Source: an uncultured bacterium (GTDB lineage: Bacteria; Desulfobacterota_D; UBA1144; Nemesobacterales; UBA2774). Taken from it: a DNA stretch of 64,000 nt. The notes beneath the pieces are model-generated. The model worked only from the letters and a program-made list of their open reading frames with translations, searched no databases and was not told the DNA's origin. The stretch is from contig CAVPJU010000010.1 of assembly GCA_963705505.1 (NCBI GenBank), forward strand, positions 224,001 to 288,000, written 5' to 3'. Each line of letters begins with the position of its first letter. Position 1 is the first letter of the stretch. The position numbers and the translations under genes were made by a program. Positions 1 through 64,000 of this stretch are shown one piece after another.

Positions 1-240
1 GAGCTCGCACGCGAAGGTCTCAAGGCGGGTTTAAATAAGCTGTCCCCCCGCGAGAAACGCGTCATAGAGCGGAGGTATCTCTCGAACCCGCAGGGTAAAT
101 TGAGAGAGCTCGGGGACGAGCTGGGCATTTCCAAGGAAAGAGTAAGGCAAATAGAAGTTCAGGCTCTTAAAAAGCTGAGAGGCGAGGTCGAGACTTCGGT
201 AACTCAGGGTAACGCATACGATACGGAAAACAGAACATAA
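1..240 (+). CDS. 3' end of a sigma-70-family RNA polymerase sigma factor (region 4), possibly RpoH-like; partial
   Basis: Frame 1 reads ...[17 protein letters not shown]...[28 protein letters not shown]...* (region 4.2 HTH). Its stop is 19 bp before dnaK. RpoH identity is inferred from context only. Confidence 0.8.
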
Positions 241-259
241 AGATCAGGAGGCAAAGCAA

Positions 260-2206
260 ATGGCAAAAAGCGGAAAAATAATAGGGATCGACCTCGGAAC
301 GACAAACTCGGTTGTGGCTATAGTCGAAGGCGGAGAGCCGAAGGTAATAATCAACGAAGAGGGGGCGCGGATAACTCCATCGATTGTCGCTTTTACAAAG
401 GACGGCGACATTCTCGTCGGAGGACCGGCTAAGAGACAGGCAGTCGTCAATCCCGAAAACACTATATTCTCGGTAAAGAGACTAATGGGAAGGCGCTACG
501 AAGAAGTAGAGGGCGAAGCCAAGAGACTCCCATACAAAATAGTAAGAACGAAAAACGACGACGCATGGGTAGAGGCCATGGGGAAGCAGTACTCACCGCC
601 TCAGATTTCCTCCCACGTCCTGATGAAATTGAAAAAGGCGGCCGAGGACTACGTCGGCGGCGAGATAAAGGAAGCGGTAATCACTGTACCCGCGTATTTT
701 AACGACAGTCAGAGGCAGGCGACGAAGGACGCCGGCAAAATCGCCGGACTCGAAGTAAAGAGGATCATAAACGAGCCCACGGCAGCCGCGCTGTCATACG
801 GTTTTGACAAAAAGAGCGAGGGTACGATAGCGGTCTATGACCTCGGCGGAGGCACATTCGACATATCGATACTCGAGGTCGGCGACAACGTCATAGAGGT
901 CAAGTCGACGAACGGCGATACGCACCTGGGCGGAGACGACTTCGACAGGCTCATAATGGACTACATAATCAGCGAATTCAAGAAGGAATCGGGCATTGAC
1001 CTCGGAAACGACAAGATGGCCCTTCAGAGGCTGAGACAGGAATCGGAAAAGGCGAAGATAGAGCTTTCAAATACGCTCGAGACCGAGATAAATCTTCCTT
1101 TCATAACCGCGGACGCCGCGGGACCCAAGCACCTTGTAATGAAAATAACACGCTCCAAGTTCGAGCAGCTCATAGAAGACAAGATAAAGGGGACCCTCGA
1201 GCCCTGCCGTCAGGCGCTCAAGGACGCCGGGGTTAAAGCCGGCGACATCGACGAAGTAATCCTCGTCGGCGGATCGACCAGGATACCTCTCGTTCAGAAA
1301 GTCGTCACGGATTTCTTCGGGAAGGAGCCCCACAAGGGCATAAACCCGGACGAAGTCGTAGCGATGGGAGCCGCTATACAGGGCGCGGTACTGGGCGGCG
1401 AGGTAAGGGACGTGCTGCTCCTTGACGTCACCCCGCTTTCGCTGGGTATCGAGACTTTGGGCGGCGTAATGACGAAGATAATCGAAAGGAATACGACTAT
1501 CCCAACAAAAAAGAGCCAGGTATTCACGACCGCTGAAGACAGCCAGACGTCGGTCGAAATCCATGTGCTTCAGGGAGAGCGTCAGATGGCCGGGGACAAC
1601 AGGACCCTTGCGAGGTTCATACTCGACGGCATTCCGCCTTCCGCAAGGGGGATACCTCAGGTCGAAGTGACGTTCGACATCGACGCTGACGGAATCCTCC
1701 ACGTATCCGCAAAGGACCTGGCTACGCAGAAAGAACAGAAGATAAGGGTCGAGGCTTCGAGCGGACTCTCGAAGGACGAGGTCGAGAAAATGGTCAGGGA
1801 CGCCGAGGAGAAATCGGAGGACGACAAGAAGCGCCACGAGCTTGTGGAGAAGAGGAATAAGCTCGACGAGCTCATTTACAGGACGGAAAAGAGCTTTAAG
1901 GAATTTGAAGGCAAGCTGTCCGCCGAAGACAAGAAGGAGCTCGAGGACGCGCTCGAGCAGGGAAGAAGAGCCGTTAAGGGCAACGAGCCCGGCGACATAG
2001 AGGCCGCCACGGAAAAAATAACCCGTGCTTCACATAAGCTTGCGGAGCTGATGTATAAGCAGCAGGCCCAGAGCGGGGCCGGGGCGCAGGAGCCCCAGAC
2101 CGGGACCGACGGGCCGGGTGAGGGACCGGCTGAAGAGGGCGGCCACGAAGGCGAAGAGGGCAAGGACGGCGACGATGTCATAGACGCCGAATTCACCGAA
2201 AAATAA
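260..2206 (+). CDS. dnaK: Molecular chaperone DnaK (copy 1, canonical)
   Basis: [25 protein letters not shown] and GVPQ-like motifs; acidic tail [19 protein letters not shown]. Confidence 0.98.
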
Positions 2207-2238
2207 GATTATAAGACAGAAGATAAAATTATGAAGAC

Positions 2239-2267
2239 AAAAGGCGGCCGCGTGCCGCTTTTTGTTT
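2239..2267 (+). terminator. Rho-independent terminator after dnaK
   Basis: Stem aaggcggc / gccgcttt with a 5-nt loop followed by a T-rich tract. Confidence 0.7.
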
Positions 2268-2386
2268 GTCCCCCGAACTCAGATACACTCTTGCTCACTT
2301 AACATTTAAATGTTAATTTAGTATTAATAATTCTGGGTTCTATCAAAATAGAAAGCGCTTTGCCCGCAAACAAGGAGGTATTCATA

Positions 2387-2590
2387 ATGAAAGCGGAAAT
2401 CCATCCGGAGTACAAAGACGTCACCATAAGCTGCTCTTGCGGCGCCCAATATAAAACCAGATCCACGCGTTTTGAAGATTTCACGGTAGAGGTCTGCTCC
2501 AACTGTCACCCTTTCTACACAGGGAAGGAAAGGGCGGCTGAGTCCAAGGGCCGGGTCGAAAGGTTCAGAAGGAAATACGCCAAGAACTAG
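2387..2590 (+). CDS. rpmE: 50S ribosomal protein L31 (Zn-binding type)
   Basis: MKAEIHPEY...CSCG...[11 protein letters not shown]...GRVERF; AAGGAGG RBS before the ATG at 2387. Confidence 0.97.
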
Positions 2591-2709
2591 ACCTCTCACC
2601 CCGAGAATCAAGAGAAACCATCATATTCAGGGAGTTATTTCAAATAAGGAGACGACAAAGGGCTTTGACGAGAATTTTTGTCAATAACAGACTACGGAGG
2701 TAATCTTCC

Positions 2710-4791
2710 ATGAAGGAGTATGGTAGGGAAAGCATCAGGAATATTGCGCTCGTTGCTCCCCACGGCGCAGGTAAAACTTCTCTAGCCGAAGCACTCTTAT
2801 ATCTCCACGGAGCCACCGAAAAACTGGGAAAAGTAGACGACGGGAGCTCCGTATTGGATTATGAATCCGAAGAAAAACACCGAAGGATGTCGATCAACTC
2901 CCACGTTGCATTCTTCGAGACTAAAAACCACCTCGTAAACCTCATAGACACACCCGGCTTTCTAAACTTCTTATTCGAGGCTGAAAATGCGCTAAAAGTG
3001 GTCGACGGCGCTGTGATAGTGGTCGGAGCCGTCGGAGGCGATGTAGCCGTTCAAATCCGCAAATACTGGGATATGAGCGGTGATATGCCGAAAATCATTT
3101 TCATAAACAAGCTGGAGAAGGAAAACGCGAGCCTGGAGGATACGCTCGCCAGCATCTCGAAGGAACTAAAGGTGAAGCTGCTCCCCCTTACTCTCCCCAT
3201 AGGCCAGAACCACGATTTCAAGGGTGTTATCGAGCTTATCGAAATGAAGGCATATAAGTACGGCGGCTCGGTGAATTTTGAGGAGATCCCTATCCCCGGA
3301 GACCTCGAAGATGCGGCCAGATCGCAGAGGGAAAAAATCATCGAGTCAGTCGCGGAGCTCGACGACGAGCTGCTCGAAAAATATCTCGAAGGGGAGCCGA
3401 TAGACGAGCAAAAGATCATCAAAATGCTTCACGAAGGGATACTCGACGCAAAGATATTCCCGGTCTTCATAGGCTCTGCGACGCATTTGATAGGAATAAA
3501 TTTACTGAGCGACGCGATCACGAAATATCTCCCCTCGCCGGTCGAGCGAAAGACGATATCGGGCATAAGCCCCGTCGGCGAAAAGGTCGAAAGAGCGCCG
3601 AGCGAAAAAGAACCCTTCACGGCATACATATTTAAAACCATATCCGACCCCTATGCGGGGAAGATCTCCATCTTCAGGGTCTTTTCAGGCTCACTCAACG
3701 GAGACACGGGTACGTACAACTCGACAAAGAGAATAAAAGAGAAGCTCGGCCACCTTCACAGGCTGGTCGGCAAGAAGGAATTCCCCTTCAGCCCGGCGGT
3801 ATGCGGCGATATTGTCGCGGTCAATAAACTGAAGGACGCATCGACGGGCGACACGCTGACCGACGAATCCCATCAGATCGTCATCCCTCCTGCGGAGCTG
3901 CCCCCGGCCGTCCTTTCATACGCTATCGAGCCCAAGACCAGGAACGACGAGGACAAGCTGAACCCCTCGCTGGCAAAGATTCAGGAAGAGGACCCGACGA
4001 TCCATTACCGCCTTGACGAAGAGACAAAGGAGTTCCTGCTTTCGGGAACCGGACAGTCCCATGTAGAGGTCACGGTCAACAAACTGAGAGACACATACGG
4101 GGTTAACGTCGAGCTCAAGACGCCCAGGGTCCCCTATAAGGAGACAGTAAAAGGGAAGGCCAAGGCGGAGGGCAAATACATAAAACAGACGGGCGGCAGG
4201 GGTCAGTACGGAGACGCATGGATTGAGGTGGAGGCGCTGCCGAGAGGGAAGGGTTTCGAATTCGTCAACAACATAGTGGGCGGCGCAATACCCAAGAACT
4301 TCATACCGTCCGTCGAAAAGGGCGTGATCGAGGCCATGAAGAAGGGTGTGGCATCGGGCTATCCCGTCGTGGACGTGAAGGTCACGCTCTTTGACGGGAA
4401 GTACCATCCGGTCGACTCGTCCGACATTGCTTTTCAGATAGCGGGCTCTATGGGGTTCAGGAAGGCAATGGAGGGGGCGAAGCCCGTCATCCTCGAGCCC
4501 ATCATGAAAATGGAAATAACGGTGCCTGATGAGTGTATGGGTGATGTCATAGGGGACGTAAACTCGAGGAGGGGAAAGGTTTCAGGGGTCGACTCGCTTG
4601 CCGGAACGCACCAGGTCCGGGCGCTCATTCCGATGTCGGAAGTCCTGACCTATGCGCCCGAGCTAAGGTCTATTACGAGCGGAAGGGGAACGTTCAGCAT
4701 GGATTTCTCCCATTATGAAGAGGTCCCAGACCATATTGCCGGAAAAATAATAGAAGAATCAGGCGTGTCCAAGGCCGCGGCAGAACATTAA
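2710..4791 (+). CDS. fusA: Elongation factor G paralog (EF-G2 / EF-G-like), outside the str operon
   Basis: Five-domain EF-G layout with DTPG, KQTGGRGQYG, HPVDSS and GDVIGDVNSRRG; divergent G1 (APHGAGKT) and switch I (RRMSI). Confidence 0.9.
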   Translation: MKEYGRESIRNIALVAPHGAGKTSLAEALLYLHGATEKLGKVDDGSSVLDYESEEKHRRMSINSHVAFFETKNHLVNLIDTPGFLNFLFEAENALKVVDGAVIVVGAVGGDVAVQIRKYWDMSGDMPKIIFINKLEKENASLEDTLASISKELKVKLLPLTLPIGQNHDFKGVIELIEMKAYKYGGSVNFEEIPIPGDLEDAARSQREKIIESVAELDDELLEKYLEGEPIDEQKIIKMLHEGILDAKIFPVFIGSATHLIGINLLSDAITKYLPSPVERKTISGISPVGEKVERAPSEKEPFTAYIFKTISDPYAGKISIFRVFSGSLNGDTGTYNSTKRIKEKLGHLHRLVGKKEFPFSPAVCGDIVAVNKLKDASTGDTLTDESHQIVIPPAELPPAVLSYAIEPKTRNDEDKLNPSLAKIQEEDPTIHYRLDEETKEFLLSGTGQSHVEVTVNKLRDTYGVNVELKTPRVPYKETVKGKAKAEGKYIKQTGGRGQYGDAWIEVEALPRGKGFEFVNNIVGGAIPKNFIPSVEKGVIEAMKKGVASGYPVVDVKVTLFDGKYHPVDSSDIAFQIAGSMGFRKAMEGAKPVILEPIMKMEITVPDECMGDVIGDVNSRRGKVSGVDSLAGTHQVRALIPMSEVLTYAPELRSITSGRGTFSMDFSHYEEVPDHIAGKIIEESGVSKAAAEH

Positions 4792-5017
4792 TATCCGGCT
4801 ACTTCGATTACCCCCGTGTTCCGCGTGAACCGCAAAGGGAATAATAACGGTACGAGATTTACCCCGTAGTTCTTTAACTTTGCCTGATTTTAACCTTTCA
4901 TTCCTGACTAAATCGGGTATATAATTATGATACGTCCGGGATTTCCGCTGCTATACACGGAATTTGAATAAGACCCCGCATTACAGATAAGCTCAAATAC
5001 ATTAATAAGACAAGAAT

Positions 5018-5944
5018 TTGCGAATAGCATCGATAGATATAGGAACCAATACGTTCAGACTGCTGGTTTCGGAAGCGGACAAGGGCACCGCCTTGAAAAA
5101 ACTCTACGTAGGACGGGAAATCACCCGCCTCGGCGAGGGTCTTCACGGGGACGAAAAGCTGATAAACCCCAAAGCGATCGAAAGGTCTTTGAAAGCCCTC
5201 TGCGGTTTCTCAATGAAAATAAAAGAATACGATGTCGGGACACTCAGGGCGGTCGCTACGAGCGCTGTCAGGGAATCGCTCAACGGGCTCGATTTCGTAA
5301 AATTAGTTAAAGAAGAAACAGGCATACCCGTAGACGTTATATCGGGCGATGAAGAGGCCAGGCTTACAGTCAGGGGGGTCCTCAACTCGGTCAGGTTCGA
5401 TACGCCCGACTGTCTGATATTCGACATCGGGGGCGGCAGCACTGAGTATGTATATGTGAAGGAGGGCGGGATCGCCGATATTTCGAGCACGGGTCTCGGA
5501 GTCGTCCGTCTTACCGAACAATACCTGAATCATGATATCGATACCGACTCCGACTTAGCTTTACTCGGCGCACACGTAGACGAGTTATTGAACGAGGGAC
5601 TCGCTTCCTTCCCCCGCCCGGACCGAAAGAGCCTCACGGTCATCGGGACTGCCGGGACCCCGACGACACTAGCGTCCATAGAGATGCGTCTGACCCCTTA
5701 CAACCCCTCACTTGTAAACAATTTTATTCTCGCTCGGGGGGCGATCGAGCGGATATTGAGCACACTCGTGAAAATCCCCAAGTCCGAGCGGATAAAAGTC
5801 CCGGGCCTCGAGAAGGGCAGAGAGGACCTCATCATCGCAGGCACCCTGATAGTGCTTAAAACAATGGAACGATTTTCCTCGGGCAGCATGGTGGTCAGCG
5901 ACGCCGGGCTCCTGGAAGGGGTCGCATATAACCTTATTAGCTGA
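5018..5944 (+). CDS. Ppx/GppA family phosphatase (short form)
   Basis: ASIDIGTNTFRLL, ATSAVRE, ISGDEEARL, DIGGGSTE and GLLEG motifs. Confidence 0.92.
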   Translation: MRIASIDIGTNTFRLLVSEADKGTALKKLYVGREITRLGEGLHGDEKLINPKAIERSLKALCGFSMKIKEYDVGTLRAVATSAVRESLNGLDFVKLVKEETGIPVDVISGDEEARLTVRGVLNSVRFDTPDCLIFDIGGGSTEYVYVKEGGIADISSTGLGVVRLTEQYLNHDIDTDSDLALLGAHVDELLNEGLASFPRPDRKSLTVIGTAGTPTTLASIEMRLTPYNPSLVNNFILARGAIERILSTLVKIPKSERIKVPGLEKGREDLIIAGTLIVLKTMERFSSGSMVVSDAGLLEGVAYNLIS

Positions 5945-5993
5945 GCGATCCGGCATAACTATATGGGAATAAAGAATCTTTAACCCGCTCACG

Positions 5994-6022
5994 TTGACAA
6001 ATTATTGAGGCGTTATTATATT
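5994..6022 (+). promoter_or_regulatory. Putative sigma-70 promoter for grpE-dnaK-dnaJ
   Basis: TTGACA-N17-TATATT. Confidence 0.6.
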
Positions 6023-6159
6023 TTGCATGAGGATTTTAAGATAACTTTCCTCTACCGCAAAAATATCTATACAACGGCATAAGCGGACACCTGAGAGAAG
6101 AGCTATAATTATATTTGGATCGTGCACGCTTACAGGTCGGTATTAACCAGGAGGTAACA

Positions 6160-6813
6160 ATGAATCCGAACGACAACGATGAAAAGGAAGGAGATATTGA
6201 ATTGAAGGAAAACGGGGGCGATTACTTAGAGGACGACGCAGAGAACACGAAAGCAGACAAAGAGAACCGCAGCAGCGAAGCAAAGGACTATCAGGAGCTC
6301 TACCAGAAATATCTGAGACTCGCGGCTGATTTTGAGAACTATAAAAAAAGGCTGGCAAAGGAAAAAGCGGACGTTATAGCATACGGGAACGAGGAGCTTA
6401 TAAAGGCGCTTCTCAATGTACTGGACAACCTGGAGCGCGCGCTCGATCATGCGGACACCAAGGAAGACCCCAAACCTCTCATCGAAGGGGTGAAGCTCGT
6501 CCACAAGCAGTTCCTGAGCTGCCTCGAAAAGTTCGGCGTCCAGTACGTCGACGCTTCCCCCGGACAGAATTTCGATCCGAGGCTCCACCAGGCTATAGAG
6601 CGCGTGGAATCCCCCGACTTTACGCCCGGACTCATCATATCGGAAATGCTCCGCGGATACATGCTGAAGGACAGGCTCCTGAGACCCGCCCTTGTCGTCG
6701 TATCCAAAGGTCCGAACAATGCAGGAGATGCCGACCAAAACACCGGGAGCAATGGAGCCGGCAGAGACGCCTCAGGGGACGTATTCGATTTAACGGACGA
6801 TGAATCTAAATAA
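6160..6813 (+). CDS. grpE: Nucleotide exchange factor GrpE
   Basis: YLRLAADFENYKKR, LDNLERAL, FDPRLHQA and GYMLKDRLLRPALVVV; GGAGG RBS before the ATG at 6160. Confidence 0.96.
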   Translation: MNPNDNDEKEGDIELKENGGDYLEDDAENTKADKENRSSEAKDYQELYQKYLRLAADFENYKKRLAKEKADVIAYGNEELIKALLNVLDNLERALDHADTKEDPKPLIEGVKLVHKQFLSCLEKFGVQYVDASPGQNFDPRLHQAIERVESPDFTPGLIISEMLRGYMLKDRLLRPALVVVSKGPNNAGDADQNTGSNGAGRDASGDVFDLTDDESK

Positions 6814-6831
6814 GATTAACGGAAGACAAAC

Positions 6832-8661
6832 ATGGCGATAGTAGGAATTGACCTTGGAACCACAAACTCATGCGTTGCGATCATAGAGGGCGGGAGCCCG
6901 GTTGTCATACCGAACGAAGAGGGGAGCAGAGTGACTCCCTCGGTCGTGGCTTTCACGGAGGACAACAGCCGGTTCGCCGGCGCCGTGGCCAAGAGGCAGG
7001 CGGTGGTAAACCCCACTACGACGATCTTCGGTGTGAAGCGGCTCGTAGGAAGACGCTTTGACTCTCCCGAAGTCCAGAAGGCAAAGGGAATAGTCCCCTA
7101 CGATATAATCCCCAACGAATCCGGCGACGCATGGATAGAGACCAACTCCAGAACATACAGTCCTCAGGAGATATCATCCATAGTCCTTTCAAAAATGAAG
7201 CAGGTGGCGGAAGAATACCTCGGATACGAGGTGACGGACGCCGTGATCACTGTGCCCGCGCATTTCAACGACCTCCAGCGGCAGGCGACAAAGGATGCGG
7301 GCAGGATAGCCGGCCTCAACGTGAGGCGTATAATAAACGAGCCCACGGCAGCCGCGCTCGCCTACGGCTTCGATAAAATCGTAAACAGAAGGATTGCAGT
7401 TTTCGACCTCGGCGGCGGCACTTTCGATATAACCATACTGGAAATAGCAAACGGTGTATTCGAGGTAAAATCCACGAGCGGCGATACGTTCCTGGGGGGA
7501 GACGATTTCGACCAGATGCTCATAGAGCTCGTGCTCGAGGACTTTAAAAAACAGCACGATATCGACCTGAGGGAAGACAAAATGGCCCTTCAGAGGATAA
7601 GGGAGACGTGTGAAAAGGCTAAGCACGAGCTTTCGTCCATACTCGAGACGACGATAAACCTCCCGTTCATAGCAGTGGACCAGACTGGCCCCAAGCACCT
7701 CAATTACAAAATCACCAGGGATGAGTTCGAGCACCTTGTCAGGGAACTCGTGGACAGAGTGGAAATCCCCTGCAGGCAGGCGATTCAGGACGCGAGGCTC
7801 GACCCTTCGGAAATCGACGAAGTCGTTCTCGTCGGGGGAATGACGAGGATGCCGAAAATTCAGGAAAAAGTCAGGGAAATATTCAAGAAAGAGCCTCAGA
7901 CGCGGATAAACCCGGAAGAAGTGGTGGCCATAGGGGCCTCGATACAGGGAGGCGTGCTCGAAGGAAAGGTTGAGGAAGTACTGCTTCTGGACGTCGTGCC
8001 ACTCTCTCTCGGAGTGGAGACAAGGGGCGGCCTCTTCACGAAAATCATAGAAAGGAACACCACCATACCGACAAAAAGAAGCAGGGTATTCACGACCGCT
8101 TTCGACAACCAGGAGTTTGTCGGGATACATGTGCTCCAGGGCGAAAGGGAGCTCGTCGACACCAATATCTCGCTTGCGAACTTCAACCTCATAGGCATCC
8201 CGCCCGCGCCGAGAGGCATACCCCAGATCGAAGTGTCCTTCGAAGTGGATGCGGACGGGATTCTGCACGTATCCGCAAAAGACCTCGGCACCGGCAAGAA
8301 GCAGGCGATACAGGTTGTAACCTCGGGCGGGTTATCGGATGAAGAGATACAGAAGATAATTGAAGAGAGCAAAACAAGCTCGGATGCGGACAGGAAGCGG
8401 AAAGACCTCGCACTGCTTAAAAACGAGGCCGAAGGACTCCTTTATTCAGTCAAGAGAACTCTCGACTCCTATGGGGACAAAGTGGATTCAGAGCTCAGAG
8501 AAGCTATCGAACAATCCGTCGAGAAGATGAGCGAGGCTCTCTCGGGCACGGATTATTCTAACATCAAGGACGTATTCGATCAGCTGAAGGAGGCTTCCTA
8601 TAAATTCGCCGAGGTTATATACTCAAGACAGGACAAAGGTACGGAAACACACCAGCAGTGA
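6832..8661 (+). CDS. dnaK: Molecular chaperone DnaK (copy 2, divergent paralog in the grpE-dnaK-dnaJ operon)
   Basis: [26 protein letters not shown] and GIPQIEV; short C-terminus lacking the DAEF tail. Confidence 0.96.
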   Translation: MAIVGIDLGTTNSCVAIIEGGSPVVIPNEEGSRVTPSVVAFTEDNSRFAGAVAKRQAVVNPTTTIFGVKRLVGRRFDSPEVQKAKGIVPYDIIPNESGDAWIETNSRTYSPQEISSIVLSKMKQVAEEYLGYEVTDAVITVPAHFNDLQRQATKDAGRIAGLNVRRIINEPTAAALAYGFDKIVNRRIAVFDLGGGTFDITILEIANGVFEVKSTSGDTFLGGDDFDQMLIELVLEDFKKQHDIDLREDKMALQRIRETCEKAKHELSSILETTINLPFIAVDQTGPKHLNYKITRDEFEHLVRELVDRVEIPCRQAIQDARLDPSEIDEVVLVGGMTRMPKIQEKVREIFKKEPQTRINPEEVVAIGASIQGGVLEGKVEEVLLLDVVPLSLGVETRGGLFTKIIERNTTIPTKRSRVFTTAFDNQEFVGIHVLQGERELVDTNISLANFNLIGIPPAPRGIPQIEVSFEVDADGILHVSAKDLGTGKKQAIQVVTSGGLSDEEIQKIIEESKTSSDADRKRKDLALLKNEAEGLLYSVKRTLDSYGDKVDSELREAIEQSVEKMSEALSGTDYSNIKDVFDQLKEASYKFAEVIYSRQDKGTETHQQ

Positions 8662-8689
8662 ATAATTACTTTGTACGGACGCATTATTA

Positions 8690-9784
8690 ATGACCAGTAT
8701 CGATTACTATGAGATCTTACAAATCGAGCGCAGCTCCACAGGAGAGGAAATAAAAAGGTCGTACAAGCGACTGGCATTTGAATTCCATCCCGACAGGAAC
8801 CCCGGCAACCCCGAAGCCGAAGAAAGATTCAAGAAAATAAACGAAGCCTATCAGGTGCTGAGCGACCCCGACAAAAGGGCGCGCTATGACAGCTTCGGGC
8901 ATATATCGGCCGAAGGGATATTCTCGGACGTCGATTTCGAGGCGGGCTTCAGCGATATTTTCGGAAACCTGTTCGAAGAGGTCTTCAGCGCCGGCGGCCG
9001 GGAGAGGGCCCAGAGAGGGAGAGACCTTAAATACGCGCTCGAGCTCAGTTTCGAGGAATCGATAGAGGGGTGCGAGAAGGAGCTCAAAATTCCGAGGCGC
9101 GAAATGTGCCCCGAGTGCAGGGGCAGCGGCGCGGCCCGCGGAGGCGAAGTCATCTGTTCCGGCTGCAGCGGCAGAGGAGAGCTCAAATACTCTCAAGGGC
9201 TCTTCGCAATTAAAAGGACGTGCCCGTCCTGCGGCGGGACGGGGAAGAGGATCACAAAGCCCTGTGTCCAGTGCCGCAGCGAGAGATACATCGTATCCGA
9301 ACACGACGTAAGAGTGAAGGTGCCCGCAGGGATATCGGACGGCGTGAGGCTCCGGATGCGCGGGGAAGGGGACAGCGGTTACCTCGGGGGACCGAGCGGA
9401 GACCTCTACATCGAAATACACGTCGAGGAGCATCCGCTTTTCAGGAGGGAAGGTCAGGACCTCCACTGCAACGTGCCGATAGAATTCGTCAAGGCGGCCC
9501 TCGGCGACGAAATAGAGATACCGACCCCTAAAGGGAAGAGCACGATAAAAATCCCGGCGGGGACACAGTCGGGCCAAACGTTCAGGCTCAAAGGTAAGGG
9601 CGTCCCGAGACTCGAAGGCAAAGGGCACGGCGACCTCTACATACAGGTGCAGGTGGAAGTCCCCGTAAAGCTCAATAAAAAGCAGCAGCTTTTACTCGAA
9701 GAGTTCGCCAGGGTAAGCGCAGAGGAAAACGTCCCGATGGTCAAAAGGTTCGTATCGAAGCTTCACGAAATCCTAAACAAGTGA
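8690..9784 (+). CDS. dnaJ: Chaperone DnaJ
   Basis: J-domain HPD motif, four CxxC repeats (fourth CVQCRSER), C-terminal GDLY repeats. Confidence 0.96.
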   Translation: MTSIDYYEILQIERSSTGEEIKRSYKRLAFEFHPDRNPGNPEAEERFKKINEAYQVLSDPDKRARYDSFGHISAEGIFSDVDFEAGFSDIFGNLFEEVFSAGGRERAQRGRDLKYALELSFEESIEGCEKELKIPRREMCPECRGSGAARGGEVICSGCSGRGELKYSQGLFAIKRTCPSCGGTGKRITKPCVQCRSERYIVSEHDVRVKVPAGISDGVRLRMRGEGDSGYLGGPSGDLYIEIHVEEHPLFRREGQDLHCNVPIEFVKAALGDEIEIPTPKGKSTIKIPAGTQSGQTFRLKGKGVPRLEGKGHGDLYIQVQVEVPVKLNKKQQLLLEEFARVSAEENVPMVKRFVSKLHEILNK

Positions 9785-9824
9785 TATGGAGAATTATTCT
9801 CCACACGGCCGTTTAAGCCTCTGA

Positions 9825-10100
9825 TCAATACCCGCCGGCAATAGCGGGAATGATCGAAACGATATCGCCTTCCTTAAGAGCTGTTTCCTTCCCGTTTAAA
9901 AACCTTATATCTTCGTTGTTGACGTACAGGTTTATGAATCTTCTGACGTTACCCGATTCATCGCACAGCCTGGTCTTAATGCCGGGAAACTGGTTTTCCA
10001 TCTCGTCTATCAGCTGGCCGACGTTAGCGGCGCTGATGTTGACCTCGTCCTTCTCGGAAGTCAGCTTTCTAAGCGGTGTTGGAATGCGAACAGAGGGCAT
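9825..10100 (-). CDS. MoaD/ThiS family ubiquitin-like sulfur carrier (CysO-like)
   Basis: VRIPTPLR...[16 protein letters not shown]...IIPAIAGGY. Confidence 0.9.
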
Positions 10101-11358
10101 CTTTTATACCTCCTTTTTCTTCTTGTTCCTTCAGTTTCGTATACAAATCCTCAAATGCCTCAAGACGCGCGTCAATTAAATGAGGCTGAGAAACGTCGTT
10201 TGCAATCGCCTCCTGGGTCTTGAGACCGTTGCCGGTGATAGAAACGACTATAGACTCGTTCCTGGGAATGACTCCCTGCTCTATGAGCTTCCTGGTCACG
10301 GCCATAGTCACCCCGCCGGCGGTTTCGGTGAATATCCCTTCCGTCTCCGCGAGGAGCTTGATACCGCTGATTATTTCCTCATCGGTCACGTCCTCTCCCC
10401 ATCCGCCGCTCTCTCTCATGACGCACATCGCGTAGAACCCGTCTGCGGGCGTGCCGATCGCGAGCGATTTGGCTATCGTGTGGGGTTTTACCGGTTTGAA
10501 TATCTCCCAGTCGTTCTTGAGCGCCGTAGTAATAGGCGAACAGCCCGTCGCCTGAGCGCCGTAGATCTTTGTACCGTTCTCTTCGACGAGGCCCATCATC
10601 TCGAACTCCTTTATCGCCTTCCATACCTTTGTGAGGAGCGAGCCGCTCGCCATCGGGACGACTACGTGCTTTGGCGCGCGCCAGCCGAGCTGCTCCATCA
10701 TTTCGAATGCATAGGACTTGGAGCCCTCGGCATAATAGGGTCTCATGTTGATGTTTACGAACGCCCACCCGAATTTACCGGCCACTTCGCTGCAGAGTCT
10801 GTTAACGTCGTCGTAAGTTCCCTTGATGCCTATGAGATTTGCGCCGTAAACCGTCGTGCCTATTATCTTTGCCTGCTCCAAATCATAGGGGATGAAAATG
10901 TAGCTCTCGAGGTTCCCGGATACCGTTAAGGAGGCTACGGCGTTCGCGAGATTCCCGGTCGATGCGCAGGCCGCCGTCTTGAACCCGAATTCCTTGGCTT
11001 TTGAGAGCGCAACCGACACCACCCTGTCCTTAAACGACAGGGTCGGGTAGCATACGGCGTCATTTTTCACGTAAATCTCCTTAACCCCGAGTGCCCGCCC
11101 CAGGTTTTCCGCTTTTATGAGGGGTGTAAATCCGACCTGGAGGCCCACGGTGGGCTCTTCATCTATGGGGAGGAGCTCTTTATATCTCCAGATGTTCCTG
11201 TCCCTTTTCTCAATTACTTCCCGGGACATCACTTTCTTGATCTCGTCGTATTTGTAAACGGCTTCAAGCGGCCCGAAGCATGTTTCGCAGACGTGGAGGG
11301 GCTCCTTCGGGTATTCTTCCCCGCATTCCTTGCACCTAAGTCCCTTAACAAAACTCAT
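10069..11358 (-). CDS. thrC: Threonine synthase-like PLP enzyme
   Basis: N-terminal CxxC...CxxC, PTLSFKDR (PLP lysine), [12 protein letters not shown] and ITGNGLK; start taken at MSFVKGLRC. Confidence 0.88.
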
Positions 11359-11392
11359 AAAATCCCCCGGAGATATATTGAATAAATCAAAG

Positions 11393-11421
11393 AGGTTAAC
11401 CTCTAATTCCCGGCTTGTCAA
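11393..11421 (-). promoter_or_regulatory. Putative sigma-70 promoter for thrC-moaD
   Basis: Minus strand TTGACA-N17-TAACCT. Confidence 0.55.
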
Positions 11422-11447
11422 AGCATCAAGACAATCTTACGTCAGTT

Positions 11448-11873
11448 TTACCAGGTGTCCCGTTTTTCTATTTGCTCGTTTTTGTTTTTATCCTGAAGGA
11501 CTATTTTTTCAAACTCGTCGGCCTCTATAACATTCCCGTTTTTCCTGTAGATTCCGCCCACTACCATATAGTCGTCATCGGCGATTTCCCACGACCCGGG
11601 CATCTCTACGTTGACGAAGTTCCCGTTTAAATCGGAGAGCTTAAAATTTGTTATTACCTCTTTCGAGCCGGCATTTTCCTCAACTACTCCGGCGACTATC
11701 CCCTCCACGGCCACAGTCGCCCCGTCAAAGGCGATGGGCGAGAACAGTATCTTGGAAATAGACGCCCTGAACCCCTGCACGCTCGAACCCGGTATATATT
11801 CGGGCTTTTTATTGCACGCGACAAGGGCCGAAAACAATACAGCCGCAATCAAAAAAACTCTCTCAGGTTTCAA
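11448..11873 (-). CDS. Hypothetical lipoprotein (possible OB-fold)
   Basis: Signal peptide with lipobox LVAC; V-x-V-x-G-x-V and V-x-G-x-Y beta patterns. Confidence 0.65.
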   Translation of the reverse strand: MKPERVFLIAAVLFSALVACNKKPEYIPGSSVQGFRASISKILFSPIAFDGATVAVEGIVAGVVEENAGSKEVITNFKLSDLNGNFVNVEMPGSWEIADDDYMVVGGIYRKNGNVIEADEFEKIVLQDKNKNEQIEKRDTW

Positions 11874-12047
11874 AATCTGCCCCCTTTACTCGTTCGGGCA
11901 CATTTATAATATTAAAATTTATTAACGCGCCGAATCTATATTTTACCTTACAAGGTAAATTAATATTAATTTTTCTGGCATAATAACAGCTTCATCCCGC
12001 GCGGCAAGGCACGCAAATACGCGCAAATAACGGGGGGAGAACTATAA

Positions 12048-12854
12048 ATGGATACATTCTCGGGAGCCGGATACGGAATTGCCAGGATAAAAACGCCTGA
12101 GAGCGACAGCAACTACAGCTATATAATCTGGTGCACGGAGACATCGGAATGCGCCGTTATAGACCCCTTAGACCCGGTGCCCATACTTAATTTCATAAGG
12201 GATAACGGACTCCACGTCGAATACATAATTAACACGCACTGCCATCCCGACCATGTCATGGGGAACGACCCCATCCTCAAGGTCACACTTTCGAAGATAC
12301 TCGTCCACCCGCTGGGCGCGGGCATGGTCTCGCCCAGGAGCGCGACAGTAAACGACGGGGACACGATCGATGTCGGAAAATTAAATATCAATGTTGTGCA
12401 TACTCCCGGCCACTGCCCTGAACATATATTGCTGCTCATGGGAGAAAACGTCTTTACGGGGGATACGCTCTTTTTGTCCGGCTGCGGGAACTTGAAGCAC
12501 GGGGGCAATGCCGAGGATCTATTCAGAAGCATAGACACGAAGCTGAGGCCTCTGCCCGATAACTTCCGCATATTCGCCGGGCACGACTATGCGGATGCGA
12601 ACCTGAGGTTCGCCCTCGATCTCGAGCCCGGAAACAGGGAAGCCAAAAAGAAGCTCGACGAGATAAAAAAGCTGCGAACGAAAGGGAAAGAGCCCGCGCC
12701 CACAACTATCGGCGAAGAAAAGAAATATAACCCATTTCTCCGCTTCGATTCGCCGGAAGTTATCGAAACGCTAAGGAAAAGAAATAAGCGGCTCGACGCC
12801 TCTCCCGCCTCCATATTCAAGGAGATGAGGAAGCTGAGAGACGATTGGAAGTGA
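12048..12854 (+). CDS. gloB: Hydroxyacylglutathione hydrolase family metallo-beta-lactamase fold protein
   Basis: THCHPDH, HTPGHC, FTGDTLF, GHDY and TTIGEEKKYNPFLR. Confidence 0.88.
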   Translation: MDTFSGAGYGIARIKTPESDSNYSYIIWCTETSECAVIDPLDPVPILNFIRDNGLHVEYIINTHCHPDHVMGNDPILKVTLSKILVHPLGAGMVSPRSATVNDGDTIDVGKLNINVVHTPGHCPEHILLLMGENVFTGDTLFLSGCGNLKHGGNAEDLFRSIDTKLRPLPDNFRIFAGHDYADANLRFALDLEPGNREAKKKLDEIKKLRTKGKEPAPTTIGEEKKYNPFLRFDSPEVIETLRKRNKRLDASPASIFKEMRKLRDDWK

Positions 12855-12910
12855 AGCAGCCGCCTTCACCGAACTACCCCTCAAAAATCGTTTTGGTATA
12901 ATAAAGCCTT

Positions 12911-15900
12911 ATGAATAAAAAGGATTCAGTGCAGTATTCACTTCTGAGAAAGCTTCTCGCCGAGCGGATACTCTTCATCGACGGCGCTATGGGCACCATG
13001 ATACAGCGCTACAAGCCCGAAGAAAAAGAGTTCCGCGGGGAGATTTTTAAAGACCACCCGCTCGACCTCAAGGGCAATAACGACCTCCTCTGCCTCACGA
13101 GACCGGACATAGTATCCGAAATACACCGCAAGTACCTGGAGGCGGGCGCGGATATAATCGAGACCAACACGTTTAACGCGAACCGTATCTCCCAGTCGGA
13201 TTATAAGCTTGAAGGGATCGTTTACGAATTAAACAAGGCCGCAGCGGGGCTCGCCAGGAAAACCGCGGACCAATTCATGTCCGAACACCCGGGGCGTAAG
13301 TGCTTCGTCGCGGGCGCGCTCGGCCCCACGACAAAATCGGCATCTATCTCGCCCGACGTCAGTAACCCTGCTGTAAGGGGCGTGACGTTCGATGAGCTCG
13401 TCGAGGCGTATTACGAACAACTGAGAGGACTCGTGGACGGCGGCATCGATATCATACTCGCCGAGACGACGTTCGACACGCTCAACCTCAAGGCCGCAAT
13501 TTACGGGATATACAGGTTCCTCGACGAGCACCCCGTACGGCTCCCGCTAATGCTCTCTGTGACCGTCACGGACGCCTCGGGAAGGACGCTCTCGGGTCAG
13601 ACTCTCGAGGCCTTCTGGAACTCCGTAAGGCATGCGAGGCCGATGAGCGTGGGTATAAACTGCGCCCTCGGCGCGGAGCAGATGCGTCCCTACATAGAAG
13701 AGCTCTCGAGGATAGCCGACTGCTTCATAAGCTGCTACCCGAACGCCGGCCTTCCGAACCCGCTTAGCGAGACAGGGTATGACCAGACTCCGGCCGATAC
13801 TTCTTCATACCTCGAGGATTTCGCACGGAGCGGGTTCCTCAACATAGTAGGGGGGTGCTGCGGCACTACTCCCGAGCACATTAAAGCCATAGCGGAAAAG
13901 GTGGGCAAGTACCCGCCCCGCAAGATTCCCGGACATTAAGCCCGCAACGCGCCTGAGCGGTCTCGAGGCTCTTAACATAGGCGAGAACGCGCCTTTCATA
14001 ATGGTCGGGGAGCGGACAAACGTAACGGGCTCGCCCCGCTTCGCGAAGCTCATCAAAGAGGACGATTTCGAAGGGGCTTTAAGTATCGCGAAGCAGCAGG
14101 TAGAGAACGGCGCGAATATAGTAGACGTCAACTTCGACGAGGCTCTCCTCGACGGCGAAGCCTGCATGACGAGATTTCTCAACCTCATTGCGTCCGAGCC
14201 CGACATAGCACGCGTCCCGGTCATGATAGACAGCTCAAAGTTCACCGTGATCGAGGCGGGCTTAAAGTGTGTTCAGGGCAAGGGCATAGTCAATTCCATA
14301 AGCCTGAAAGAAGGGGAAGCAAAATTCATAGAGCAGGCCCGGAAGATAATGCGCTACGGGGCGGCTGCCGTCGTGATGGCCTTTGACGAGGAAGGACAGG
14401 CCGCGACTAAAGACGAAAAGGTCAGGATATGCAGGCGCGTGTACAAGCTCCTTACGGAGAGAGTCGGCATGGACCCGAACGATATTATTTTCGACCCGAA
14501 CGTCCTCACTGTGGCAACGGGCATCGAGGAGCACAACAACTACGCGCTCGATTTTATAGAGGCGGTAAAGGAAATCAAGGCTTCATGCCCCGGCGCGAAA
14601 ACGAGCGGCGGTATAAGCAATATTTCGTTCTCATTCCGCGGAAACAACGTAGTAAGAGAGGCGATGCACAGCGCTTTCCTCTACCACGCGATAAATGCGG
14701 GGCTCGACATGGCTATAGTGAACGCCGGTATGCTCGAGGTCTATGAGGAAATAGACAAGGAGCTCCTCGAAAAGGTGGAGGACGTGCTCCTCAACAGAAG
14801 GCCCGACGCAACGGAAATACTCGTAGATTACGCGGAAAAGATAAAAGACACGGGCAAGACGAGAGAAAAGGAGACCGAGACCTGGAGGGAGGGGAGCGTA
14901 GAGGAAAGGCTCTCACATGCCCTCGTTAAGGGTATAGACGCATATATAGAGAAGGACACCGAAGAGGCGCACATTAAATACGAAAGGCCTCTCGACGTCA
15001 TAGAAGGGCCGCTCATGGACGGTATGAAGGTAGTAGGCGAGCTTTTCGGCGAGGGGAAGATGTTCCTCCCTCAGGTCGTAAAGAGCGCAAGAGTCATGAA
15101 AAAGGCCGTCGCTTATCTCGAGCCCTTCATGGAGGCGGAGAAGAAAAAGGCCGGCGGCGGCAACGCCAGGGGGAAATTCGTCATTGCGACCGTCAAGGGA
15201 GACGTCCACGACATAGGTAAAAACATCGTCTCCGTCGTGCTTGGCTGCAACAATTACGAGGTAATTGATTTAGGCGTGATGGTCCCATGCGAAAATATAT
15301 TGAAGAAGGCTAGGGAAGTTGACGCGAATATCATAGGCATGAGCGGTCTGATCACGCCGTCTCTTGACGAGATGGTACATAACGCTTCCGAGATGGAGAG
15401 GCAGGGGTTCAGCACGCCGCTCCTCATCGGGGGAGCCACGACGAGCAAGGCCCACACGGCGATAAAAATAGCCCCTCACTATAGCGGCGTAGTAAGCCAC
15501 GTCCAGGACGCTTCCCTTGTTGTAGGAGTCTGCAACGACCTGCTCAACCCGGAGAAGTACCGGGATTTCGTCAGGGAGCAGGAAAAAAAGCACGACGAGC
15601 TGAGAAAGCTCCACGAGAAATCGAAGATGAAGACCGGATACCTACCGATAGACCGGGCAAGGGCGAAAGGGTTTACCGACGATTGGAAAAAGACCAGGAT
15701 CGACGCGCCTGAAAAGCTCGGGGTTCAGGTATTCGACCACATACACCTCGAATACGTTATCCCCTACATAGACTGGTCCCCGCTCTTTTGGGTATGGGAG
15801 CTCAAGGGGCAATACCCCAAGATACTGGAGCACAAGAAATGGGGCAAGCAGGCGAAGAACCTATTCGACGACGCTCAAAAGATCCTGAAACGAATAATCT

Positions 15901-16610
15901 CCGAAAAAAGGTTCAGGCCTAAAGCGGTTCTCGGGTTCTGGCCCGCCGGAAGGGTAGGAGACGACGTCGAAATTTATTCGGACAAGAGCCGCAGAGAAGC
16001 GATTGCGACGTTCCACTTCCTCCGCCAGCAAACGGACAGGGGGGAGAACGAGAAATACCTCTGCCTGGCCGATTTCGTGGCGCCCGTGGAATCGGGGCGG
16101 GAGGACTATCTGGGCGGGTTCGTTGTCACGGCAGGCGAGGGCGTCGAGCAGTACGCCCATTACTTAAAAGAAAAGCACGACGATTACTCGGCAATCATGG
16201 TACAGGCTCTCGGGGACAGGATAGCCGAGGCGCTTGCCGAGATGATGCACAAAAAAGCGCGCGAGAACTGGGGCTACGGAAAGAACGAGAATCTCTCATA
16301 CGAGGATTTGATCAAGGAGAAATACAGGGGCATAAGACCCGCCCCCGGCTATCCCGCTTGCCCCGACCACACGGAGAAGGCTCTAATATGGCGACTCCTC
16401 GACGCCGAGAATAACATCGGGGCAAGGCTCACCGAGAACTACGCCATTTATCCCCCGAGCTCGGTCGCGGGGCTCTATTTCGCCCATCCAAAGTCAAAGT
16501 ATTTCCACCTCGGCGACATCGACAGGGACCAGGCGGAGGACTATGCGAGGCGTAAGGGCATGACACTCTCGGAAGTCGAGAAGTGGCTCCGGCCCAACCT
16601 CGGCTACTGA
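12911..16610 (+). CDS. metH: B12-dependent methionine synthase, one gene broken by a +1 frameshift near 13928-13930
   Basis: Hcy-binding domain (DGAMGT, GGCCGT) in 12911-13939. The linker [18 protein letters not shown] continues in the +1 frame into GERTNVTGS, then DVHDIGK (B12 His) and [10 protein letters not shown]. Confidence 0.95.
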
Positions 16611-16621
16611 TGCGGAAACCG

Positions 16622-17011
16622 TCAACCGTTCCTTGCCGCAAAGCGGGAAATTAAATCCCTCATTTCGAGTGAGAATTTTGACCTCGGAAGCACTATATCG
16701 TATCCGGCATCGATCGCCTCTTTTTTCAGTCCGGTCTCCACATGCGGAAGGTAGCCTATGAACCGGGCCCCTTTAAGATTATCGAGACCCTTAAGCTCTT
16801 TGATTAACTCTATCGGATCTACTTTTTTATGGGCGAGGTCGACGATAACGAGCGAGGGAGATGTAGAAGAAATCCTATCGATTATTCCCTCCATCCCCTT
16901 AATGAAATCTATACCTACCCCGGCTGCTTTAGCCGCTTCCCTGATCTTGGATGCGAAGAACATATCGTCAAGCACCGCGACCGCGTAGCCCGAATTTGTA
17001 TTATCAACCAC
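16622..17011 (-). CDS. Atypical single-domain receiver (CheY-like) protein
   Basis: DDMFFASKI...LVIVDL...IGYLPHV...AGYDIVLPRSKF; GGAG RBS before the GTG at 17011. Confidence 0.7.
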   Translation of the reverse strand: MVDNTNSGYAVAVLDDMFFASKIREAAKAAGVGIDFIKGMEGIIDRISSTSPSLVIVDLAHKKVDPIELIKELKGLDNLKGARFIGYLPHVETGLKKEAIDAGYDIVLPRSKFSLEMRDLISRFAARNG

Positions 17012-17075
17012 TCTATTACTCCCTTTAAAAATAGAGTGTATATTAAATTCCCGTTCACTCAAAACAGGGCCCATC

Positions 17076-17798
17076 ATGAAAAGAGTCAGGATCAGAACCA
17101 TATTCTTCGACGCGGCAGACACGCTTTTTTACATAAGGCGGGGGCTCGGACACACCTACGCCGAGGTCGCCGCAAAATACGGCGCGTCTCCCGACCCCGG
17201 TGAAATAAAAAAGGCGTTCTCACGGGCATTCAAATCGGCTCCCCCGCTCGCCTTCGGCAATGTCTCAAATGAGGAGAGAAAGAGAGCGGAGAAAGAATGG
17301 TGGCGGTCAGTAGTCGAGGAGGTTTATTCGGAGATCGGAATGTTCGACGAATTCGACGCCCATTTCGACGAGCTGTTCGAGGTATTCAGGGGAGGGGCCT
17401 GGACTCTCTTTCCCGAAACGACCGAAGTCCTCTCGTCTCTCAAGAATAAGGGCTACAGCCTCGGCATAATATCCAACTTCGATTCGAGGGTCTACGACGT
17501 GATGAAGGAGCTCGGTATTTACGATTTCTTCGACACGTTCGTTATATCGAGTGAGGCAGGTCACGCGAAACCCTCCCACGGCATATACTCGATCGCGCTT
17601 GAGCGCGCAGGCAGGGAGTCCCATGAGGTGATCCACATAGGGGATGACCTCTGCAACGACTTCCACGGCGCGAGGGCCCTCGGGATAAGGGCGCTGCTCC
17701 TGGACAGGGAAGGGGAATACGCGGCCGCGGGGGGAATGGACAGGATAGGCGACCTTACCGCAATCGAGAAGGTCCTCGACAAAAAGGGCCGGCTTTAG
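17076..17798 (+). CDS. HAD-IA family hydrolase
   Basis: FFDAADTL (motif I), ISNFD, KP and HIGDDLCND. Confidence 0.9.
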   Translation: MKRVRIRTIFFDAADTLFYIRRGLGHTYAEVAAKYGASPDPGEIKKAFSRAFKSAPPLAFGNVSNEERKRAEKEWWRSVVEEVYSEIGMFDEFDAHFDELFEVFRGGAWTLFPETTEVLSSLKNKGYSLGIISNFDSRVYDVMKELGIYDFFDTFVISSEAGHAKPSHGIYSIALERAGRESHEVIHIGDDLCNDFHGARALGIRALLLDREGEYAAAGGMDRIGDLTAIEKVLDKKGRL

Positions 17799-17828
17799 AG
17801 TATCAATTTATAATTCCGGAGGAGCATC

Positions 17829-18266
17829 ATGACTGGAGCAGCTTGGGCATTACTCGTCGCGGCGATATGGGGAATATCCCCTATATTCGAAAAACTGAGC
17901 CTGGAAAAGACCGCGCCTTTTACGGTTATGACCATAAGGTTTATGTTTACCACGGTGCTCGTAGTAATTATATCTCTCGTGACGGGGCAGTTCAGGGACA
18001 TAAAGAACGTGGACGGCGTTTCACTCCTCTGGATATGCCTCGGAGGGCTCGTCGGGGGCGTCCTGGGTCTTCTCCTCTATTTCGTAGTCTTGAAGCAGAA
18101 CGCCGCAAGCCACGTAGTGCCGATCGCGGCCTCATTCCCGCTCTTCACGACAGTCTATGCATACTTCTTCCTGAGAGAGCAGATCACTCCCGTACGCGTT
18201 GCCGGAATATTTCTGGTTGTGATAGGGGTTGTGCTTTTAAACTGGAAGAGCATAGTCCCCGACTAG
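17829..18266 (+). CDS. EamA/DMT family transporter (single repeat)
   Basis: About five hydrophobic segments; WGISPIFEK, ASHVVPI and LREQIT. Confidence 0.85.
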   Translation: MTGAAWALLVAAIWGISPIFEKLSLEKTAPFTVMTIRFMFTTVLVVIISLVTGQFRDIKNVDGVSLLWICLGGLVGGVLGLLLYFVVLKQNAASHVVPIAASFPLFTTVYAYFFLREQITPVRVAGIFLVVIGVVLLNWKSIVPD

Positions 18267-18466
18267 GAGCTGTGCTGATTTTCAGTTTTGTTCTTGTTTG
18301 AGGCAAAAACTACGAAAGCCATTGACGGCCTTCTTGAGGATTCCCTCATGGCGAAGTGTATGCCGTCGAGCACCCAGCCCTCGCCGACCCACCTGTTTAT
18401 AATCTTCTCGAGCTCCTCATCCGTGACGAGTGCGACTTCCACCACTTTGTAACTCGTATATTCCAT
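18263..18466 (-). CDS. Small DUF4177-like protein
   Basis: YKVVE...LEKIINRWVGEGWVLDGIHF pattern. Confidence 0.7.
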   Translation of the reverse strand: MEYTSYKVVEVALVTDEELEKIINRWVGEGWVLDGIHFAMRESSRRPSMAFVVFASNKNKTENQHSS

Positions 18467-18469
18467 AGC

Positions 18470-19453
18470 TTATTTCCGCGACCCGTTCAGAATCCCGGCC
18501 GCTTCCCTCGCGTGGTATGTGATTATCAGGTCGGCCCCGGCCCTCTTGATGCTCGTCAGTATCTCCATCATGACCTGCTCCTCGTCGATCCATCCAAGGC
18601 GTCCCGCCGCCTTGACCATCGAATACTCACCGCTCACGTTGTAAGCGGCTATCGGGTGATCAAACCCCTCCCTAGCGGCCCTTATAACGTCGAGATAGGA
18701 AAGGGCGGGCTTTATCATCACTATATCAGCCCCTTCCTCTATATCGAGGGCAATCTCCCTCATCGCCTCCCTCACGTTGCGGTGGTCCATCTGGTAGCTC
18801 TTCCTGTCCCCGAACTGGGGCGGGGACTCCGCGGCGTCCCTGAAAGGCCCGTAGAAAGAAGACGCGTACTTCGCTGAATAGGACATAATCGGCAGGTTCT
18901 CGAAGCCGTTATCATCGAGCACGTCCCTTATCACGCCCACGCGGCCGTCCATCATATCCGAAGGGGCCACGATATCCGCCCCTGCCTCCGCGTGCGAGAG
19001 GGCCATTTTGGCGAGGTACTCGACTGTCTCGTCGTTATCCACATCGCCGTGCTTGATAATGCCGCAGTGCCCGTGGCTCGTATATTCGCACATACAGACG
19101 TCAGTAATAACTACGAGGCCCTTCGCTTTCTTTTTCAATTCCCTGAGCGCCTTCTGAATTATCCCGTTAGGGTCATACCCCTGTGACCCGGTCTCGTCCT
19201 TCTTCTCCGGTATACCGAAAAGGAGTATTGAATTGATGCCCTGCTTCTCGGCCTCGAGGGCTTCCTTTACGATATTGTCTATCGACTGCTTGTAGATACC
19301 GGGCATCGAGCTCACTTCCTCTCTCACACCCTTTCCCGGCATTACGAACATCGGGTAGATGAGCTCTCCGGCCGAGATATCGGTCTCGGAAATCATCTCT
19401 CTCAGGCGCTCGTTCTTTCTCAATCTTCTCGGACGGTAAGCGGGGAAGTACAT
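18470..19453 (-). CDS. hemB: Porphobilinogen synthase (Zn-type)
   Basis: [38 protein letters not shown] and YNVSGEY. Confidence 0.98.
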
Positions 19454-19583
19454 ACGTGTTTATTTTAATTGCTCTTTCGCGCCTAAGTCAATAAACGACC
19501 TTTTATTTATTTACATTAACTTTTGATGTTTTCGGGCTTTTGTATATTATTAATTCCTGGCAAATTCCCCGCGGACAAAGACA

Positions 19584-21269
19584 ATGGACGAAAATAATGA
19601 CAAAAAGAGCCTCGACTTCATAAGGGCCATCATCGAAGAAGACATAGAGAGCGGAAAGTACGGAGGAAGGGTCGCAACGAGGTTCCCCCCGGAGCCCAAC
19701 GGCTACCTCCACATAGGACACGCAAAGTCCATATGCCTCAATTTCGGCGCAGCCGAGGAATACGGGGGCACATGCAACCTGAGATTCGACGATACGAACC
19801 CGACCAAGGAGGACACCGAGTTCGTCGAATCCATAATGAACGACGTCAGGTGGCTCGGCTTCGACTGGGAGGACAGGCTCTATTACGCCTCCGATTATTT
19901 CCGGCATTTATACGATTACGCAGTGCAGCTGATCAAGGACGGGAAGGCTTATGTCGACAGCCTTACGCCCGACCAGATAAGGGAGTACAGGGGCACGCTG
20001 AACGAGCCCGGAAGGGAAAGCCCATATAGAAACAGGCCCGTCGGGGAAAACCTCGACCTCTTCGAGCGTATGAAAAAGGGCGAATTCGAGGAGGGCGCCC
20101 ATGTGCTCAGGGCGAAGATAGACATGTCCTCTGGCAACATAAACATGCGGGACCCGGTCATGTACAGGATACTCCGGGAGCCCCATTACAGGACCGGTGA
20201 GGACTGGCGCATCTATCCCATGTACGATTACGCCCACTGCATCTCGGACTCCATCGAGAGAATAACGCATTCACTATGCACGCTCGAATTCGAGGACCAC
20301 AGGCCGCTCTACGACTGGTTTCTCGACGAGCTCGGCATATACCACCCGCAGCAGATAGAGTTCTCGCGTTTAAACCTCAACTACACGGTCATGAGCAAGA
20401 GGAGGCTCCTTGAGCTCGTCCAGAACGGGTACGTGTCCGGGTGGGACGACCCCAGGATGCCCACCATCTCGGGGCTCCGGAGAAGGGGGTACACCCCCGC
20501 TTCGATAAGGAACTTCTGCGCCAGGATAGGGGTGACTAAACAGGAGAGCGTAATGGACATGTCGCTCCTTGAGCACAGCGTGAGGGAAGACCTCAACAAA
20601 AAGGCGCTCCGCGTAATGGCCGTCCTCAACCCGCTCAAGGTAGTGATAACAAATTATCCCGCGGGTCTCACAGAGGAGATGGATGCCGTAAACAACCCCG
20701 AGGACTTGAGCATGGGGACGAGGAAGGTCCCTTTCTCGGGAGAGCTATACATCGAAAGGGACGATTTTATGGAAGACCCGCCTAAAAAGTTCTTCCGTCT
20801 CTCCCCCGGCGTGGAAGTGAGACTCAGGTACGCGTACTTCATTAAATGCTCGGGCGTATTAAAGAACGACCAAGGCGAAATTACAGAGCTTCACTGCACA
20901 TACGACCCGGAGACGAGGGGAGGGGACGCGCCCGACGGCAGGAAGGTCAAGGCCACGATACACTGGGTTTCGGCGAAACACGCTGTAAAAGCCGAGGTCA
21001 GGCTCTACGACAGGCTTTTCACCGACCCCGAGCCCGGAAGCGGAGGCGGGGATTACAAGGATTCTCTTAACCCCGGCTCCCTCGTCGCGCTCAAGGAATG
21101 CAGGCTGGAGCCCGGCCTTGGGGATGCAGAGCCCGGCGTCAACTATCAGTTCGAGAGGCTCGGGTATTTCACGCCGGACTTGAGGGATTCAAAAAAAGGT
21201 GCCCCGGTATTCAACAGGACTGTCACGCTGAAAGACACATGGGCGAAGGAAAAGGGTAAGCAGGAATAG
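19584..21269 (+). CDS. glnS: Glutamine--tRNA ligase
   Basis: [39 protein letters not shown] and QFERLGYF. Confidence 0.97.
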
Positions 21270-21301
21270 TCGTCCGAATTTACTTCAGCCGGGCAATCGC
21301 T

Positions 21302-22066
21302 TCACCCGGGATACTGATACCCGCTCTTTCCCAGTTCATTACCGTCGAGGTAAACGTTATCGTCTTTGTCTATCCCTAGCCTGCCTTTGGCTATGAGGTG
21401 GTGGACGGCGTATGGGAATACCTTCCACTCACCTTCCGAGCGTATCCGCTCGCTCACGGCTTCCGAGTCCGACTCCTTAAACCCGCCCAGTGATATAGGC
21501 TGCGACTGGACGAGCGCGGGGCCGAACCTCTCGTTCTCCCTCTCGAGATAAACTGTGCATTTGATCGTGCTCTCGCCCGCTCGTATAGCCTGAACGGAAG
21601 CATCCACACCCCTTATCAGATAGTCCTTCGTTATATCCCCCGGATAGAGGTTCACTACCCTGTTTTTATATCTCGCGAGAAACATGCCGCCCAATCTTCG
21701 TCTGTATCCCGCGAGCACTATGAGGTCGGGCTTGCAAATATCCTCTACAAGGGCGATCGTGGCAGCGTCGAAATAATCCCTTCCCACCTCATCGTCCGGG
21801 TTTTTGCCGAGCGTTGAGAAAAAGAGCTTCGAGCTCAGGCTCAGGACGGGGATGCCAAACTCCCGGGCTTTGATTGCGCCCTTGCATTCCGGGACATTCG
21901 TGAACACGGCATCTATCCTGCCGAATGACTTCTCTCCCTCTTTTTCGAGCCTCTTTTGCTCTTCGTACACAGATATGAAATTTGTGCCCGAGCCCGAGAG
22001 GAAGACCGCAACGCTCATCGGCGACCGCACGGGATTAAAAATCGGCTCTATCCGCTGGGTGTTCAT
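21302..22066 (-). CDS. Formyltransferase-fold (PurN-like) protein with atypical catalytic motif
   Basis: VFLSGSGTNF, PDLIVLAGY and AIRAGE; NLYPGD instead of NxHP. Confidence 0.75.
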   Translation of the reverse strand: MNTQRIEPIFNPVRSPMSVAVFLSGSGTNFISVYEEQKRLEKEGEKSFGRIDAVFTNVPECKGAIKAREFGIPVLSLSSKLFFSTLGKNPDDEVGRDYFDAATIALVEDICKPDLIVLAGYRRRLGGMFLARYKNRVVNLYPGDITKDYLIRGVDASVQAIRAGESTIKCTVYLERENERFGPALVQSQPISLGGFKESDSEAVSERIRSEGEWKVFPYAVHHLIAKGRLGIDKDDNVYLDGNELGKSGYQYPG

Positions 22067-22127
22067 AGGGGGTAAAATTTATTTGCAATATCCGTTAAGT
22101 CATGGAAAGTATATCTATTTAAATACC

Positions 22128-22997
22128 ATGAGCAACTTCTGGCAGAGGATACTTACGGCTGTTATTGCGGTCCCGATACTGTATGTGATATTCCGGATCG
22201 GGGGTGTCATATACCTTCTTTTCATCCTCGCTCTCATACTCATAGGCCAGATCGAATACCAGAAGCTGCTGCGGTCGAGGAACCTACCGAATGAGCGGGT
22301 ATCGGGAATAGCGTTTTCGCTCCTCCTCGCCGTCTCCGCCTTCATGGGCTACTTCTATTTCATGATGACGTTCACGGGAGCCGTGGTGCTCATACTCATT
22401 CTCGAGCTCTGGAAGCTCAAGGAAGGGGGCACTATACCGAGGGCGGGCGCGACCCTTTTCGGAATTATATATCTGGGCTGGCTTCTTAGCCACGCTATAC
22501 TCTTAAGAGACATAGGGGCTATAGAGGGGATACGGGAGTTCTCGGGAACCTACCAGGGACTTAAAGACCCAGGGTTCTTCTACATATTCTTTACGGTCGC
22601 GTGCACGTTCTTAAACGACACCGGGGCTTATTTCACCGGGCTAAAGATAGGGAAAAGGAAGCTCGCTCCTGCAATAAGCCCGGGGAAGACGGTCGAGGGG
22701 ACGATAGGCGGGATCATTGCCTGCATACTCACGGGAATAATTGTGAATTACGGATTCGGGTCGCCATTGAATTCAGACTGGACGATACTCTTTTCCGTGC
22801 TCATAGCGCTCTCCGCTATATTCGGCGACCTGGTCGAGTCCGCAATAAAAAGAGGCGCGGGCCTGAAAGACTCAGGCTATATAGTCCCCGGACACGGAGG
22901 TGTGCTCGACAGGTTCGACAGCCTGATATTCGTATTCCCGGTATCCTATTATTTCGTCCTGATATACTACATGACGCAGGGCGCAGCGTTCGGTTAA
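22128..22997 (+). CDS. cdsA: Phosphatidate cytidylyltransferase
   Basis: DTGAYFTG, ISPGKTVEG and GDLVESAIKR...KDSG...PGHGGVLDRFDS. Confidence 0.96.
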   Translation: MSNFWQRILTAVIAVPILYVIFRIGGVIYLLFILALILIGQIEYQKLLRSRNLPNERVSGIAFSLLLAVSAFMGYFYFMMTFTGAVVLILILELWKLKEGGTIPRAGATLFGIIYLGWLLSHAILLRDIGAIEGIREFSGTYQGLKDPGFFYIFFTVACTFLNDTGAYFTGLKIGKRKLAPAISPGKTVEGTIGGIIACILTGIIVNYGFGSPLNSDWTILFSVLIALSAIFGDLVESAIKRGAGLKDSGYIVPGHGGVLDRFDSLIFVFPVSYYFVLIYYMTQGAAFG

Positions 22998-24085
22998 TCG
23001 AGCCTGCCCCAGTCGATGTAAGACTCTTTTGATAATGCCTCAGCCTGCTCCCTCTTTATCATCACTCTGAGCCCTATGAGTATAAGCACGTTGAATAGGA
23101 GTCCGGCGAGGGCGGCGAACTGCTCCTTGTAAAATATAAACACATACGTAAGGAGTATGGATACGAGGACTGAGCGCTCGAACATCCCGTAGGCCCGGAG
23201 CCTCGATTTTCTTATGTAATAAACTCCGAGAACGACGAAAACTCCCGACAAAAGCGAGGAGAATATCTGGGCCTTATCTATAAAAGTGAGGCCGGTGAGC
23301 TTGAGGGTGATATTCTCGAGGACTCGGATATTCATCAGCTTTTCCTTCCCGAGGCCGAAAAAGAGGGTAAAAAAAGCGACGTACCCAAGTGTTGCTAATA
23401 GCTGGAGGAGGAAAAAGATCACGACGCCTCCTCTGAAATAACGTGAGCCCGCCACACTCTCGTAAAACCTCACGAACCTCCTTTTTAGCCTGATATAAAT
23501 TCCCGGCGACCGCGTGGGAATCGGGGTAGTGTTGATGATGAGCCCCCTTACGGCAGCAGTGAGCGGGTCTTCGGGGTCGCTCTTTGCCAGAAACATGAGC
23601 GCTCTCCTTTTCTCGTCCTCGTCGAGGTCACGGAGCGCCGCCTCCTCAAGCCCTCTGAGGGCGTTGATGAGATATTCCCTCTTCGTGAATGTCCATCCCG
23701 ATCCGATCATATGCACCGCAAGGACTATGAGTACAAATACCATGTACATGATCGCCACCGACGGCTCGAAGAAATAGTCGTTGTCTTTCGTTACGAACTT
23801 CCCCACCTCGTCGATGAAGGTCCCGAAACCGGCTCCCCCCAGAATAGCCGCCCACAGATCGGTCCGCCTGCCGATAAACGCAATGAGCATGACTATCGAC
23901 ACGAGCATGAGGAGCCCGCCCCAAAGCATGTGCGCTATGTGCAGAGTGCTGTTTCCGATCTGAGGATAACCCGTCATGTGGAGAAAAAGCCGTATCGTCA
24001 GGATCGCGGAGACCGCGCAGACGAGAAAAACCTCGGCGTAATTATAAGCGTCCATGTTCCTGACAAACGGGGCTCTTCCCTTCAT
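22994..24085 (-). CDS. Hypothetical integral membrane protein
   Basis: Multiple TM segments; HIAHMLWGG and GFGTFIDEVGKF motifs. Confidence 0.75.
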   Translation of the reverse strand: MKGRAPFVRNMDAYNYAEVFLVCAVSAILTIRLFLHMTGYPQIGNSTLHIAHMLWGGLLMLVSIVMLIAFIGRRTDLWAAILGGAGFGTFIDEVGKFVTKDNDYFFEPSVAIMYMVFVLIVLAVHMIGSGWTFTKREYLINALRGLEEAALRDLDEDEKRRALMFLAKSDPEDPLTAAVRGLIINTTPIPTRSPGIYIRLKRRFVRFYESVAGSRYFRGGVVIFFLLQLLATLGYVAFFTLFFGLGKEKLMNIRVLENITLKLTGLTFIDKAQIFSSLLSGVFVVLGVYYIRKSRLRAYGMFERSVLVSILLTYVFIFYKEQFAALAGLLFNVLILIGLRVMIKREQAEALSKESYIDWGRLD

Positions 24086-24183
24086 CGGCGGTTCCTTTGT
24101 TTATTCTATGTTAATCTCACTTGTTAATCTACAGTTTTGATGTCATATTATCGGTACTCAAAAACCTGCCGATAATAATAAAA

Positions 24184-25332
24184 ATGAACGAACATGGCTC
24201 TGCCTTGCCTCTCCCGACAGTCGAAGCATCGAAAGACTCGAACGATACCCTAAAGCTTAAAATCAAGGGACGTCTCGATGTCTATACCACCGGCAAAATC
24301 TGGAAAGATTCCTCTTCGGTAATAGAGAAATCCAACCCTGCCAAACTTATCATAGACGCAGAGGGTATCGAATACTGCGACGCCTCCGGCATAGCCCTCC
24401 TTATAGAGCTCAGGCTCAGTCAGGAGAAAACGGGCGGCAGCTTCGAGATTACGGGGCTCCGCAACGATGTGGATAAATTATACAGGCTCTTTAAACCGGA
24501 GGAGCTAGCGAAACCCGAGGCTCCGGCAGTACCGCCTTCAGGAAATATTATCGAACGGATAGGGGAGGGCTCATGGCAGGTGCTCGAAGAAATAAGAGTG
24601 CATATAGTATTCACGGGACGAGTGACGGTAGGGCTCCTGAGGGCCCTGCTCAATCCGTTCAGTGTGAGGTGGAAGGAAGTATTCGTCACATGCGAGAAGT
24701 TTGGCGCTAACTCCCTATTCATCATCGGGCTCGTAAATTTCCTGGTCGGGCTCGTGATCGCGTTCCAGTCGGCCATACCGATGCAGCAGTACGGCGCCCA
24801 GATATTCGTCGCAGACCTTATTGTGATAGCCTATTTTAAAGAGCTCGGACCTCTTATGACCGCTTTCGTCGTAAACGGAAGGAGCGGCTCCGCTTTCGCC
24901 GCCGAGCTCGGCACTATGAAGGTGAACGAAGAATTAGACGCGCTCGACACCATGGGACTCGACCCCGTGAATTTCCTGGTAGTCCCCAAGGTCATCGCCG
25001 CCCTTTTCATGCTCCCGCTCCTCACCGTATTCGGGAACCTCTTCGGACTCCTGGGAGGCCTCGTCGTAATACTATCGATGGGGTACACTTTCTCCACCTA
25101 TATAAATCAGATAACCGCATCGGGGACATATGTCATGTTGCTCTCCGGACTTTTCAAAACACTATTTTTTGCGGTGCTCATCGCAGGCGTGGGGTGTCTT
25201 GCCGGAATGAGGGCCTCGAGGGGTCCTTCGGCTGTGGGTGACGCGGCCACTAACGCGGTTGTAATGGGGATCATACTTATGATAGTCGTCGACGGAATCT
25301 TCGGCGTTATATATTACATTCTGGGAATCTGA
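24184..25332 (+). CDS. mlaE: MlaE family ABC permease with N-terminal STAS domain
   Basis: STAS (CDASGIALL) plus ELGPLMTA, GRSGSAFAAELGTMKVNEELDAL and VGDAATNAVV. Confidence 0.92.
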   Translation: MNEHGSALPLPTVEASKDSNDTLKLKIKGRLDVYTTGKIWKDSSSVIEKSNPAKLIIDAEGIEYCDASGIALLIELRLSQEKTGGSFEITGLRNDVDKLYRLFKPEELAKPEAPAVPPSGNIIERIGEGSWQVLEEIRVHIVFTGRVTVGLLRALLNPFSVRWKEVFVTCEKFGANSLFIIGLVNFLVGLVIAFQSAIPMQQYGAQIFVADLIVIAYFKELGPLMTAFVVNGRSGSAFAAELGTMKVNEELDALDTMGLDPVNFLVVPKVIAALFMLPLLTVFGNLFGLLGGLVVILSMGYTFSTYINQITASGTYVMLLSGLFKTLFFAVLIAGVGCLAGMRASRGPSAVGDAATNAVVMGIILMIVVDGIFGVIYYILGI

Positions 25333-25333
25333 G

Positions 25334-26107
25334 ATGAACGATAAGGGGACGGTAATAATAAAGGTAGAAGATTTTACAGCCAAATACGGGGATACGGTAA
25401 TCATCGACGATATCTCATTTGACGTCTATAAGGGCGAGATATTCGTCATACTCGGAGGCTCGGGATGCGGGAAGAGCACGCTCCTGAAACATATGATCGG
25501 GCTCTACAAGCCCGCTCAGGGGAACATAATTATAAACGGGGAAGACATCACGAAAGCGGAAGGGCAGGAGAGAATCGATATTTTGAAAAAAATTGGAGTT
25601 GCGTATCAGCTTGGCGCTTTATTCGGGTCCATGACGGTTCTTGAGAACGTAATGCTGCCTCTCGAGGAGTATACGGACCTGGACAGGGATGCAAGGCATC
25701 TCATCGGAAGGATGAAGCTCGATCTCGTGGGTCTCGAGGGCTCGGAGCGGAAGATGCCGTCTGAGCTCAGCGGAGGGATGATAAAGAGGGCGGCGCTCGC
25801 AAGGGCTATGGCTCTTGACCCGGAGGTGCTGTTTCTCGACGAGCCCTCGGCCGGACTCGACCCTATAACCTCAGCCGAGCTCGACCAGCTGATAATTCAG
25901 CTCTCTAAGAGCCTCGGAGTAACATTTGTAGTTGTTACACATGAGCTTAACAGTATTTACAATATCGCCGACAGGGTTATTATGCTTGATAAGAGCACCA
26001 AGAATATTATTGCGGAGGGAAAACCGGATTATCTGAGGGACAATTCGACGATCCCGGTAGTCAGGAAATTTTTCAGGAGACAGACCGATGAGCAGCTCGG
26101 CATGTAA
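25334..26107 (+). CDS. mlaF: MlaF/Mkl family ABC ATPase
   Basis: GGSGCGKST, LSGGMIKRAALARA, LDEPSAGLDP and VTHEL. Confidence 0.93.
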   Translation: MNDKGTVIIKVEDFTAKYGDTVIIDDISFDVYKGEIFVILGGSGCGKSTLLKHMIGLYKPAQGNIIINGEDITKAEGQERIDILKKIGVAYQLGALFGSMTVLENVMLPLEEYTDLDRDARHLIGRMKLDLVGLEGSERKMPSELSGGMIKRAALARAMALDPEVLFLDEPSAGLDPITSAELDQLIIQLSKSLGVTFVVVTHELNSIYNIADRVIMLDKSTKNIIAEGKPDYLRDNSTIPVVRKFFRRQTDEQLGM

Positions 26108-26132
26108 AACCACGGGCGGGGACACATAAAAA

Positions 26133-27083
26133 ATGAGTCAGAAACCAAATTTCTTCAAGATAGGGTTGTTCGTAATACTTGCACTCCTTATCCTTGCCGG
26201 GGCGATAATATTCTTCGGCGGGGGAAAATTCTTCGAGAAGAAGTATACTGTCGAAACTTATTTCGACCAGCCCGTCGAGGGACTTTCCGTCGGGGCGTCT
26301 CTTGAATTCCAGGGTGTTCAGATAGGCAACGTAAGCTCGATCGAGTTCGTATTTAATGAATACAGTACAGATAAACATTACGTCCTCGTCAGGGCGGAGA
26401 TCTACGGCAATAAGGTATCGGGGAAGAATAAGGGTCGGCTCTTCAAAAGCGATGAAGAAAGGGAAGAAGGTATTATGAAAATGGTACAGAAAGGGCTCAG
26501 GCTCCAGCTGGCCTCCCAGGGAATCACGGGAATAGCGTTCCTGAATGCAGTCTATCTCGACCCCGAGCGTTTCCCACCGCTCGAGCACAACTGGAAGCCG
26601 GAATACGTATACATCCCCTCGGCGCCCGGGACCATCGCCCAGATCACCGAGACCATCGAAGAGCTTTCGCAGAGCATCAAGAGTATCGACTTCAAAGAAA
26701 TTTCGCAGGACATAGATAAACTGGTGGCTTCATTGAACGAAGCCGTAGAAGCGGCAAAGGTGGGAGAGATGAGCAAGGACGTGAGAGAGCTAATCAAGAC
26801 GCTTAACACGACGACCACGGAGCTCGATTCGATACTCAAGAGCAAGGAAACGAAGCAGACACTTGCCAATGTCACGGCCATAACATCCGATCTGAGGAGC
26901 ACACTTAACCGCACCGACCGCCTGTTGTCGAGCAGAGAGCACAGCATAAAATTGACTATGGAGAATATAGAGCGCATTTCGGAGGACGGCAGGGAACTAT
27001 TGGAGCTATTGAAGAAATATCCCTCATGGGTTCTTTTCGGAAACCCGCCGCCGCATATCGAAGGGGAGGAAAAATCTAAATGA
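26133..27083 (+). CDS. mlaD: MlaD/MCE domain protein
   Basis: N-terminal TM, VEGLSVGASLEFQGVQIGNV, helical C-terminus. Confidence 0.9.
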   Translation: MSQKPNFFKIGLFVILALLILAGAIIFFGGGKFFEKKYTVETYFDQPVEGLSVGASLEFQGVQIGNVSSIEFVFNEYSTDKHYVLVRAEIYGNKVSGKNKGRLFKSDEEREEGIMKMVQKGLRLQLASQGITGIAFLNAVYLDPERFPPLEHNWKPEYVYIPSAPGTIAQITETIEELSQSIKSIDFKEISQDIDKLVASLNEAVEAAKVGEMSKDVRELIKTLNTTTTELDSILKSKETKQTLANVTAITSDLRSTLNRTDRLLSSREHSIKLTMENIERISEDGRELLELLKKYPSWVLFGNPPPHIEGEEKSK

Positions 27084-27709
27084 AATTAAATAACCGCATT
27101 AAAATCTCTTCAATTGCGTTCTTTATAATTTTCATCTCCGCCTGTTCGGGTCTTAGCAAAAGCTATCCCGAGAGGAATTTCTACATGTTCGAAGTCCCGC
27201 CTGCAACGCTTAAACCCGCGCAGGTAAAAGGGGCAATCGTCGAAGTTGCCAGATTTAACGTTTCACCGGGCAGCGACGGGAAGGAGTTTATATACAGAAC
27301 GGGCGATCTGAGCTACGAATCGGACTTTTATAATCAATTCTTCAGACCGCCGGGCGCAATGCTTACGGAATTGACGATAAGTTGGCTTAACGATACGGGG
27401 CTTTTCCAGGATGTCCTGAGCACGGTCACACAAGCCGGGGCCAACTATTTCGTGGAGGCGAACGTCGTCCAGCTTTACGGGGACTTCAGGGCTTCCCCGA
27501 AAGCGGTAATGCAGATACAGTTTCTGCTCTTAAAATATAGTTCCGACAGCAGTTACGACGACAATACGGAGATCGTATTCGGTAAGGTCTACAGCTCGGA
27601 AATACCGATCGCATCGCAGACCGCCAAGGATCTCATGAAAGGGTGGAATATCGCCCTCGGCGATATATTGAATGCGTTCCTGGCGGACCTGCAGAAAAAC
27701 GTGAAGTGA
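27080..27709 (+). CDS. ABC transport auxiliary lipoprotein (PqiC-like)
   Basis: Lipobox ISAC; last gene of the mlaEFD operon; YESDFYNQF motif. Confidence 0.8.
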   Translation: MKLNNRIKISSIAFFIIFISACSGLSKSYPERNFYMFEVPPATLKPAQVKGAIVEVARFNVSPGSDGKEFIYRTGDLSYESDFYNQFFRPPGAMLTELTISWLNDTGLFQDVLSTVTQAGANYFVEANVVQLYGDFRASPKAVMQIQFLLLKYSSDSSYDDNTEIVFGKVYSSEIPIASQTAKDLMKGWNIALGDILNAFLADLQKNVK

Positions 27710-27894
27710 TATTGCATGCCCGGTAATTATTAATAAAATGGATGGATGCCGGTCGGACGGGCATCTGATATTTCCGATACAGTATCCGGAACCGGCGGAT
27801 AAAATGTAAGAATTGATGATTCTTAAGTAAATTTGCTTTTTTTATCTCAAAAGAAATATAATTATATGACTTTTCCAACGATCGGGAGATAAAT

Positions 27895-29328
27895 ATGCGC
27901 GTCCTGCTGGTTATAGTACTTATAGTTCTTCTGGCTCTGCTCGGGCTGCCTTACTGGTTCGGCATGCGGACCGAAAAGGTCTATAACGATATAGTGACCA
28001 GCTATTCCGAATCACAAAATATAACGATCGTCGAAAAAAGCTACGAGAAGGGATGGCTGAATTCCAAAGCCAAAACCGTATTCGCTGTCAAAAACGGCGG
28101 GGCCGAACTGATAAGGTTCGAGGAAACCGATACGATTTACCACGGACCGTTTCCGCTGCAGGCAGTACTGAGCGGAAGAGCGGGACTTTCGCCGGTCATG
28201 GCGGTCATAGATTCACAACTGGTCCCGATACCGGCAGAGAAATCGGAATTCTCCGAGATAATAAAGAAGCTGCCGCCGGCCAATTTATTGACGAGACTCT
28301 CGCTCGACGGCGGAGGCATAACGGATATCACCGTGCCGGGGATCGAAACTGAGGCCGGGGAGCAGGGAGAAAAGCTCAAATGGGAAGGGCTGACGGGAGA
28401 CGTGGCGTTCAGTCCCGAGTTTAAAGATGTAGATACAGCGTTAAAATCTCAGGGGCTGATGCTTACGGGAAAAGATATGAATCTCACCGTGAAGGAAATC
28501 GCGGGAGACTCCAGGGTGAAGTATGTAGGTCCCGAGAACAAATACCCCGTCGGGGATATCAATCTTACGGTCGGTGAAGTGGCGCTTCAGACAAAAAATG
28601 ACAACAGCGGGGAGTATGAAAAATTTGCGGTGACGGGAATAAAGCTAACGGGGACATCGAGTGAAAACCAGGGCAATCTCAACAGCACCCACAGTCTCGG
28701 CTTTCGGGAGCTCGTAGTCGGGGGCGGCAAATACGGCCCGGGAGGCTATGAGCTCGCCATCAGGAACATCGATATGGCTTCGTGGATGAAAGTCCAGGAT
28801 GTCCTCAAGAAGAATCAGAATACGGCTCAAACCGAGGAGGCACGAGAGAAGTTCATGGCGGAGCTCATGAAGATAGTCCCGGACCTGATAAAGAAATCAC
28901 CCGAAATAGAGCTAACGAAATTAAATCTCGAAACCTCGAACGGGAGCCTCGACGGTCACCTGAAAATCTCGGTTGACGGATCGAACCAGAACAACCCCGA
29001 GCTTGCGGCGAACCCGCTGTTTCTACTTGCCGCAATAAAGGCAAACGCGAGGGTGTCCGTTACGAAGACTCTTCTGGAAACGATATTAACGGGCTACAAA
29101 AAGGAAGAAATATTGGACGATTTTAAAAAAGCCGACGACGAGATACCCCCTGATGAGGAAATCCTCGGGATGGCGAAAGAAGAAGCCGGAGATGAAATTA
29201 AAGGGTTGAAAGACCAGAACATTATTACGGAGAGCGGCGACAATTACGAACTCAAAGCCAGCTACGAGATGGGTCAGGTAACGCTCAACGGGCAGCCGCT
29301 CGATATGGGATCACTCCTGGGTCAGTAG
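27895..29328 (+). CDS. YdgA/DUF945-like membrane-anchored protein
   Basis: LPYWFG...YEKGWLNS...IYHGPFP at the N-terminus; LNGQP at the C-terminus. Confidence 0.8.
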   Translation: MRVLLVIVLIVLLALLGLPYWFGMRTEKVYNDIVTSYSESQNITIVEKSYEKGWLNSKAKTVFAVKNGGAELIRFEETDTIYHGPFPLQAVLSGRAGLSPVMAVIDSQLVPIPAEKSEFSEIIKKLPPANLLTRLSLDGGGITDITVPGIETEAGEQGEKLKWEGLTGDVAFSPEFKDVDTALKSQGLMLTGKDMNLTVKEIAGDSRVKYVGPENKYPVGDINLTVGEVALQTKNDNSGEYEKFAVTGIKLTGTSSENQGNLNSTHSLGFRELVVGGGKYGPGGYELAIRNIDMASWMKVQDVLKKNQNTAQTEEAREKFMAELMKIVPDLIKKSPEIELTKLNLETSNGSLDGHLKISVDGSNQNNPELAANPLFLLAAIKANARVSVTKTLLETILTGYKKEEILDDFKKADDEIPPDEEILGMAKEEAGDEIKGLKDQNIITESGDNYELKASYEMGQVTLNGQPLDMGSLLGQ

Positions 29329-29359
29329 CATTTAAACCGTATATCTCGAGCGGGATATA

Positions 29360-30235
29360 TTATTCATTTTCAGGTACCTTGAATTTCCTTTCCAATTCCC
29401 TGTATTTCGGCACGTCTATAATCCGCTCGAAATCTTTAAACGTGAGCATGTCCCCGAACCCGGCCGTCGTACCGTGCTCCATTAGATAGGAGTAACAGGA
29501 CTCCACGGCTTTCGTTGCAGCAAAGAGCGCTGTCAGCGGAAAGACTGCAATCTTGTACCCGAGATCTTCGAGCTCCCCTGCCTGTAAAACGGGGGTCTTC
29601 CCGCCCTCGACCATATTTGCAAAGAGAGGCACTCCAGGGAATGCCGCGGCAATCTCTCTCAGTTCTTCTACCGACTCGGGCGCCTCGACGAATACAACGT
29701 CGGCCCCGGCTTCGTAATAGGCTCTCCCCCTCCTGATCGCTTCGTCGAGACCGAGCGGAGCGCGCGAATCGGTTCGCCCGATGATGACGAGCCCGCTCTC
29801 CCCGCGCGCTTCGACGGCCGCATGGATTTTCTCCGCGTGCTCCTCCATCGGAATGACCCGTTTCCCCTCGAAATGGCCGCACTTCTTGGGCCAGACCTGG
29901 TCTTCGAGTATTATTCCCGCAGCCCCCAGCGTCACTACGTCCTCCACGGTCCTCATTACGTTTAACGCGTTCCCGTACCCGGTATCTATATCCGCGACGA
30001 CGGGGATGCCGACAGAAGCGGCGATACGACCGGCGCTGGAGAGCATTTCAGTCGCCGTGAGGAATCCGAAATCCGGCCTTCCGAGCACAGTACCCGATAT
30101 GCCGAAACCGCTCGTGAACGCGACCTTAAAACCCGCCCGCTCAGCGAGCTTTGCGCTTATGCAGTCGTAGACGCCCGGGAGCACCAGGATCCCCGGCCCG
30201 GACATTATTTCTCTCAGTCTCTCACCCTTCGTCAT
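29360..30235 (-). CDS. Isocitrate lyase/PEP mutase family enzyme (PrpB/oxaloacetate decarboxylase-like)
   Basis: DIDTGYG, EDQVWPKKCGH, GRTD and ANMVEGGKTP. Confidence 0.9.
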   Translation of the reverse strand: MTKGERLREIMSGPGILVLPGVYDCISAKLAERAGFKVAFTSGFGISGTVLGRPDFGFLTATEMLSSAGRIAASVGIPVVADIDTGYGNALNVMRTVEDVVTLGAAGIILEDQVWPKKCGHFEGKRVIPMEEHAEKIHAAVEARGESGLVIIGRTDSRAPLGLDEAIRRGRAYYEAGADVVFVEAPESVEELREIAAAFPGVPLFANMVEGGKTPVLQAGELEDLGYKIAVFPLTALFAATKAVESCYSYLMEHGTTAGFGDMLTFKDFERIIDVPKYRELERKFKVPENE

Positions 30236-30371
30236 CACCGATCTCCCTGACTTTTTCCCTAGAAACATAGTGATGTCCCCGATGGGTGTCAAGAAGGATT
30301 GCAGAAGCGGGGCGTTTGTGATATTTTGAATTTATATCCCCCGGCTCGAGTATATTCTAGGAAAACTCAAG

Positions 30372-30899
30372 GTGAAAAAGAGAGCGGAAAAAAATGCTAA
30401 AGAGAAAACGGAAACACCGGGAAGGCTGCAGGCGGGCTTAAAGAGTAAAGACGTCATACAGCTCATAGAGGCGCTCGAAGGCGTAAAGCTCGATTTCGAC
30501 CATCTATATTACTACGAGCACACGGGGCTCATTGTGCCGAGCCTCAGGAGCTCGAAGGGCAGGGGGGTGCCAAAGCTTTACTCAACCGAGGATTTCATCG
30601 TGCTCCGCTGGCTCGTCTCCCTCCAGAAGAACGGAATACCCGTCAGCCGCTTCCGCGAGGTGCTTACGTTTCTTAAGGAAAAGATGCCTGAAGTCCTGAG
30701 CCAGCCCCAGAACTGGGTGCTCATAACGGACGGCAAGTCCGTGCAGTTTTTCGACAGGGTTTCGTCGAGGGCGTTCGACGTCCTCAAGGACTCCGGCCAG
30801 TACCTGTTTTTCTTCCCTATAGGCAAGGTAGCAGACGAAAGCAGAAAAGCGGTAAAGAAGCTCGGAAAGAAACACCGGGGTCAAAGGGCCGATGTATAG
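30372..30899 (+). CDS. MerR-type HTH regulator
   Basis: YYYEHTGLIVPS...GRG..KLYSTEDFIVL...LQKNGIP. Confidence 0.7.
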   Translation: MKKRAEKNAKEKTETPGRLQAGLKSKDVIQLIEALEGVKLDFDHLYYYEHTGLIVPSLRSSKGRGVPKLYSTEDFIVLRWLVSLQKNGIPVSRFREVLTFLKEKMPEVLSQPQNWVLITDGKSVQFFDRVSSRAFDVLKDSGQYLFFFPIGKVADESRKAVKKLGKKHRGQRADV

Positions 30900-30929
30900 A
30901 ATACCGATGTATAGATTTCAGTAAGGCGC

Positions 30930-32195
30930 TTAATCTTTACCCGGCCTGCGCAAGTTTTGCTTCCTCTTACTCCCCTCGGCGACCACGTCCGGTATGGAGG
31001 TGAATCCTATCCTCATGGGAGCGGCCTCCGAAGCGCCGTGCATGGAGCCGTAATATATGCTGTCCGTACCGTACCGCTCGTTTATCTTATCGAGAGCGCC
31101 CGCAATATCGTCCCGCTTCCTCTCACCGGCAAAAAGAGGCATGGCAAATTCATCAGACGGGGTCAGGTCGGTAAACGTGACAGACGCGCGAAGAGGCTTG
31201 TAATCGGACGGTCTTTTCTGCCAGGCTGAGGAGAACACTTCGATCATAGTCCGCGTATCGTTCTTTTTCCCTATATTCACACCCACTTTCCAGCTCTCTT
31301 CCCCTCCCAGATAATCTATCCTGACGACCATCCTGTCAGAGAGGTACTTGAGCCTCCTCAACCTGAACGCAGCCTTATGTATAAGCTTCACGAACACCGC
31401 CCGGACCCCTTCGTCCGTCCTCAATTCCGGGGGCAGGACATGAGAGTGGCCTACCGTCTTCCTCCCGGAAGGGCTCTCGATTACATCTTCGCCCCTGAGC
31501 ATAACGAGAAAGCGCTTACCTACTACACTCCCCCATATATCGCGGATCTTTTCCTCCGGCAGAGCGCAAAGACCCTCGACCGTGTGCACGCCGTAACCCT
31601 TCAAGCGGGCATGCATCCTCCTGCCTATGCCGGGAAGGTCCGTCAGGGACAGCGAATACAGCCTTTGAGGGAGCTCTTCCTTCGTTATCACGGTAAACCC
31701 GTCGGGCTTCTCCATATCGCTCGCGACCTTGGCTATGAAGCGGTTTGGCGCAATGCCTACCGAGCACTTGACGTATTCCCCGACCTGCTCTTTAATCGCT
31801 CTCTTCACCTCGCGCCCTATCTCAACAGCGTTTTCCCGGACCGTCTGCCTTCCCGTGAGACGGCACGACATCTCGTCTATCGACTGGACGGAATCGACGG
31901 GCAGCACGGAGCTTACGGCTGAAACTATCTTATGATGGGTTTCGATGTATTTTTCAGGCCTCGATTCTACTATATTAAGCTTGTTGCAGGCCTTGCGGGC
32001 TTCGGCGACGTTAGTCCCGGTCTTGATACCGTACTTTCTTGCCTCGTAACTCGCGGCTATACAACAGGTGCTGTCCGCCATAACCGGGACAACGACGGTA
32101 GGCTTGCCCCTCAGCTCGGGTCTCAGCTGCTGCTCGACGGAGGCGAAGTACGAGTTCATGTCCACAAAAAGCCATCTCAGCGGGTAATCGTCCAT
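30930..32195 (-). CDS. dinB: Y-family DNA polymerase (Pol IV/DinB-like)
   Basis: FVDMNSYFASVEQ, AASYEARKYGI, SIDE, AKVASDMEKPDG and LPGIG. Confidence 0.9.
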   Translation of the reverse strand: MDDYPLRWLFVDMNSYFASVEQQLRPELRGKPTVVVPVMADSTCCIAASYEARKYGIKTGTNVAEARKACNKLNIVESRPEKYIETHHKIVSAVSSVLPVDSVQSIDEMSCRLTGRQTVRENAVEIGREVKRAIKEQVGEYVKCSVGIAPNRFIAKVASDMEKPDGFTVITKEELPQRLYSLSLTDLPGIGRRMHARLKGYGVHTVEGLCALPEEKIRDIWGSVVGKRFLVMLRGEDVIESPSGRKTVGHSHVLPPELRTDEGVRAVFVKLIHKAAFRLRRLKYLSDRMVVRIDYLGGEESWKVGVNIGKKNDTRTMIEVFSSAWQKRPSDYKPLRASVTFTDLTPSDEFAMPLFAGERKRDDIAGALDKINERYGTDSIYYGSMHGASEAAPMRIGFTSIPDVVAEGSKRKQNLRRPGKD

Positions 32196-32284
32196 CACGT
32201 AAAAATGATAACATAAATTCCCAGGCAAATGCCTTTTCGATTTCCGCCCGGACTTTGGAAAGAACCGTATGATAGAATATTTCC

Positions 32285-33554
32285 ATGAGCGATTACGCAT
32301 TTGATTTCCTCTTCATCGGCGCGGGAATACTCGGCTCTTCAGGAGCATACGCGCTTTCAAAAAAACTCGGGGAAAGGGGCAGGAAAGCGAGCATCGGGGT
32401 GATCGACATCGACACCGAGGGGGAGCATTCCTCCACGCTTAAAAACGCGGGAGGAGTGAGGGCGACCTGGAGGAACCGCGCGAACATAGAGCTCTGCAAG
32501 TACTCGATCGATTTCTACGAATCGATAGCTGAGATAATACAGTTCCGCGAGCTCGGATACTTCTGGATGCACGGCGGGAGGTCGTGGGAGGAGATAAAGG
32601 AAAACCACCCGCTCTACGAAGAATACGGGCTCCCCGTCGAATTGCACCCCCCGGAAGACATACCGGCAATCCTCCCGTTCGTCGACAGCCTCGAAGGAAT
32701 AGAGGGGCTCTCCGTCTCGAGGAAGGCGGGACTCATAGACCATTACTCGCTCAGGGAATTTTACAGGGGCGAGGCGCGAAAGAACGGGGTCAGGTTCTTC
32801 GACAGGTGCTACGCGGAAGAGATCTCAGTCGAAGGCGGGAGAGTAAAGACGGTGACCGCATACGATCATCAAAGCGCTCGATAAGGACCGCGCGAGGCTC
32901 GAAGAAAAGGTGAGGCAAATCCTCGAGAAAGACGACGTCGGGGACGATCTGCCGAGAGTGACTTTTAAATGCGGCACGCTCATAAACACGGCGGGAGCGT
33001 GGGCGCCCCGCGTCTCGGAGCTCTACGGGTTTAAGGACGAGGGCATAAAGCCGAGAAGACGCCAGATGGTCGTGCTCGACTGCCCGGACGTCGACCTTTC
33101 GCCTTACGGGATGCTGATCGACACATCGGATATCTACTTCCATCAGGATGGAGCGCATATCCTCGCGGGGTACTCCAACATGGACGAGCCCTACGGTTAC
33201 AATTTCGAATTCAGCTTCGGGGGTATGAGCGAGGAGAGCCCGTTCGTAAAGCACATCTGGCAGCCCCTATGGAAAAGAATAAGCGGGTTCGAGAAGTTGA
33301 AATTCATAAGGGGGTGGGCGGGGATGTACGCAGAGACGCCCGACCGCTCGGGCTACCTCGGGAAAGTCCCCGGACTCGATAACGTCTTTGAGTGCGAGGC
33401 GCATACGGGAAGGGGGCTCATGATATCTTACGGCGCGGGGACGGCGCTTGCCGACCTCCTCGTCGCCGGCAGATTCAGGGAAGAGCTCAAACACGCGGAA
33501 GATCTATCCAGAGAAAGGAAATCAGGGCCTCTCTTTGAAGGGCTGCATTTGTAA
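32285..33554 (+). CDS. FAD-dependent oxidoreductase (DAO/sarcosine oxidase beta-like), split by a +1 frameshift near 32864-32868
   Basis: IGAGILG and NAGGVR in the first ORF; INTAGAW, GWAGMYAETPD and HTGRG in the second; removing one base joins them (YD-IKALDKDRARLEEKVRQ). Confidence 0.85.
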
Positions 33555-33571
33555 AGAATTAAAATTCACTC

Positions 33572-33880
33572 TTATATCTCGATCTTGATGACGTCGCCCA
33601 CAACGTGCACTTTATAGGAGTTGAGGTTCTCCTCGGCGGGCGGCCCGAGGACCTCGCCGGTCTTGATATTGAACTCCGCTCCGTGCCAGGGGCATGTGAC
33701 CGTATCGCCGTATAACTCGCCCTCGCAGAGCGGTCCCCCCACGTGCGTGCAATCGTTGTCTATAGCGTAGTATTCGCCGTCACAGTTAAAGAGAGCGATC
33801 TCCCTCCCGTCCGCCTCGACAAGCTTCCCTTCGCCGGGCGCGATCTCCCCGACTCTCGCAACCTCGATTAGATCTCCCAC
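33572..33880 (-). CDS. Rieske [2Fe-2S] ferredoxin
   Basis: CTH...CPWHG. Confidence 0.93.
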   Translation of the reverse strand: MGDLIEVARVGEIAPGEGKLVEADGREIALFNCDGEYYAIDNDCTHVGGPLCEGELYGDTVTCPWHGAEFNIKTGEVLGPPAEENLNSYKVHVVGDVIKIEI

Positions 33881-33942
33881 TCCTATTCACCTCATCTCAT
33901 AGGGATAATGATATTTTATAATGCAGGGCCGGCGCGGAAGGC

Positions 33943-34260
33943 TTATTCGCCGAGGAATTCGATGGCTTCCTCGAACTCTTCGACCATTCCCGGATGCCCG
34001 TGACGGGTTGCCGCTTCGATCCCCCTCCAGTAGGCCTCTCTCGCCTTCTCCGGCTCGCCTAATTGGATATAGCATTCTGCGAGCATCCTGTAAACGGCCC
34101 CCTCGTCGTCTGCGATCTTCAGATACTCGTTGATCTCCGAGACCGCTTCCTCATACCTCTCGAGTTTGTAATACTCGTTCGCAAGCCCGTACCTGCCCAG
34201 AGGGTTGCCCGGGTCCTTCGCCACGAGAGCTTTAAATGTTTCGATCCTCGAATCAGTCAC
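33943..34260 (-). CDS. Small tetratricopeptide repeat protein
   Basis: DPGNPLGRYGLANEYY...AVYRMLAECYIQLG...AREAY. Confidence 0.85.
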   Translation of the reverse strand: MTDSRIETFKALVAKDPGNPLGRYGLANEYYKLERYEEAVSEINEYLKIADDEGAVYRMLAECYIQLGEPEKAREAYWRGIEAATRHGHPGMVEEFEEAIEFLGE

Positions 34261-34414
34261 CTTAAACCTCCGTCAACTTATTATAAATCAGAATCCGGCA
34301 TAGATTAAATACCCGATTCAAAAGGCCGGGATTAAATAATCTGTTCAGCGAAGGTTGAATGTTCCGTCCGATCCTGAATAATCATTATCCTATAAACACG
34401 GAAAGAGCGGTCAA

Positions 34415-34957
34415 ATGCCGAGAAAAATCATAGACTTTCTATTCAACGCGCTTGCGGTCAAGGAGTTCCTCATATTTTCAGGATGCTTTTTCGCCCTTAC
34501 GGCGTTCGCGATGATAACCACGGATTCCTTTATAAGACCGGCGGGATGTCCCGGGATCATACCGCTCGAGCTCGCGTTCACGAAGTCGGCGTTTGAGAAT
34601 ATAGTCGGTAAATGCGGGGCACAGGGCGTCCGCGCTCACACCATGCTGATCTGGATCGACTATCTTTTCATAATCGCCTATACGAGCTTTGCAGCAAATT
34701 TACTTGGCTCGCTCATCAGGGGTATGGAGCGGAGCAGGGCGCTCAACTACTTCAGCCTTCCGATACTCGCGGGCGTCCTGGACGTAATCGAGAACATATT
34801 GCTGCAGAATCAGCTTTCCAACCCCGAACACCTGAGCGGACTCCTAATACTCGCCGCCTCAACAGCCGCCACCATGAAATTCGTGCTGCTCGGCGCAACG
34901 ATAGCCCTTATCATCTGCTATCTATTCCTGGCTGTTTCGAAGAGGACTCATCACTGA
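34415..34957 (+). CDS. Hypothetical membrane protein
   Basis: Four TM segments; LELAFT, DYLFIIAY and LDVIEN. Confidence 0.75.
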   Translation: MPRKIIDFLFNALAVKEFLIFSGCFFALTAFAMITTDSFIRPAGCPGIIPLELAFTKSAFENIVGKCGAQGVRAHTMLIWIDYLFIIAYTSFAANLLGSLIRGMERSRALNYFSLPILAGVLDVIENILLQNQLSNPEHLSGLLILAASTAATMKFVLLGATIALIICYLFLAVSKRTHH

Positions 34958-35044
34958 CACGAAAAATAAAGTCTTGTAATTGTTAGCTATTTGTACTAGA
35001 ATACCCTTCAAATTCAATATACCGAGTTATATAATTAAAAGTTA

Positions 35045-35449
35045 ATGAGCTTAAATAAAGATGTCCCTAGAATTTTATCGTTTATAGCTCGCGAAACATT
35101 TGGTGAGAGTTATAGGTCATATAAATATTGCTTTGAAAGAGAGCCTATTCCTACTTTAGATTATGAAGACAAGAAAGATATAGAGTATAAGAAGAGTGGA
35201 AAAACAGATAGAAATATTAAAAAACCAAAGTCTGTTAAAAAATTATCTGAATACATTAAATGTAATGAAAAACCACTATTCAAGTATTTTTTAGATGGTA
35301 CAAGGAGAACTTATAAAATTGACGATCTTGTTTACGATAAGCGAATTTATCCATTTATAGCTGGCCAGATTGGAGTTGGATGCTGTGAAAGAAGAAATCC
35401 GGATAATTTCAAACCGATTAAATATTATCGCAACTTATCGAATGTATAA
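35045..35449 (+). pseudogene. AT-rich truncated gene, N-terminus of a possible NurA-like nuclease
   Basis: FKYFLDGTRRTYKIDD...PFIAGQIGVGCC resembles the acidic LDGS/T start of NurA-type RNase-H-fold nucleases; ORF ends abruptly where composition changes. Confidence 0.5.
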
Positions 35450-35733
35450 ATGCATTCCGGCGGAGGATGTGGTTCAGGAGAAAGGTGCTCGAGAAATTCA
35501 TCAGCGAGCAGCTGTTCTTCTACAGATTAAACGAAAACGGGAGACACGAGCTCACTCTCCCGAAGTTCACCAGACGCGAGCTCGAAATCATACAGATGGC
35601 AGGGAAGGGGGTCAAGAACAGAGAAATCGGCCGCAGTCTCTTCATCAGCGAAAAAACCGTCAAACACCATATGTCTAAAATCTTCAGAAAGCTCCAGATC
35701 AAAAGGAGAGCTGAGCTGAGAAGGTACTTGTAG
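35428..35733 (+). pseudogene. C-terminal fragment of a NarL/LuxR-type response regulator
   Basis: In-frame SQLIECINA (end of a receiver domain) then FTRRELEII...GVKNREIGRSLFISEKTVKHHMSKIFRKL (LuxR HTH); in-frame stop at 35419-35421 and no receiver N-terminus. Confidence 0.7.
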
Positions 35734-35872
35734 TCTGCTTTCCAAATACCTGCTCTTCTTCTATCAAACTATCTAAACTTTCTGCAACTCCTATAAATAC
35801 TATACTTTAATCATAATCAGCGCTAAAATTAGCGTAACAACTCAAAAAGCCGCGTTTACAAGGGAGGGAGGC

Positions 35873-36769
35873 ATGATGGGTTTCTATGACTATCTGGGTA
35901 TATGCATTATATCTTTAACGGCCGGGCTTGCTTCCGGCTGTGTGAATTACCAGGCGGTTCAGGATTTCGGGACCGGGACAGGACAGTTCGCAGACTCATA
36001 CGACTCCGTCTTTACGGGGAGCTACGATACATGTCTCGCGACCTCAGAGATCAAGAATATAATTATGGAGCTCGGGCAGACTCCTTCAGCCTCGCCGCTC
36101 AAACAGTACACGAGCGACAAGGAGATATGCTCTCCTTATAAATCCGAAACAGAGGCTTTCAACCAAACGTCTCTCGCGCTCCTCGACTTCAGCAACGCGC
36201 TCAACCTCGTCGTGAAAAGGGCGGAGCTCAAGGGGGCGTTCGAGAACGTCCAGTTCGTCCCGCAATTTACAGGTGTGGATGAAAATATTATTTCGACGGT
36301 TCCCGAGCTGGGCGGGCACAGGGATGACGTGATCACGGTCAACAAGTGGAAGGATTATTTCGCATCGTTCTATGTGCAGAAATCACCGCAGGAGGTCATC
36401 CTCGAAAACCAGCCGAGACTCCAAGCGACGTTCGCGCTACTGGACAAGTTCTCGGATATTTATCAGGTGCAGCTCGACAATTACGAGAGGAACATAAAAC
36501 TCCTGGACACCTTACTCCAAGATAATGAAAGCAGGGACGCTCTCAAGAGGTCATTCGTCATCGACAGAAGCAAGAACCGCGACAGGCGGCAGGAGTTACT
36601 CGACAATTACAACCAGGCGCTCGACGCGGTCAAGGAATCGTATAAGAATATCTACGAGCGCTCGGAGCTTTCCGACCCGCACTACAACGACCCGATTTTT
36701 CAGGAGGATATGAAGGAATTCCTGATAAAGATTTCCAACCTCGTCCAGCAGTCAAAGCTCGTGTCTTAA
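35873..36769 (+). CDS. Hypothetical lipoprotein, helical
   Basis: Lipobox ASGC; GGGAGG RBS. Confidence 0.7.
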   Translation: MMGFYDYLGICIISLTAGLASGCVNYQAVQDFGTGTGQFADSYDSVFTGSYDTCLATSEIKNIIMELGQTPSASPLKQYTSDKEICSPYKSETEAFNQTSLALLDFSNALNLVVKRAELKGAFENVQFVPQFTGVDENIISTVPELGGHRDDVITVNKWKDYFASFYVQKSPQEVILENQPRLQATFALLDKFSDIYQVQLDNYERNIKLLDTLLQDNESRDALKRSFVIDRSKNRDRRQELLDNYNQALDAVKESYKNIYERSELSDPHYNDPIFQEDMKEFLIKISNLVQQSKLVS

Positions 36770-36834
36770 TTCGGAGACCGGTGCACCGGAAGCGCCTCGA
36801 AAGTACGCCGAAGTGTATCCGGAATTCCATGCGG

Positions 36835-37580
36835 TCAGGCGGATTCGCCTCCGAGCCTTTCCCCGATTCTCCGGAGAAGGTCGAAGTCTAAGCCTTCATC
36901 GGCATCATTGCCATGAATAGTTATTGTATTCGAGTGGGTTATGTTAAATACTTGAGAGAATGCTTTAATAATGCTTCCTTCGACCTCAGACAAATCGACC
37001 TCTTCTTTTCGGGATAGCCACCTCTGAATCGAGGTCATTTTTACGTTTTCTATCCCGCAGGGCACTATCATATCGAAATACGAGAGGTCGGTATTCACAT
37101 TGAGCGCGAAACCGTGATACGTAACCCATCTCTTTACTCCAACGCCGATAGACGCGATCTTATGCCATTTTGCCCAGACGCCGGTAATGCCCTTAATCCT
37201 TCTGCCGCGGATACCGAAATCCTCAAGTGAAATAATAATCGTCTCCTCCAGATTGCGGAGGTACTTATGGATATCCCTCCCCATTTCGCTTAGAGTCCAT
37301 TATCGGATATCCGACGAGCTGACCGGGGCCGTGGTACGTAATATCGCCGCCCCTGCTTATCACCTCGAAATGAATGCCGGCTTTCGCAAGGTAGTTCCTG
37401 GCGGCAAGGAGGTTCCCCATATTGCCCCGCCGTCCGATCGTGAATGTAGGAGGGTGCTCAAGGAGTAAAAGTGTATCGCCGATCTCCCCGTTTCTCCTCA
37501 TTTCCAGGAGCTCAAGCTGGAGGTCGAGGGCTTTATCGGTAGGGGACAAGCCCGAGCTTATAGACATTGAAATCAGCCAT
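36835..37580 (-). CDS. lipB: Lipoyl(octanoyl) transferase LipB, broken by two +1 frameshifts (~37538 and ~37294)
   Basis: MADFNVYKLGLVPY/DKALDLQ...LEHPPTFTIG...RGGDITYHGPGQLVGYPIMD/LSEMGRD...KIASIG...HGFALNV...PCG. Confidence 0.9.
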
Positions 37581-37670
37581 GGCTTTATTATAGCCGGGAA
37601 TGGTGGGGTAAGGAATTTGCGGGCGGGTGGGGTTGAGATGACGAATAGCAGAAAGGACAAAAGAAAAAAC

Positions 37671-38014
37671 GAGATTGCCGCGCTCTGCTCGCAATGACAG
37701 AATAAGCAAAGGTACACCCCCATCCTGGCCTATTTTGGGTTGGCAGGCGACGAATCGGGATTCAATTAGCTTAAGTGTCTTTTAGGTAATGGCGTCCTAA
37801 ACCTCTTAATCATCGGTTTAGTTCCCCCTTAAAGGGGGAAGGAAATTAAAGGAAAGGAGGGAATTGAAAGACAAAGATAGATTTCTCATGTTCACTCGAA
37901 ATGACAGGGTGAGGATGAGATTGCCGCGCTGCTTCGCAGCTCGCAATGACAGAATAAGAAAGGTACACCCCCATCCTCACCTTCCCCCTTAATATGGGAG
38001 AAGGGAAATTAAAG
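37671..38014. repeat. Palindromic mini-element cluster 1: two copies of an A+B composite plus an AGATTTCTC..TCGAAATGAC element
   Basis: A = GAGATTGCCGCG..CTCGCAATGAC at 37671 and 37917; B = ACACCCCCATCCT..TTCCCCCTTAA..GGG..AAGG; the first B holds a 91-nt insert. Confidence 0.9.
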
Positions 38015-38036
38015 AAGAAATGACAATAGGAATGTA

Positions 38037-39470
38037 TTAGATATTCCTCGCTCTGCCGAGGGCGGCGAGGGCTGCTTCCATTACGGCCTCAGACAGGGTG
38101 GGGTGGGCGTGGGACGTAATCGCTATCTCTAGCGGAGTAGTTTCGAGCGTCCTGCCGACGGCTATCTCGGCTATGAGCTCGGTCGCCCCGTGGCCGATTA
38201 TGTGGGCGCCCAGAATCTCTCCCGTGGCCTTATCCGAAATAATCTTCACGAAACCTTCGGTCTCGCCCGTGCCTACGGCTTTCCCCGCGGCCCTGAACGG
38301 GAACTTCCCGACGCTGTAGTTGAACCCCTTTTCCTTGACCTGCTTTTCAGTCAGCCCTATCATCGATATCTCGGGCTGGCAGTAAACACAACCGGGTATG
38401 TTGTCGTAGTGGACCTTGCTCTTGAGTCCCGCCATCTTCTCGACGGCGGCGACGCCTTCTTCGGACGCCTTGTGAGCGAGGAGCGGAGGCCCTATGACGT
38501 CGCCTATCGCATAGACGTTATCGCAGGTCGTCATGTAAGAATCGTCCGTCTTTATGAATCCCCTCTCGTTAAGCTCTATTCGCAGGTCACTCAGCCCTAT
38601 ATCGCCCGACTTCTTGTAATAGCTCAAAGAAGTAGGCGCATCGTTCGCGACAGGACGTCTCCCGACAGCGACGAGGACCATCGAGGCGGTCACCGTAACC
38701 TCGCTCTTGTCGGCGAGCTTTTCGAGAATTACGTCCGCGTTCTTTTTCTTTTTCTTCACTTCTTTGAATTTCGTGGAAGTCAGGACCTCGATGCCGTTCT
38801 TTTTGAAATTCTTCTCAAGCTCTCTCGACACCTCTTCGTCAGCGCCCGGAATAAGGTGGTCCATCATCTCGACTATGGTCACTTTGCTTCCGAAGGAGTT
38901 ATACACGTAAGCGAATTCGGCCCCTATATACCCTCCTCCGATAACCACGACTGAATCGGGGACCTCTCTGTGAAAAATCGCTTCGTCGCTGGTCATTATC
39001 TGCTTACCGTCGATCTCAAGCCCCGGCAGTGTCATGGGGACAGACCCCGTGGCTATGAGAATCTTGTCGGTGTCGATCTCTATCTGACCGTTCTCCTGTA
39101 TGACGGCGACCTTATTTTTAGCAATTAGTCTGCCGACCCCTTTAAAGAGTGTGGACTTATTTTTCTTGAGCAGGAATTCAACGCCCTTCGTAAGTGTATT
39201 AGATGCGTTCCGGCTCTTGTCTATCACCTTGGAGAAGTCATAAGTAAGCCCTTTATGTTCTATGCCGAACTCCCCCGAATGCTTGAAGTATTGGTAGACT
39301 TCAGCGCATTTGAGTATCGATTTCGAGGGTATGCAGCCCCAGTTGAGGCAAACGCCTCCGGCCTTATCCCTCTCTATCACCGCAACGTTCATTCCGAGCT
39401 GCGCCGCGCGTATTGCGGCAATGTATCCCCCGGGCCCCGATCCTATCACTGTTAAGTCGAATTTTTCCAT
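38037..39470 (-). CDS. lpdA: Dihydrolipoyl dehydrogenase (copy 1)
   Basis: IGSGPGG, GGVCLNWGCIPSK, LAHKA and HAHPTLSE. Confidence 0.96.
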   Translation of the reverse strand: MEKFDLTVIGSGPGGYIAAIRAAQLGMNVAVIERDKAGGVCLNWGCIPSKSILKCAEVYQYFKHSGEFGIEHKGLTYDFSKVIDKSRNASNTLTKGVEFLLKKNKSTLFKGVGRLIAKNKVAVIQENGQIEIDTDKILIATGSVPMTLPGLEIDGKQIMTSDEAIFHREVPDSVVVIGGGYIGAEFAYVYNSFGSKVTIVEMMDHLIPGADEEVSRELEKNFKKNGIEVLTSTKFKEVKKKKKNADVILEKLADKSEVTVTASMVLVAVGRRPVANDAPTSLSYYKKSGDIGLSDLRIELNERGFIKTDDSYMTTCDNVYAIGDVIGPPLLAHKASEEGVAAVEKMAGLKSKVHYDNIPGCVYCQPEISMIGLTEKQVKEKGFNYSVGKFPFRAAGKAVGTGETEGFVKIISDKATGEILGAHIIGHGATELIAEIAVGRTLETTPLEIAITSHAHPTLSEAVMEAALAALGRARNI

Positions 39471-39528
39471 GGCAGGGACTATTATATATTCAATAGAAAG
39501 TGCGTCAATTGTTTTTTGGGGGGAAAAA

Positions 39529-40238
39529 GAGATTGCCGCGGTTCCTTCGGAACCTCGCAATGACAGATTAAAAAACAAACACGAGACCCTGAATAGATTT
39601 CAGGGTGACGGATTATGGATTCCCGATTTGTTAAAATTTGATTTAGCGGATTGCCAAAGTTAAATAGCAGAATGCTATATAAGCAAAGGCGTCCGGTTCT
39701 TTCTAATTTGGCTTCTACAACATCAGCACGGAGTGATATTCGCGTTCATGGATTCAACTATGAATGACCAATTCTTCACTTGTTCAGAATTGTTGCTCAG
39801 AACCGTTATTCGGGAATGACAAGAATTGATTTTTAAAGGTACACCCCCACCCAGACCCTCCCCCCTCAAGGGGGAGGGAAATAGAAAAAGACTCAGGACA
39901 TTATTGCATTTAGCGAATGGCGTCCGATTCCTTGCTTGCTCGGAATCGTCCCGTAAAACATTTTTATACGCATTAACAAGCGATTTTCTTAACGCCAATT
40001 CTGTGAATGTCGGGGAAAAGGAAAAGCGTTGAGGAACGATAGAATTATTAAGGTACACCCCCACCCAGACCCTCCCCCTCAAGGGGGAGGGGATTATAAA
40101 CAAGAGCAATAGAAAAGAAGAGATCCTGAATATTCTGCGTTAACAAACGAACTACAGTGGAACAGCCGCATTGTTGCATTTAGCCAATGGACGCGCATTC
40201 CTCTGTGCATCGCTTCAGTTCCCCCTCAAGGGGGAGGG
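39529..40238. repeat. Palindromic mini-element cluster 2 between divergent lpdA and aceE
   Basis: A at 39529-39564; D GAGACCCTGAA..TTCAGGGTGAC at 39583-39609; split E GGATTCCCGA..TCGGGAATGAC at 39617-39820; B at ~39841-39878, ~40055-40091 and partial 40219-40238. Confidence 0.9.
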
Positions 40239-40346
40239 AAATGGAAAAGTGCCGCGGGTGGAAGCTGTTAATGATGGTTGACTTAAGCAACGCGTGTGCA
40301 TTATTATTTTTATTATAGATTTTCTTCCGCCCGACAGGTCACACGA

Positions 40347-43031
40347 ATGGATGAAGGCACGGATAAAAAGAAAGGGACAGTCAGCCCCGAAGAAGCAGAA
40401 AACAGGGAATGGATCGAATCCCTCGACTACGTCCTTAAGACGAGCGGCCCTGAACGTGTAAGCAAGCTCATCAAAATCCTTCAGATACACGCCCAGAAAA
40501 AGGGCGTCAGGCTCCATTTCACAGCCAACACGCCCTACATCAACACTATCCCCGCCGAGATGCAGCCCCCGTATCCCGGCGACCAGGCTATAGAGTGGAA
40601 CATACGGAGCCTCATCCGATGGAACGCTATGGCCATGGTCGTGCGGGCGAACAGGCTCGAGGAGGGGATAGGGGGTCACATATCAACTTTTGCTTCCGCG
40701 GCGGCACTTTACGAAGTAGCTTTCAACCATTTTCTCAGGGCTAAAAACGGGAACTTTGAGGGGGATATAGTCTATTTCCAGGGTCACGGCGCCCCCGGTG
40801 TCTATTCGAGGGCGTTTCTCGAAGGGCGGCTCACAATAGAAAACCTGCAAAACTTCAGGCGGGAGCTCCAGCCGGAGGGAGGGCTTCCGTCCTACCCCCA
40901 CCCGTGGCTGATGCCGGGATTCTGGCAATACCCCACCGTTTCCATGGGGCTTAGCCCCATAATGGCAATCTACCAGGCCCGTTTCAGCCGCTATCTGGAA
41001 GACCGGGGATTCAAGGAACCCACCGATTCCAAGGTCTGGGCGTTCCTCGGTGACGGCGAATGTGACGAGCCCGAAGCCCTCGGCGCGATCACGCTCGCAT
41101 CGAGAGAAAAGCTCGACAACCTCATTTTCGTCGTCAACTGCAATCTCCAGCGCCTGGACGGCCCGGTGAGGGGCAACGGCAAGATAATACAGGAGCTCGA
41201 GGCTATATTCAGGGGCGCGGGCTGGAATGTCATTAAAGTCATCTGGGGCAGCAACTGGGACCCCTTGCTCGCAAAGGACAAGGACGGGATACTCGTCAAG
41301 AGGATGGGCGAGGTCGTCGACGGCGAGTTCCAGAAATACACGGTCGAATCCGGCGATTATATACGCAAGCACTTTTTCGGGACGGACCCGAGACTCCTCG
41401 AGATGGTAAAAGACCTCACGGACGAGCAATTGGAGAAACTGAGGCGGGGAGGGCACGACCCGGAGAAGATCTATCCCGCATACAAAGCGGCAGTGGAGAA
41501 TAGAGGCTCTCCTACCGTAATACTCGCCAAGACGGTAAAGGGTTACGGTCTCGGCGAAGCGGGAGAGGGCAGGAACATCACTCACCAGCAGAAGAAGCTC
41601 AACGAGGACGAGCTCAAAGAATTCAGGACGAGGTTCAGCATCCCTATATCCGACGAGGAAGTCGTGCGGGCGCCCTTTTACAAACCGCCCGACGACAGCC
41701 CGGAAATAAAATATCTGCAGGAGCGGAGGCGCGAGCTGGGCGGCTATCTGCCGAAGCGGGAAGTCAACTGCGAGCCGCTCGAACCCCCTTCGGAATCGAT
41801 ATTCGAGGAGTTCTACAAAGGCTCGCGAGGAAGACCCGCGGCGACCACCATGGCGATCGTGCGCATGCTCTCGAAGATGCTTAAAGATGAGAACATCGGG
41901 AAATTCATCGTCCCTATAGTGCCCGACGAAGCCCGCACGTTCGGAATGGAGTCCCTGTTCAGACAGGTGGGCATATACTCCCACGCCGGTCAGCTCTACG
42001 AGCCTGTGGACGCGGAGACGCTGTTATTCTACAAAGAGGCCAAAGACGGACAGATACTCGAAGAGGGGATAACCGAGGCAGGCTCCATGTCCTCCTTCAT
42101 AGCGGCCGGCACGGCGTACGCCACGCACGGGATCAACATGATCCCGTTCTTCATTTTTTACTCGATGTTCGGCTTCCAGAGGATAGGTGACCTCGTCTGG
42201 GCCGCGGGCGATTCGAGGGCAAAGGGTTTCATGGTCGGAGGCACCGCGGGGAGGACGACCCTTGCGGGCGAGGGCCTCCAGCACCAGGACGGCCACAGCC
42301 ACCTCCTCGCATACCCGGTCCCCAATCTCAAGTCATACGACCCGGCATACGCATACGAGATAGCCGTCATCCTTCAGGAAGGCATAAGGCGTATGTATAT
42401 AAACCAGGAGAACATTTTCTACTACCTCACGGTCATGAACGAGCCTTACGAGCAGCCGCCCATGCCCGAGGGCTCAAGAGAGGGGATACTGAGGGGGATG
42501 TATAAATTCAGGGCGTCCGGGCTCAGGGACGCCGAACTCCACGCGCAGCTCTTCGGAAGCGGCACTATTCTGAATGAAGTGCTGAAGGCTCAGGATGTGC
42601 TCGGGGAAAAATACGGAGTCGCGGCGGATGTGTGGAGCGTGACGAGCTACAAGGAGCTCTACAGGGACGGCTGTGAGGATGAGCGGTGGAACATGCTCCA
42701 TCCTTCCGAGATAAGGAGAGTCCCGTATATAACACAGTGCATCAAGGACGCCCCGGGCGTTTTCGTAGCGGCGTCCGATTACGTGATGGCCCTTCCCGAT
42801 TCGATCTCGCAGTGGCTCCCGCGCCCCCTCGTTTCGCTCGGCACCGACGGCTTCGGCAGGAGCGGAAGCCGGAAGGCGCTGAGAGACTTTTTCGAAGTGG
42901 ACTGGAGATACATTACGCTCGCAGTGCTCGCTTCATTGACGTGGGAAAACAAGATCGGTACGGATACCGTCGAGAAAGCCATAAAGGACCTCGACATCAA
43001 TCCGGGAAAAGCCAACCCTCTGATATCTTAG
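40347..43031 (+). CDS. aceE: Pyruvate dehydrogenase E1, homodimeric type
   Basis: TPYINTIP, GGHIST, PTVSMGL, LGDGECDE (TPP motif), NCNLQRLDGPVRGN and GEGLQHQDGHS. Confidence 0.97.
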   Translation: MDEGTDKKKGTVSPEEAENREWIESLDYVLKTSGPERVSKLIKILQIHAQKKGVRLHFTANTPYINTIPAEMQPPYPGDQAIEWNIRSLIRWNAMAMVVRANRLEEGIGGHISTFASAAALYEVAFNHFLRAKNGNFEGDIVYFQGHGAPGVYSRAFLEGRLTIENLQNFRRELQPEGGLPSYPHPWLMPGFWQYPTVSMGLSPIMAIYQARFSRYLEDRGFKEPTDSKVWAFLGDGECDEPEALGAITLASREKLDNLIFVVNCNLQRLDGPVRGNGKIIQELEAIFRGAGWNVIKVIWGSNWDPLLAKDKDGILVKRMGEVVDGEFQKYTVESGDYIRKHFFGTDPRLLEMVKDLTDEQLEKLRRGGHDPEKIYPAYKAAVENRGSPTVILAKTVKGYGLGEAGEGRNITHQQKKLNEDELKEFRTRFSIPISDEEVVRAPFYKPPDDSPEIKYLQERRRELGGYLPKREVNCEPLEPPSESIFEEFYKGSRGRPAATTMAIVRMLSKMLKDENIGKFIVPIVPDEARTFGMESLFRQVGIYSHAGQLYEPVDAETLLFYKEAKDGQILEEGITEAGSMSSFIAAGTAYATHGINMIPFFIFYSMFGFQRIGDLVWAAGDSRAKGFMVGGTAGRTTLAGEGLQHQDGHSHLLAYPVPNLKSYDPAYAYEIAVILQEGIRRMYINQENIFYYLTVMNEPYEQPPMPEGSREGILRGMYKFRASGLRDAELHAQLFGSGTILNEVLKAQDVLGEKYGVAADVWSVTSYKELYRDGCEDERWNMLHPSEIRRVPYITQCIKDAPGVFVAASDYVMALPDSISQWLPRPLVSLGTDGFGRSGSRKALRDFFEVDWRYITLAVLASLTWENKIGTDTVEKAIKDLDINPGKANPLIS

Positions 43032-43111
43032 CCCGGACCGATACAAATGAGCTGAGAATCCGGGCCGTAATATGTTAAAACAATAGGGATAGAAATAAGA
43101 GGCGGGACGAA

Positions 43112-44504
43112 ATGACAATCGAATTCAAGCTGCCGGACCTCGGGGAAGATATAGAAACAGGGGACGTGGTCAGAGTATATGTATCCCCGGGGGATAGGGT
43201 TGCACAAGAGCAGGCTCTGATGGAGCTCGAGACCGATAAGGCGGCGCTCGAAATACCTTCGCCCGCAGCAGGCGTGATCAAAGAAGTCCACGTAAAGGAA
43301 GGGGATACGATAAAGATAGGACAGCTCCTCGTCACCATAGACGACGGCACGGGCGCGGAGCCTGTAAAAGCAAAGGTTAAAGAAGCAGTCCGAGGAAAAA
43401 GAGGGCAGCGCTCAGAAAAAAGAAACGGAACCCGCGGCAAAACCGGAAGAAAAAAAGGCCAGGGGCACCGTCAGGGTAGAGCCCGAAGAGAGGCCGGTTG
43501 TTAAAGCGGCGAAAGAGCAAAAGAAAGAACCCGCAGCAGAAGCAGGTCTGATTCCAGAAGGTGAAAAGGGGCCAGCCCCACTAAAAATCGTACCGGCTTC
43601 GCCGACTGTGAGAAGGCGCGCTCGCGAGCTTGGGATCGATATAACGAAGGTCAAAGGCTCGGGACCCGGAGGACGTATTACGGAAGAGGACCTCAAGGCT
43701 TCCGGGAAGAAGGCAGCGCCGGAAAAAGAGAAGCCGAAGCCGGAACCTGAGCCTATCGAAGAAAAAGCTGCCCCGGCAGGAACCGCCCCTTCCGCCGACA
43801 AGTGGGGCGAGACAGAGCGCGTCGGGATGTCCAGGGTAAGGAGGCTCACCGCGGAGCGCTTGAGCGAGTCCTGGAAAGCCCCTCACGTCACTCAGCACGA
43901 TAAGGCGGATATTACGGAAGTCGATAAGCTGAGGAAGCAGTACGGCAAGGAGGTGGAGAGCCTGGGGGGGAAGCTGACGATGACCTCTATAATATTAAAG
44001 GCCGTTTCATCGGCGCTCAAGTTATTCCCGCAGTTTAACGCAAGTATCGATATGGAAAACGGCGAGATCATATACAGGAAATACTACAACATCGGAATCG
44101 CAGTCGATACCGACAGGGGGCTGCTCGTACCGGTGATAAAGGACGCGGACAAGAAGAATATCGAAGAGCTGTCCGTCGACCTGAGCGTGCTGTCTGAGAA
44201 AGCGAGGACGAAGAAAATATCCGTCGAGGAGCTACAGGGGGGGACGTTCACGATAAGCAATCTCGGCGGGATCGGAGGGACATACTTCACGCCCGTGATA
44301 AATTCCCCGGAGGTCGCGATACTGGGCATATCCCGCGCGTCGGTCGAGGCCGTCTATATAGACGGACAATTCCAGCCGCGGCTAATGCTCCCGCTCTCCC
44401 TTTCATACGACCACCGTCTCATAGACGGAGCTGACGCGGTGAGGTTCCTCAGATGGGTCGTCGAGGCGCTCGAAGAGCCCTTCAAGCTTTCGCTCGAAGG
44501 GTGA
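43112..44504 (+). CDS. aceF: Dihydrolipoamide acetyltransferase E2, broken by a +1 frameshift in the linker (~43368-43390)
   Basis: Lipoyl domain LETDKA, E3-binding ASPTVRRRARELGIDI and catalytic SYDHRLIDGA; the two ORFs are offset by one base. Confidence 0.93.
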
Positions 44505-44561
44505 CGCGCGCAATCAAATAAAACGAGCCGGATATCCGGGCTCGCTTAAGAACTTAAGAAC

Positions 44562-45983
44562 ATGGCGGAAGAAAAAACAACACAGGTAGCCGTTATAGGC
44601 GCGGGTCCCGGAGGTTATCCGGCTGCGTTTCTCGCGGCTGATCTCGGACTCGAAGTTACGCTGATAGACCCGGAAAAGAACCCCGGCGGCGTGTGCCTCT
44701 ACAGGGGATGCATACCGTCGAAGGCCCTTCTACACGCGGCTCAAGTTATAACCGAGGCCCGGCATTCTTCGCGAATGGGCATCGAGTTCGAGAAGCCCGG
44801 AATCGATATCGACAGGCTGAGAGAGTGGAAAAACGAAGTGGTGGAGAAACTGGTCGGTGGTCTCGGTCAGCTGACGAAACAGAGGAAAATAACACATATA
44901 CAGGGAAGGGCCAGGTTCCTCGATCGGCAGAGCCTCGAAATAAAAACGAACGGCGGAACTAGAGAGGTATTAAAATTTGAAAACGCCGTGATAGCGACGG
45001 GCTCGCGTCCTGCATTAATCCCCGGCCTCGATACACCTCCCGGTATCCTCGATTCCACCTCCGCGCTCGACCTCCCCGGAATACCGAAAACTATGCTCAT
45101 AGTCGGGGGAGGGTATATAGGGCTTGAGCTGGGGACGGTCTACGCAGCCCTGGGGACGGAGGTATCGGTCGTAGAGATGACTTCGGGCCTGATGCCGGGT
45201 GTGGACAGGGACCTCGTCAGGGTGCTTCAAAAAAGGTCGGAGGGAATATACAAGGCCATCATGCTCGATACCAGGGTCATCGGGTTGAAGGAAATCGGGA
45301 ACGGGACGATAGTCGAGCTCGAGAGGGGAGGGGAGGAAAAGCTGGAGATGGTATTCGACAAGGTGCTCGTCTCAGTGGGCAGGAAGCCCAACAGCGAGGG
45401 CCTCGGCCTCGAGAATACGAATGTCGAAACAGACTCAAAAGGCTTTATAAAAGTGAATGAGGAAAGGCGGACCACGGAGCCGAATATATTCGCTATCGGC
45501 GACGTAGCGGGCGAGCCGATGCTCGCGCACAAGGCCACGCACGAGGGGCGGGTCGTCGCGGAAATACTCGCCGGGAAAAAGTCGGCGTTTATGCCGAACG
45601 CTATTCCCGCAGTGGTGTTTACAGACCCCGAGATAGCATGGTGCGGACTCACGGAAACGGAAGCGAAGGAAAAAAGGATACCGATAACGGTCGCAAGGTT
45701 CCCCTGGGGCGCGTCCGGAAGGGCCGCAACACTCGACAGACAGGACGGCGCGACGAAGCTCATAGCAGACCCTGAAACGGGACGCGTGCTCGGCGTAGGC
45801 ATAGTCGGACCGGGCGCGGGAGAGCTTATCGCGGAAGGGGTGCTCGCGGTCGAAATGGGAGCGCTCGCCTCCGACATTGCGCTCAGCATACATCCGCATC
45901 CTACCCTGTCGGAGACCCTGATGGAGGCCGCGGAAGCATTCGACGGTCAAAGCACGCACATTTACAGACCCGGAAAAAAATAG
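44562..45983 (+). CDS. lpdA: Dihydrolipoyl dehydrogenase (copy 2, PDH operon)
   Basis: IGAGPGG, GGVCLYRGCIPSK, MLAHKA and HPHPTLSE. Confidence 0.96.
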   Translation: MAEEKTTQVAVIGAGPGGYPAAFLAADLGLEVTLIDPEKNPGGVCLYRGCIPSKALLHAAQVITEARHSSRMGIEFEKPGIDIDRLREWKNEVVEKLVGGLGQLTKQRKITHIQGRARFLDRQSLEIKTNGGTREVLKFENAVIATGSRPALIPGLDTPPGILDSTSALDLPGIPKTMLIVGGGYIGLELGTVYAALGTEVSVVEMTSGLMPGVDRDLVRVLQKRSEGIYKAIMLDTRVIGLKEIGNGTIVELERGGEEKLEMVFDKVLVSVGRKPNSEGLGLENTNVETDSKGFIKVNEERRTTEPNIFAIGDVAGEPMLAHKATHEGRVVAEILAGKKSAFMPNAIPAVVFTDPEIAWCGLTETEAKEKRIPITVARFPWGASGRAATLDRQDGATKLIADPETGRVLGVGIVGPGAGELIAEGVLAVEMGALASDIALSIHPHPTLSETLMEAAEAFDGQSTHIYRPGKK

Positions 45984-46008
45984 CGGAGCCAATGGAGATG
46001 AGACGGTA

Positions 46009-47511
46009 ATGAACGCGGAAGCCCAGGAAGATAAAAAGCCCGAGACTGAATTAGCCCGTCTCAGGGTTATCACCGAGAAATCCTATTTAAAAGCCGCGAT
46101 TGATCTGGTCACCGACATCGCCGGGGCAAGCGGGATCGGCGTTAAAGACGCTCAGAACCTCGACAAGGTGCTCGCCGATATATTCGATAATATAGTGAAA
46201 TACGGTTTTGAAGGCGACAGGCATAAACCAATAGACGTCATCGTATCGAGGCGTCTCCATTCCCTCGTCGTCGCTGTGGAAGACAAGGGCCTCCCCTTCG
46301 ATTACGACAAGCTCGAGTGCGGCGAGGAAAAGAGGTTTCAATCCTACATCTCGAAGCACTATGCAGACGAGGTCCATTTTTCAACCCTTGGCGCCGGCGG
46401 GAACAGGACCGAAGTCGTCAAGAATCTCCCCGCATCCGACATCCGCAATGAAATGGACATATCGGAGCACCACGAACACCTAAAAGCCGCTGAGGCTTCT
46501 CCCGATGAAGAGATCGCGATAGGGATGCTCGACACCGGGAAGATCCACGAGCTCGTGCGCCTCGTTTACAAGTGCTACGGCTATACGTATGCGAACGAAT
46601 TCATGTATTACCCGGAGCAGATCGAAGCCAGGCTCAGTTCCGGGACCATGCTTTCGGCCGCGGCTTATAACAGCAGGAATGAAATCATCGGGCACGTAGG
46701 GTTCATATTCAGCAAGCCGGGCGCGAGGGTCGCGGAGTCGGGTGAAGCCATAGTCGACCCGCGCTACAGAGGCAGGGGCATATTCCAGAAAATGAAAAAT
46801 TATCTGATGGACTACGTGGCTTCGATGAAAGTGGTCGGCATTTACGGGGAAGCCGTCACCGTCCACCCGTACAGTCAGAAGGGGAGCATCGAGTTGGGCG
46901 GCAGGGAGACGGGGTTCCTGCTCGGATACAGCCCCGGCACGGTCTCTTTCCATAACATTTCAGAGAACGAAAGACCGAGGCGTCAGTCAGTCGCCATGAT
47001 GTTCACGCCCGTCACGAAAAGCGGATCCGAGACCTCCTACGTGCCTCACGTTTACAGGGAGCTGATCGGGGGTATATACGAGAGAACGGGCTTCATGAGG
47101 AATCTGTCTCCGGAGGATGAGGGACCGGGATTCAGAGGAAGGCAGAACGGCCGGACGACCGTATCGATAAGGCACGACCACAACCAGGCGCTCATTCAGA
47201 TCGACCGGGTCGGCAGGATGACGTTAAAGGAAATACGCTTTCAGTGGAAGCACCTCGCGCTCGAGCGTTTCGATTGTATATACGTCGATCTGCCTCTCAG
47301 GCAAAAGGGGGCGGGCTACGTCGCCTCCGAGCTGCGCAAGTCCGGGTTTTTCTTCGGGTGCGTTATCCCCGAATACAGGGACGGGGACATACTGAGGCTC
47401 CAGTACCTGAACAACGTCGAGATATCGAGGGACGATATAAAGACCGCGTCTGACTTCGGGGAGCGTCTCCTCGGCACTATCTTCGAGGACATGTCCGAGG
47501 TCAGCTCGTAG
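46009..47511 (+). CDS. RsbW-like HATPase domain fused to a GNAT-like acetyltransferase domain
   Basis: FDNIVKYG, VEDKGLPFD and GNR in the N-terminal part; VDPRYRGRGIF (GNAT acetyl-CoA motif A) centrally. Confidence 0.75.
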   Translation: MNAEAQEDKKPETELARLRVITEKSYLKAAIDLVTDIAGASGIGVKDAQNLDKVLADIFDNIVKYGFEGDRHKPIDVIVSRRLHSLVVAVEDKGLPFDYDKLECGEEKRFQSYISKHYADEVHFSTLGAGGNRTEVVKNLPASDIRNEMDISEHHEHLKAAEASPDEEIAIGMLDTGKIHELVRLVYKCYGYTYANEFMYYPEQIEARLSSGTMLSAAAYNSRNEIIGHVGFIFSKPGARVAESGEAIVDPRYRGRGIFQKMKNYLMDYVASMKVVGIYGEAVTVHPYSQKGSIELGGRETGFLLGYSPGTVSFHNISENERPRRQSVAMMFTPVTKSGSETSYVPHVYRELIGGIYERTGFMRNLSPEDEGPGFRGRQNGRTTVSIRHDHNQALIQIDRVGRMTLKEIRFQWKHLALERFDCIYVDLPLRQKGAGYVASELRKSGFFFGCVIPEYRDGDILRLQYLNNVEISRDDIKTASDFGERLLGTIFEDMSEVSS

Positions 47512-47541
47512 AATAATCCGGCAGCGGATATGCGGAGTGCT

Positions 47542-48255
47542 TCACGACTTCCCGTAAACGGGTATCGCCGCGCCGCTTACCGCGCGGGCGTCGTCCGAGC
47601 ATAGGAACGCGATGACCTTGCCTACGTCCCGGGGATCCACCCATTTTGTAAAGTCAGCGTCCGGCATGCTCTTTCTGTTGGCCGGTGTGTCCATAGTGCC
47701 GGGGATTATCGCGTTGACGTTGATATTGTGCTCTCGGAGTTCCTCGGCCATCGACTGTGTGAGGTTCAGCACTCCGGCCTTTGAAGCGCCGTACGCCGAA
47801 AGGTTAGGTGAGCCCTTGAGCGCCGGGCGCGAGGCTATGTTTACGATACTGCCGCGGCCCTGCTTCGTCATGTGAGGAACGACACCCTTCGAGCAGAGGA
47901 AAGCGGATCTGAGGTTCATGTTCATCATCCTGTCCCACGTCTCCTCGTCCGTGTCCGCGACAGGGGACTGCGCAAACCCGCCGACTACGTTTACGAGAAT
48001 ATCTATACGGGAGAACTTCTCTATAGTTTTTGTCACCACGTTCGAGACATTGGACGCCTTCGTCACATCCGCCTTGCCGAATGCTATCCTGGACTTATAC
48101 TCTTCACGCAGACTCACGCACCCTTTTAACTCTTCCTCATCGATGTAGGTGCTCAACACACACGCACCTTGTCCGAGGAACACATTTACCACGGCTTTTC
48201 CGAGCCCTCCGGTTCCGCCTGTTATGATCGCGACCTTGTCTTTTAACTGTTTCAT
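47542..48255 (-). CDS. Short-chain dehydrogenase/reductase
   Basis: TGGTGGLG and YGASK. Confidence 0.92.
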   Translation of the reverse strand: MKQLKDKVAIITGGTGGLGKAVVNVFLGQGACVLSTYIDEEELKGCVSLREEYKSRIAFGKADVTKASNVSNVVTKTIEKFSRIDILVNVVGGFAQSPVADTDEETWDRMMNMNLRSAFLCSKGVVPHMTKQGRGSIVNIASRPALKGSPNLSAYGASKAGVLNLTQSMAEELREHNINVNAIIPGTMDTPANRKSMPDADFTKWVDPRDVGKVIAFLCSDDARAVSGAAIPVYGKS

Positions 48256-48332
48256 TCCCGCCCCCTGGTTTTATGCCGATAATTATCCTTCCACAAGCCT
48301 TCCAAATCAATATATGCTTATGAAAGACGGTC

Positions 48333-48362
48333 TTGACATTCTCACCGGACTGAAAATACAAT
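48333..48362 (+). promoter_or_regulatory. Putative sigma-70 promoter
   Basis: TTGACA-N18-TACAAT upstream of the 48396 ORF. Confidence 0.55.
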
Positions 48363-48395
48363 AGAGTTGCATTACCCCCCGCGCGAGAGAGGTAT

Positions 48396-48734
48396 ATGGA
48401 GTTATTCATTTCGATGAAGGCGGAAACCATCAACAAGGGCATTTATTTTCAGGAGAGCAATATCATGCAAATGCCCACCGCCCAATCCAAGGGTTATTTC
48501 ATAGCCGAATTCAGGGAAGGGAGCGATGAGAAACTCAGGCTTCTGAAAAAATACGTGGATATTCTCAGGAGTAAGCTCGAAGGTGATGATGAATTTCATA
48601 TAGAAGACACCCATATAGGATTCAAGCTCCTGAAAAAGGTCGAAGAGGATAAGGAATACATGGAGGTCTGGGCGGAATGGGTAATATTTTCGCGGAACCT
48701 CCTGAGGGATCTGGAGGAAATAGTCGATATGTAG
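48396..48734 (+). CDS. Hypothetical protein
   Basis: GAGGT RBS, upstream promoter, fills the intergenic gap. Confidence 0.65.
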   Translation: MELFISMKAETINKGIYFQESNIMQMPTAQSKGYFIAEFREGSDEKLRLLKKYVDILRSKLEGDDEFHIEDTHIGFKLLKKVEEDKEYMEVWAEWVIFSRNLLRDLEEIVDM

Positions 48735-48874
48735 GGCCCCGGCTTGCATTTCCCCGCATCTAAGCTAATATTTTTCTTCAACTCGAAGTTGAAAATTATA
48801 TTCTATCCATCTCTATCGATTGAATATTATCCCGAATAGTATAGCTTTTGCCCGTTAAGGAGAAATGGCACCCG

Positions 48875-51721
48875 ATGTCGGAGGCGAAAAAAAGAAATTA
48901 TAAAGACACGCTCAACCTTCCGCGGACGGATTTCCCGATGAAGGCGAACCTCAATCAGAAAGAGCCCGAGTACCAGAAAAGGTGGAAAAAGATAAGGCTC
49001 TTCGAGAGGATGAGGGAGAAATCAAAAGGACAGGAAAAATTCATCTTCCACGACGGCCCGCCTTATGCGAACGGTCCCATACACCTGGGCCATCTGCTAA
49101 ATAAGGTGCTCAAGGACATAGTGGTGAGGTCGAAAACGATGCTGGGCTACGATGTGGATTTCGTCCCCGGCTGGGACTGCCACGGGCTGCCTATCGAGCA
49201 CAAGGTGTTAAAGGAGCTGGGGGAGGAAGCTAAAGAGCTCTCCAAAATAAAGATAAGATACAAGTGTCAGGCATACGCCGAAAAGTACGTGAAGCTTCAG
49301 GCGGGCCAGATGCAGAGCCTGGGCACGATAGGGGATTACGAACACCCGTACCTCACCATGACACCCGGCTACGAAGCCGGAGTGCTCGAGGTATTTTCGA
49401 AGCTCCTCGAAAGGGGGCTCGTTTACAGGGACTTAAAACCGGTCCACTGGTCGATCGAGAACCGGACCGCGCTTGCGGACGCAGAGCTCGAATATTATGA
49501 CAGGAACGACAGGAGCATTTACGTCCTCTTCGAAATAGAAAACCCGGAAGGCCTTCCCGCAAACCTCAATCTCCCCACGGACGTGTCTCCATCGCTCATG
49601 ATATGGACGACGACGCCCTGGACGCTTCCGGCGAACCTCGCTGTCGCCGTCTCGCCCGAAGGGAACTACAGCCTCTACCGTGTCACGAAAGACGGAAAGG
49701 AATATTATGTGGTCCTCGTGGAGAACCTTGCCGAGACCGTGTTCAAAAAATCCGGGACGGCGGAATACGAGAAACTGGGCACATGCACCGGACAGGAGCT
49801 GCACGATATGCCGGTGACATACAGGCACCCGTTCGCGGGACGCATGGGAAAGGTGGTTCTGGCGGATTACGTCACGTTCGATGAAGGCACGGGTCTTGTA
49901 CATACAGCGCCCGGCCACGGCATAGAGGACTATCAGACGGGGCTCAGGGAAGGGCTCGATATCTACTGCCCGGTGCTCGAGGACGGCACATTCGACGATA
50001 CCGTTCCCGAATGGTTACGCGGGCAGGACGTATGGGAGGCGAACGGGATAATAACCGACCGGCTCAGGGAATCGGGGAACCTATATTACGAAGAAGAATA
50101 CCTTCACAGCTACCCGCATGACTGGAGGAGCAAATCCCCCACGATATTCAGGGCTACCGAACAGTGGTTCATAAGCGTAGATAAGCGCATAGAGGAGTTC
50201 GGAGGGACTCTCAGGGAGCTTGCTCTCGAGTACTCGCGGAGCGGCATAGAATTCTACCCCGAGTGGGGCAGAAACAGGCTCAGAGGCATGCTCGAAGCGA
50301 GGCCGGACTGGTGCATAAGCCGCCAGAGAGCATGGGGGCTTCCCATACCTGCGTTCATGAGCGAGAGGGGAGAGATATTACTGACTCCGGATTCTGTGAA
50401 TGCAGTCATAGAAAAAATAAGACAAAAAGGGGCCAATTACTGGTTTCAGGCAACGGAAGAGGAAATACTCGAAGGCTACGACCCGGGGCAGGACAAGAAT
50501 GCGCCCGCATGGATAAAGAAAAAAGGGGCGCTCACGAAATTAAGGAAGGGCATGGACATATTCGACGTGTGGTTCGAGTCCGGCTCTTCGTGGCACTCGG
50601 TCCTGGAGCTGAGGAACATAGGGTACCCCGCAGACCTCTACCTCGAAGGGTCTGACCAGCACAGGGGCTGGTTTCAGCTCTCGCTCCTTCCCGCGCTCGG
50701 CGTGACAGGCAGGCCGCCTTTCAAAGCTCTCCTCACGCACGGCTTCATGGTCGACGCACACGGGAGGAAGATGAGCAAGTCCGGAGGGAACGCCCTCGAA
50801 GTGGACGAGCTCTTGAAGCAGCACGGGGCCGACATATGCAGGTGGTGGGTAAGCTCCCTCAAATATACGAACGACATAAAGGTCGATTGGGAGTTCTTCA
50901 AAGCAGCGGGGGAGGAATACAGGAAAGTCAGAAATACTATAAGGTTCCTGCTCGGGAATATATACGACTTCGATGCGGAAAAGGACGGCGTCAAATTTTC
51001 GGATGAGGACAGATACACGATCGACGGCTGGGCCATGGGAGAGCTCTCAAAATTCGTCCGGGAGACGAAGGAAGCCTACGACGGATTCCAGTACAAGAGG
51101 GCAAGCGAGCTGATATACGGTTTCTGCTACGATACTCTCAGCGCCGTTTATCTCGCAGCCACGAAGGACAGGCTCTATTGCGAACGGAGCGGCAGCAGGA
51201 AGAGGAGAAGGTGTCAGACCGCCATGTACCGTATTGCGGACGCGCTTATTAAACTGCTCGCGCCCATTCTCGCTCATACCTCCGACGAGGCATACCTTCA
51301 TCTGAGAGGAGAATCCGCCGACTCCGACGAGAGCGTGCATCTCATGGGCATGCCCGATGAAATAGAGACGGATACCGACCCGAACTGGGAAATGGTAATG
51401 GATATAAGGAGCAAGGTGTCAAAAGCGCTCGAAGAGGCGAAGGAGTCCCAGGGCGTATCCAACCCCCTCGATACGGGAGTGGAGGTTAGCCTCGAGTCCG
51501 AGTCTTACAGTAAGCTAAAACCATTCGAGCCCGAGCTTGCCGACCTCTCGGGTGTGAGCAGGTTTTCGCTAACGGAGGGAGAGGATTTTAAAATCACTAT
51601 CAATGACCTCACGGACGAGCCCAGGTGTGAGCGTTCCTGGAAGAGGGACGGCACCGTGAGAGAGCGCTCGGACGGGGGATTCCTTTCGGATAGGGATGCG
51701 GAGGCGCTGGGGATTGATTAG
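48875..51721 (+). CDS. ileS: Isoleucine--tRNA ligase (type 1)
   Basis: HDGPPYANG..HLGH, GWDCHGLPIE, WTTTPWTLP, DWCISRQR, EGSDQHRGWF and KMSKS. Confidence 0.97.
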   Translation: MSEAKKRNYKDTLNLPRTDFPMKANLNQKEPEYQKRWKKIRLFERMREKSKGQEKFIFHDGPPYANGPIHLGHLLNKVLKDIVVRSKTMLGYDVDFVPGWDCHGLPIEHKVLKELGEEAKELSKIKIRYKCQAYAEKYVKLQAGQMQSLGTIGDYEHPYLTMTPGYEAGVLEVFSKLLERGLVYRDLKPVHWSIENRTALADAELEYYDRNDRSIYVLFEIENPEGLPANLNLPTDVSPSLMIWTTTPWTLPANLAVAVSPEGNYSLYRVTKDGKEYYVVLVENLAETVFKKSGTAEYEKLGTCTGQELHDMPVTYRHPFAGRMGKVVLADYVTFDEGTGLVHTAPGHGIEDYQTGLREGLDIYCPVLEDGTFDDTVPEWLRGQDVWEANGIITDRLRESGNLYYEEEYLHSYPHDWRSKSPTIFRATEQWFISVDKRIEEFGGTLRELALEYSRSGIEFYPEWGRNRLRGMLEARPDWCISRQRAWGLPIPAFMSERGEILLTPDSVNAVIEKIRQKGANYWFQATEEEILEGYDPGQDKNAPAWIKKKGALTKLRKGMDIFDVWFESGSSWHSVLELRNIGYPADLYLEGSDQHRGWFQLSLLPALGVTGRPPFKALLTHGFMVDAHGRKMSKSGGNALEVDELLKQHGADICRWWVSSLKYTNDIKVDWEFFKAAGEEYRKVRNTIRFLLGNIYDFDAEKDGVKFSDEDRYTIDGWAMGELSKFVRETKEAYDGFQYKRASELIYGFCYDTLSAVYLAATKDRLYCERSGSRKRRRCQTAMYRIADALIKLLAPILAHTSDEAYLHLRGESADSDESVHLMGMPDEIETDTDPNWEMVMDIRSKVSKALEEAKESQGVSNPLDTGVEVSLESESYSKLKPFEPELADLSGVSRFSLTEGEDFKITINDLTDEPRCERSWKRDGTVRERSDGGFLSDRDAEALGID

Positions 51722-51743
51722 GCGGTTTCAGACTAAAAAATAA

Positions 51744-51946
51744 ATCCACCCTAGCCCTCCTTTACAAAAGGAGGGAATTATATAACAAAAGATGAGATCC
51801 TGAATCAAGTTCAGGATGACTGATTTTAATAAAAGGTGACACCCCCATCCTCACCTTCCCCCCTCAAGGGGGAAGGTAATAAATACTGCGCCCTTCGATC
51901 CTTCGACTTCGCTCAGGACAGGCTCACTGCTCGAGGATGAACGGGT
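51744..51946. repeat. Palindromic mini-element cluster 3 between convergent ileS and HIT genes
   Basis: F CCCTCCTTT-ACA-AAAGGAGGG at 51755-51775; D at 51794-51820; B at 51839-51876; CCCTTCGA..GATGAACGGG at 51891-51946. Confidence 0.9.
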
Positions 51947-51981
51947 AATAAAATTACAGTATTCGAGACTGACACATTATA

Positions 51982-52323
51982 CTATCCGGGGGGCCAGTTC
52001 ATCTGCCTGCCGCCGAGGATATGCAGATGGACGTGGTAAACCTCCTGGCCGCCCTCCTTGTTCGTATTGATGACGATGCGGTAGCCGGAATCGGATACAC
52101 CGTGGTTTCTTGCGATTTCGGAAGCCTTGATGAGCAGATGCCCGAGGAGCGATTTATCCTTCTCAGTAACTTCCGCGAGTGAAGGTATCTCTCTTTTCGG
52201 CACGAGCAGAATATGAACGGGCGCTTTCGGGTCTATATCCTTAAAAGCGATACACTCATCGTCCTCATATACGATGGCAGCCGGTATCTTTCTATCGATT
52301 ATCCTCGTGAATATGGAACTCAT
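51982..52323 (-). CDS. Histidine triad (HIT/Hint) nucleotide-binding protein
   Basis: IFTRII, AFKDIDPKAPVH and QEVYHVHLHILGG...WPPG. Confidence 0.95.
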   Translation of the reverse strand: MSSIFTRIIDRKIPAAIVYEDDECIAFKDIDPKAPVHILLVPKREIPSLAEVTEKDKSLLGHLLIKASEIARNHGVSDSGYRIVINTNKEGGQEVYHVHLHILGGRQMNWPPG

Positions 52324-52430
52324 AATCGTCTCCTGCTCCAGTGATATAAACTGAACCCGATAGTTATTAACCAATATAACACAGTTGCCCCGGCGCTCAA
52401 TCGGGAATTACGTATTTTATTTTTATGGTA

Positions 52431-52649
52431 CCCCCTCACCCTAACCCACCTTTACGAAAGGAGGGAATTAAAAGGAAAGGACGAGATTGCCGCGCCGCGA
52501 TTTGTTTTTGGTTCCTTCATCCCGCGGTAAAGGTACTTGAATGTATTCTGTGAAGGGCGTCCGGTTGCGCGCTTGCTTACAACCGTTGCGGCTCGCAATG
52601 ACCGGTCTATCACCCCCATCCTTCACCTTCCCCCCTCGAGGGGGAAGGA
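52431..52649. repeat. Palindromic mini-element cluster 4
   Basis: F-type at 52431-52469; A at 52483-52602 with an 89-nt loop insert; B at ~52611-52649. Confidence 0.9.
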
Positions 52650-52703
52650 AGTAAAAAGGCTCGGACGAACGGGCCAATAAGATTAAATCCCCAGCAGTCC
52701 TAT

Positions 52704-53768
52704 TCAAAGCTTTATCCCGCGCCAGCTTTCGATTGGGTCGGTCGAGCGGACTACGTTCATTCCGGCATCGGAGAATCTGGCGAACGCCTTATCCGCTTCC
52801 TCCGTATAGTCGATCACGCCCGGAACCACGACGGGGGACGTGCAGTCTTCCAGCAGGTATATCTTTTCTACTAGCCCCTCATCCCCGGCCATGACCTTCT
52901 CCAGAAGGTCGGCTATGGTCCACGCGACGCAGTGGCTCTTTGCCTGACCCGCTATTATCACCGCATCGAACTCCGTGAGCTTCCCGTATATCGCCTCCGA
53001 AGCCGCGGGCTTCTGAAAGAGCGATTCGGTCCTTAGAATGAGCGGCTTTCCGTCGGGCCCCGTGGACACCTCGGGGCCGAGGACCGAGTAATGCTCGGTC
53101 AAAGGGTGGTCTCCCTTTACGTGAATATCGGGCTGGCTGAAGCGGGCGATCGAATGAAAGAAAACCGCTTCCTCCACAGAGGACGCGAGCGCGTGACCTA
53201 TGCCTCCGAGCATCGCATGGTAAGGCCATATCGTGAGCTCGTATTTGCCTGACTTTTTTAATTCTCTCGTGTAATGAAGTAAGTGGCGCTCCATATAATC
53301 ATCGCCGTGCATGAGGCTGTGGCTGAGCTTCTTATTGAACCTCCACCTGCCGGCCTCTATGTCCTCGACCGAGATGAGCGTATAGGGGGCAGGGTGCTCC
53401 CCGCGTTCGTTTACAAAAAATATTCCGTGAAATATCTGCATCGCCTGGTGCGTATCCATTGTAGGGGCGATCTCCGTAATACAACCCAGGTTCCTGTACA
53501 TGAACTCGCAGAGCCTCCTGTTGTCGTCCACGGCTCCCCGTCCAGAGCGCCCGCCCACGAAGAGCTCGAAGCCCGGTATGCAGAACGTGTTCTGAGCGTC
53601 CACAATGATGAGCGATATCCTGAACCCGTCCACAGAAGAGGGCCGGATGCCGTGCTTACCCGCCCATTCCGCAGCGGAATGGGAGATAGACTGATACTCG
53701 ACCCTGAAGACGTCTCCCGTTTTGTCGGGATCAAAATGCGGGGGCAAGGGCAGCTCTCTCTTTTTCAT
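52704..53768 (-). CDS. Isochorismatase/nicotinamidase-like cysteine hydrolase
   Basis: [29 protein letters not shown] and LEDCTS. Confidence 0.85.
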
Positions 53769-53922
53769 TGCTCAGCTCCGGATTCATTTGCATGCCGGTC
53801 ACAGATTGAACCGGTCAATGATTAATCTAACAGATTGGAATAATCACTACTAATTGAAATAATCCGATTCATCGATGATAATGAATTCTTAAGGACTCAA
53901 ATAAACCGTATTTCAGCCCGCC

Positions 53923-54681
53923 ATGAAAGTCTATCTGTTCGTGACATGTCTCGTCGATACATTTTTTCCCGGGGTAGGGGAGGGGATGGTAAAAGTACTC
54001 GACAGGTTAGGCGTCGATGTCGAATTCCCCCCTGATCAGACGTGCTGCGGCCAGCCCGCATTTAACAGCGGGTACAGGGAGGAGGCGAGGGCGGTGGCCG
54101 AGAGGTTCATATCCATATTCGGGAAGGCGATAACAGAGAGCGGAGATAAGGAAGCATACATCGTATGCCCATCCGGATCGTGCACGACCATGCTTAAAGT
54201 ATTCTATAAAGAACTATTCGCTAAAGACCCGTTATACTTGGATAAAATAGAATACTTATCGAATAAAACGTACGAATTCTCGGAATTTCTGGTTAAGGTG
54301 CTGAATAAGTCCGACGTAGGCGCTGTTTACAACGGCGTCGTCACGTATCACGATTCCTGCCACCTATTGAGGGAGCTCGGCGTCAAGGACGAGCCCAGAA
54401 AGTTAATAGAGGCGGTCAGCGGGGTTGAATTCAGAGAGATGGACCTCCATGACGCTTGCTGCGGATTCGGGGGCACGTTCTCCATAAAATTCCCCCGTGT
54501 TTCGGTCTCGATGCTCGACGAGAAGATAGAGTGCATCCTGGGGAGCGGGGCCGATACAGTGGTATCGTCGGATATGGGATGCCTGATGAACATAAGCGGG
54601 GCGCTCGGCAGAAGGAAGATACCCGTTAAGGTTTTGCACATAGCGGAGCTTCTGGCGCGCACGGGAAGCGACAAAGATTAA
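53923..54681 (+). CDS. lutA: L-lactate utilization Fe-S subunit A (CCG domains)
   Basis: TCLVD, QTCCGQP, SGSC, YHDSCH and CCGFGGTF. Confidence 0.9.
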   Translation: MKVYLFVTCLVDTFFPGVGEGMVKVLDRLGVDVEFPPDQTCCGQPAFNSGYREEARAVAERFISIFGKAITESGDKEAYIVCPSGSCTTMLKVFYKELFAKDPLYLDKIEYLSNKTYEFSEFLVKVLNKSDVGAVYNGVVTYHDSCHLLRELGVKDEPRKLIEAVSGVEFREMDLHDACCGFGGTFSIKFPRVSVSMLDEKIECILGSGADTVVSSDMGCLMNISGALGRRKIPVKVLHIAELLARTGSDKD

Positions 54682-54693
54682 AGGCTGAAAACG

Positions 54694-56130
54694 ATGGGAT
54701 ACGAGAAGGTAAATTTCGAGAAAGATTCCGCACGCGCAGTCGAGGACAAAAAGCTCCAGCGAGCGCTCATCAACGTCACGAACCGATTCAGGTCGGCGAG
54801 GAATAAGGCGAGCGCGGAGGTGCCCGGCTGGGAGGAACTCCGCAGCCGCGGCAGGGAGATCAAAAAAGAGACCATAGAAAATCTCGATAGATATCTCCTC
54901 ATGCTGGAGAAGAACGTGGAGAAGGCGGGGGGACACGTACACTGGGCGCGGGACAGAGAAGAGGCCTGCAGGATCATCATCGGGATCGCGCGGAAGAACG
55001 GCGTCAAATCAGCGGTGAAAAGCAAGTCCATGGCGACAGAGGAAGTAGAGCTCAACCGGGCTCTCGAGACAGCGGGAATAAGGGCCATAGAGACCGACCT
55101 CGGAGAATATATAATTCAGCTGGCAGGGGAGCACCCTTCTCACATAATCGCCCCCGCGGTGCATAAGACAAAAGACGACATATCGAAGCTCTTCTCGGAG
55201 AAGCTCGGAATCCCGTACCTGAGCGACCCCGCCGACCTGACCAGGGTGGCAAGGGAGCTGATGAGGAGCGAATTCCTGAGCGCGGGTATGGGGATATCGG
55301 GGGCCAATTTCGCGGTCGCAGAGACAGGGACGATAGTGATAGTGGAGAACGAGGGGAACGCACGGCTCACGACTACTGTTCCGCGTATTCACGTAGCGCT
55401 CATGGGGATAGAAAAGATAATCCCCCGCTATAACGACCTTTCGCTCTTTCTCACTCTCCTCGCCAGGAGCGCGACGGGACAAAAATCATCCACGTATGTT
55501 TCGTTCATAACAGGGCCGCGGAGAAAAACGGATATCGACGGCCCCGAGGAATTCCACCTCGTGCTCTTGGATAACGGGCGCTCGGGGATAATCGCAAATG
55601 AAGAAACGAGGGAGTCCTTATACTGCATAAGGTGCGGCGCTTGTCTCAACAACTGTCCCGTGTATAGAAAGGTGGGAGGGCATTCGTACGGCTGGGTATA
55701 TTCGGGACCCATCGGGGCGATAATAAACCCTCAGCTGATGGGCATAGAAAAGGCTCCCGAGCTTCCCTTCGCATCGTCGCTATGCGGGGCCTGCCGGGAC
55801 GTGTGCCCGGTGAAAATAGATTTCCCGAAGGTATTGCTCGAACTGAGACACGAAGTAAGGGAATCGAAAATGGAGACGGGTAAGCGATGGGAGCTGTTCA
55901 TGGAGCGGCTTACTTTCAGGATGTGGCGCGTTATCGTTACGAACAGCAAGCTATACGGCCTCGCATCCGGGATTGCGTATTATCTCCAGATTCCTTTCCG
56001 CGGAAGCGACGGGAGTCTCAAATCACTTCCGTACCCGTTTTCGAGGTGGACGCAGGAGAGGGATTTTCCCGCGCTGGCCGCGACTCCCTTCAGGGAAAGG
56101 TGGAAAAAATTGAAAAGAGAGATAGGGTAG
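54694..56130 (+). CDS. lutB: L-lactate utilization Fe-S subunit B
   Basis: KSKSMATEE, ETDLGEYI, ENEGN, CIRCGACLNNCP and SSLCGACRDVCPV. Confidence 0.93.
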   Translation: MGYEKVNFEKDSARAVEDKKLQRALINVTNRFRSARNKASAEVPGWEELRSRGREIKKETIENLDRYLLMLEKNVEKAGGHVHWARDREEACRIIIGIARKNGVKSAVKSKSMATEEVELNRALETAGIRAIETDLGEYIIQLAGEHPSHIIAPAVHKTKDDISKLFSEKLGIPYLSDPADLTRVARELMRSEFLSAGMGISGANFAVAETGTIVIVENEGNARLTTTVPRIHVALMGIEKIIPRYNDLSLFLTLLARSATGQKSSTYVSFITGPRRKTDIDGPEEFHLVLLDNGRSGIIANEETRESLYCIRCGACLNNCPVYRKVGGHSYGWVYSGPIGAIINPQLMGIEKAPELPFASSLCGACRDVCPVKIDFPKVLLELRHEVRESKMETGKRWELFMERLTFRMWRVIVTNSKLYGLASGIAYYLQIPFRGSDGSLKSLPYPFSRWTQERDFPALAATPFRERWKKLKREIG

Positions 56131-56142
56131 GGGAGGCGGAAT

Positions 56143-56868
56143 ATGGGAAACAATTCACGCGAAGAGATACTGAGCAGGGTGAGAAAGGGGCTATACGGTA
56201 GCGGTGCGCATCAAGCGGGAGCGTTTTCACCCGGAGAAGAGGAGAGGGATTTTCATAAAGAAGCAGAAGAGATTAGAAGACACAATATAACCAATGAAGA
56301 CAGTCTATTAAAGCAAATCCTTAAAGAACTGCTTAATGTCAATGCGGAGGTTAGAACAGCGGAATCCGAAGACGGATTGAAAGCTTCGATTGCAGAGCTT
56401 ATCAGTGCGAAAGGAATCTCGTCTTTTGCGATGTGTGAATCGGACTATTTAAAAAAACTCGGGCTGAGAGATTTCCTGACCTCGGAAGGATTGGAACACC
56501 TGGAAGCAAGCGATAAGGAAGTAGTCGCAAAAGCCGGGATCGGAATAACGGAGGTCGATTATGCGATAGCGGATACGGGGACTCTCGTGATCCTCACAGA
56601 CGTAATGAGACCGAGGAGTGTGTCGCTCCTTCCGCCGATACACTTGGCGATTGTGAGGAAGGGTAATTTAGTAAGCAATATAAGCGACTTATTCATCATA
56701 CTTAAACAAACGCTCGATGACACTCAAGACATCACGAGCTGCATGACATTTATCACAGGGCCAAGCAGGACGGCGGATATAGAGCTCAATCTTACACTCG
56801 GGGTCCACGGCCCGAAGGAGCTGTATGTCATTTTAATTGCAGATAAATTAGCAGAACGTGAATCCTAA
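56143..56868 (+). CDS. lutC: L-lactate utilization LUD-domain subunit C
   Basis: IADTGTL, SLLPPIH and ITGPSRTADIE...GVHGP. Confidence 0.92.
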   Translation: MGNNSREEILSRVRKGLYGSGAHQAGAFSPGEEERDFHKEAEEIRRHNITNEDSLLKQILKELLNVNAEVRTAESEDGLKASIAELISAKGISSFAMCESDYLKKLGLRDFLTSEGLEHLEASDKEVVAKAGIGITEVDYAIADTGTLVILTDVMRPRSVSLLPPIHLAIVRKGNLVSNISDLFIILKQTLDDTQDITSCMTFITGPSRTADIELNLTLGVHGPKELYVILIADKLAERES

Positions 56869-56874
56869 AGCCGG

Positions 56875-57375
56875 TCAATTCGGGAATTCAACATACGGTC
56901 CGGCGGGCTCTTTGCCGGGCGGCACGTAATCAGGCGTAGGCTCGCCCGCGGGACCCAATGACTTGATGAAGAGATAAACATCGGTCAAGTCCGTGTCGGT
57001 CATATCCCTCAGCACATACCAGGGCATAGGCGGTCTGGCCTTCACATAACGTACATTGTTAATCCACTCGGCTTCTGTAAGTCCCTGCACGAAAAGACGG
57101 AGGTTCAGAGCGTAAGTCGTGCCCCAGGGACCCCGCCAGCCGACCGGGCTCCCCGTGAGCCATTGATCGACGGGGATATTCCCGTCCGCCTCGGGATAAC
57201 CCGGCGTGTGGCAGTCATTACAGCCCGTGATTTTCACGATATACTCGCCGTGCTTGACGGGATCCGAATTCCCGTTTCCCGCCGACCCTGTGCCGGCCAT
57301 CTTGTTGCATGAGATTAACGCCGTACCCACCAAGACTGTAGCGGCCATCAAGAAGAGAACTTTTTTATATAACAT
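56875..57375 (-). CDS. Monoheme cytochrome c lipoprotein
   Basis: Lipobox LISC; CNDCH heme motif; PPMPW distal Met. Confidence 0.88.
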   Translation of the reverse strand: MLYKKVLFLMAATVLVGTALISCNKMAGTGSAGNGNSDPVKHGEYIVKITGCNDCHTPGYPEADGNIPVDQWLTGSPVGWRGPWGTTYALNLRLFVQGLTEAEWINNVRYVKARPPMPWYVLRDMTDTDLTDVYLFIKSLGPAGEPTPDYVPPGKEPAGPYVEFPN

Positions 57376-57543
57376 TCTCCATCATCCTCCCGTAAGGAAT
57401 ATCGAGTACAATTTTGAGTTATCTATTATAGGGAGCTAAGAAAATAAACGCAATACTTTTATATTCAGATCTCGAGAGCCGGAGAGGATTGCTGAGTCCG
57501 TAAAATAAAAAAGGAGTAAAGTTTTGCGGCTGCCGATATAAAA

Positions 57544-58263
57544 TCATCCATTCCCGATCCAGTCACGGGCGTTAAATTCTTTGCCGGTAACGCCGGTCGA
57601 GTCATCCGATGCCAGATAGACGAAGACGGGGGAAATTTCCTCGGGCGAGGGCAGGGACATAGGGTCCTCGTCAGGGTAGGCCCCGGCTCTCATGTCGGTA
57701 CGCGTCCCCCCGGGGTTGACCGAATTCACCCTCGGCCCCGAATCTCCCAATTCGTCCGCAAGGACCTGCGTCAGGGCCTCGATCCCGAATTTGGAAGCGG
57801 CGTAAGCTCCCCATTCCTTTTTTCCCTTTCTCCCGACACTCGAGCTCACGTTTATGACGGAACCGCTTTTGGATTTCATGAGAAGCGGGAGGAGGGCTTT
57901 TGTGACGAAGAACTGGGCGTTGAGATTGATATGAATCACTTCCTCCCAGATATCTTCCGGATATTCGAGGATAGGTTTCCGTTCGCCGAGGATGCTCGCG
58001 TTGTTAACGAGTATGTCGAGCGATCCCCATTTTTCAGCGACCGACTTCGCGAGCTTCTTTACGTCATCCTTGTTCGCGATATCGGCGACGACGTAATCTA
58101 TTCGCCCATACTTTCCGAGCTCGTTGCATGCCGCTCTCAAATTGATTTCATTCCTTCCGCATATAACGACGGATGCGCCTTCGTTAAGGAACGCCCTTGC
58201 TATCCCTTTGCCGATACCTTTGCCTCCGCCGGTAATGAGAGCCTTTTTACCCTGCAGTTTCAT
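57544..58263 (-). CDS. Short-chain dehydrogenase/reductase (YciK-like)
   Basis: TGGGKGIG, WGAYAASK and NPGGTRTDMRAGAYP. Confidence 0.9.
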   Translation of the reverse strand: MKLQGKKALITGGGKGIGKGIARAFLNEGASVVICGRNEINLRAACNELGKYGRIDYVVADIANKDDVKKLAKSVAEKWGSLDILVNNASILGERKPILEYPEDIWEEVIHINLNAQFFVTKALLPLLMKSKSGSVINVSSSVGRKGKKEWGAYAASKFGIEALTQVLADELGDSGPRVNSVNPGGTRTDMRAGAYPDEDPMSLPSPEEISPVFVYLASDDSTGVTGKEFNARDWIGNG

Positions 58264-58344
58264 TATCTTCAATTCTACCTGTTGCAGTTATCGAAACTAA
58301 GAGATTCTGTGATATGAAACTTATACGCGTTATCGGGTAGAAGG

Positions 58345-59085
58345 TTACTCAGCTTTTATCAGCTCATCGGAGCCGGATAATTTCATTTCGACATCGGTAA
58401 ACCAGACCCGGAAGTTATTATCAGCGCCTACGTGATTTAAAGACATTACTATCGGACCCATATGATGGTTATTTTCCCAGGTGGCGATCACAGTCGGTTT
58501 CTCGGCACCTCCGCGTCTGAATATCCACTCCGCAATCATATTGTTATCGTCTAAAAATAAATCATATCTGTCCCCGGGGGTGTACCCGCCCGTGGGGGGA
58601 TAAATAACACTGACCATCCTGCCCATGCCGCCGCCCATCGGAAACTTTACCTTTTCATCAGCAAGCTCGACCTTCATCCCGCTGTCCCAGACCAAATGAA
58701 ACGGGAAGAGGAGCCAGTACTGGTCGTTAATAAAATGGGCGTCTATTTCCTTGAGCGATTCAGAACCCTTGTCCGCAATGTCTTTCCTGTTATAAGTTAT
58801 CGCCTTATCCGTTTTCCCGTCTCCCAGATATGTGACACGATCCTCTTTTGGCTGCCATATCCAGGATCGGCTGGCTATCTTATCTCCTTTTTTAACGTTG
58901 AAAGTGAATTTGAGCTCTTCGATTTCTCCGAAGCCGCTGACCCCGTAAGCCTGCGCGATTTTCTCGCCGATCGCGGGCTCTTGTGAAAATAGATCTCTGG
59001 TTGAAACGACCAAACACAAGAGTAGTAGAGCGCCCGCAGATAACCACAATCTATGTTCAACGTTCAGCTTCTTCATGGTTCCCAT
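58345..59085 (-). CDS. Hypothetical exported protein
   Basis: Signal-like N-terminus; FINDQYWLLFPF and GGYTPGD motifs. Confidence 0.75.
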   Translation of the reverse strand: MGTMKKLNVEHRLWLSAGALLLLCLVVSTRDLFSQEPAIGEKIAQAYGVSGFGEIEELKFTFNVKKGDKIASRSWIWQPKEDRVTYLGDGKTDKAITYNRKDIADKGSESLKEIDAHFINDQYWLLFPFHLVWDSGMKVELADEKVKFPMGGGMGRMVSVIYPPTGGYTPGDRYDLFLDDNNMIAEWIFRRGGAEKPTVIATWENNHHMGPIVMSLNHVGADNNFRVWFTDVEMKLSGSDELIKAE

Positions 59086-59192
59086 ACCTCTTTAGTACAT
59101 AAATAATTGAAGGAGGATTCAGTCCGACTCGAAATAGTATACTCGCGATGGTTGAAGGGACAAATAATACATCTCGGCACGAAGCTGGCATA

Positions 59193-59220
59193 ATGTCCGA
59201 TAAGATATATTATGTTAACT
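59193..59220. other. dif: Putative dif site (XerC/XerD chromosome dimer resolution)
   Basis: ATGTCCGATAA-GATATA-TTATGTTAACT: 11-6-11 layout; right arm differs from the E. coli XerD arm TTATGTTAAAT at one base; intergenic. Confidence 0.85.
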
Positions 59221-59459
59221 GATAAAATATGACTATTAATCCCGCTTAGAGGCTCCTAACCCGCCGTAGCCCGTCCGGGTCCGGATGCCCATGATCGGCT
59301 CTGTCCCATAGGCAAGAGGGATATTCGTCAATACCGCCATTCTGCAAAAATTCAATTGATACGAATCGGATAAACCGAATTCCGAACTTGAAAATTTGGC
59401 GGGAACTATTATATTAAAAACTAACCTGAAAATCTCATAGAGCTCATGAGGTAACCGAA

Positions 59460-59825
59460 ATGCCGATTTATGAATACGAATGTAAAAAATGCGGAAGAAT
59501 AACGGAAGCTCTCCAGGGCTTTAACGACCCGCCGCTAAAAAAATGCAAGTACTGTAAAACCGGGAAGCTGGAAAAGCTCATTTCCCTTTCGTCCTTTCAG
59601 CTGACGGGAACGGGATGGTATTCGACCGACTACGCGAAGGGTCCGGGCATACCCCCACATTCAGAAGACCTGGGTAAGCCCGCAAAAGACGGCGCAGAGG
59701 GTAAGGACAAGAAAGTAACTCCGGGCCTCCCGTCCGAAGCAGCAGCCGTATCGGGCGCATCGACGTACGATTCGATAAAAAAAGACACGGCAAAAGCCGC
59801 AAAATCAAAGTCTAAAGGCGAGTAA
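59460..59825 (+). CDS. FmdB family zinc-ribbon protein
   Basis: MPIYEYECKKCG...CKYC...GTGWYSTDY. Confidence 0.92.
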   Translation: MPIYEYECKKCGRITEALQGFNDPPLKKCKYCKTGKLEKLISLSSFQLTGTGWYSTDYAKGPGIPPHSEDLGKPAKDGAEGKDKKVTPGLPSEAAAVSGASTYDSIKKDTAKAAKSKSKGE

Positions 59826-59925
59826 ACGGGAGAAGAGTTAGTTTTACCGCCCTGCCCTATTGCATTCGGCTTAAAAATAGATAACTGCGATTTTTAGTTG
59901 CTAATAAATATAAGGTAGTCATATC

Positions 59926-60717
59926 ATGGACTTAGGAATCAAAGATAAAGTGGCCATAGTGGCCGCTTCAAGTAAAGGCCTCGGCAAAGCCGTAGCCTTC
60001 GGGCTCGCCCGGGAAGGCGTGAAGCTCACCCTGTGCGCAAGGGGCAAAGACGAGCTCGATAGAACGGCAAAAGAGATCGCCTCCGAGACCTCTTCCGAAG
60101 TGCTCGCCCTCGATTGCGACGTATCGAAGACCGCCGATATAAAGAAAGTCGTCGGCGAGACGATAAAAAAATATTCGAGAATCGATATCATGGTCAATAA
60201 CGCCGGGGGCCCTCCCACGGGAGCGTTCCTCGATTTTTCTCTCGAGGACTGGCAGAGGGCGATAGAGCTCAACCTCTTCAGCACGATCACGTTCTCAAGA
60301 GAAGTCCTCCCCCGCATGGTCGAGCAAGGTTGGGGGCGTATAGTCAACATCACGTCGGTCGCCGTAAAGCAGCCTATAGACGGGCTCATTCTCTCCAACA
60401 CCGCGAGAGCGGGCGTGATCGGGCTCGCGAAGACACTCTCGAACGAATTCGGCCAATACAACATAACCGTGAATAACGTCTGTCCCGGGAGGATACTCAC
60501 GGACAGGATAATCCACCTTGCCAACGAAAAGGCCAAGAGAGAAGGCAGGAGTTTGGATGAGGCGCTCAAGATCATGGAGCTGGATGTCCCTATGAGACGC
60601 ATAGGGAAACCGGAAGAGCTTGCGAACCTCGTCGTGTTTTTATCCTCGGAAAGAGCGAGCTACATTACGGGAACGACCATACAGGTGGACGGAGGGGTTA
60701 CGAGGGGGATATTCTAA
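59926..60717 (+). CDS. Short-chain dehydrogenase/reductase
   Basis: AASSKGLG, NNAGGPP and atypical SNTAR active-site motif. Confidence 0.9.
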   Translation: MDLGIKDKVAIVAASSKGLGKAVAFGLAREGVKLTLCARGKDELDRTAKEIASETSSEVLALDCDVSKTADIKKVVGETIKKYSRIDIMVNNAGGPPTGAFLDFSLEDWQRAIELNLFSTITFSREVLPRMVEQGWGRIVNITSVAVKQPIDGLILSNTARAGVIGLAKTLSNEFGQYNITVNNVCPGRILTDRIIHLANEKAKREGRSLDEALKIMELDVPMRRIGKPEELANLVVFLSSERASYITGTTIQVDGGVTRGIF

Positions 60718-60749
60718 CCCCGGTAACCGGCGGCCCGAGGGAATTCCGC

Positions 60750-61274
60750 ATGACAGCCAGAGACGCGCAAAGAGACAGGAGCATTTCGATCCTTTATCTG
60801 GCCCTCCTGTGCCTCACATATTTCCTCATCGTTTCCGGAAACCAATATTTATCCCTCAGCCGTGAAGCCCCTGCAGACACACGCGGCAAAATCTATGTCG
60901 AGATCGACGACGGATACTCATCCGTGGTAAAGGCTCTCGATAATCATCATGATCTGATAGAACTCGCAAATATATACAATATAGACAGGGCATTAAAGAG
61001 CGGAGATAAAGTCGTGCTCGAGGACGGGGAAAAGCTTGAGTTAGGCAGGATAAGCGGATTGAAGAGCCTGTCGCTGGGCATCCCGATAGGAATCAACTCC
61101 GCGGGCTCAGAAGACCTCGAGGCGCTCCCGGGCATAGGCCCCAAGCTTGCCGAAAGGATAGTGTCTTACAGGAACGAAATCGGCCGCTTTACAGACGTAG
61201 GAGAGCTTCTTGAGGTCAGGGGCATGGGTGAGAAGAAACTATCCCAGGTGAGGGCTTTTATAAACCTGGACTAA
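60750..61274 (+). CDS. comEA: ComEA-like helix-hairpin-helix DNA-binding membrane protein
   Basis: N-terminal TM; INSA..EDLEALPGIGPKLAERIV...LLEVRGMG. Confidence 0.8.
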   Translation: MTARDAQRDRSISILYLALLCLTYFLIVSGNQYLSLSREAPADTRGKIYVEIDDGYSSVVKALDNHHDLIELANIYNIDRALKSGDKVVLEDGEKLELGRISGLKSLSLGIPIGINSAGSEDLEALPGIGPKLAERIVSYRNEIGRFTDVGELLEVRGMGEKKLSQVRAFINLD

Positions 61275-63961
61275 TGTTTAAGCAGGTAATCTATTTCGGT
61301 TTCCGTCTCGTTCTTGGGCGTGCCGTATTCTTTGGGATAGTACATTCCCGAATTTTGTATTTCCTGTCCGTTTATCGTGACATTGTCGCGTATGGAATCG
61401 ATCACGCTGTCCCTGAGGGAATCGAGGCTGTACGGGATATACCCGTAAGGAGTCGAGACCATTTTGATGCCCGCGGGCTGATTGAAAACGCCTCCCGGAT
61501 ACTTGGCGAGGGCGTCCTCCATATAATCCATCCATATCGGGAGCGCGGCCGTAGAGCCCGCCTCTTTTCTTCCGAGCGGCTTGTGGTCGTCCCTGCCGAC
61601 CCATACTGCGGTCGTTACTTTCGGGCTGAACCCGACGAACCAGGCGTCGGTGAAGTCGTTCGATGTCCCCGTCTTCCCCGCTATCGGGGCAAGAGGCGTG
61701 AGCTTGAGCGCCTTCATTCCGGTCCCTTCTTTTACGACTGCCTGAAGCAGGTCCGTCATTATGAACGCAGTCTCGGGCTCAAGTGTCTGCTTTGAATTTC
61801 CGGCCGAAACGAAGTCGACCGACTGCTCCCTGATGAGCTCCAGGAATTCCGCGGGCGTAAGGAACGCATACTTGTCGGCGTTGGAAGATAGATCAGTTTT
61901 ATCCGTAAGCGCCTCTTCCTTTATGGATTCGGGCGCGGTTACGGGGTCCATGCCCTTCTTTTCGGCAAGCTCTTTTAGTATCCTGTTGCGGGCGTCCTCC
62001 CTCTCGGCCTTGAGGGACTCCTCCTTCGACATGAATTTCCCGCCTGTGTTGTCCTCTATTATTTTTCCGTTGCGGTCATAGATGCGCATTATGAACTGGG
62101 GTTCGACGAGCTTGCCCCCCGTTGCGAAAACATTGAACGCCCTGGCCATCTCGAGCACCGTCACATCCGAGCCGCCCAGGGCCAGGGACGGGTACGGCTG
62201 GAGCTTGGAGGTGAAACCGAAATTATTTGTTGCATACTTCTCGGCGTACCCGGGATCGATGTCCATTATAAGCCTTACGCTCGCAAGGTTTCTCGACCTC
62301 GCAAGCGCCCTCCTCAGAACCATCGGTCCCTCATAGTTTGCGTCATAGTTCTGAGGCGCCCAGTCCTTAACCACTACGGGCATGTCGTAGAGTATCGACG
62401 TCTCGGTATATCCTTTATCGATCGCGGCGGAATAGATGATCGGCTTGAAAGAAGAGCCCGGCTGCCTCAAAGCCTGCGTGGTCCTGTTGAACTGCGAAAG
62501 ACCGAAATCGTATCCTCCAACGAGCGCCCTGATCCTGCCGTTAGACTCCATCGATATGAGGGCCGCCTGCGACACCGGTATATAGACCAGCGAGAAAAAG
62601 TATTCGCCGTCCATGCTTTTATCCGCTTCGACTTTTACGACATCGCCGACCTTGAGCTCGTCCGGAGACAGACTCGTGCCTTCATAGCCGTCGGCGGGCG
62701 CGAGCTTTTTCGAATAGGGAGAGCTGAGACCCGGAACCGCCGTACCGTAAGGCGAGCTCACGGCGAACTTCAATATCCCCTCCACGCTGCCGACGCCTAT
62801 CTTGGCGGTGTACAGGGGTTTATTCGAATCTTTAGACTTATCGTCCTTCGAGACGCTCGTTATTACCGCGTCGTAGGTATCGCCGATCTCCACACTCTTT
62901 ATCCCCTGCTCCTGCCTGAACTTCTTTATCTCCTTATCGCCTGTCAGATGCCCGGAGACGAAATTATGACCGTGCCTTGAATCGAGGTTTATTATGCCCC
63001 TCTTGACCGCCCACTGCGCCTCCAGGTTCAGATCGAGGTCGAGTGTCGTAAAGACCGTGTAGCCGCCGTTCAGAAAATCCTTCAAACCGACTTTGTCCTG
63101 GAGGTACCTTCTCACGTGCTCGACGAAATAAGGCGCGAGGTCGCTATTGACCCTCCGCCTGGGGGCTATCTCTATTTTCCGGTCTATGGCGTCGAACCTC
63201 TGGTCTCTAGTTATGAATCCCGCCTCTTCCATCTTCTCGAGTACAAGCTTCTGTCTTTCGAGCGCCCTTTCGAGGTGCTTCCGGGGAGAATAGTACTCGG
63301 GCTTCTTCGGCAGCCCTGCTAAAAGCGCCGCTTCCGCCAGGTCGAGATCCCTTGCGGATTTGCCGAAATAGTCCTGGCTCGCGGCCTCGATCCCGTACGT
63401 GCCGTCCGCAAGATAGATATGGTTAAGGTAAAGATAGAGTATTTCTTCCTTGGAGAGGTTGTTCTCGATCCTGTGTGCGAGGATTGCTTCCTTTATCTTC
63501 CTCGATAACGTTCTTTCCGGCGTCAGGATTATATTCTTGATCACCTGCTGCGTGATGGTGCTCGCCCCCCTCACCCAGTCGCCCTCCTGTAAGTTTTCGA
63601 ACATCGCGCCGATTATGCTCTTTATGTCCACCCCCTCGTGCTCGAAAAACCGCTTGTCCTCGATGGCGATGAATGCGTTCCTCACGCGGGGAGGGATTTC
63701 ATCGTAAGGTATGAGCTTCCGCCTCTCGGCCGCGAACTCGGCTATGAGCGTCCCGTCCGAGGAATACACCTCGGTAATGAGCTTGGGCTTATATCCGGTG
63801 ATCGCCCTGAAATTAGGGAGGTCGCGCGAGTAATAGAGGTATGCGCCGTATAGAGCGATTGCCCCCGACGCGGTCAGGAGTAAAAAGGTTACCAGGAGGA
63901 AGGCCAGGAGTTTGCTTTTTTTAGGTTTTGATTTAAATTTAACCTTCTTTTTTTTGGTCAT
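61271..63961 (-). CDS. mrcA: Penicillin-binding protein 1A (bifunctional transglycosylase/transpeptidase)
   Basis: EDKRFFEHEG, GASTITQQ, RKIKE, SSFK (SxxK), SRN and KTG. Confidence 0.95.
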   Translation of the reverse strand: MTKKKKVKFKSKPKKSKLLAFLLVTFLLLTASGAIALYGAYLYYSRDLPNFRAITGYKPKLITEVYSSDGTLIAEFAAERRKLIPYDEIPPRVRNAFIAIEDKRFFEHEGVDIKSIIGAMFENLQEGDWVRGASTITQQVIKNIILTPERTLSRKIKEAILAHRIENNLSKEEILYLYLNHIYLADGTYGIEAASQDYFGKSARDLDLAEAALLAGLPKKPEYYSPRKHLERALERQKLVLEKMEEAGFITRDQRFDAIDRKIEIAPRRRVNSDLAPYFVEHVRRYLQDKVGLKDFLNGGYTVFTTLDLDLNLEAQWAVKRGIINLDSRHGHNFVSGHLTGDKEIKKFRQEQGIKSVEIGDTYDAVITSVSKDDKSKDSNKPLYTAKIGVGSVEGILKFAVSSPYGTAVPGLSSPYSKKLAPADGYEGTSLSPDELKVGDVVKVEADKSMDGEYFFSLVYIPVSQAALISMESNGRIRALVGGYDFGLSQFNRTTQALRQPGSSFKPIIYSAAIDKGYTETSILYDMPVVVKDWAPQNYDANYEGPMVLRRALARSRNLASVRLIMDIDPGYAEKYATNNFGFTSKLQPYPSLALGGSDVTVLEMARAFNVFATGGKLVEPQFIMRIYDRNGKIIEDNTGGKFMSKEESLKAEREDARNRILKELAEKKGMDPVTAPESIKEEALTDKTDLSSNADKYAFLTPAEFLELIREQSVDFVSAGNSKQTLEPETAFIMTDLLQAVVKEGTGMKALKLTPLAPIAGKTGTSNDFTDAWFVGFSPKVTTAVWVGRDDHKPLGRKEAGSTAALPIWMDYMEDALAKYPGGVFNQPAGIKMVSTPYGYIPYSLDSLRDSVIDSIRDNVTINGQEIQNSGMYYPKEYGTPKNETETEIDYLLKH

Positions 63962-64000
63962 TAAGCTGTTCAGGGTCCTTTGAGCGCGTATTAATGATTG

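Follow-up and report, generated by a model that had tools for sequence, protein, structure and literature searches.

What are the five related intergenic stretches (I1 to I5) that lie inside or between palindromic hairpin elements in the window, i.e., the whole 64,000-nt stretch of DNA analyzed here, and how did they come to occupy these hairpins? Iterative nhmmer searches seeded from I1 to I5 yielded 79 matches in the 2.88-Mb genome under study (G000), defining a non-coding repeat of approximately 90 nt, hereafter unit U. All five stretches were recovered by nhmmer and by a covariance model derived from 29 full-length units, and nhmmer revealed no further match in the window, which is part of contig C10 (C10:261736-261822 corresponds to window positions 37736-37822). 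This confirmed the original prediction of one family of non-coding, non-autonomous units occupying hairpins; no enzyme gene was found inside U.

Reading of the sequence supported the proposals that I1 splits a B element, that I4 lies between a GAGATCCTGAA arm and the right half of a B element, and that I5 sits in a hairpin loop, where it fills the extended stem of a GAGATTGCC...GCAATGAC hairpin (Table 1). I2 does fill the ATTCCCGA/TCGGGAAT stem, but its "about two units" are not in tandem, as the second is nested in the hairpin loop of the first, whose arm AGAACC and final GTT resume after the inner unit. I3 had been described as the 3′ half of one unit plus the 5′ half of a second; what it contains is the 3′ two-thirds of a unit and, directly after it, the right arm of a palindromic mini-transposon. 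The unit part has BLAST matches to more than 15 copies on contigs C5 and C9. The head-to-tail concatemers that had been proposed thus gave way to nesting, and true tandem arrays of U were found after tRNA genes only.

Table 1. Unit U copies and host elements in the window, with the evidence for each
Feature	Position	Strand	Evidence
A-type hairpin GAGATTGCCGCGC..CTCGCAATGACAG, no cassette	37671..37700	+	read in sequence
B element holding I1: left C-rich box GGTACACCCCCATCC; right hairpin CCCCCTTAAAGGGGG followed by AAGG	37709..37845	+	read in sequence; repeat families D1, D3, D4
I1, full-length U, 3′ stem TAAACC/GGTTTA	37730..37825	+	covariance model, 70.8 bits, model positions 1-94; nhmmer 37736-37822
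F-type hairpin AGATTTCTC..TCGAAATGACAGG, no cassette	37876..37908	+	read in sequence
A-type hairpin with extended stem, no cassette	37917..37952	+	read in sequence; repeat families D6, D14
A-type hairpin, no cassette	39529..39566	+	read in sequence; repeat family D14
D-type hairpin GAGACCCTGAA..TTCAGGGTGAC, no cassette	39583..39609	+	read in sequence
E-type hairpin GGATTCCCGA..TCGGGAATGAC, loop holding I2	39617..39820	+	read in sequence; ATTCCCG hairpin, 185-nt loop with two U matches
I2, outer unit, 3′ hairpin GGTTCT/AGAACC split by inner unit	39627..39809	+	nhmmer 39645-39701, model positions 7-68
I2, inner unit, in the loop of the outer unit's hairpin	39703..39796	+	covariance model, 69.0 bits, full length; nhmmer 39709-39794
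B element beside I3	39835-39885
I3, 3′ two-thirds of a unit, 5′ end lost beside B element	39898..39952	+	covariance model, 50.6 bits, model positions 40-94 only; nhmmer 39888-39949
Right arm of palindromic mini-transposon with inverted ends (..GCCAATTCTGTGAATGTC)	39953..40011	+	copy alignment; terminal-word census
D-type hairpin left arm GAGATCCTGAA, directly before I4	40120..40130	+	read in sequence; repeat family D18
I4, degenerate U, hairpin no longer pairs	40130..40222	+	covariance model, 41.3 bits; pair table; nhmmer 40137-40219
B right half after I4	up to about 40243
A-type hairpin GAGATTGCCGCGCCGC..GCGGCTCGCAATGAC, loop holding I5	52483..52602	+	read in sequence
I5, U copy, 3′ stem GGTTGC/ACAACC	52497..52589	+	covariance model, 64.1 bits; nhmmer 52516-52587

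Unit U starts with TTTTGG and ends with GTT and, as predicted, lacks terminal inverted repeats. Its 5′ part, approximately 60 nt long and weakly structured, is followed by GGCGTCC, a 7-bp hairpin, and GTT. The sequence of the stem is free, while its loop is conserved and close to TTGCTTGCTC. Compensatory changes affect six of the seven stem pairs among the 29 units. In a set of 93 distinct units, 94.5% of the cells pair versus 73.3% in shuffles, and 138 cells have changed on both sides versus 40.9 expected, a number reached by none of 500 shuffles. A covarying stem of free sequence that closes a conserved loop is the pattern expected if a protein recognizes the folded single strand.

The family is not restricted to this genome. 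The same covariance model also identified U elsewhere, its E-values in other genomes being as low as 1e-20, i.e., far beyond chance. The scan of relatives that had been suggested together with the prediction detected U in 9/9 genomes of the genus, 26/32 of the family, and 30/120 of the phylum, one congener having 128 matches; U is confined to one family of Dadabacteria. Most of the phylum genomes searched lack it. The units of G000 are old, with a median pairwise identity of 52% (406 pairs of 29 units), and most may be fossils. Rfam gave no gathering-level match in the window, sub-threshold, chance-level matches only in 37300-40400, and, for 60 kb of contig C5, none with an E-value of 1 or less. 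U is real and, as the prediction had it, apparently undescribed, with no counterpart in Rfam or in the published literature searched.

Units were found in B elements, in hairpin loops, at palindrome centers, and in the loops of other units, which makes six or more unrelated host types (A, D, E, B, the mini-transposon, and another unit's loop); a three-deep nest of U is present at C5:24121-24370. B elements are the context of 62 of the 161 classified units (about 4 in 10), and there U lies between the C-rich box and the hairpin, i.e., beside the hairpin and not at its apex or in its loop. The right arm of a hairpin, co-oriented, follows 22 units, and the inverted arrangement occurs in two cases, both doubtful. 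A matching upstream 7-mer (at most one mismatch) was found for 11 of the 24 units with a hairpin right arm after them, a count that is lowered because A-type arms pair imperfectly. A generic test of flank complementarity showed no difference between units and random places, with 1/35 units below the 5th percentile.

Hosts occur both filled and empty. The palindromic mini-transposon that hosts I3, which unlike U has terminal inverted repeats, occurs without U (7 copies aligned) and with a U placed exactly at the center (8 aligned). In the same spacer, the B element is empty in the relative G004 and filled in G007, and the orthologous spacer between lpdA and its upstream gene ranges from 87 to 589 nt across the genus, with filled and empty B elements. 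Units also turn over between species: for the orthologous unit downstream of tRNA-Arg(TCT), the 11-nt loop is intact in G000 but occupied by a nested unit in G007. Movement is further indicated by copies with 84-92% identity at non-orthologous sites in four species, by two identical B-plus-U copies at different loci of G004, and by one outer-plus-inner composite that is found in an E hairpin in G000 and in D hairpins in G004. The junctions of filled sites are not clean, with 2-4 host letters missing or changed. No insertion event was observed directly, and contigs from public runs provided no clean empty site. The predicted lack of a target duplication holds for the five copies of the window but not for tRNA-adjacent copies elsewhere in the genome, which are delimited by direct repeats (12-15 nt) of the 3′ end of the tRNA.

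Host hairpins of types A, D, E, and F are linked with genes for small GIY-YIG nucleases, an association that is new here. F-type hairpins lie on both sides of such a gene on G000 contig C9 and of its counterpart in G007, and two E-type hairpins lie downstream only of the gene on G000 contig C8. D-type hairpins flank a gene in G003 on both sides, as do A-type hairpins in G004, where each loop carries a U. Each of these four stem families has its own nuclease paralogue in G000 or a congener. A GIY-YIG gene flanked by the same palindromes, one of the possibilities raised at the outset, thus exists for the host hairpins; none flanked by bare unit hairpins was seen, the units of the sole U-flanked gene lying within A-type hairpins. 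The five single-domain proteins have 96-106 aa, share 45-76% identity with the first protein of the alignment, and match PF01541 above the cut-off; among NCBIfam models, they gave weak matches to a group I intron endonuclease, below its cut-off. Of 8000 scored candidates of similar length, 7986 match. Within the family, 17/20 U-bearing and 0/5 U-lacking genomes have a small GIY-YIG match, these being related genomes and not independent samples. The U-bearing genomes G014 and G026 have none, and families of the order that lack U carry small GIY-YIG genes as well. G000 shows no enrichment of the published degenerate SRM pattern (19 occurrences versus a mean of 17.6, 11-22, in five first-order Markov genomes). 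A looser hairpin definition (GTC plus a 7-nt arm, a loop of 3-31 nt, and a perfect partner) gave 68 hairpins versus 4 in the reversed sequence.

The explanation that we favor, to which we give roughly even chances, is that U is a lineage-specific, non-coding, non-autonomous cassette, a passenger in the permissive centers of other palindromic repeats. It would spread, or have spread, as selfish DNA that enters hairpin loops or palindrome centers while the DNA is single-stranded, and we infer that units are actively "written into" hairpins. Copies in loops would survive because the host hairpin still works with the extra loop DNA. Entry may be started by an Ssn-type nuclease, or by another enzyme not recognizable as a transposase, and perhaps completed by copying from a filled repeat; since GIY-YIG nucleases cut but do not join DNA, a further activity would be needed. 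In favor of this explanation we counted the covarying hairpin, the distribution of U, its nesting, the filled and empty hosts, the signs of movement, the polarity, and the small GIY-YIG genes flanked by host hairpins. The share of B elements, the null result of the flank test, the 11 of 24 units with a matching 7-mer, the age of the units, the lack of an observed insertion, the small GIY-YIG genes of U-free families and their absence from G014 and G026, the unenriched SRM pattern, and the unclean junctions were counted against it. A bolder proposal, which we consider tentative and rather unlikely, is that U represents a new structure-targeting mobile cassette, i.e., a gene-less 90-nt unit that integrates into single-stranded hairpin loops (including Ssn-type targets, tRNA-gene ends, and its own hairpin) and is mobilized in trans by a small GIY-YIG ssDNA nuclease through nicking and copying from a filled repeat.

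Units may instead have no dedicated mobility, with recombination, gene conversion, and break repair at hairpins shuffling modules at conserved words. Several mosaics are consistent with this. Two C9 units have identical 5′ 62 nt and different hairpins, with the break at GGCGTCC; the I2-type outer-plus-inner composite, which also occurs on C5 and C9 and has two copies in G004, is constant in its 3′ module but variable in its 5′ part and in its host arms (those of an E hairpin in G000, of D hairpins in G004); and I4 and the unit at C10:50191 have left and right flanks from different host types. That G000 yielded neither a multi-copy gene nor a known transposase is also as expected. However, 7-10 nt of host arm is little for homologous exchange, U is found between arms without mutual similarity, and the copies 84-92% identical at non-orthologous sites in G000, G003, G004, and G009, i.e., at unrelated loci in four species, require that the unit was transferred by itself. 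We regard shuffling without mobility as rather unlikely.

Somewhat less probable again is the opposite polarity, in which U is the original core of several mini-elements and the "empty" hosts are internal-deletion derivatives (solo ends), nothing having been inserted. A single deletion followed by spread would give one common junction, as seen in 7/7 short mini-transposon copies; B plus U has been copied as one block in G004, where two identical copies are present at different loci; and the 2-4 extra letters by which filled and empty sites differ mean that these are not simple insert/no-insert pairs. Deletion does not readily account for a unit between the arms of at least six unrelated host types, nor can it explain a unit inside another unit's hairpin loop, and the tRNA-Arg(TCT) unit, with its loop intact in one species and occupied in another, argues in the same direction.

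U might also be retained for a function of its own, as a gene for a structured non-coding RNA or as a cis-regulatory RNA element, which would fit the strong covariation of the 3′ hairpin with its conserved loop, the units located directly after three tRNA genes in tRNA orientation, and the one subfamily that is 84-92% identical across species. We consider this quite improbable. The covariation is limited to the 7-bp helix, whereas the 5′ 60 nt have no covarying column pairs and no excess folding energy (mean z of -0.13 for the plus and -0.62 for the minus strand, 77 sequences). Wobble pairs (10 G-U versus 18 A-C) give no clear strand signal, and the orientation of neighboring genes is unrelated, the four arrangements numbering 23, 21, 21, and 11 of 76 with crude gene calls. 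There is no Rfam match, and the copy number of 51 to 128 or more, together with truncated copies, fits repeat DNA. Finally, a base-calling or consensus artifact at strong hairpins, raised with the original prediction because of indel errors in the contig, is refuted by the presence of U in 29 other assemblies of the phylum, by systematic compensatory changes among copies, and by a 285-letter contig from an unrelated public run that covers window positions 39615-39898, including I2, with 6 letters different and 3 gaps.

Returning to the favored reading of a passenger cassette, we found no classical transposase that tracks U. A DDE-type MITE, which should have terminal inverted repeats and a fixed-length target duplication, was rejected on the basis that the ends of U are not inverted and that no multi-copy gene was found in G000. 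An integron attC site was rejected as well: the best score for an IntI integrase (TIGR02249) was 90.7 bits versus a cut-off of 265, and the genes of C5 lie on both strands without the arrangement of a cassette array. IS110/IS1111 (PF01548) and retroelements (PF00078) each have 0 matches in G000 and are present in 3/9 congeners, and the IS91 Y2 transposase (PF04986) is present in 0/9 congeners.

How does U compare with known repeats? ERIC/IRU repeats are long imperfect palindromes with or without an internal insert of approximately 70 nt at a fixed site. They share with the elements described here the existence of a short version and of one enlarged by a block at a constant internal position, but belong to another lineage and differ in sequence; we know of no nesting of the ERIC insert, nor of several unrelated hosts for it. 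IS200/IS605-derived and other ssDNA transposons have no inverted ends and make no duplication, a hairpin near the end is recognized by its shape, and their polarity is fixed. U similarly has no inverted ends or duplication, a hairpin near one end, and a fixed polarity relative to its surroundings; in contrast, its hairpin is at one end only and no fixed target word was seen. A non-autonomous element of this type was rejected, as only the 3′ hairpin is supported and no TnpA or TnpB was found, G000 having no match to PF01797 or PF07282. Chenal et al. 2025 (PMC11893778) likewise draw a comparison with palindrome-associated elements derived from IS200/IS605.

Five IS families that target REP hairpin repeats are named by Tobes and Pareja 2006 (PMC1525189). 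As in REP/BIME mosaics, intergenic hairpins are abundant and hairpin repeats are preferred landing sites for mobile DNA, but what lodges in the hairpins here is a non-coding unit of 90 nt that has neither inverted ends nor a target duplication, and not a gene-bearing IS. REP/REPIN sequences with a RAYT were rejected: Y1 (TnpA-REP) has 0 matches in G000 and is found in 3/9 congeners and in many U-free genomes, so that its distribution does not track that of U, and no units were found near the Y1 genes inspected.

The hairpins A, D, E, and F that flank small GIY-YIG genes look like the Ssn/NTS system of Chenal et al. 2025 (PMC11893778). The N. meningitidis small single-domain GIY-YIG protein has 94 aa, and the paper reports that SsnA cleaves irrespective of loop identity and tolerates loop extensions in vitro. 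The likeness concerns the host hairpins only. They have fixed feet, the other strand reading GTCAT, stem, loop, stem, ATC, and one E-type copy, GTCATTCCCGCGAAAGCGGGAATC, agrees with the printed NTS consensus across its 24 letters; the single-domain GIY-YIG genes have hairpins of their own type at their flanks; and there are tens of hairpin copies per genome, often clustered. The systems differ in that four stem families with their own paralogues exist here, in that the published SRM pattern is unenriched, and in the cassettes in genomic hairpin loops, for which we found no equivalent in the passages of that paper considered here. The 3′ hairpin of U was itself rejected as an Ssn/SRM target, having GGCGTCC before the stem, GTT after it, and no GTCWY foot.

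Neisseria intergenic mosaic elements are built of repeat units bounded by dRS3 hairpins. They resemble the present loci in combining intergenic units of 50-150 nt with small ATTCCC..GGGAAT hairpins near variable genes, the dRS3 sequence being quoted in the literature as ATTCCC[N8]GGGAAT. In contrast to those units, which lie between two complete hairpins, U lies between the two arms of one hairpin, i.e., in its loop, and it also nests in its own hairpin. Should U prove to be a structure-targeting cassette, this would amount to the "homing" of a non-coding cassette and would also account for the construction of Neisseria-type intergenic mosaics.

The cassette of about 90 nt first noticed in the window (U) forms a discrete module whose hairpin is conserved in shape. 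It sits at the center of several palindromic hosts that are unrelated to one another, and within its own loop. The original prediction had treated five window stretches (I1 to I5) as relatives, and the recurring word that it noted (repeat family D5) was common to all of them. Iterative nhmmer searches seeded with I1 to I5 converged on 79 matches in the source genome (G000; 2.88 Mb, 10 contigs, 93.6% complete), all five stretches included: 35 on the 74-kb contig C5, 11 on C9, 16 on C10 and 17 on the other contigs. The window spans C10:224001-288000, and for one G000 protein the best named relatives come from Candidatus Dadabacteria. As a whole the observation was borne out, while the descriptions of I2 and I3 had to be corrected, I3 being a 5′-truncated copy of the long form of a separate palindromic mini-transposon.

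In a full unit, (T)ATTTTGG comes first, followed by about 55 nt with the semiconserved words TTAGG.AAC and GAAGTTAA. Next come AATGGCGTCC and a 7-bp stem whose arms enclose a loop similar to TT-G-CTTGCTC; GTT follows the second arm. The stem is free in sequence and conserved in pairing: compensatory changes occurred at six of the seven pairs among 29 units, and in a set of 93 distinct units drawn from several genomes the share of paired stem cells was 94.5%, versus 73.3% after shuffling. Both sides had changed in 138 cells versus 40.9 expected, a value reached in none of 500 shuffles. Structure could not be demonstrated in the 5′ part: no covarying column pairs were found in it, and its folding energy showed no excess over that of shuffled sequences (mean z of -0.13 on the plus and -0.62 on the minus strand; 77 sequences). 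A long 5′ hairpin suggested by individual folds was rejected on the same covariation and z-scores. Among the rival explanations, a functional RNA was weighed; the wobble pairs (10) versus A-C mismatches (18) in U gave no clear RNA strand signal, and Rfam yielded no gathering-level match in the window and none at E up to 1 in 60 kb of C5. A tRNA scan of the 64-kb window found no tRNA, and no RNA data set was listed among the public runs with matching sequence.

We inspected the flanks of 35 full-length G000 units and of copies in the relatives G004, G007, G014, G016, G023 and G026, and used simple patterns to assign 161 units, each intact at the 3′ end, to context classes. Sixty-two lay in B elements, which comprise a C-rich box and a hairpin; 17 lay within the loop of another unit; 22 were followed by a co-oriented right arm of a small hairpin; two were doubtful inverted cases; and 58 were classed as other, by eye mostly mini-transposon centers, B variants, tRNA-gene ends and gene ends. 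The polarity of U is fixed relative to its host. In a three-deep nest on C5, each inner unit follows the 5′ arm of the outer unit and precedes the GCT(T)GCTC portion of its loop. A generic test for duplexes between unit flanks did not separate the units from random places, with 1 of 35 units below the 5th percentile, and the rule that U always sits at a hairpin apex was therefore dropped; in B elements its place is between the C-rich box and the hairpin, away from the apex. Where a hairpin right arm followed the unit (24 cases), a matching 7-mer was found upstream in 11, a count lowered by the imperfect pairing of A-type arms. Because ribosome-binding sites also fit the words of the B right arm (340 matches), the only usable figure from the B-element census is 14, the number of units that have such a word in the 40 nt downstream. 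The C-rich box of a B element repeats the left arm of the hairpin in direct orientation, so that two alternative hairpins are possible. Read on the minus strand, B elements carry four G-runs, e.g., GGGGGAGGGTCTGGGTGGGGG, that could form a G-quadruplex. At least seven gene ends of the IPTL-CTERM type abut units, and at least one such frame seems to continue into the U hairpin, adding a basic tail to the protein.

The mini-transposon is delimited by inverted ends of about 17 nt (GACAGCACAGAATTGGC .. GCCAATTCTGTGAATGTC). Its short form of about 115 nt lacks U (seven copies aligned), whereas the long form of about 200 nt (eight copies aligned) carries U exactly at the center of the palindrome, in the arrangement ..CCACCCCA, unit, CCCCTAAAA... 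A very long form of about 370 nt contains nested units, and four more copies hold additional nested units. Solitary right ends also occur, behind a GCGGGC..GCCCGC hairpin.

Short units without the first 18 or so letters were also observed directly after the genes for tRNA-Arg(CCT), tRNA-Arg(TCT) and tRNA-Glu, in the tRNA orientation; 3 of 44 tRNA genes are affected in G000. At both tRNA-Arg sites of G000 the 3′ end of the tRNA recurs as perfect direct repeats at the boundaries, CTCTCGGGGACGCA occurring three times around two different units at tRNA-Arg(CCT) and CCCTCCGGGCGCGCA twice at tRNA-Arg(TCT). At tRNA-Glu, G000 has one truncated unit and no repeat, and G007 a 9-nt repeat in three copies. 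The unit starts at these sites are partially complementary to the tRNA end, and the arrangement resembles a tRNA-like fold or the outcome of repeated site-specific integration. At tRNA-Arg(TCT), where copies of the tRNA 3′ end enclose a short unit, a truncated gene for a phage-type integrase stops 13 nt ahead of the tRNA gene.

Locations of units, host elements and neighboring genes (C, contig of G000; L, locus; I2 and I5, window stretches)
Feature	Location	Strand	Remarks
B elements with four G-runs	window 37961-38005, 39838-39882, 40052-40095, 51835-51880, 52610-52655	minus-strand reading	
Three-deep nest of units	C5:24121-24370		outer arms still complementary
Units in hairpin loops	window I2 and I5; C2:93131-93240; C5:51052		also copies in G014 and G023
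Units abutting stop codon of opposite-strand IPTL-CTERM-type exported protein genes, G000	C9:25530-25615; C9:38887-38971; C9:27990-28031		
Same, G007	L094; L098; L106		
Mini-transposon	window 39953-40011; C5:11596-11830		about 25 other places
Unit after tRNA gene, G000	C8:189208-189460 (L034:208-460)		
Unit after tRNA gene, G000	C10:547140-547304 (L036)	minus	
Unit after tRNA gene, G000	C8:144394-144530		
Units after tRNA genes, G007	L096:1006-1300; L106:8174-8440		
Truncated phage-type integrase gene	C10:547318-547719 (L011/L036)	minus	145-aa open frame
GIY-YIG gene, 99 aa	C9:25890-26186 (L006:5890-6186)	minus	F-type hairpins both sides
GIY-YIG gene, 97 aa	C8:36504-36794 (L154:504-794)	minus	two E-type hairpins after gene
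Nuclease-flanking D-type hairpins, G003	L157:500-560; L157:885-945		second D-type hairpin in loop

A covariance model (R1) was used to detect U in relatives. Matches were found in all nine other genomes of the genus (from at least 21 to at least 103 each, and 128 in one genome searched alone), in other genera of the same family (4/4, 1/1, 3/3 and 2/5 genomes of g4, g5, g6 and g2, respectively) and in one genome from another family; the model found U in none of 16 further genomes of the order. In a sample of the phylum, 30 of 120 genomes had U: 26/32 in family f1, 1/1 in f3 and 2/15 in f7, the last with weak single matches, versus 0/37 in f8, 0/19 in f9 and 0/15 in four other families. Judged by these matches, U is a lineage-specific repeat family. 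Its presence across the assemblies of relatives, and in an unrelated public run in which a 285-letter contig spans window positions 39615 to 39898, including all of I2, with six differing letters and three gaps, disposes of the alternative that the cassettes are base-calling or consensus artifacts. No clean empty site was found in the Logan contigs of public runs, which are short; one low-depth X4 contig with six letters in place of window positions 39702 to 39794 is only a lead. No paper pairing "Dadabacteria" with "repetitive extragenic palindromic" was found, and a wider literature search for nested hairpin repeats returned nothing resembling U, which appears to be undescribed in the literature and Rfam searched.

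U turns over between species. The spacer between lpdA and the gene upstream of it is 455 nt long in the window and ranges from 87 to 589 nt across six congeners, in which the repeats it contains differ. The same B element is filled in G007 and empty in G004, and the short unit after tRNA-Arg(TCT) has an intact loop in G000 and a nested unit in its loop in G007, the two stems differing by one compensatory pair. Deletion from U-bearing ancestors was weighed as a rival explanation, as was plain recombination among repeats. Identical blocks of B element plus unit occur at two G004 loci; the outer-plus-inner composite seen in I2 sits in an E hairpin in G000 and in D hairpins in G004; and units of G009, G003 and G004 match the one at C10:753027 with identities of 90.8%, 91.7% and 84.4%, respectively, their flanks having nothing else in common with the 6.5-kb query. 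The median identity of 52% among 29 full G000 units counts against recent activity, as does truncation among the 79 matches (5′ in 25, 3′ in 7).

By gene calls from a crude longest-ORF heuristic, all G000 matches are intergenic, and their orientation bears no relation to that of neighboring genes (23, 21, 21 and 11 of 76 in the four arrangements). On C5 all 35 units point in the same direction, as do nearly all other hairpin repeats there. A link to replication was not supported for U, as outside C5 unit orientation follows neither GC skew nor third-position (GC3) skew; C10, C8 and C2, with negative skew, carry 17 plus and 7 minus units. C5 and C9 (47 kb) form a repeat-rich island of accessory genes with 46 of the 79 units, and C5 has an exceptionally high third-position GC skew (+0.124). 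The end genes of the two contigs share 97.7% identity, so that C5 and C9 are probably either adjacent or variants of each other. Interpretation of C5 as an integron array or plasmid was discarded, as Pfam showed ordinary accessory genes on both strands.

Searches for a mobilizing enzyme in G000 found no Y1 transposase, IS110, TnpB, reverse transcriptase, IS91 Y2 transposase or integron integrase; the tyrosine recombinases present are Xer-like, phage-type or fragments. Classical mobility enzymes are sporadic in the relatives, and their occurrence does not track that of U (TnpB was searched in G000 only). No G000 gene has more than three paralogues at 60% identity or above.

Chenal et al. (2025; PMC11893778) describe SsnA, a single-domain GIY-YIG nuclease of 94 aa that cuts single-stranded DNA beside a hairpin repeat, NTS (consensus CGTCATTCCCGCGMAVGCGGGAATCYRG), often found at the flanks of ssnA; the identity of the loop is dispensable for cutting, and loop extensions are tolerated in vitro. 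The small host hairpins A, D, E and F of the window have the form GAGAT-stem-loop-stem-ATGACAG, or GTCAT-stem..stem-ATC on the other strand. GIY-YIG genes flanked by the same palindromes, which the original prediction had proposed to look for, were found for all four types. G000 has three small GIY-YIG genes, two of them beside F-type and E-type hairpins, one of the latter being GTCATTCCCGCGAAAGCGGGAATC; the third adjoins the tmRNA gene, aligns poorly and has no such flanks. Paralogues in G003, G007 and G004 are flanked by a D-type pair, four F-type hairpins, and A-type hairpins each with U in the loop, respectively. The D-type hairpins of G003 contain a further D-type hairpin, and hairpin-in-hairpin nesting therefore extends beyond U. 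Five of these proteins, 45 to 76% identical to the first in the alignment, fall within a very large protein family whose members are about 96 aa long; the PDB held no solved Ssn structure, the nearest being UPF0213 proteins. The published degenerate pattern of SRMs, the target repeats of Ssn, was not enriched in G000 (19 matches versus a mean of 17.6 in simulated genomes), and we therefore say of A, D, E and F that they may work like SRMs and may be divergent members. In family f1, small GIY-YIG matches occurred in 17 of 20 U-bearing and 0 of 5 U-free genomes, relatives being nonindependent samples; outside f1, such genes occur without U.

The first interpretation, a nonautonomous unit written into hairpins by an enzyme encoded elsewhere, is supported in part. 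We give even chances to the reading of U as a passenger cassette taken as a whole, and consider a specific nuclease-driven mechanism unlikely. As a passenger, U would enter a host hairpin during its extrusion in single-stranded form; the starting cut might be made by Ssn-type nucleases or by an enzyme not recognized here, repair would then copy U from a filled repeat, and copies might persist in the hairpin because the host still functions.

How intergenic mosaics such as BIMEs and NIMEs are assembled has been an open question for decades, and U offers a concrete system for it: its hosts occur both empty and filled, units nest, and short direct repeats mark the sites at tRNA ends. Were U only decaying repeat DNA, the result would be useful annotation of Dadabacteria genomes and little more. 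Each of the four stem families adjoins a nuclease paralogue of its own, which looks like a natural specificity set for Ssn-type systems, and lodgers in genomic hairpin loops are a natural counterpart of the tolerance of SsnA for extra loop DNA in vitro. The hairpin-gene-hairpin layout on C9 and C8 is that described for ssnA, and the host hairpins are part of the system reported in 2025 or very similar to it. U itself takes its place among nested intergenic mosaic repeats, an already known kind.
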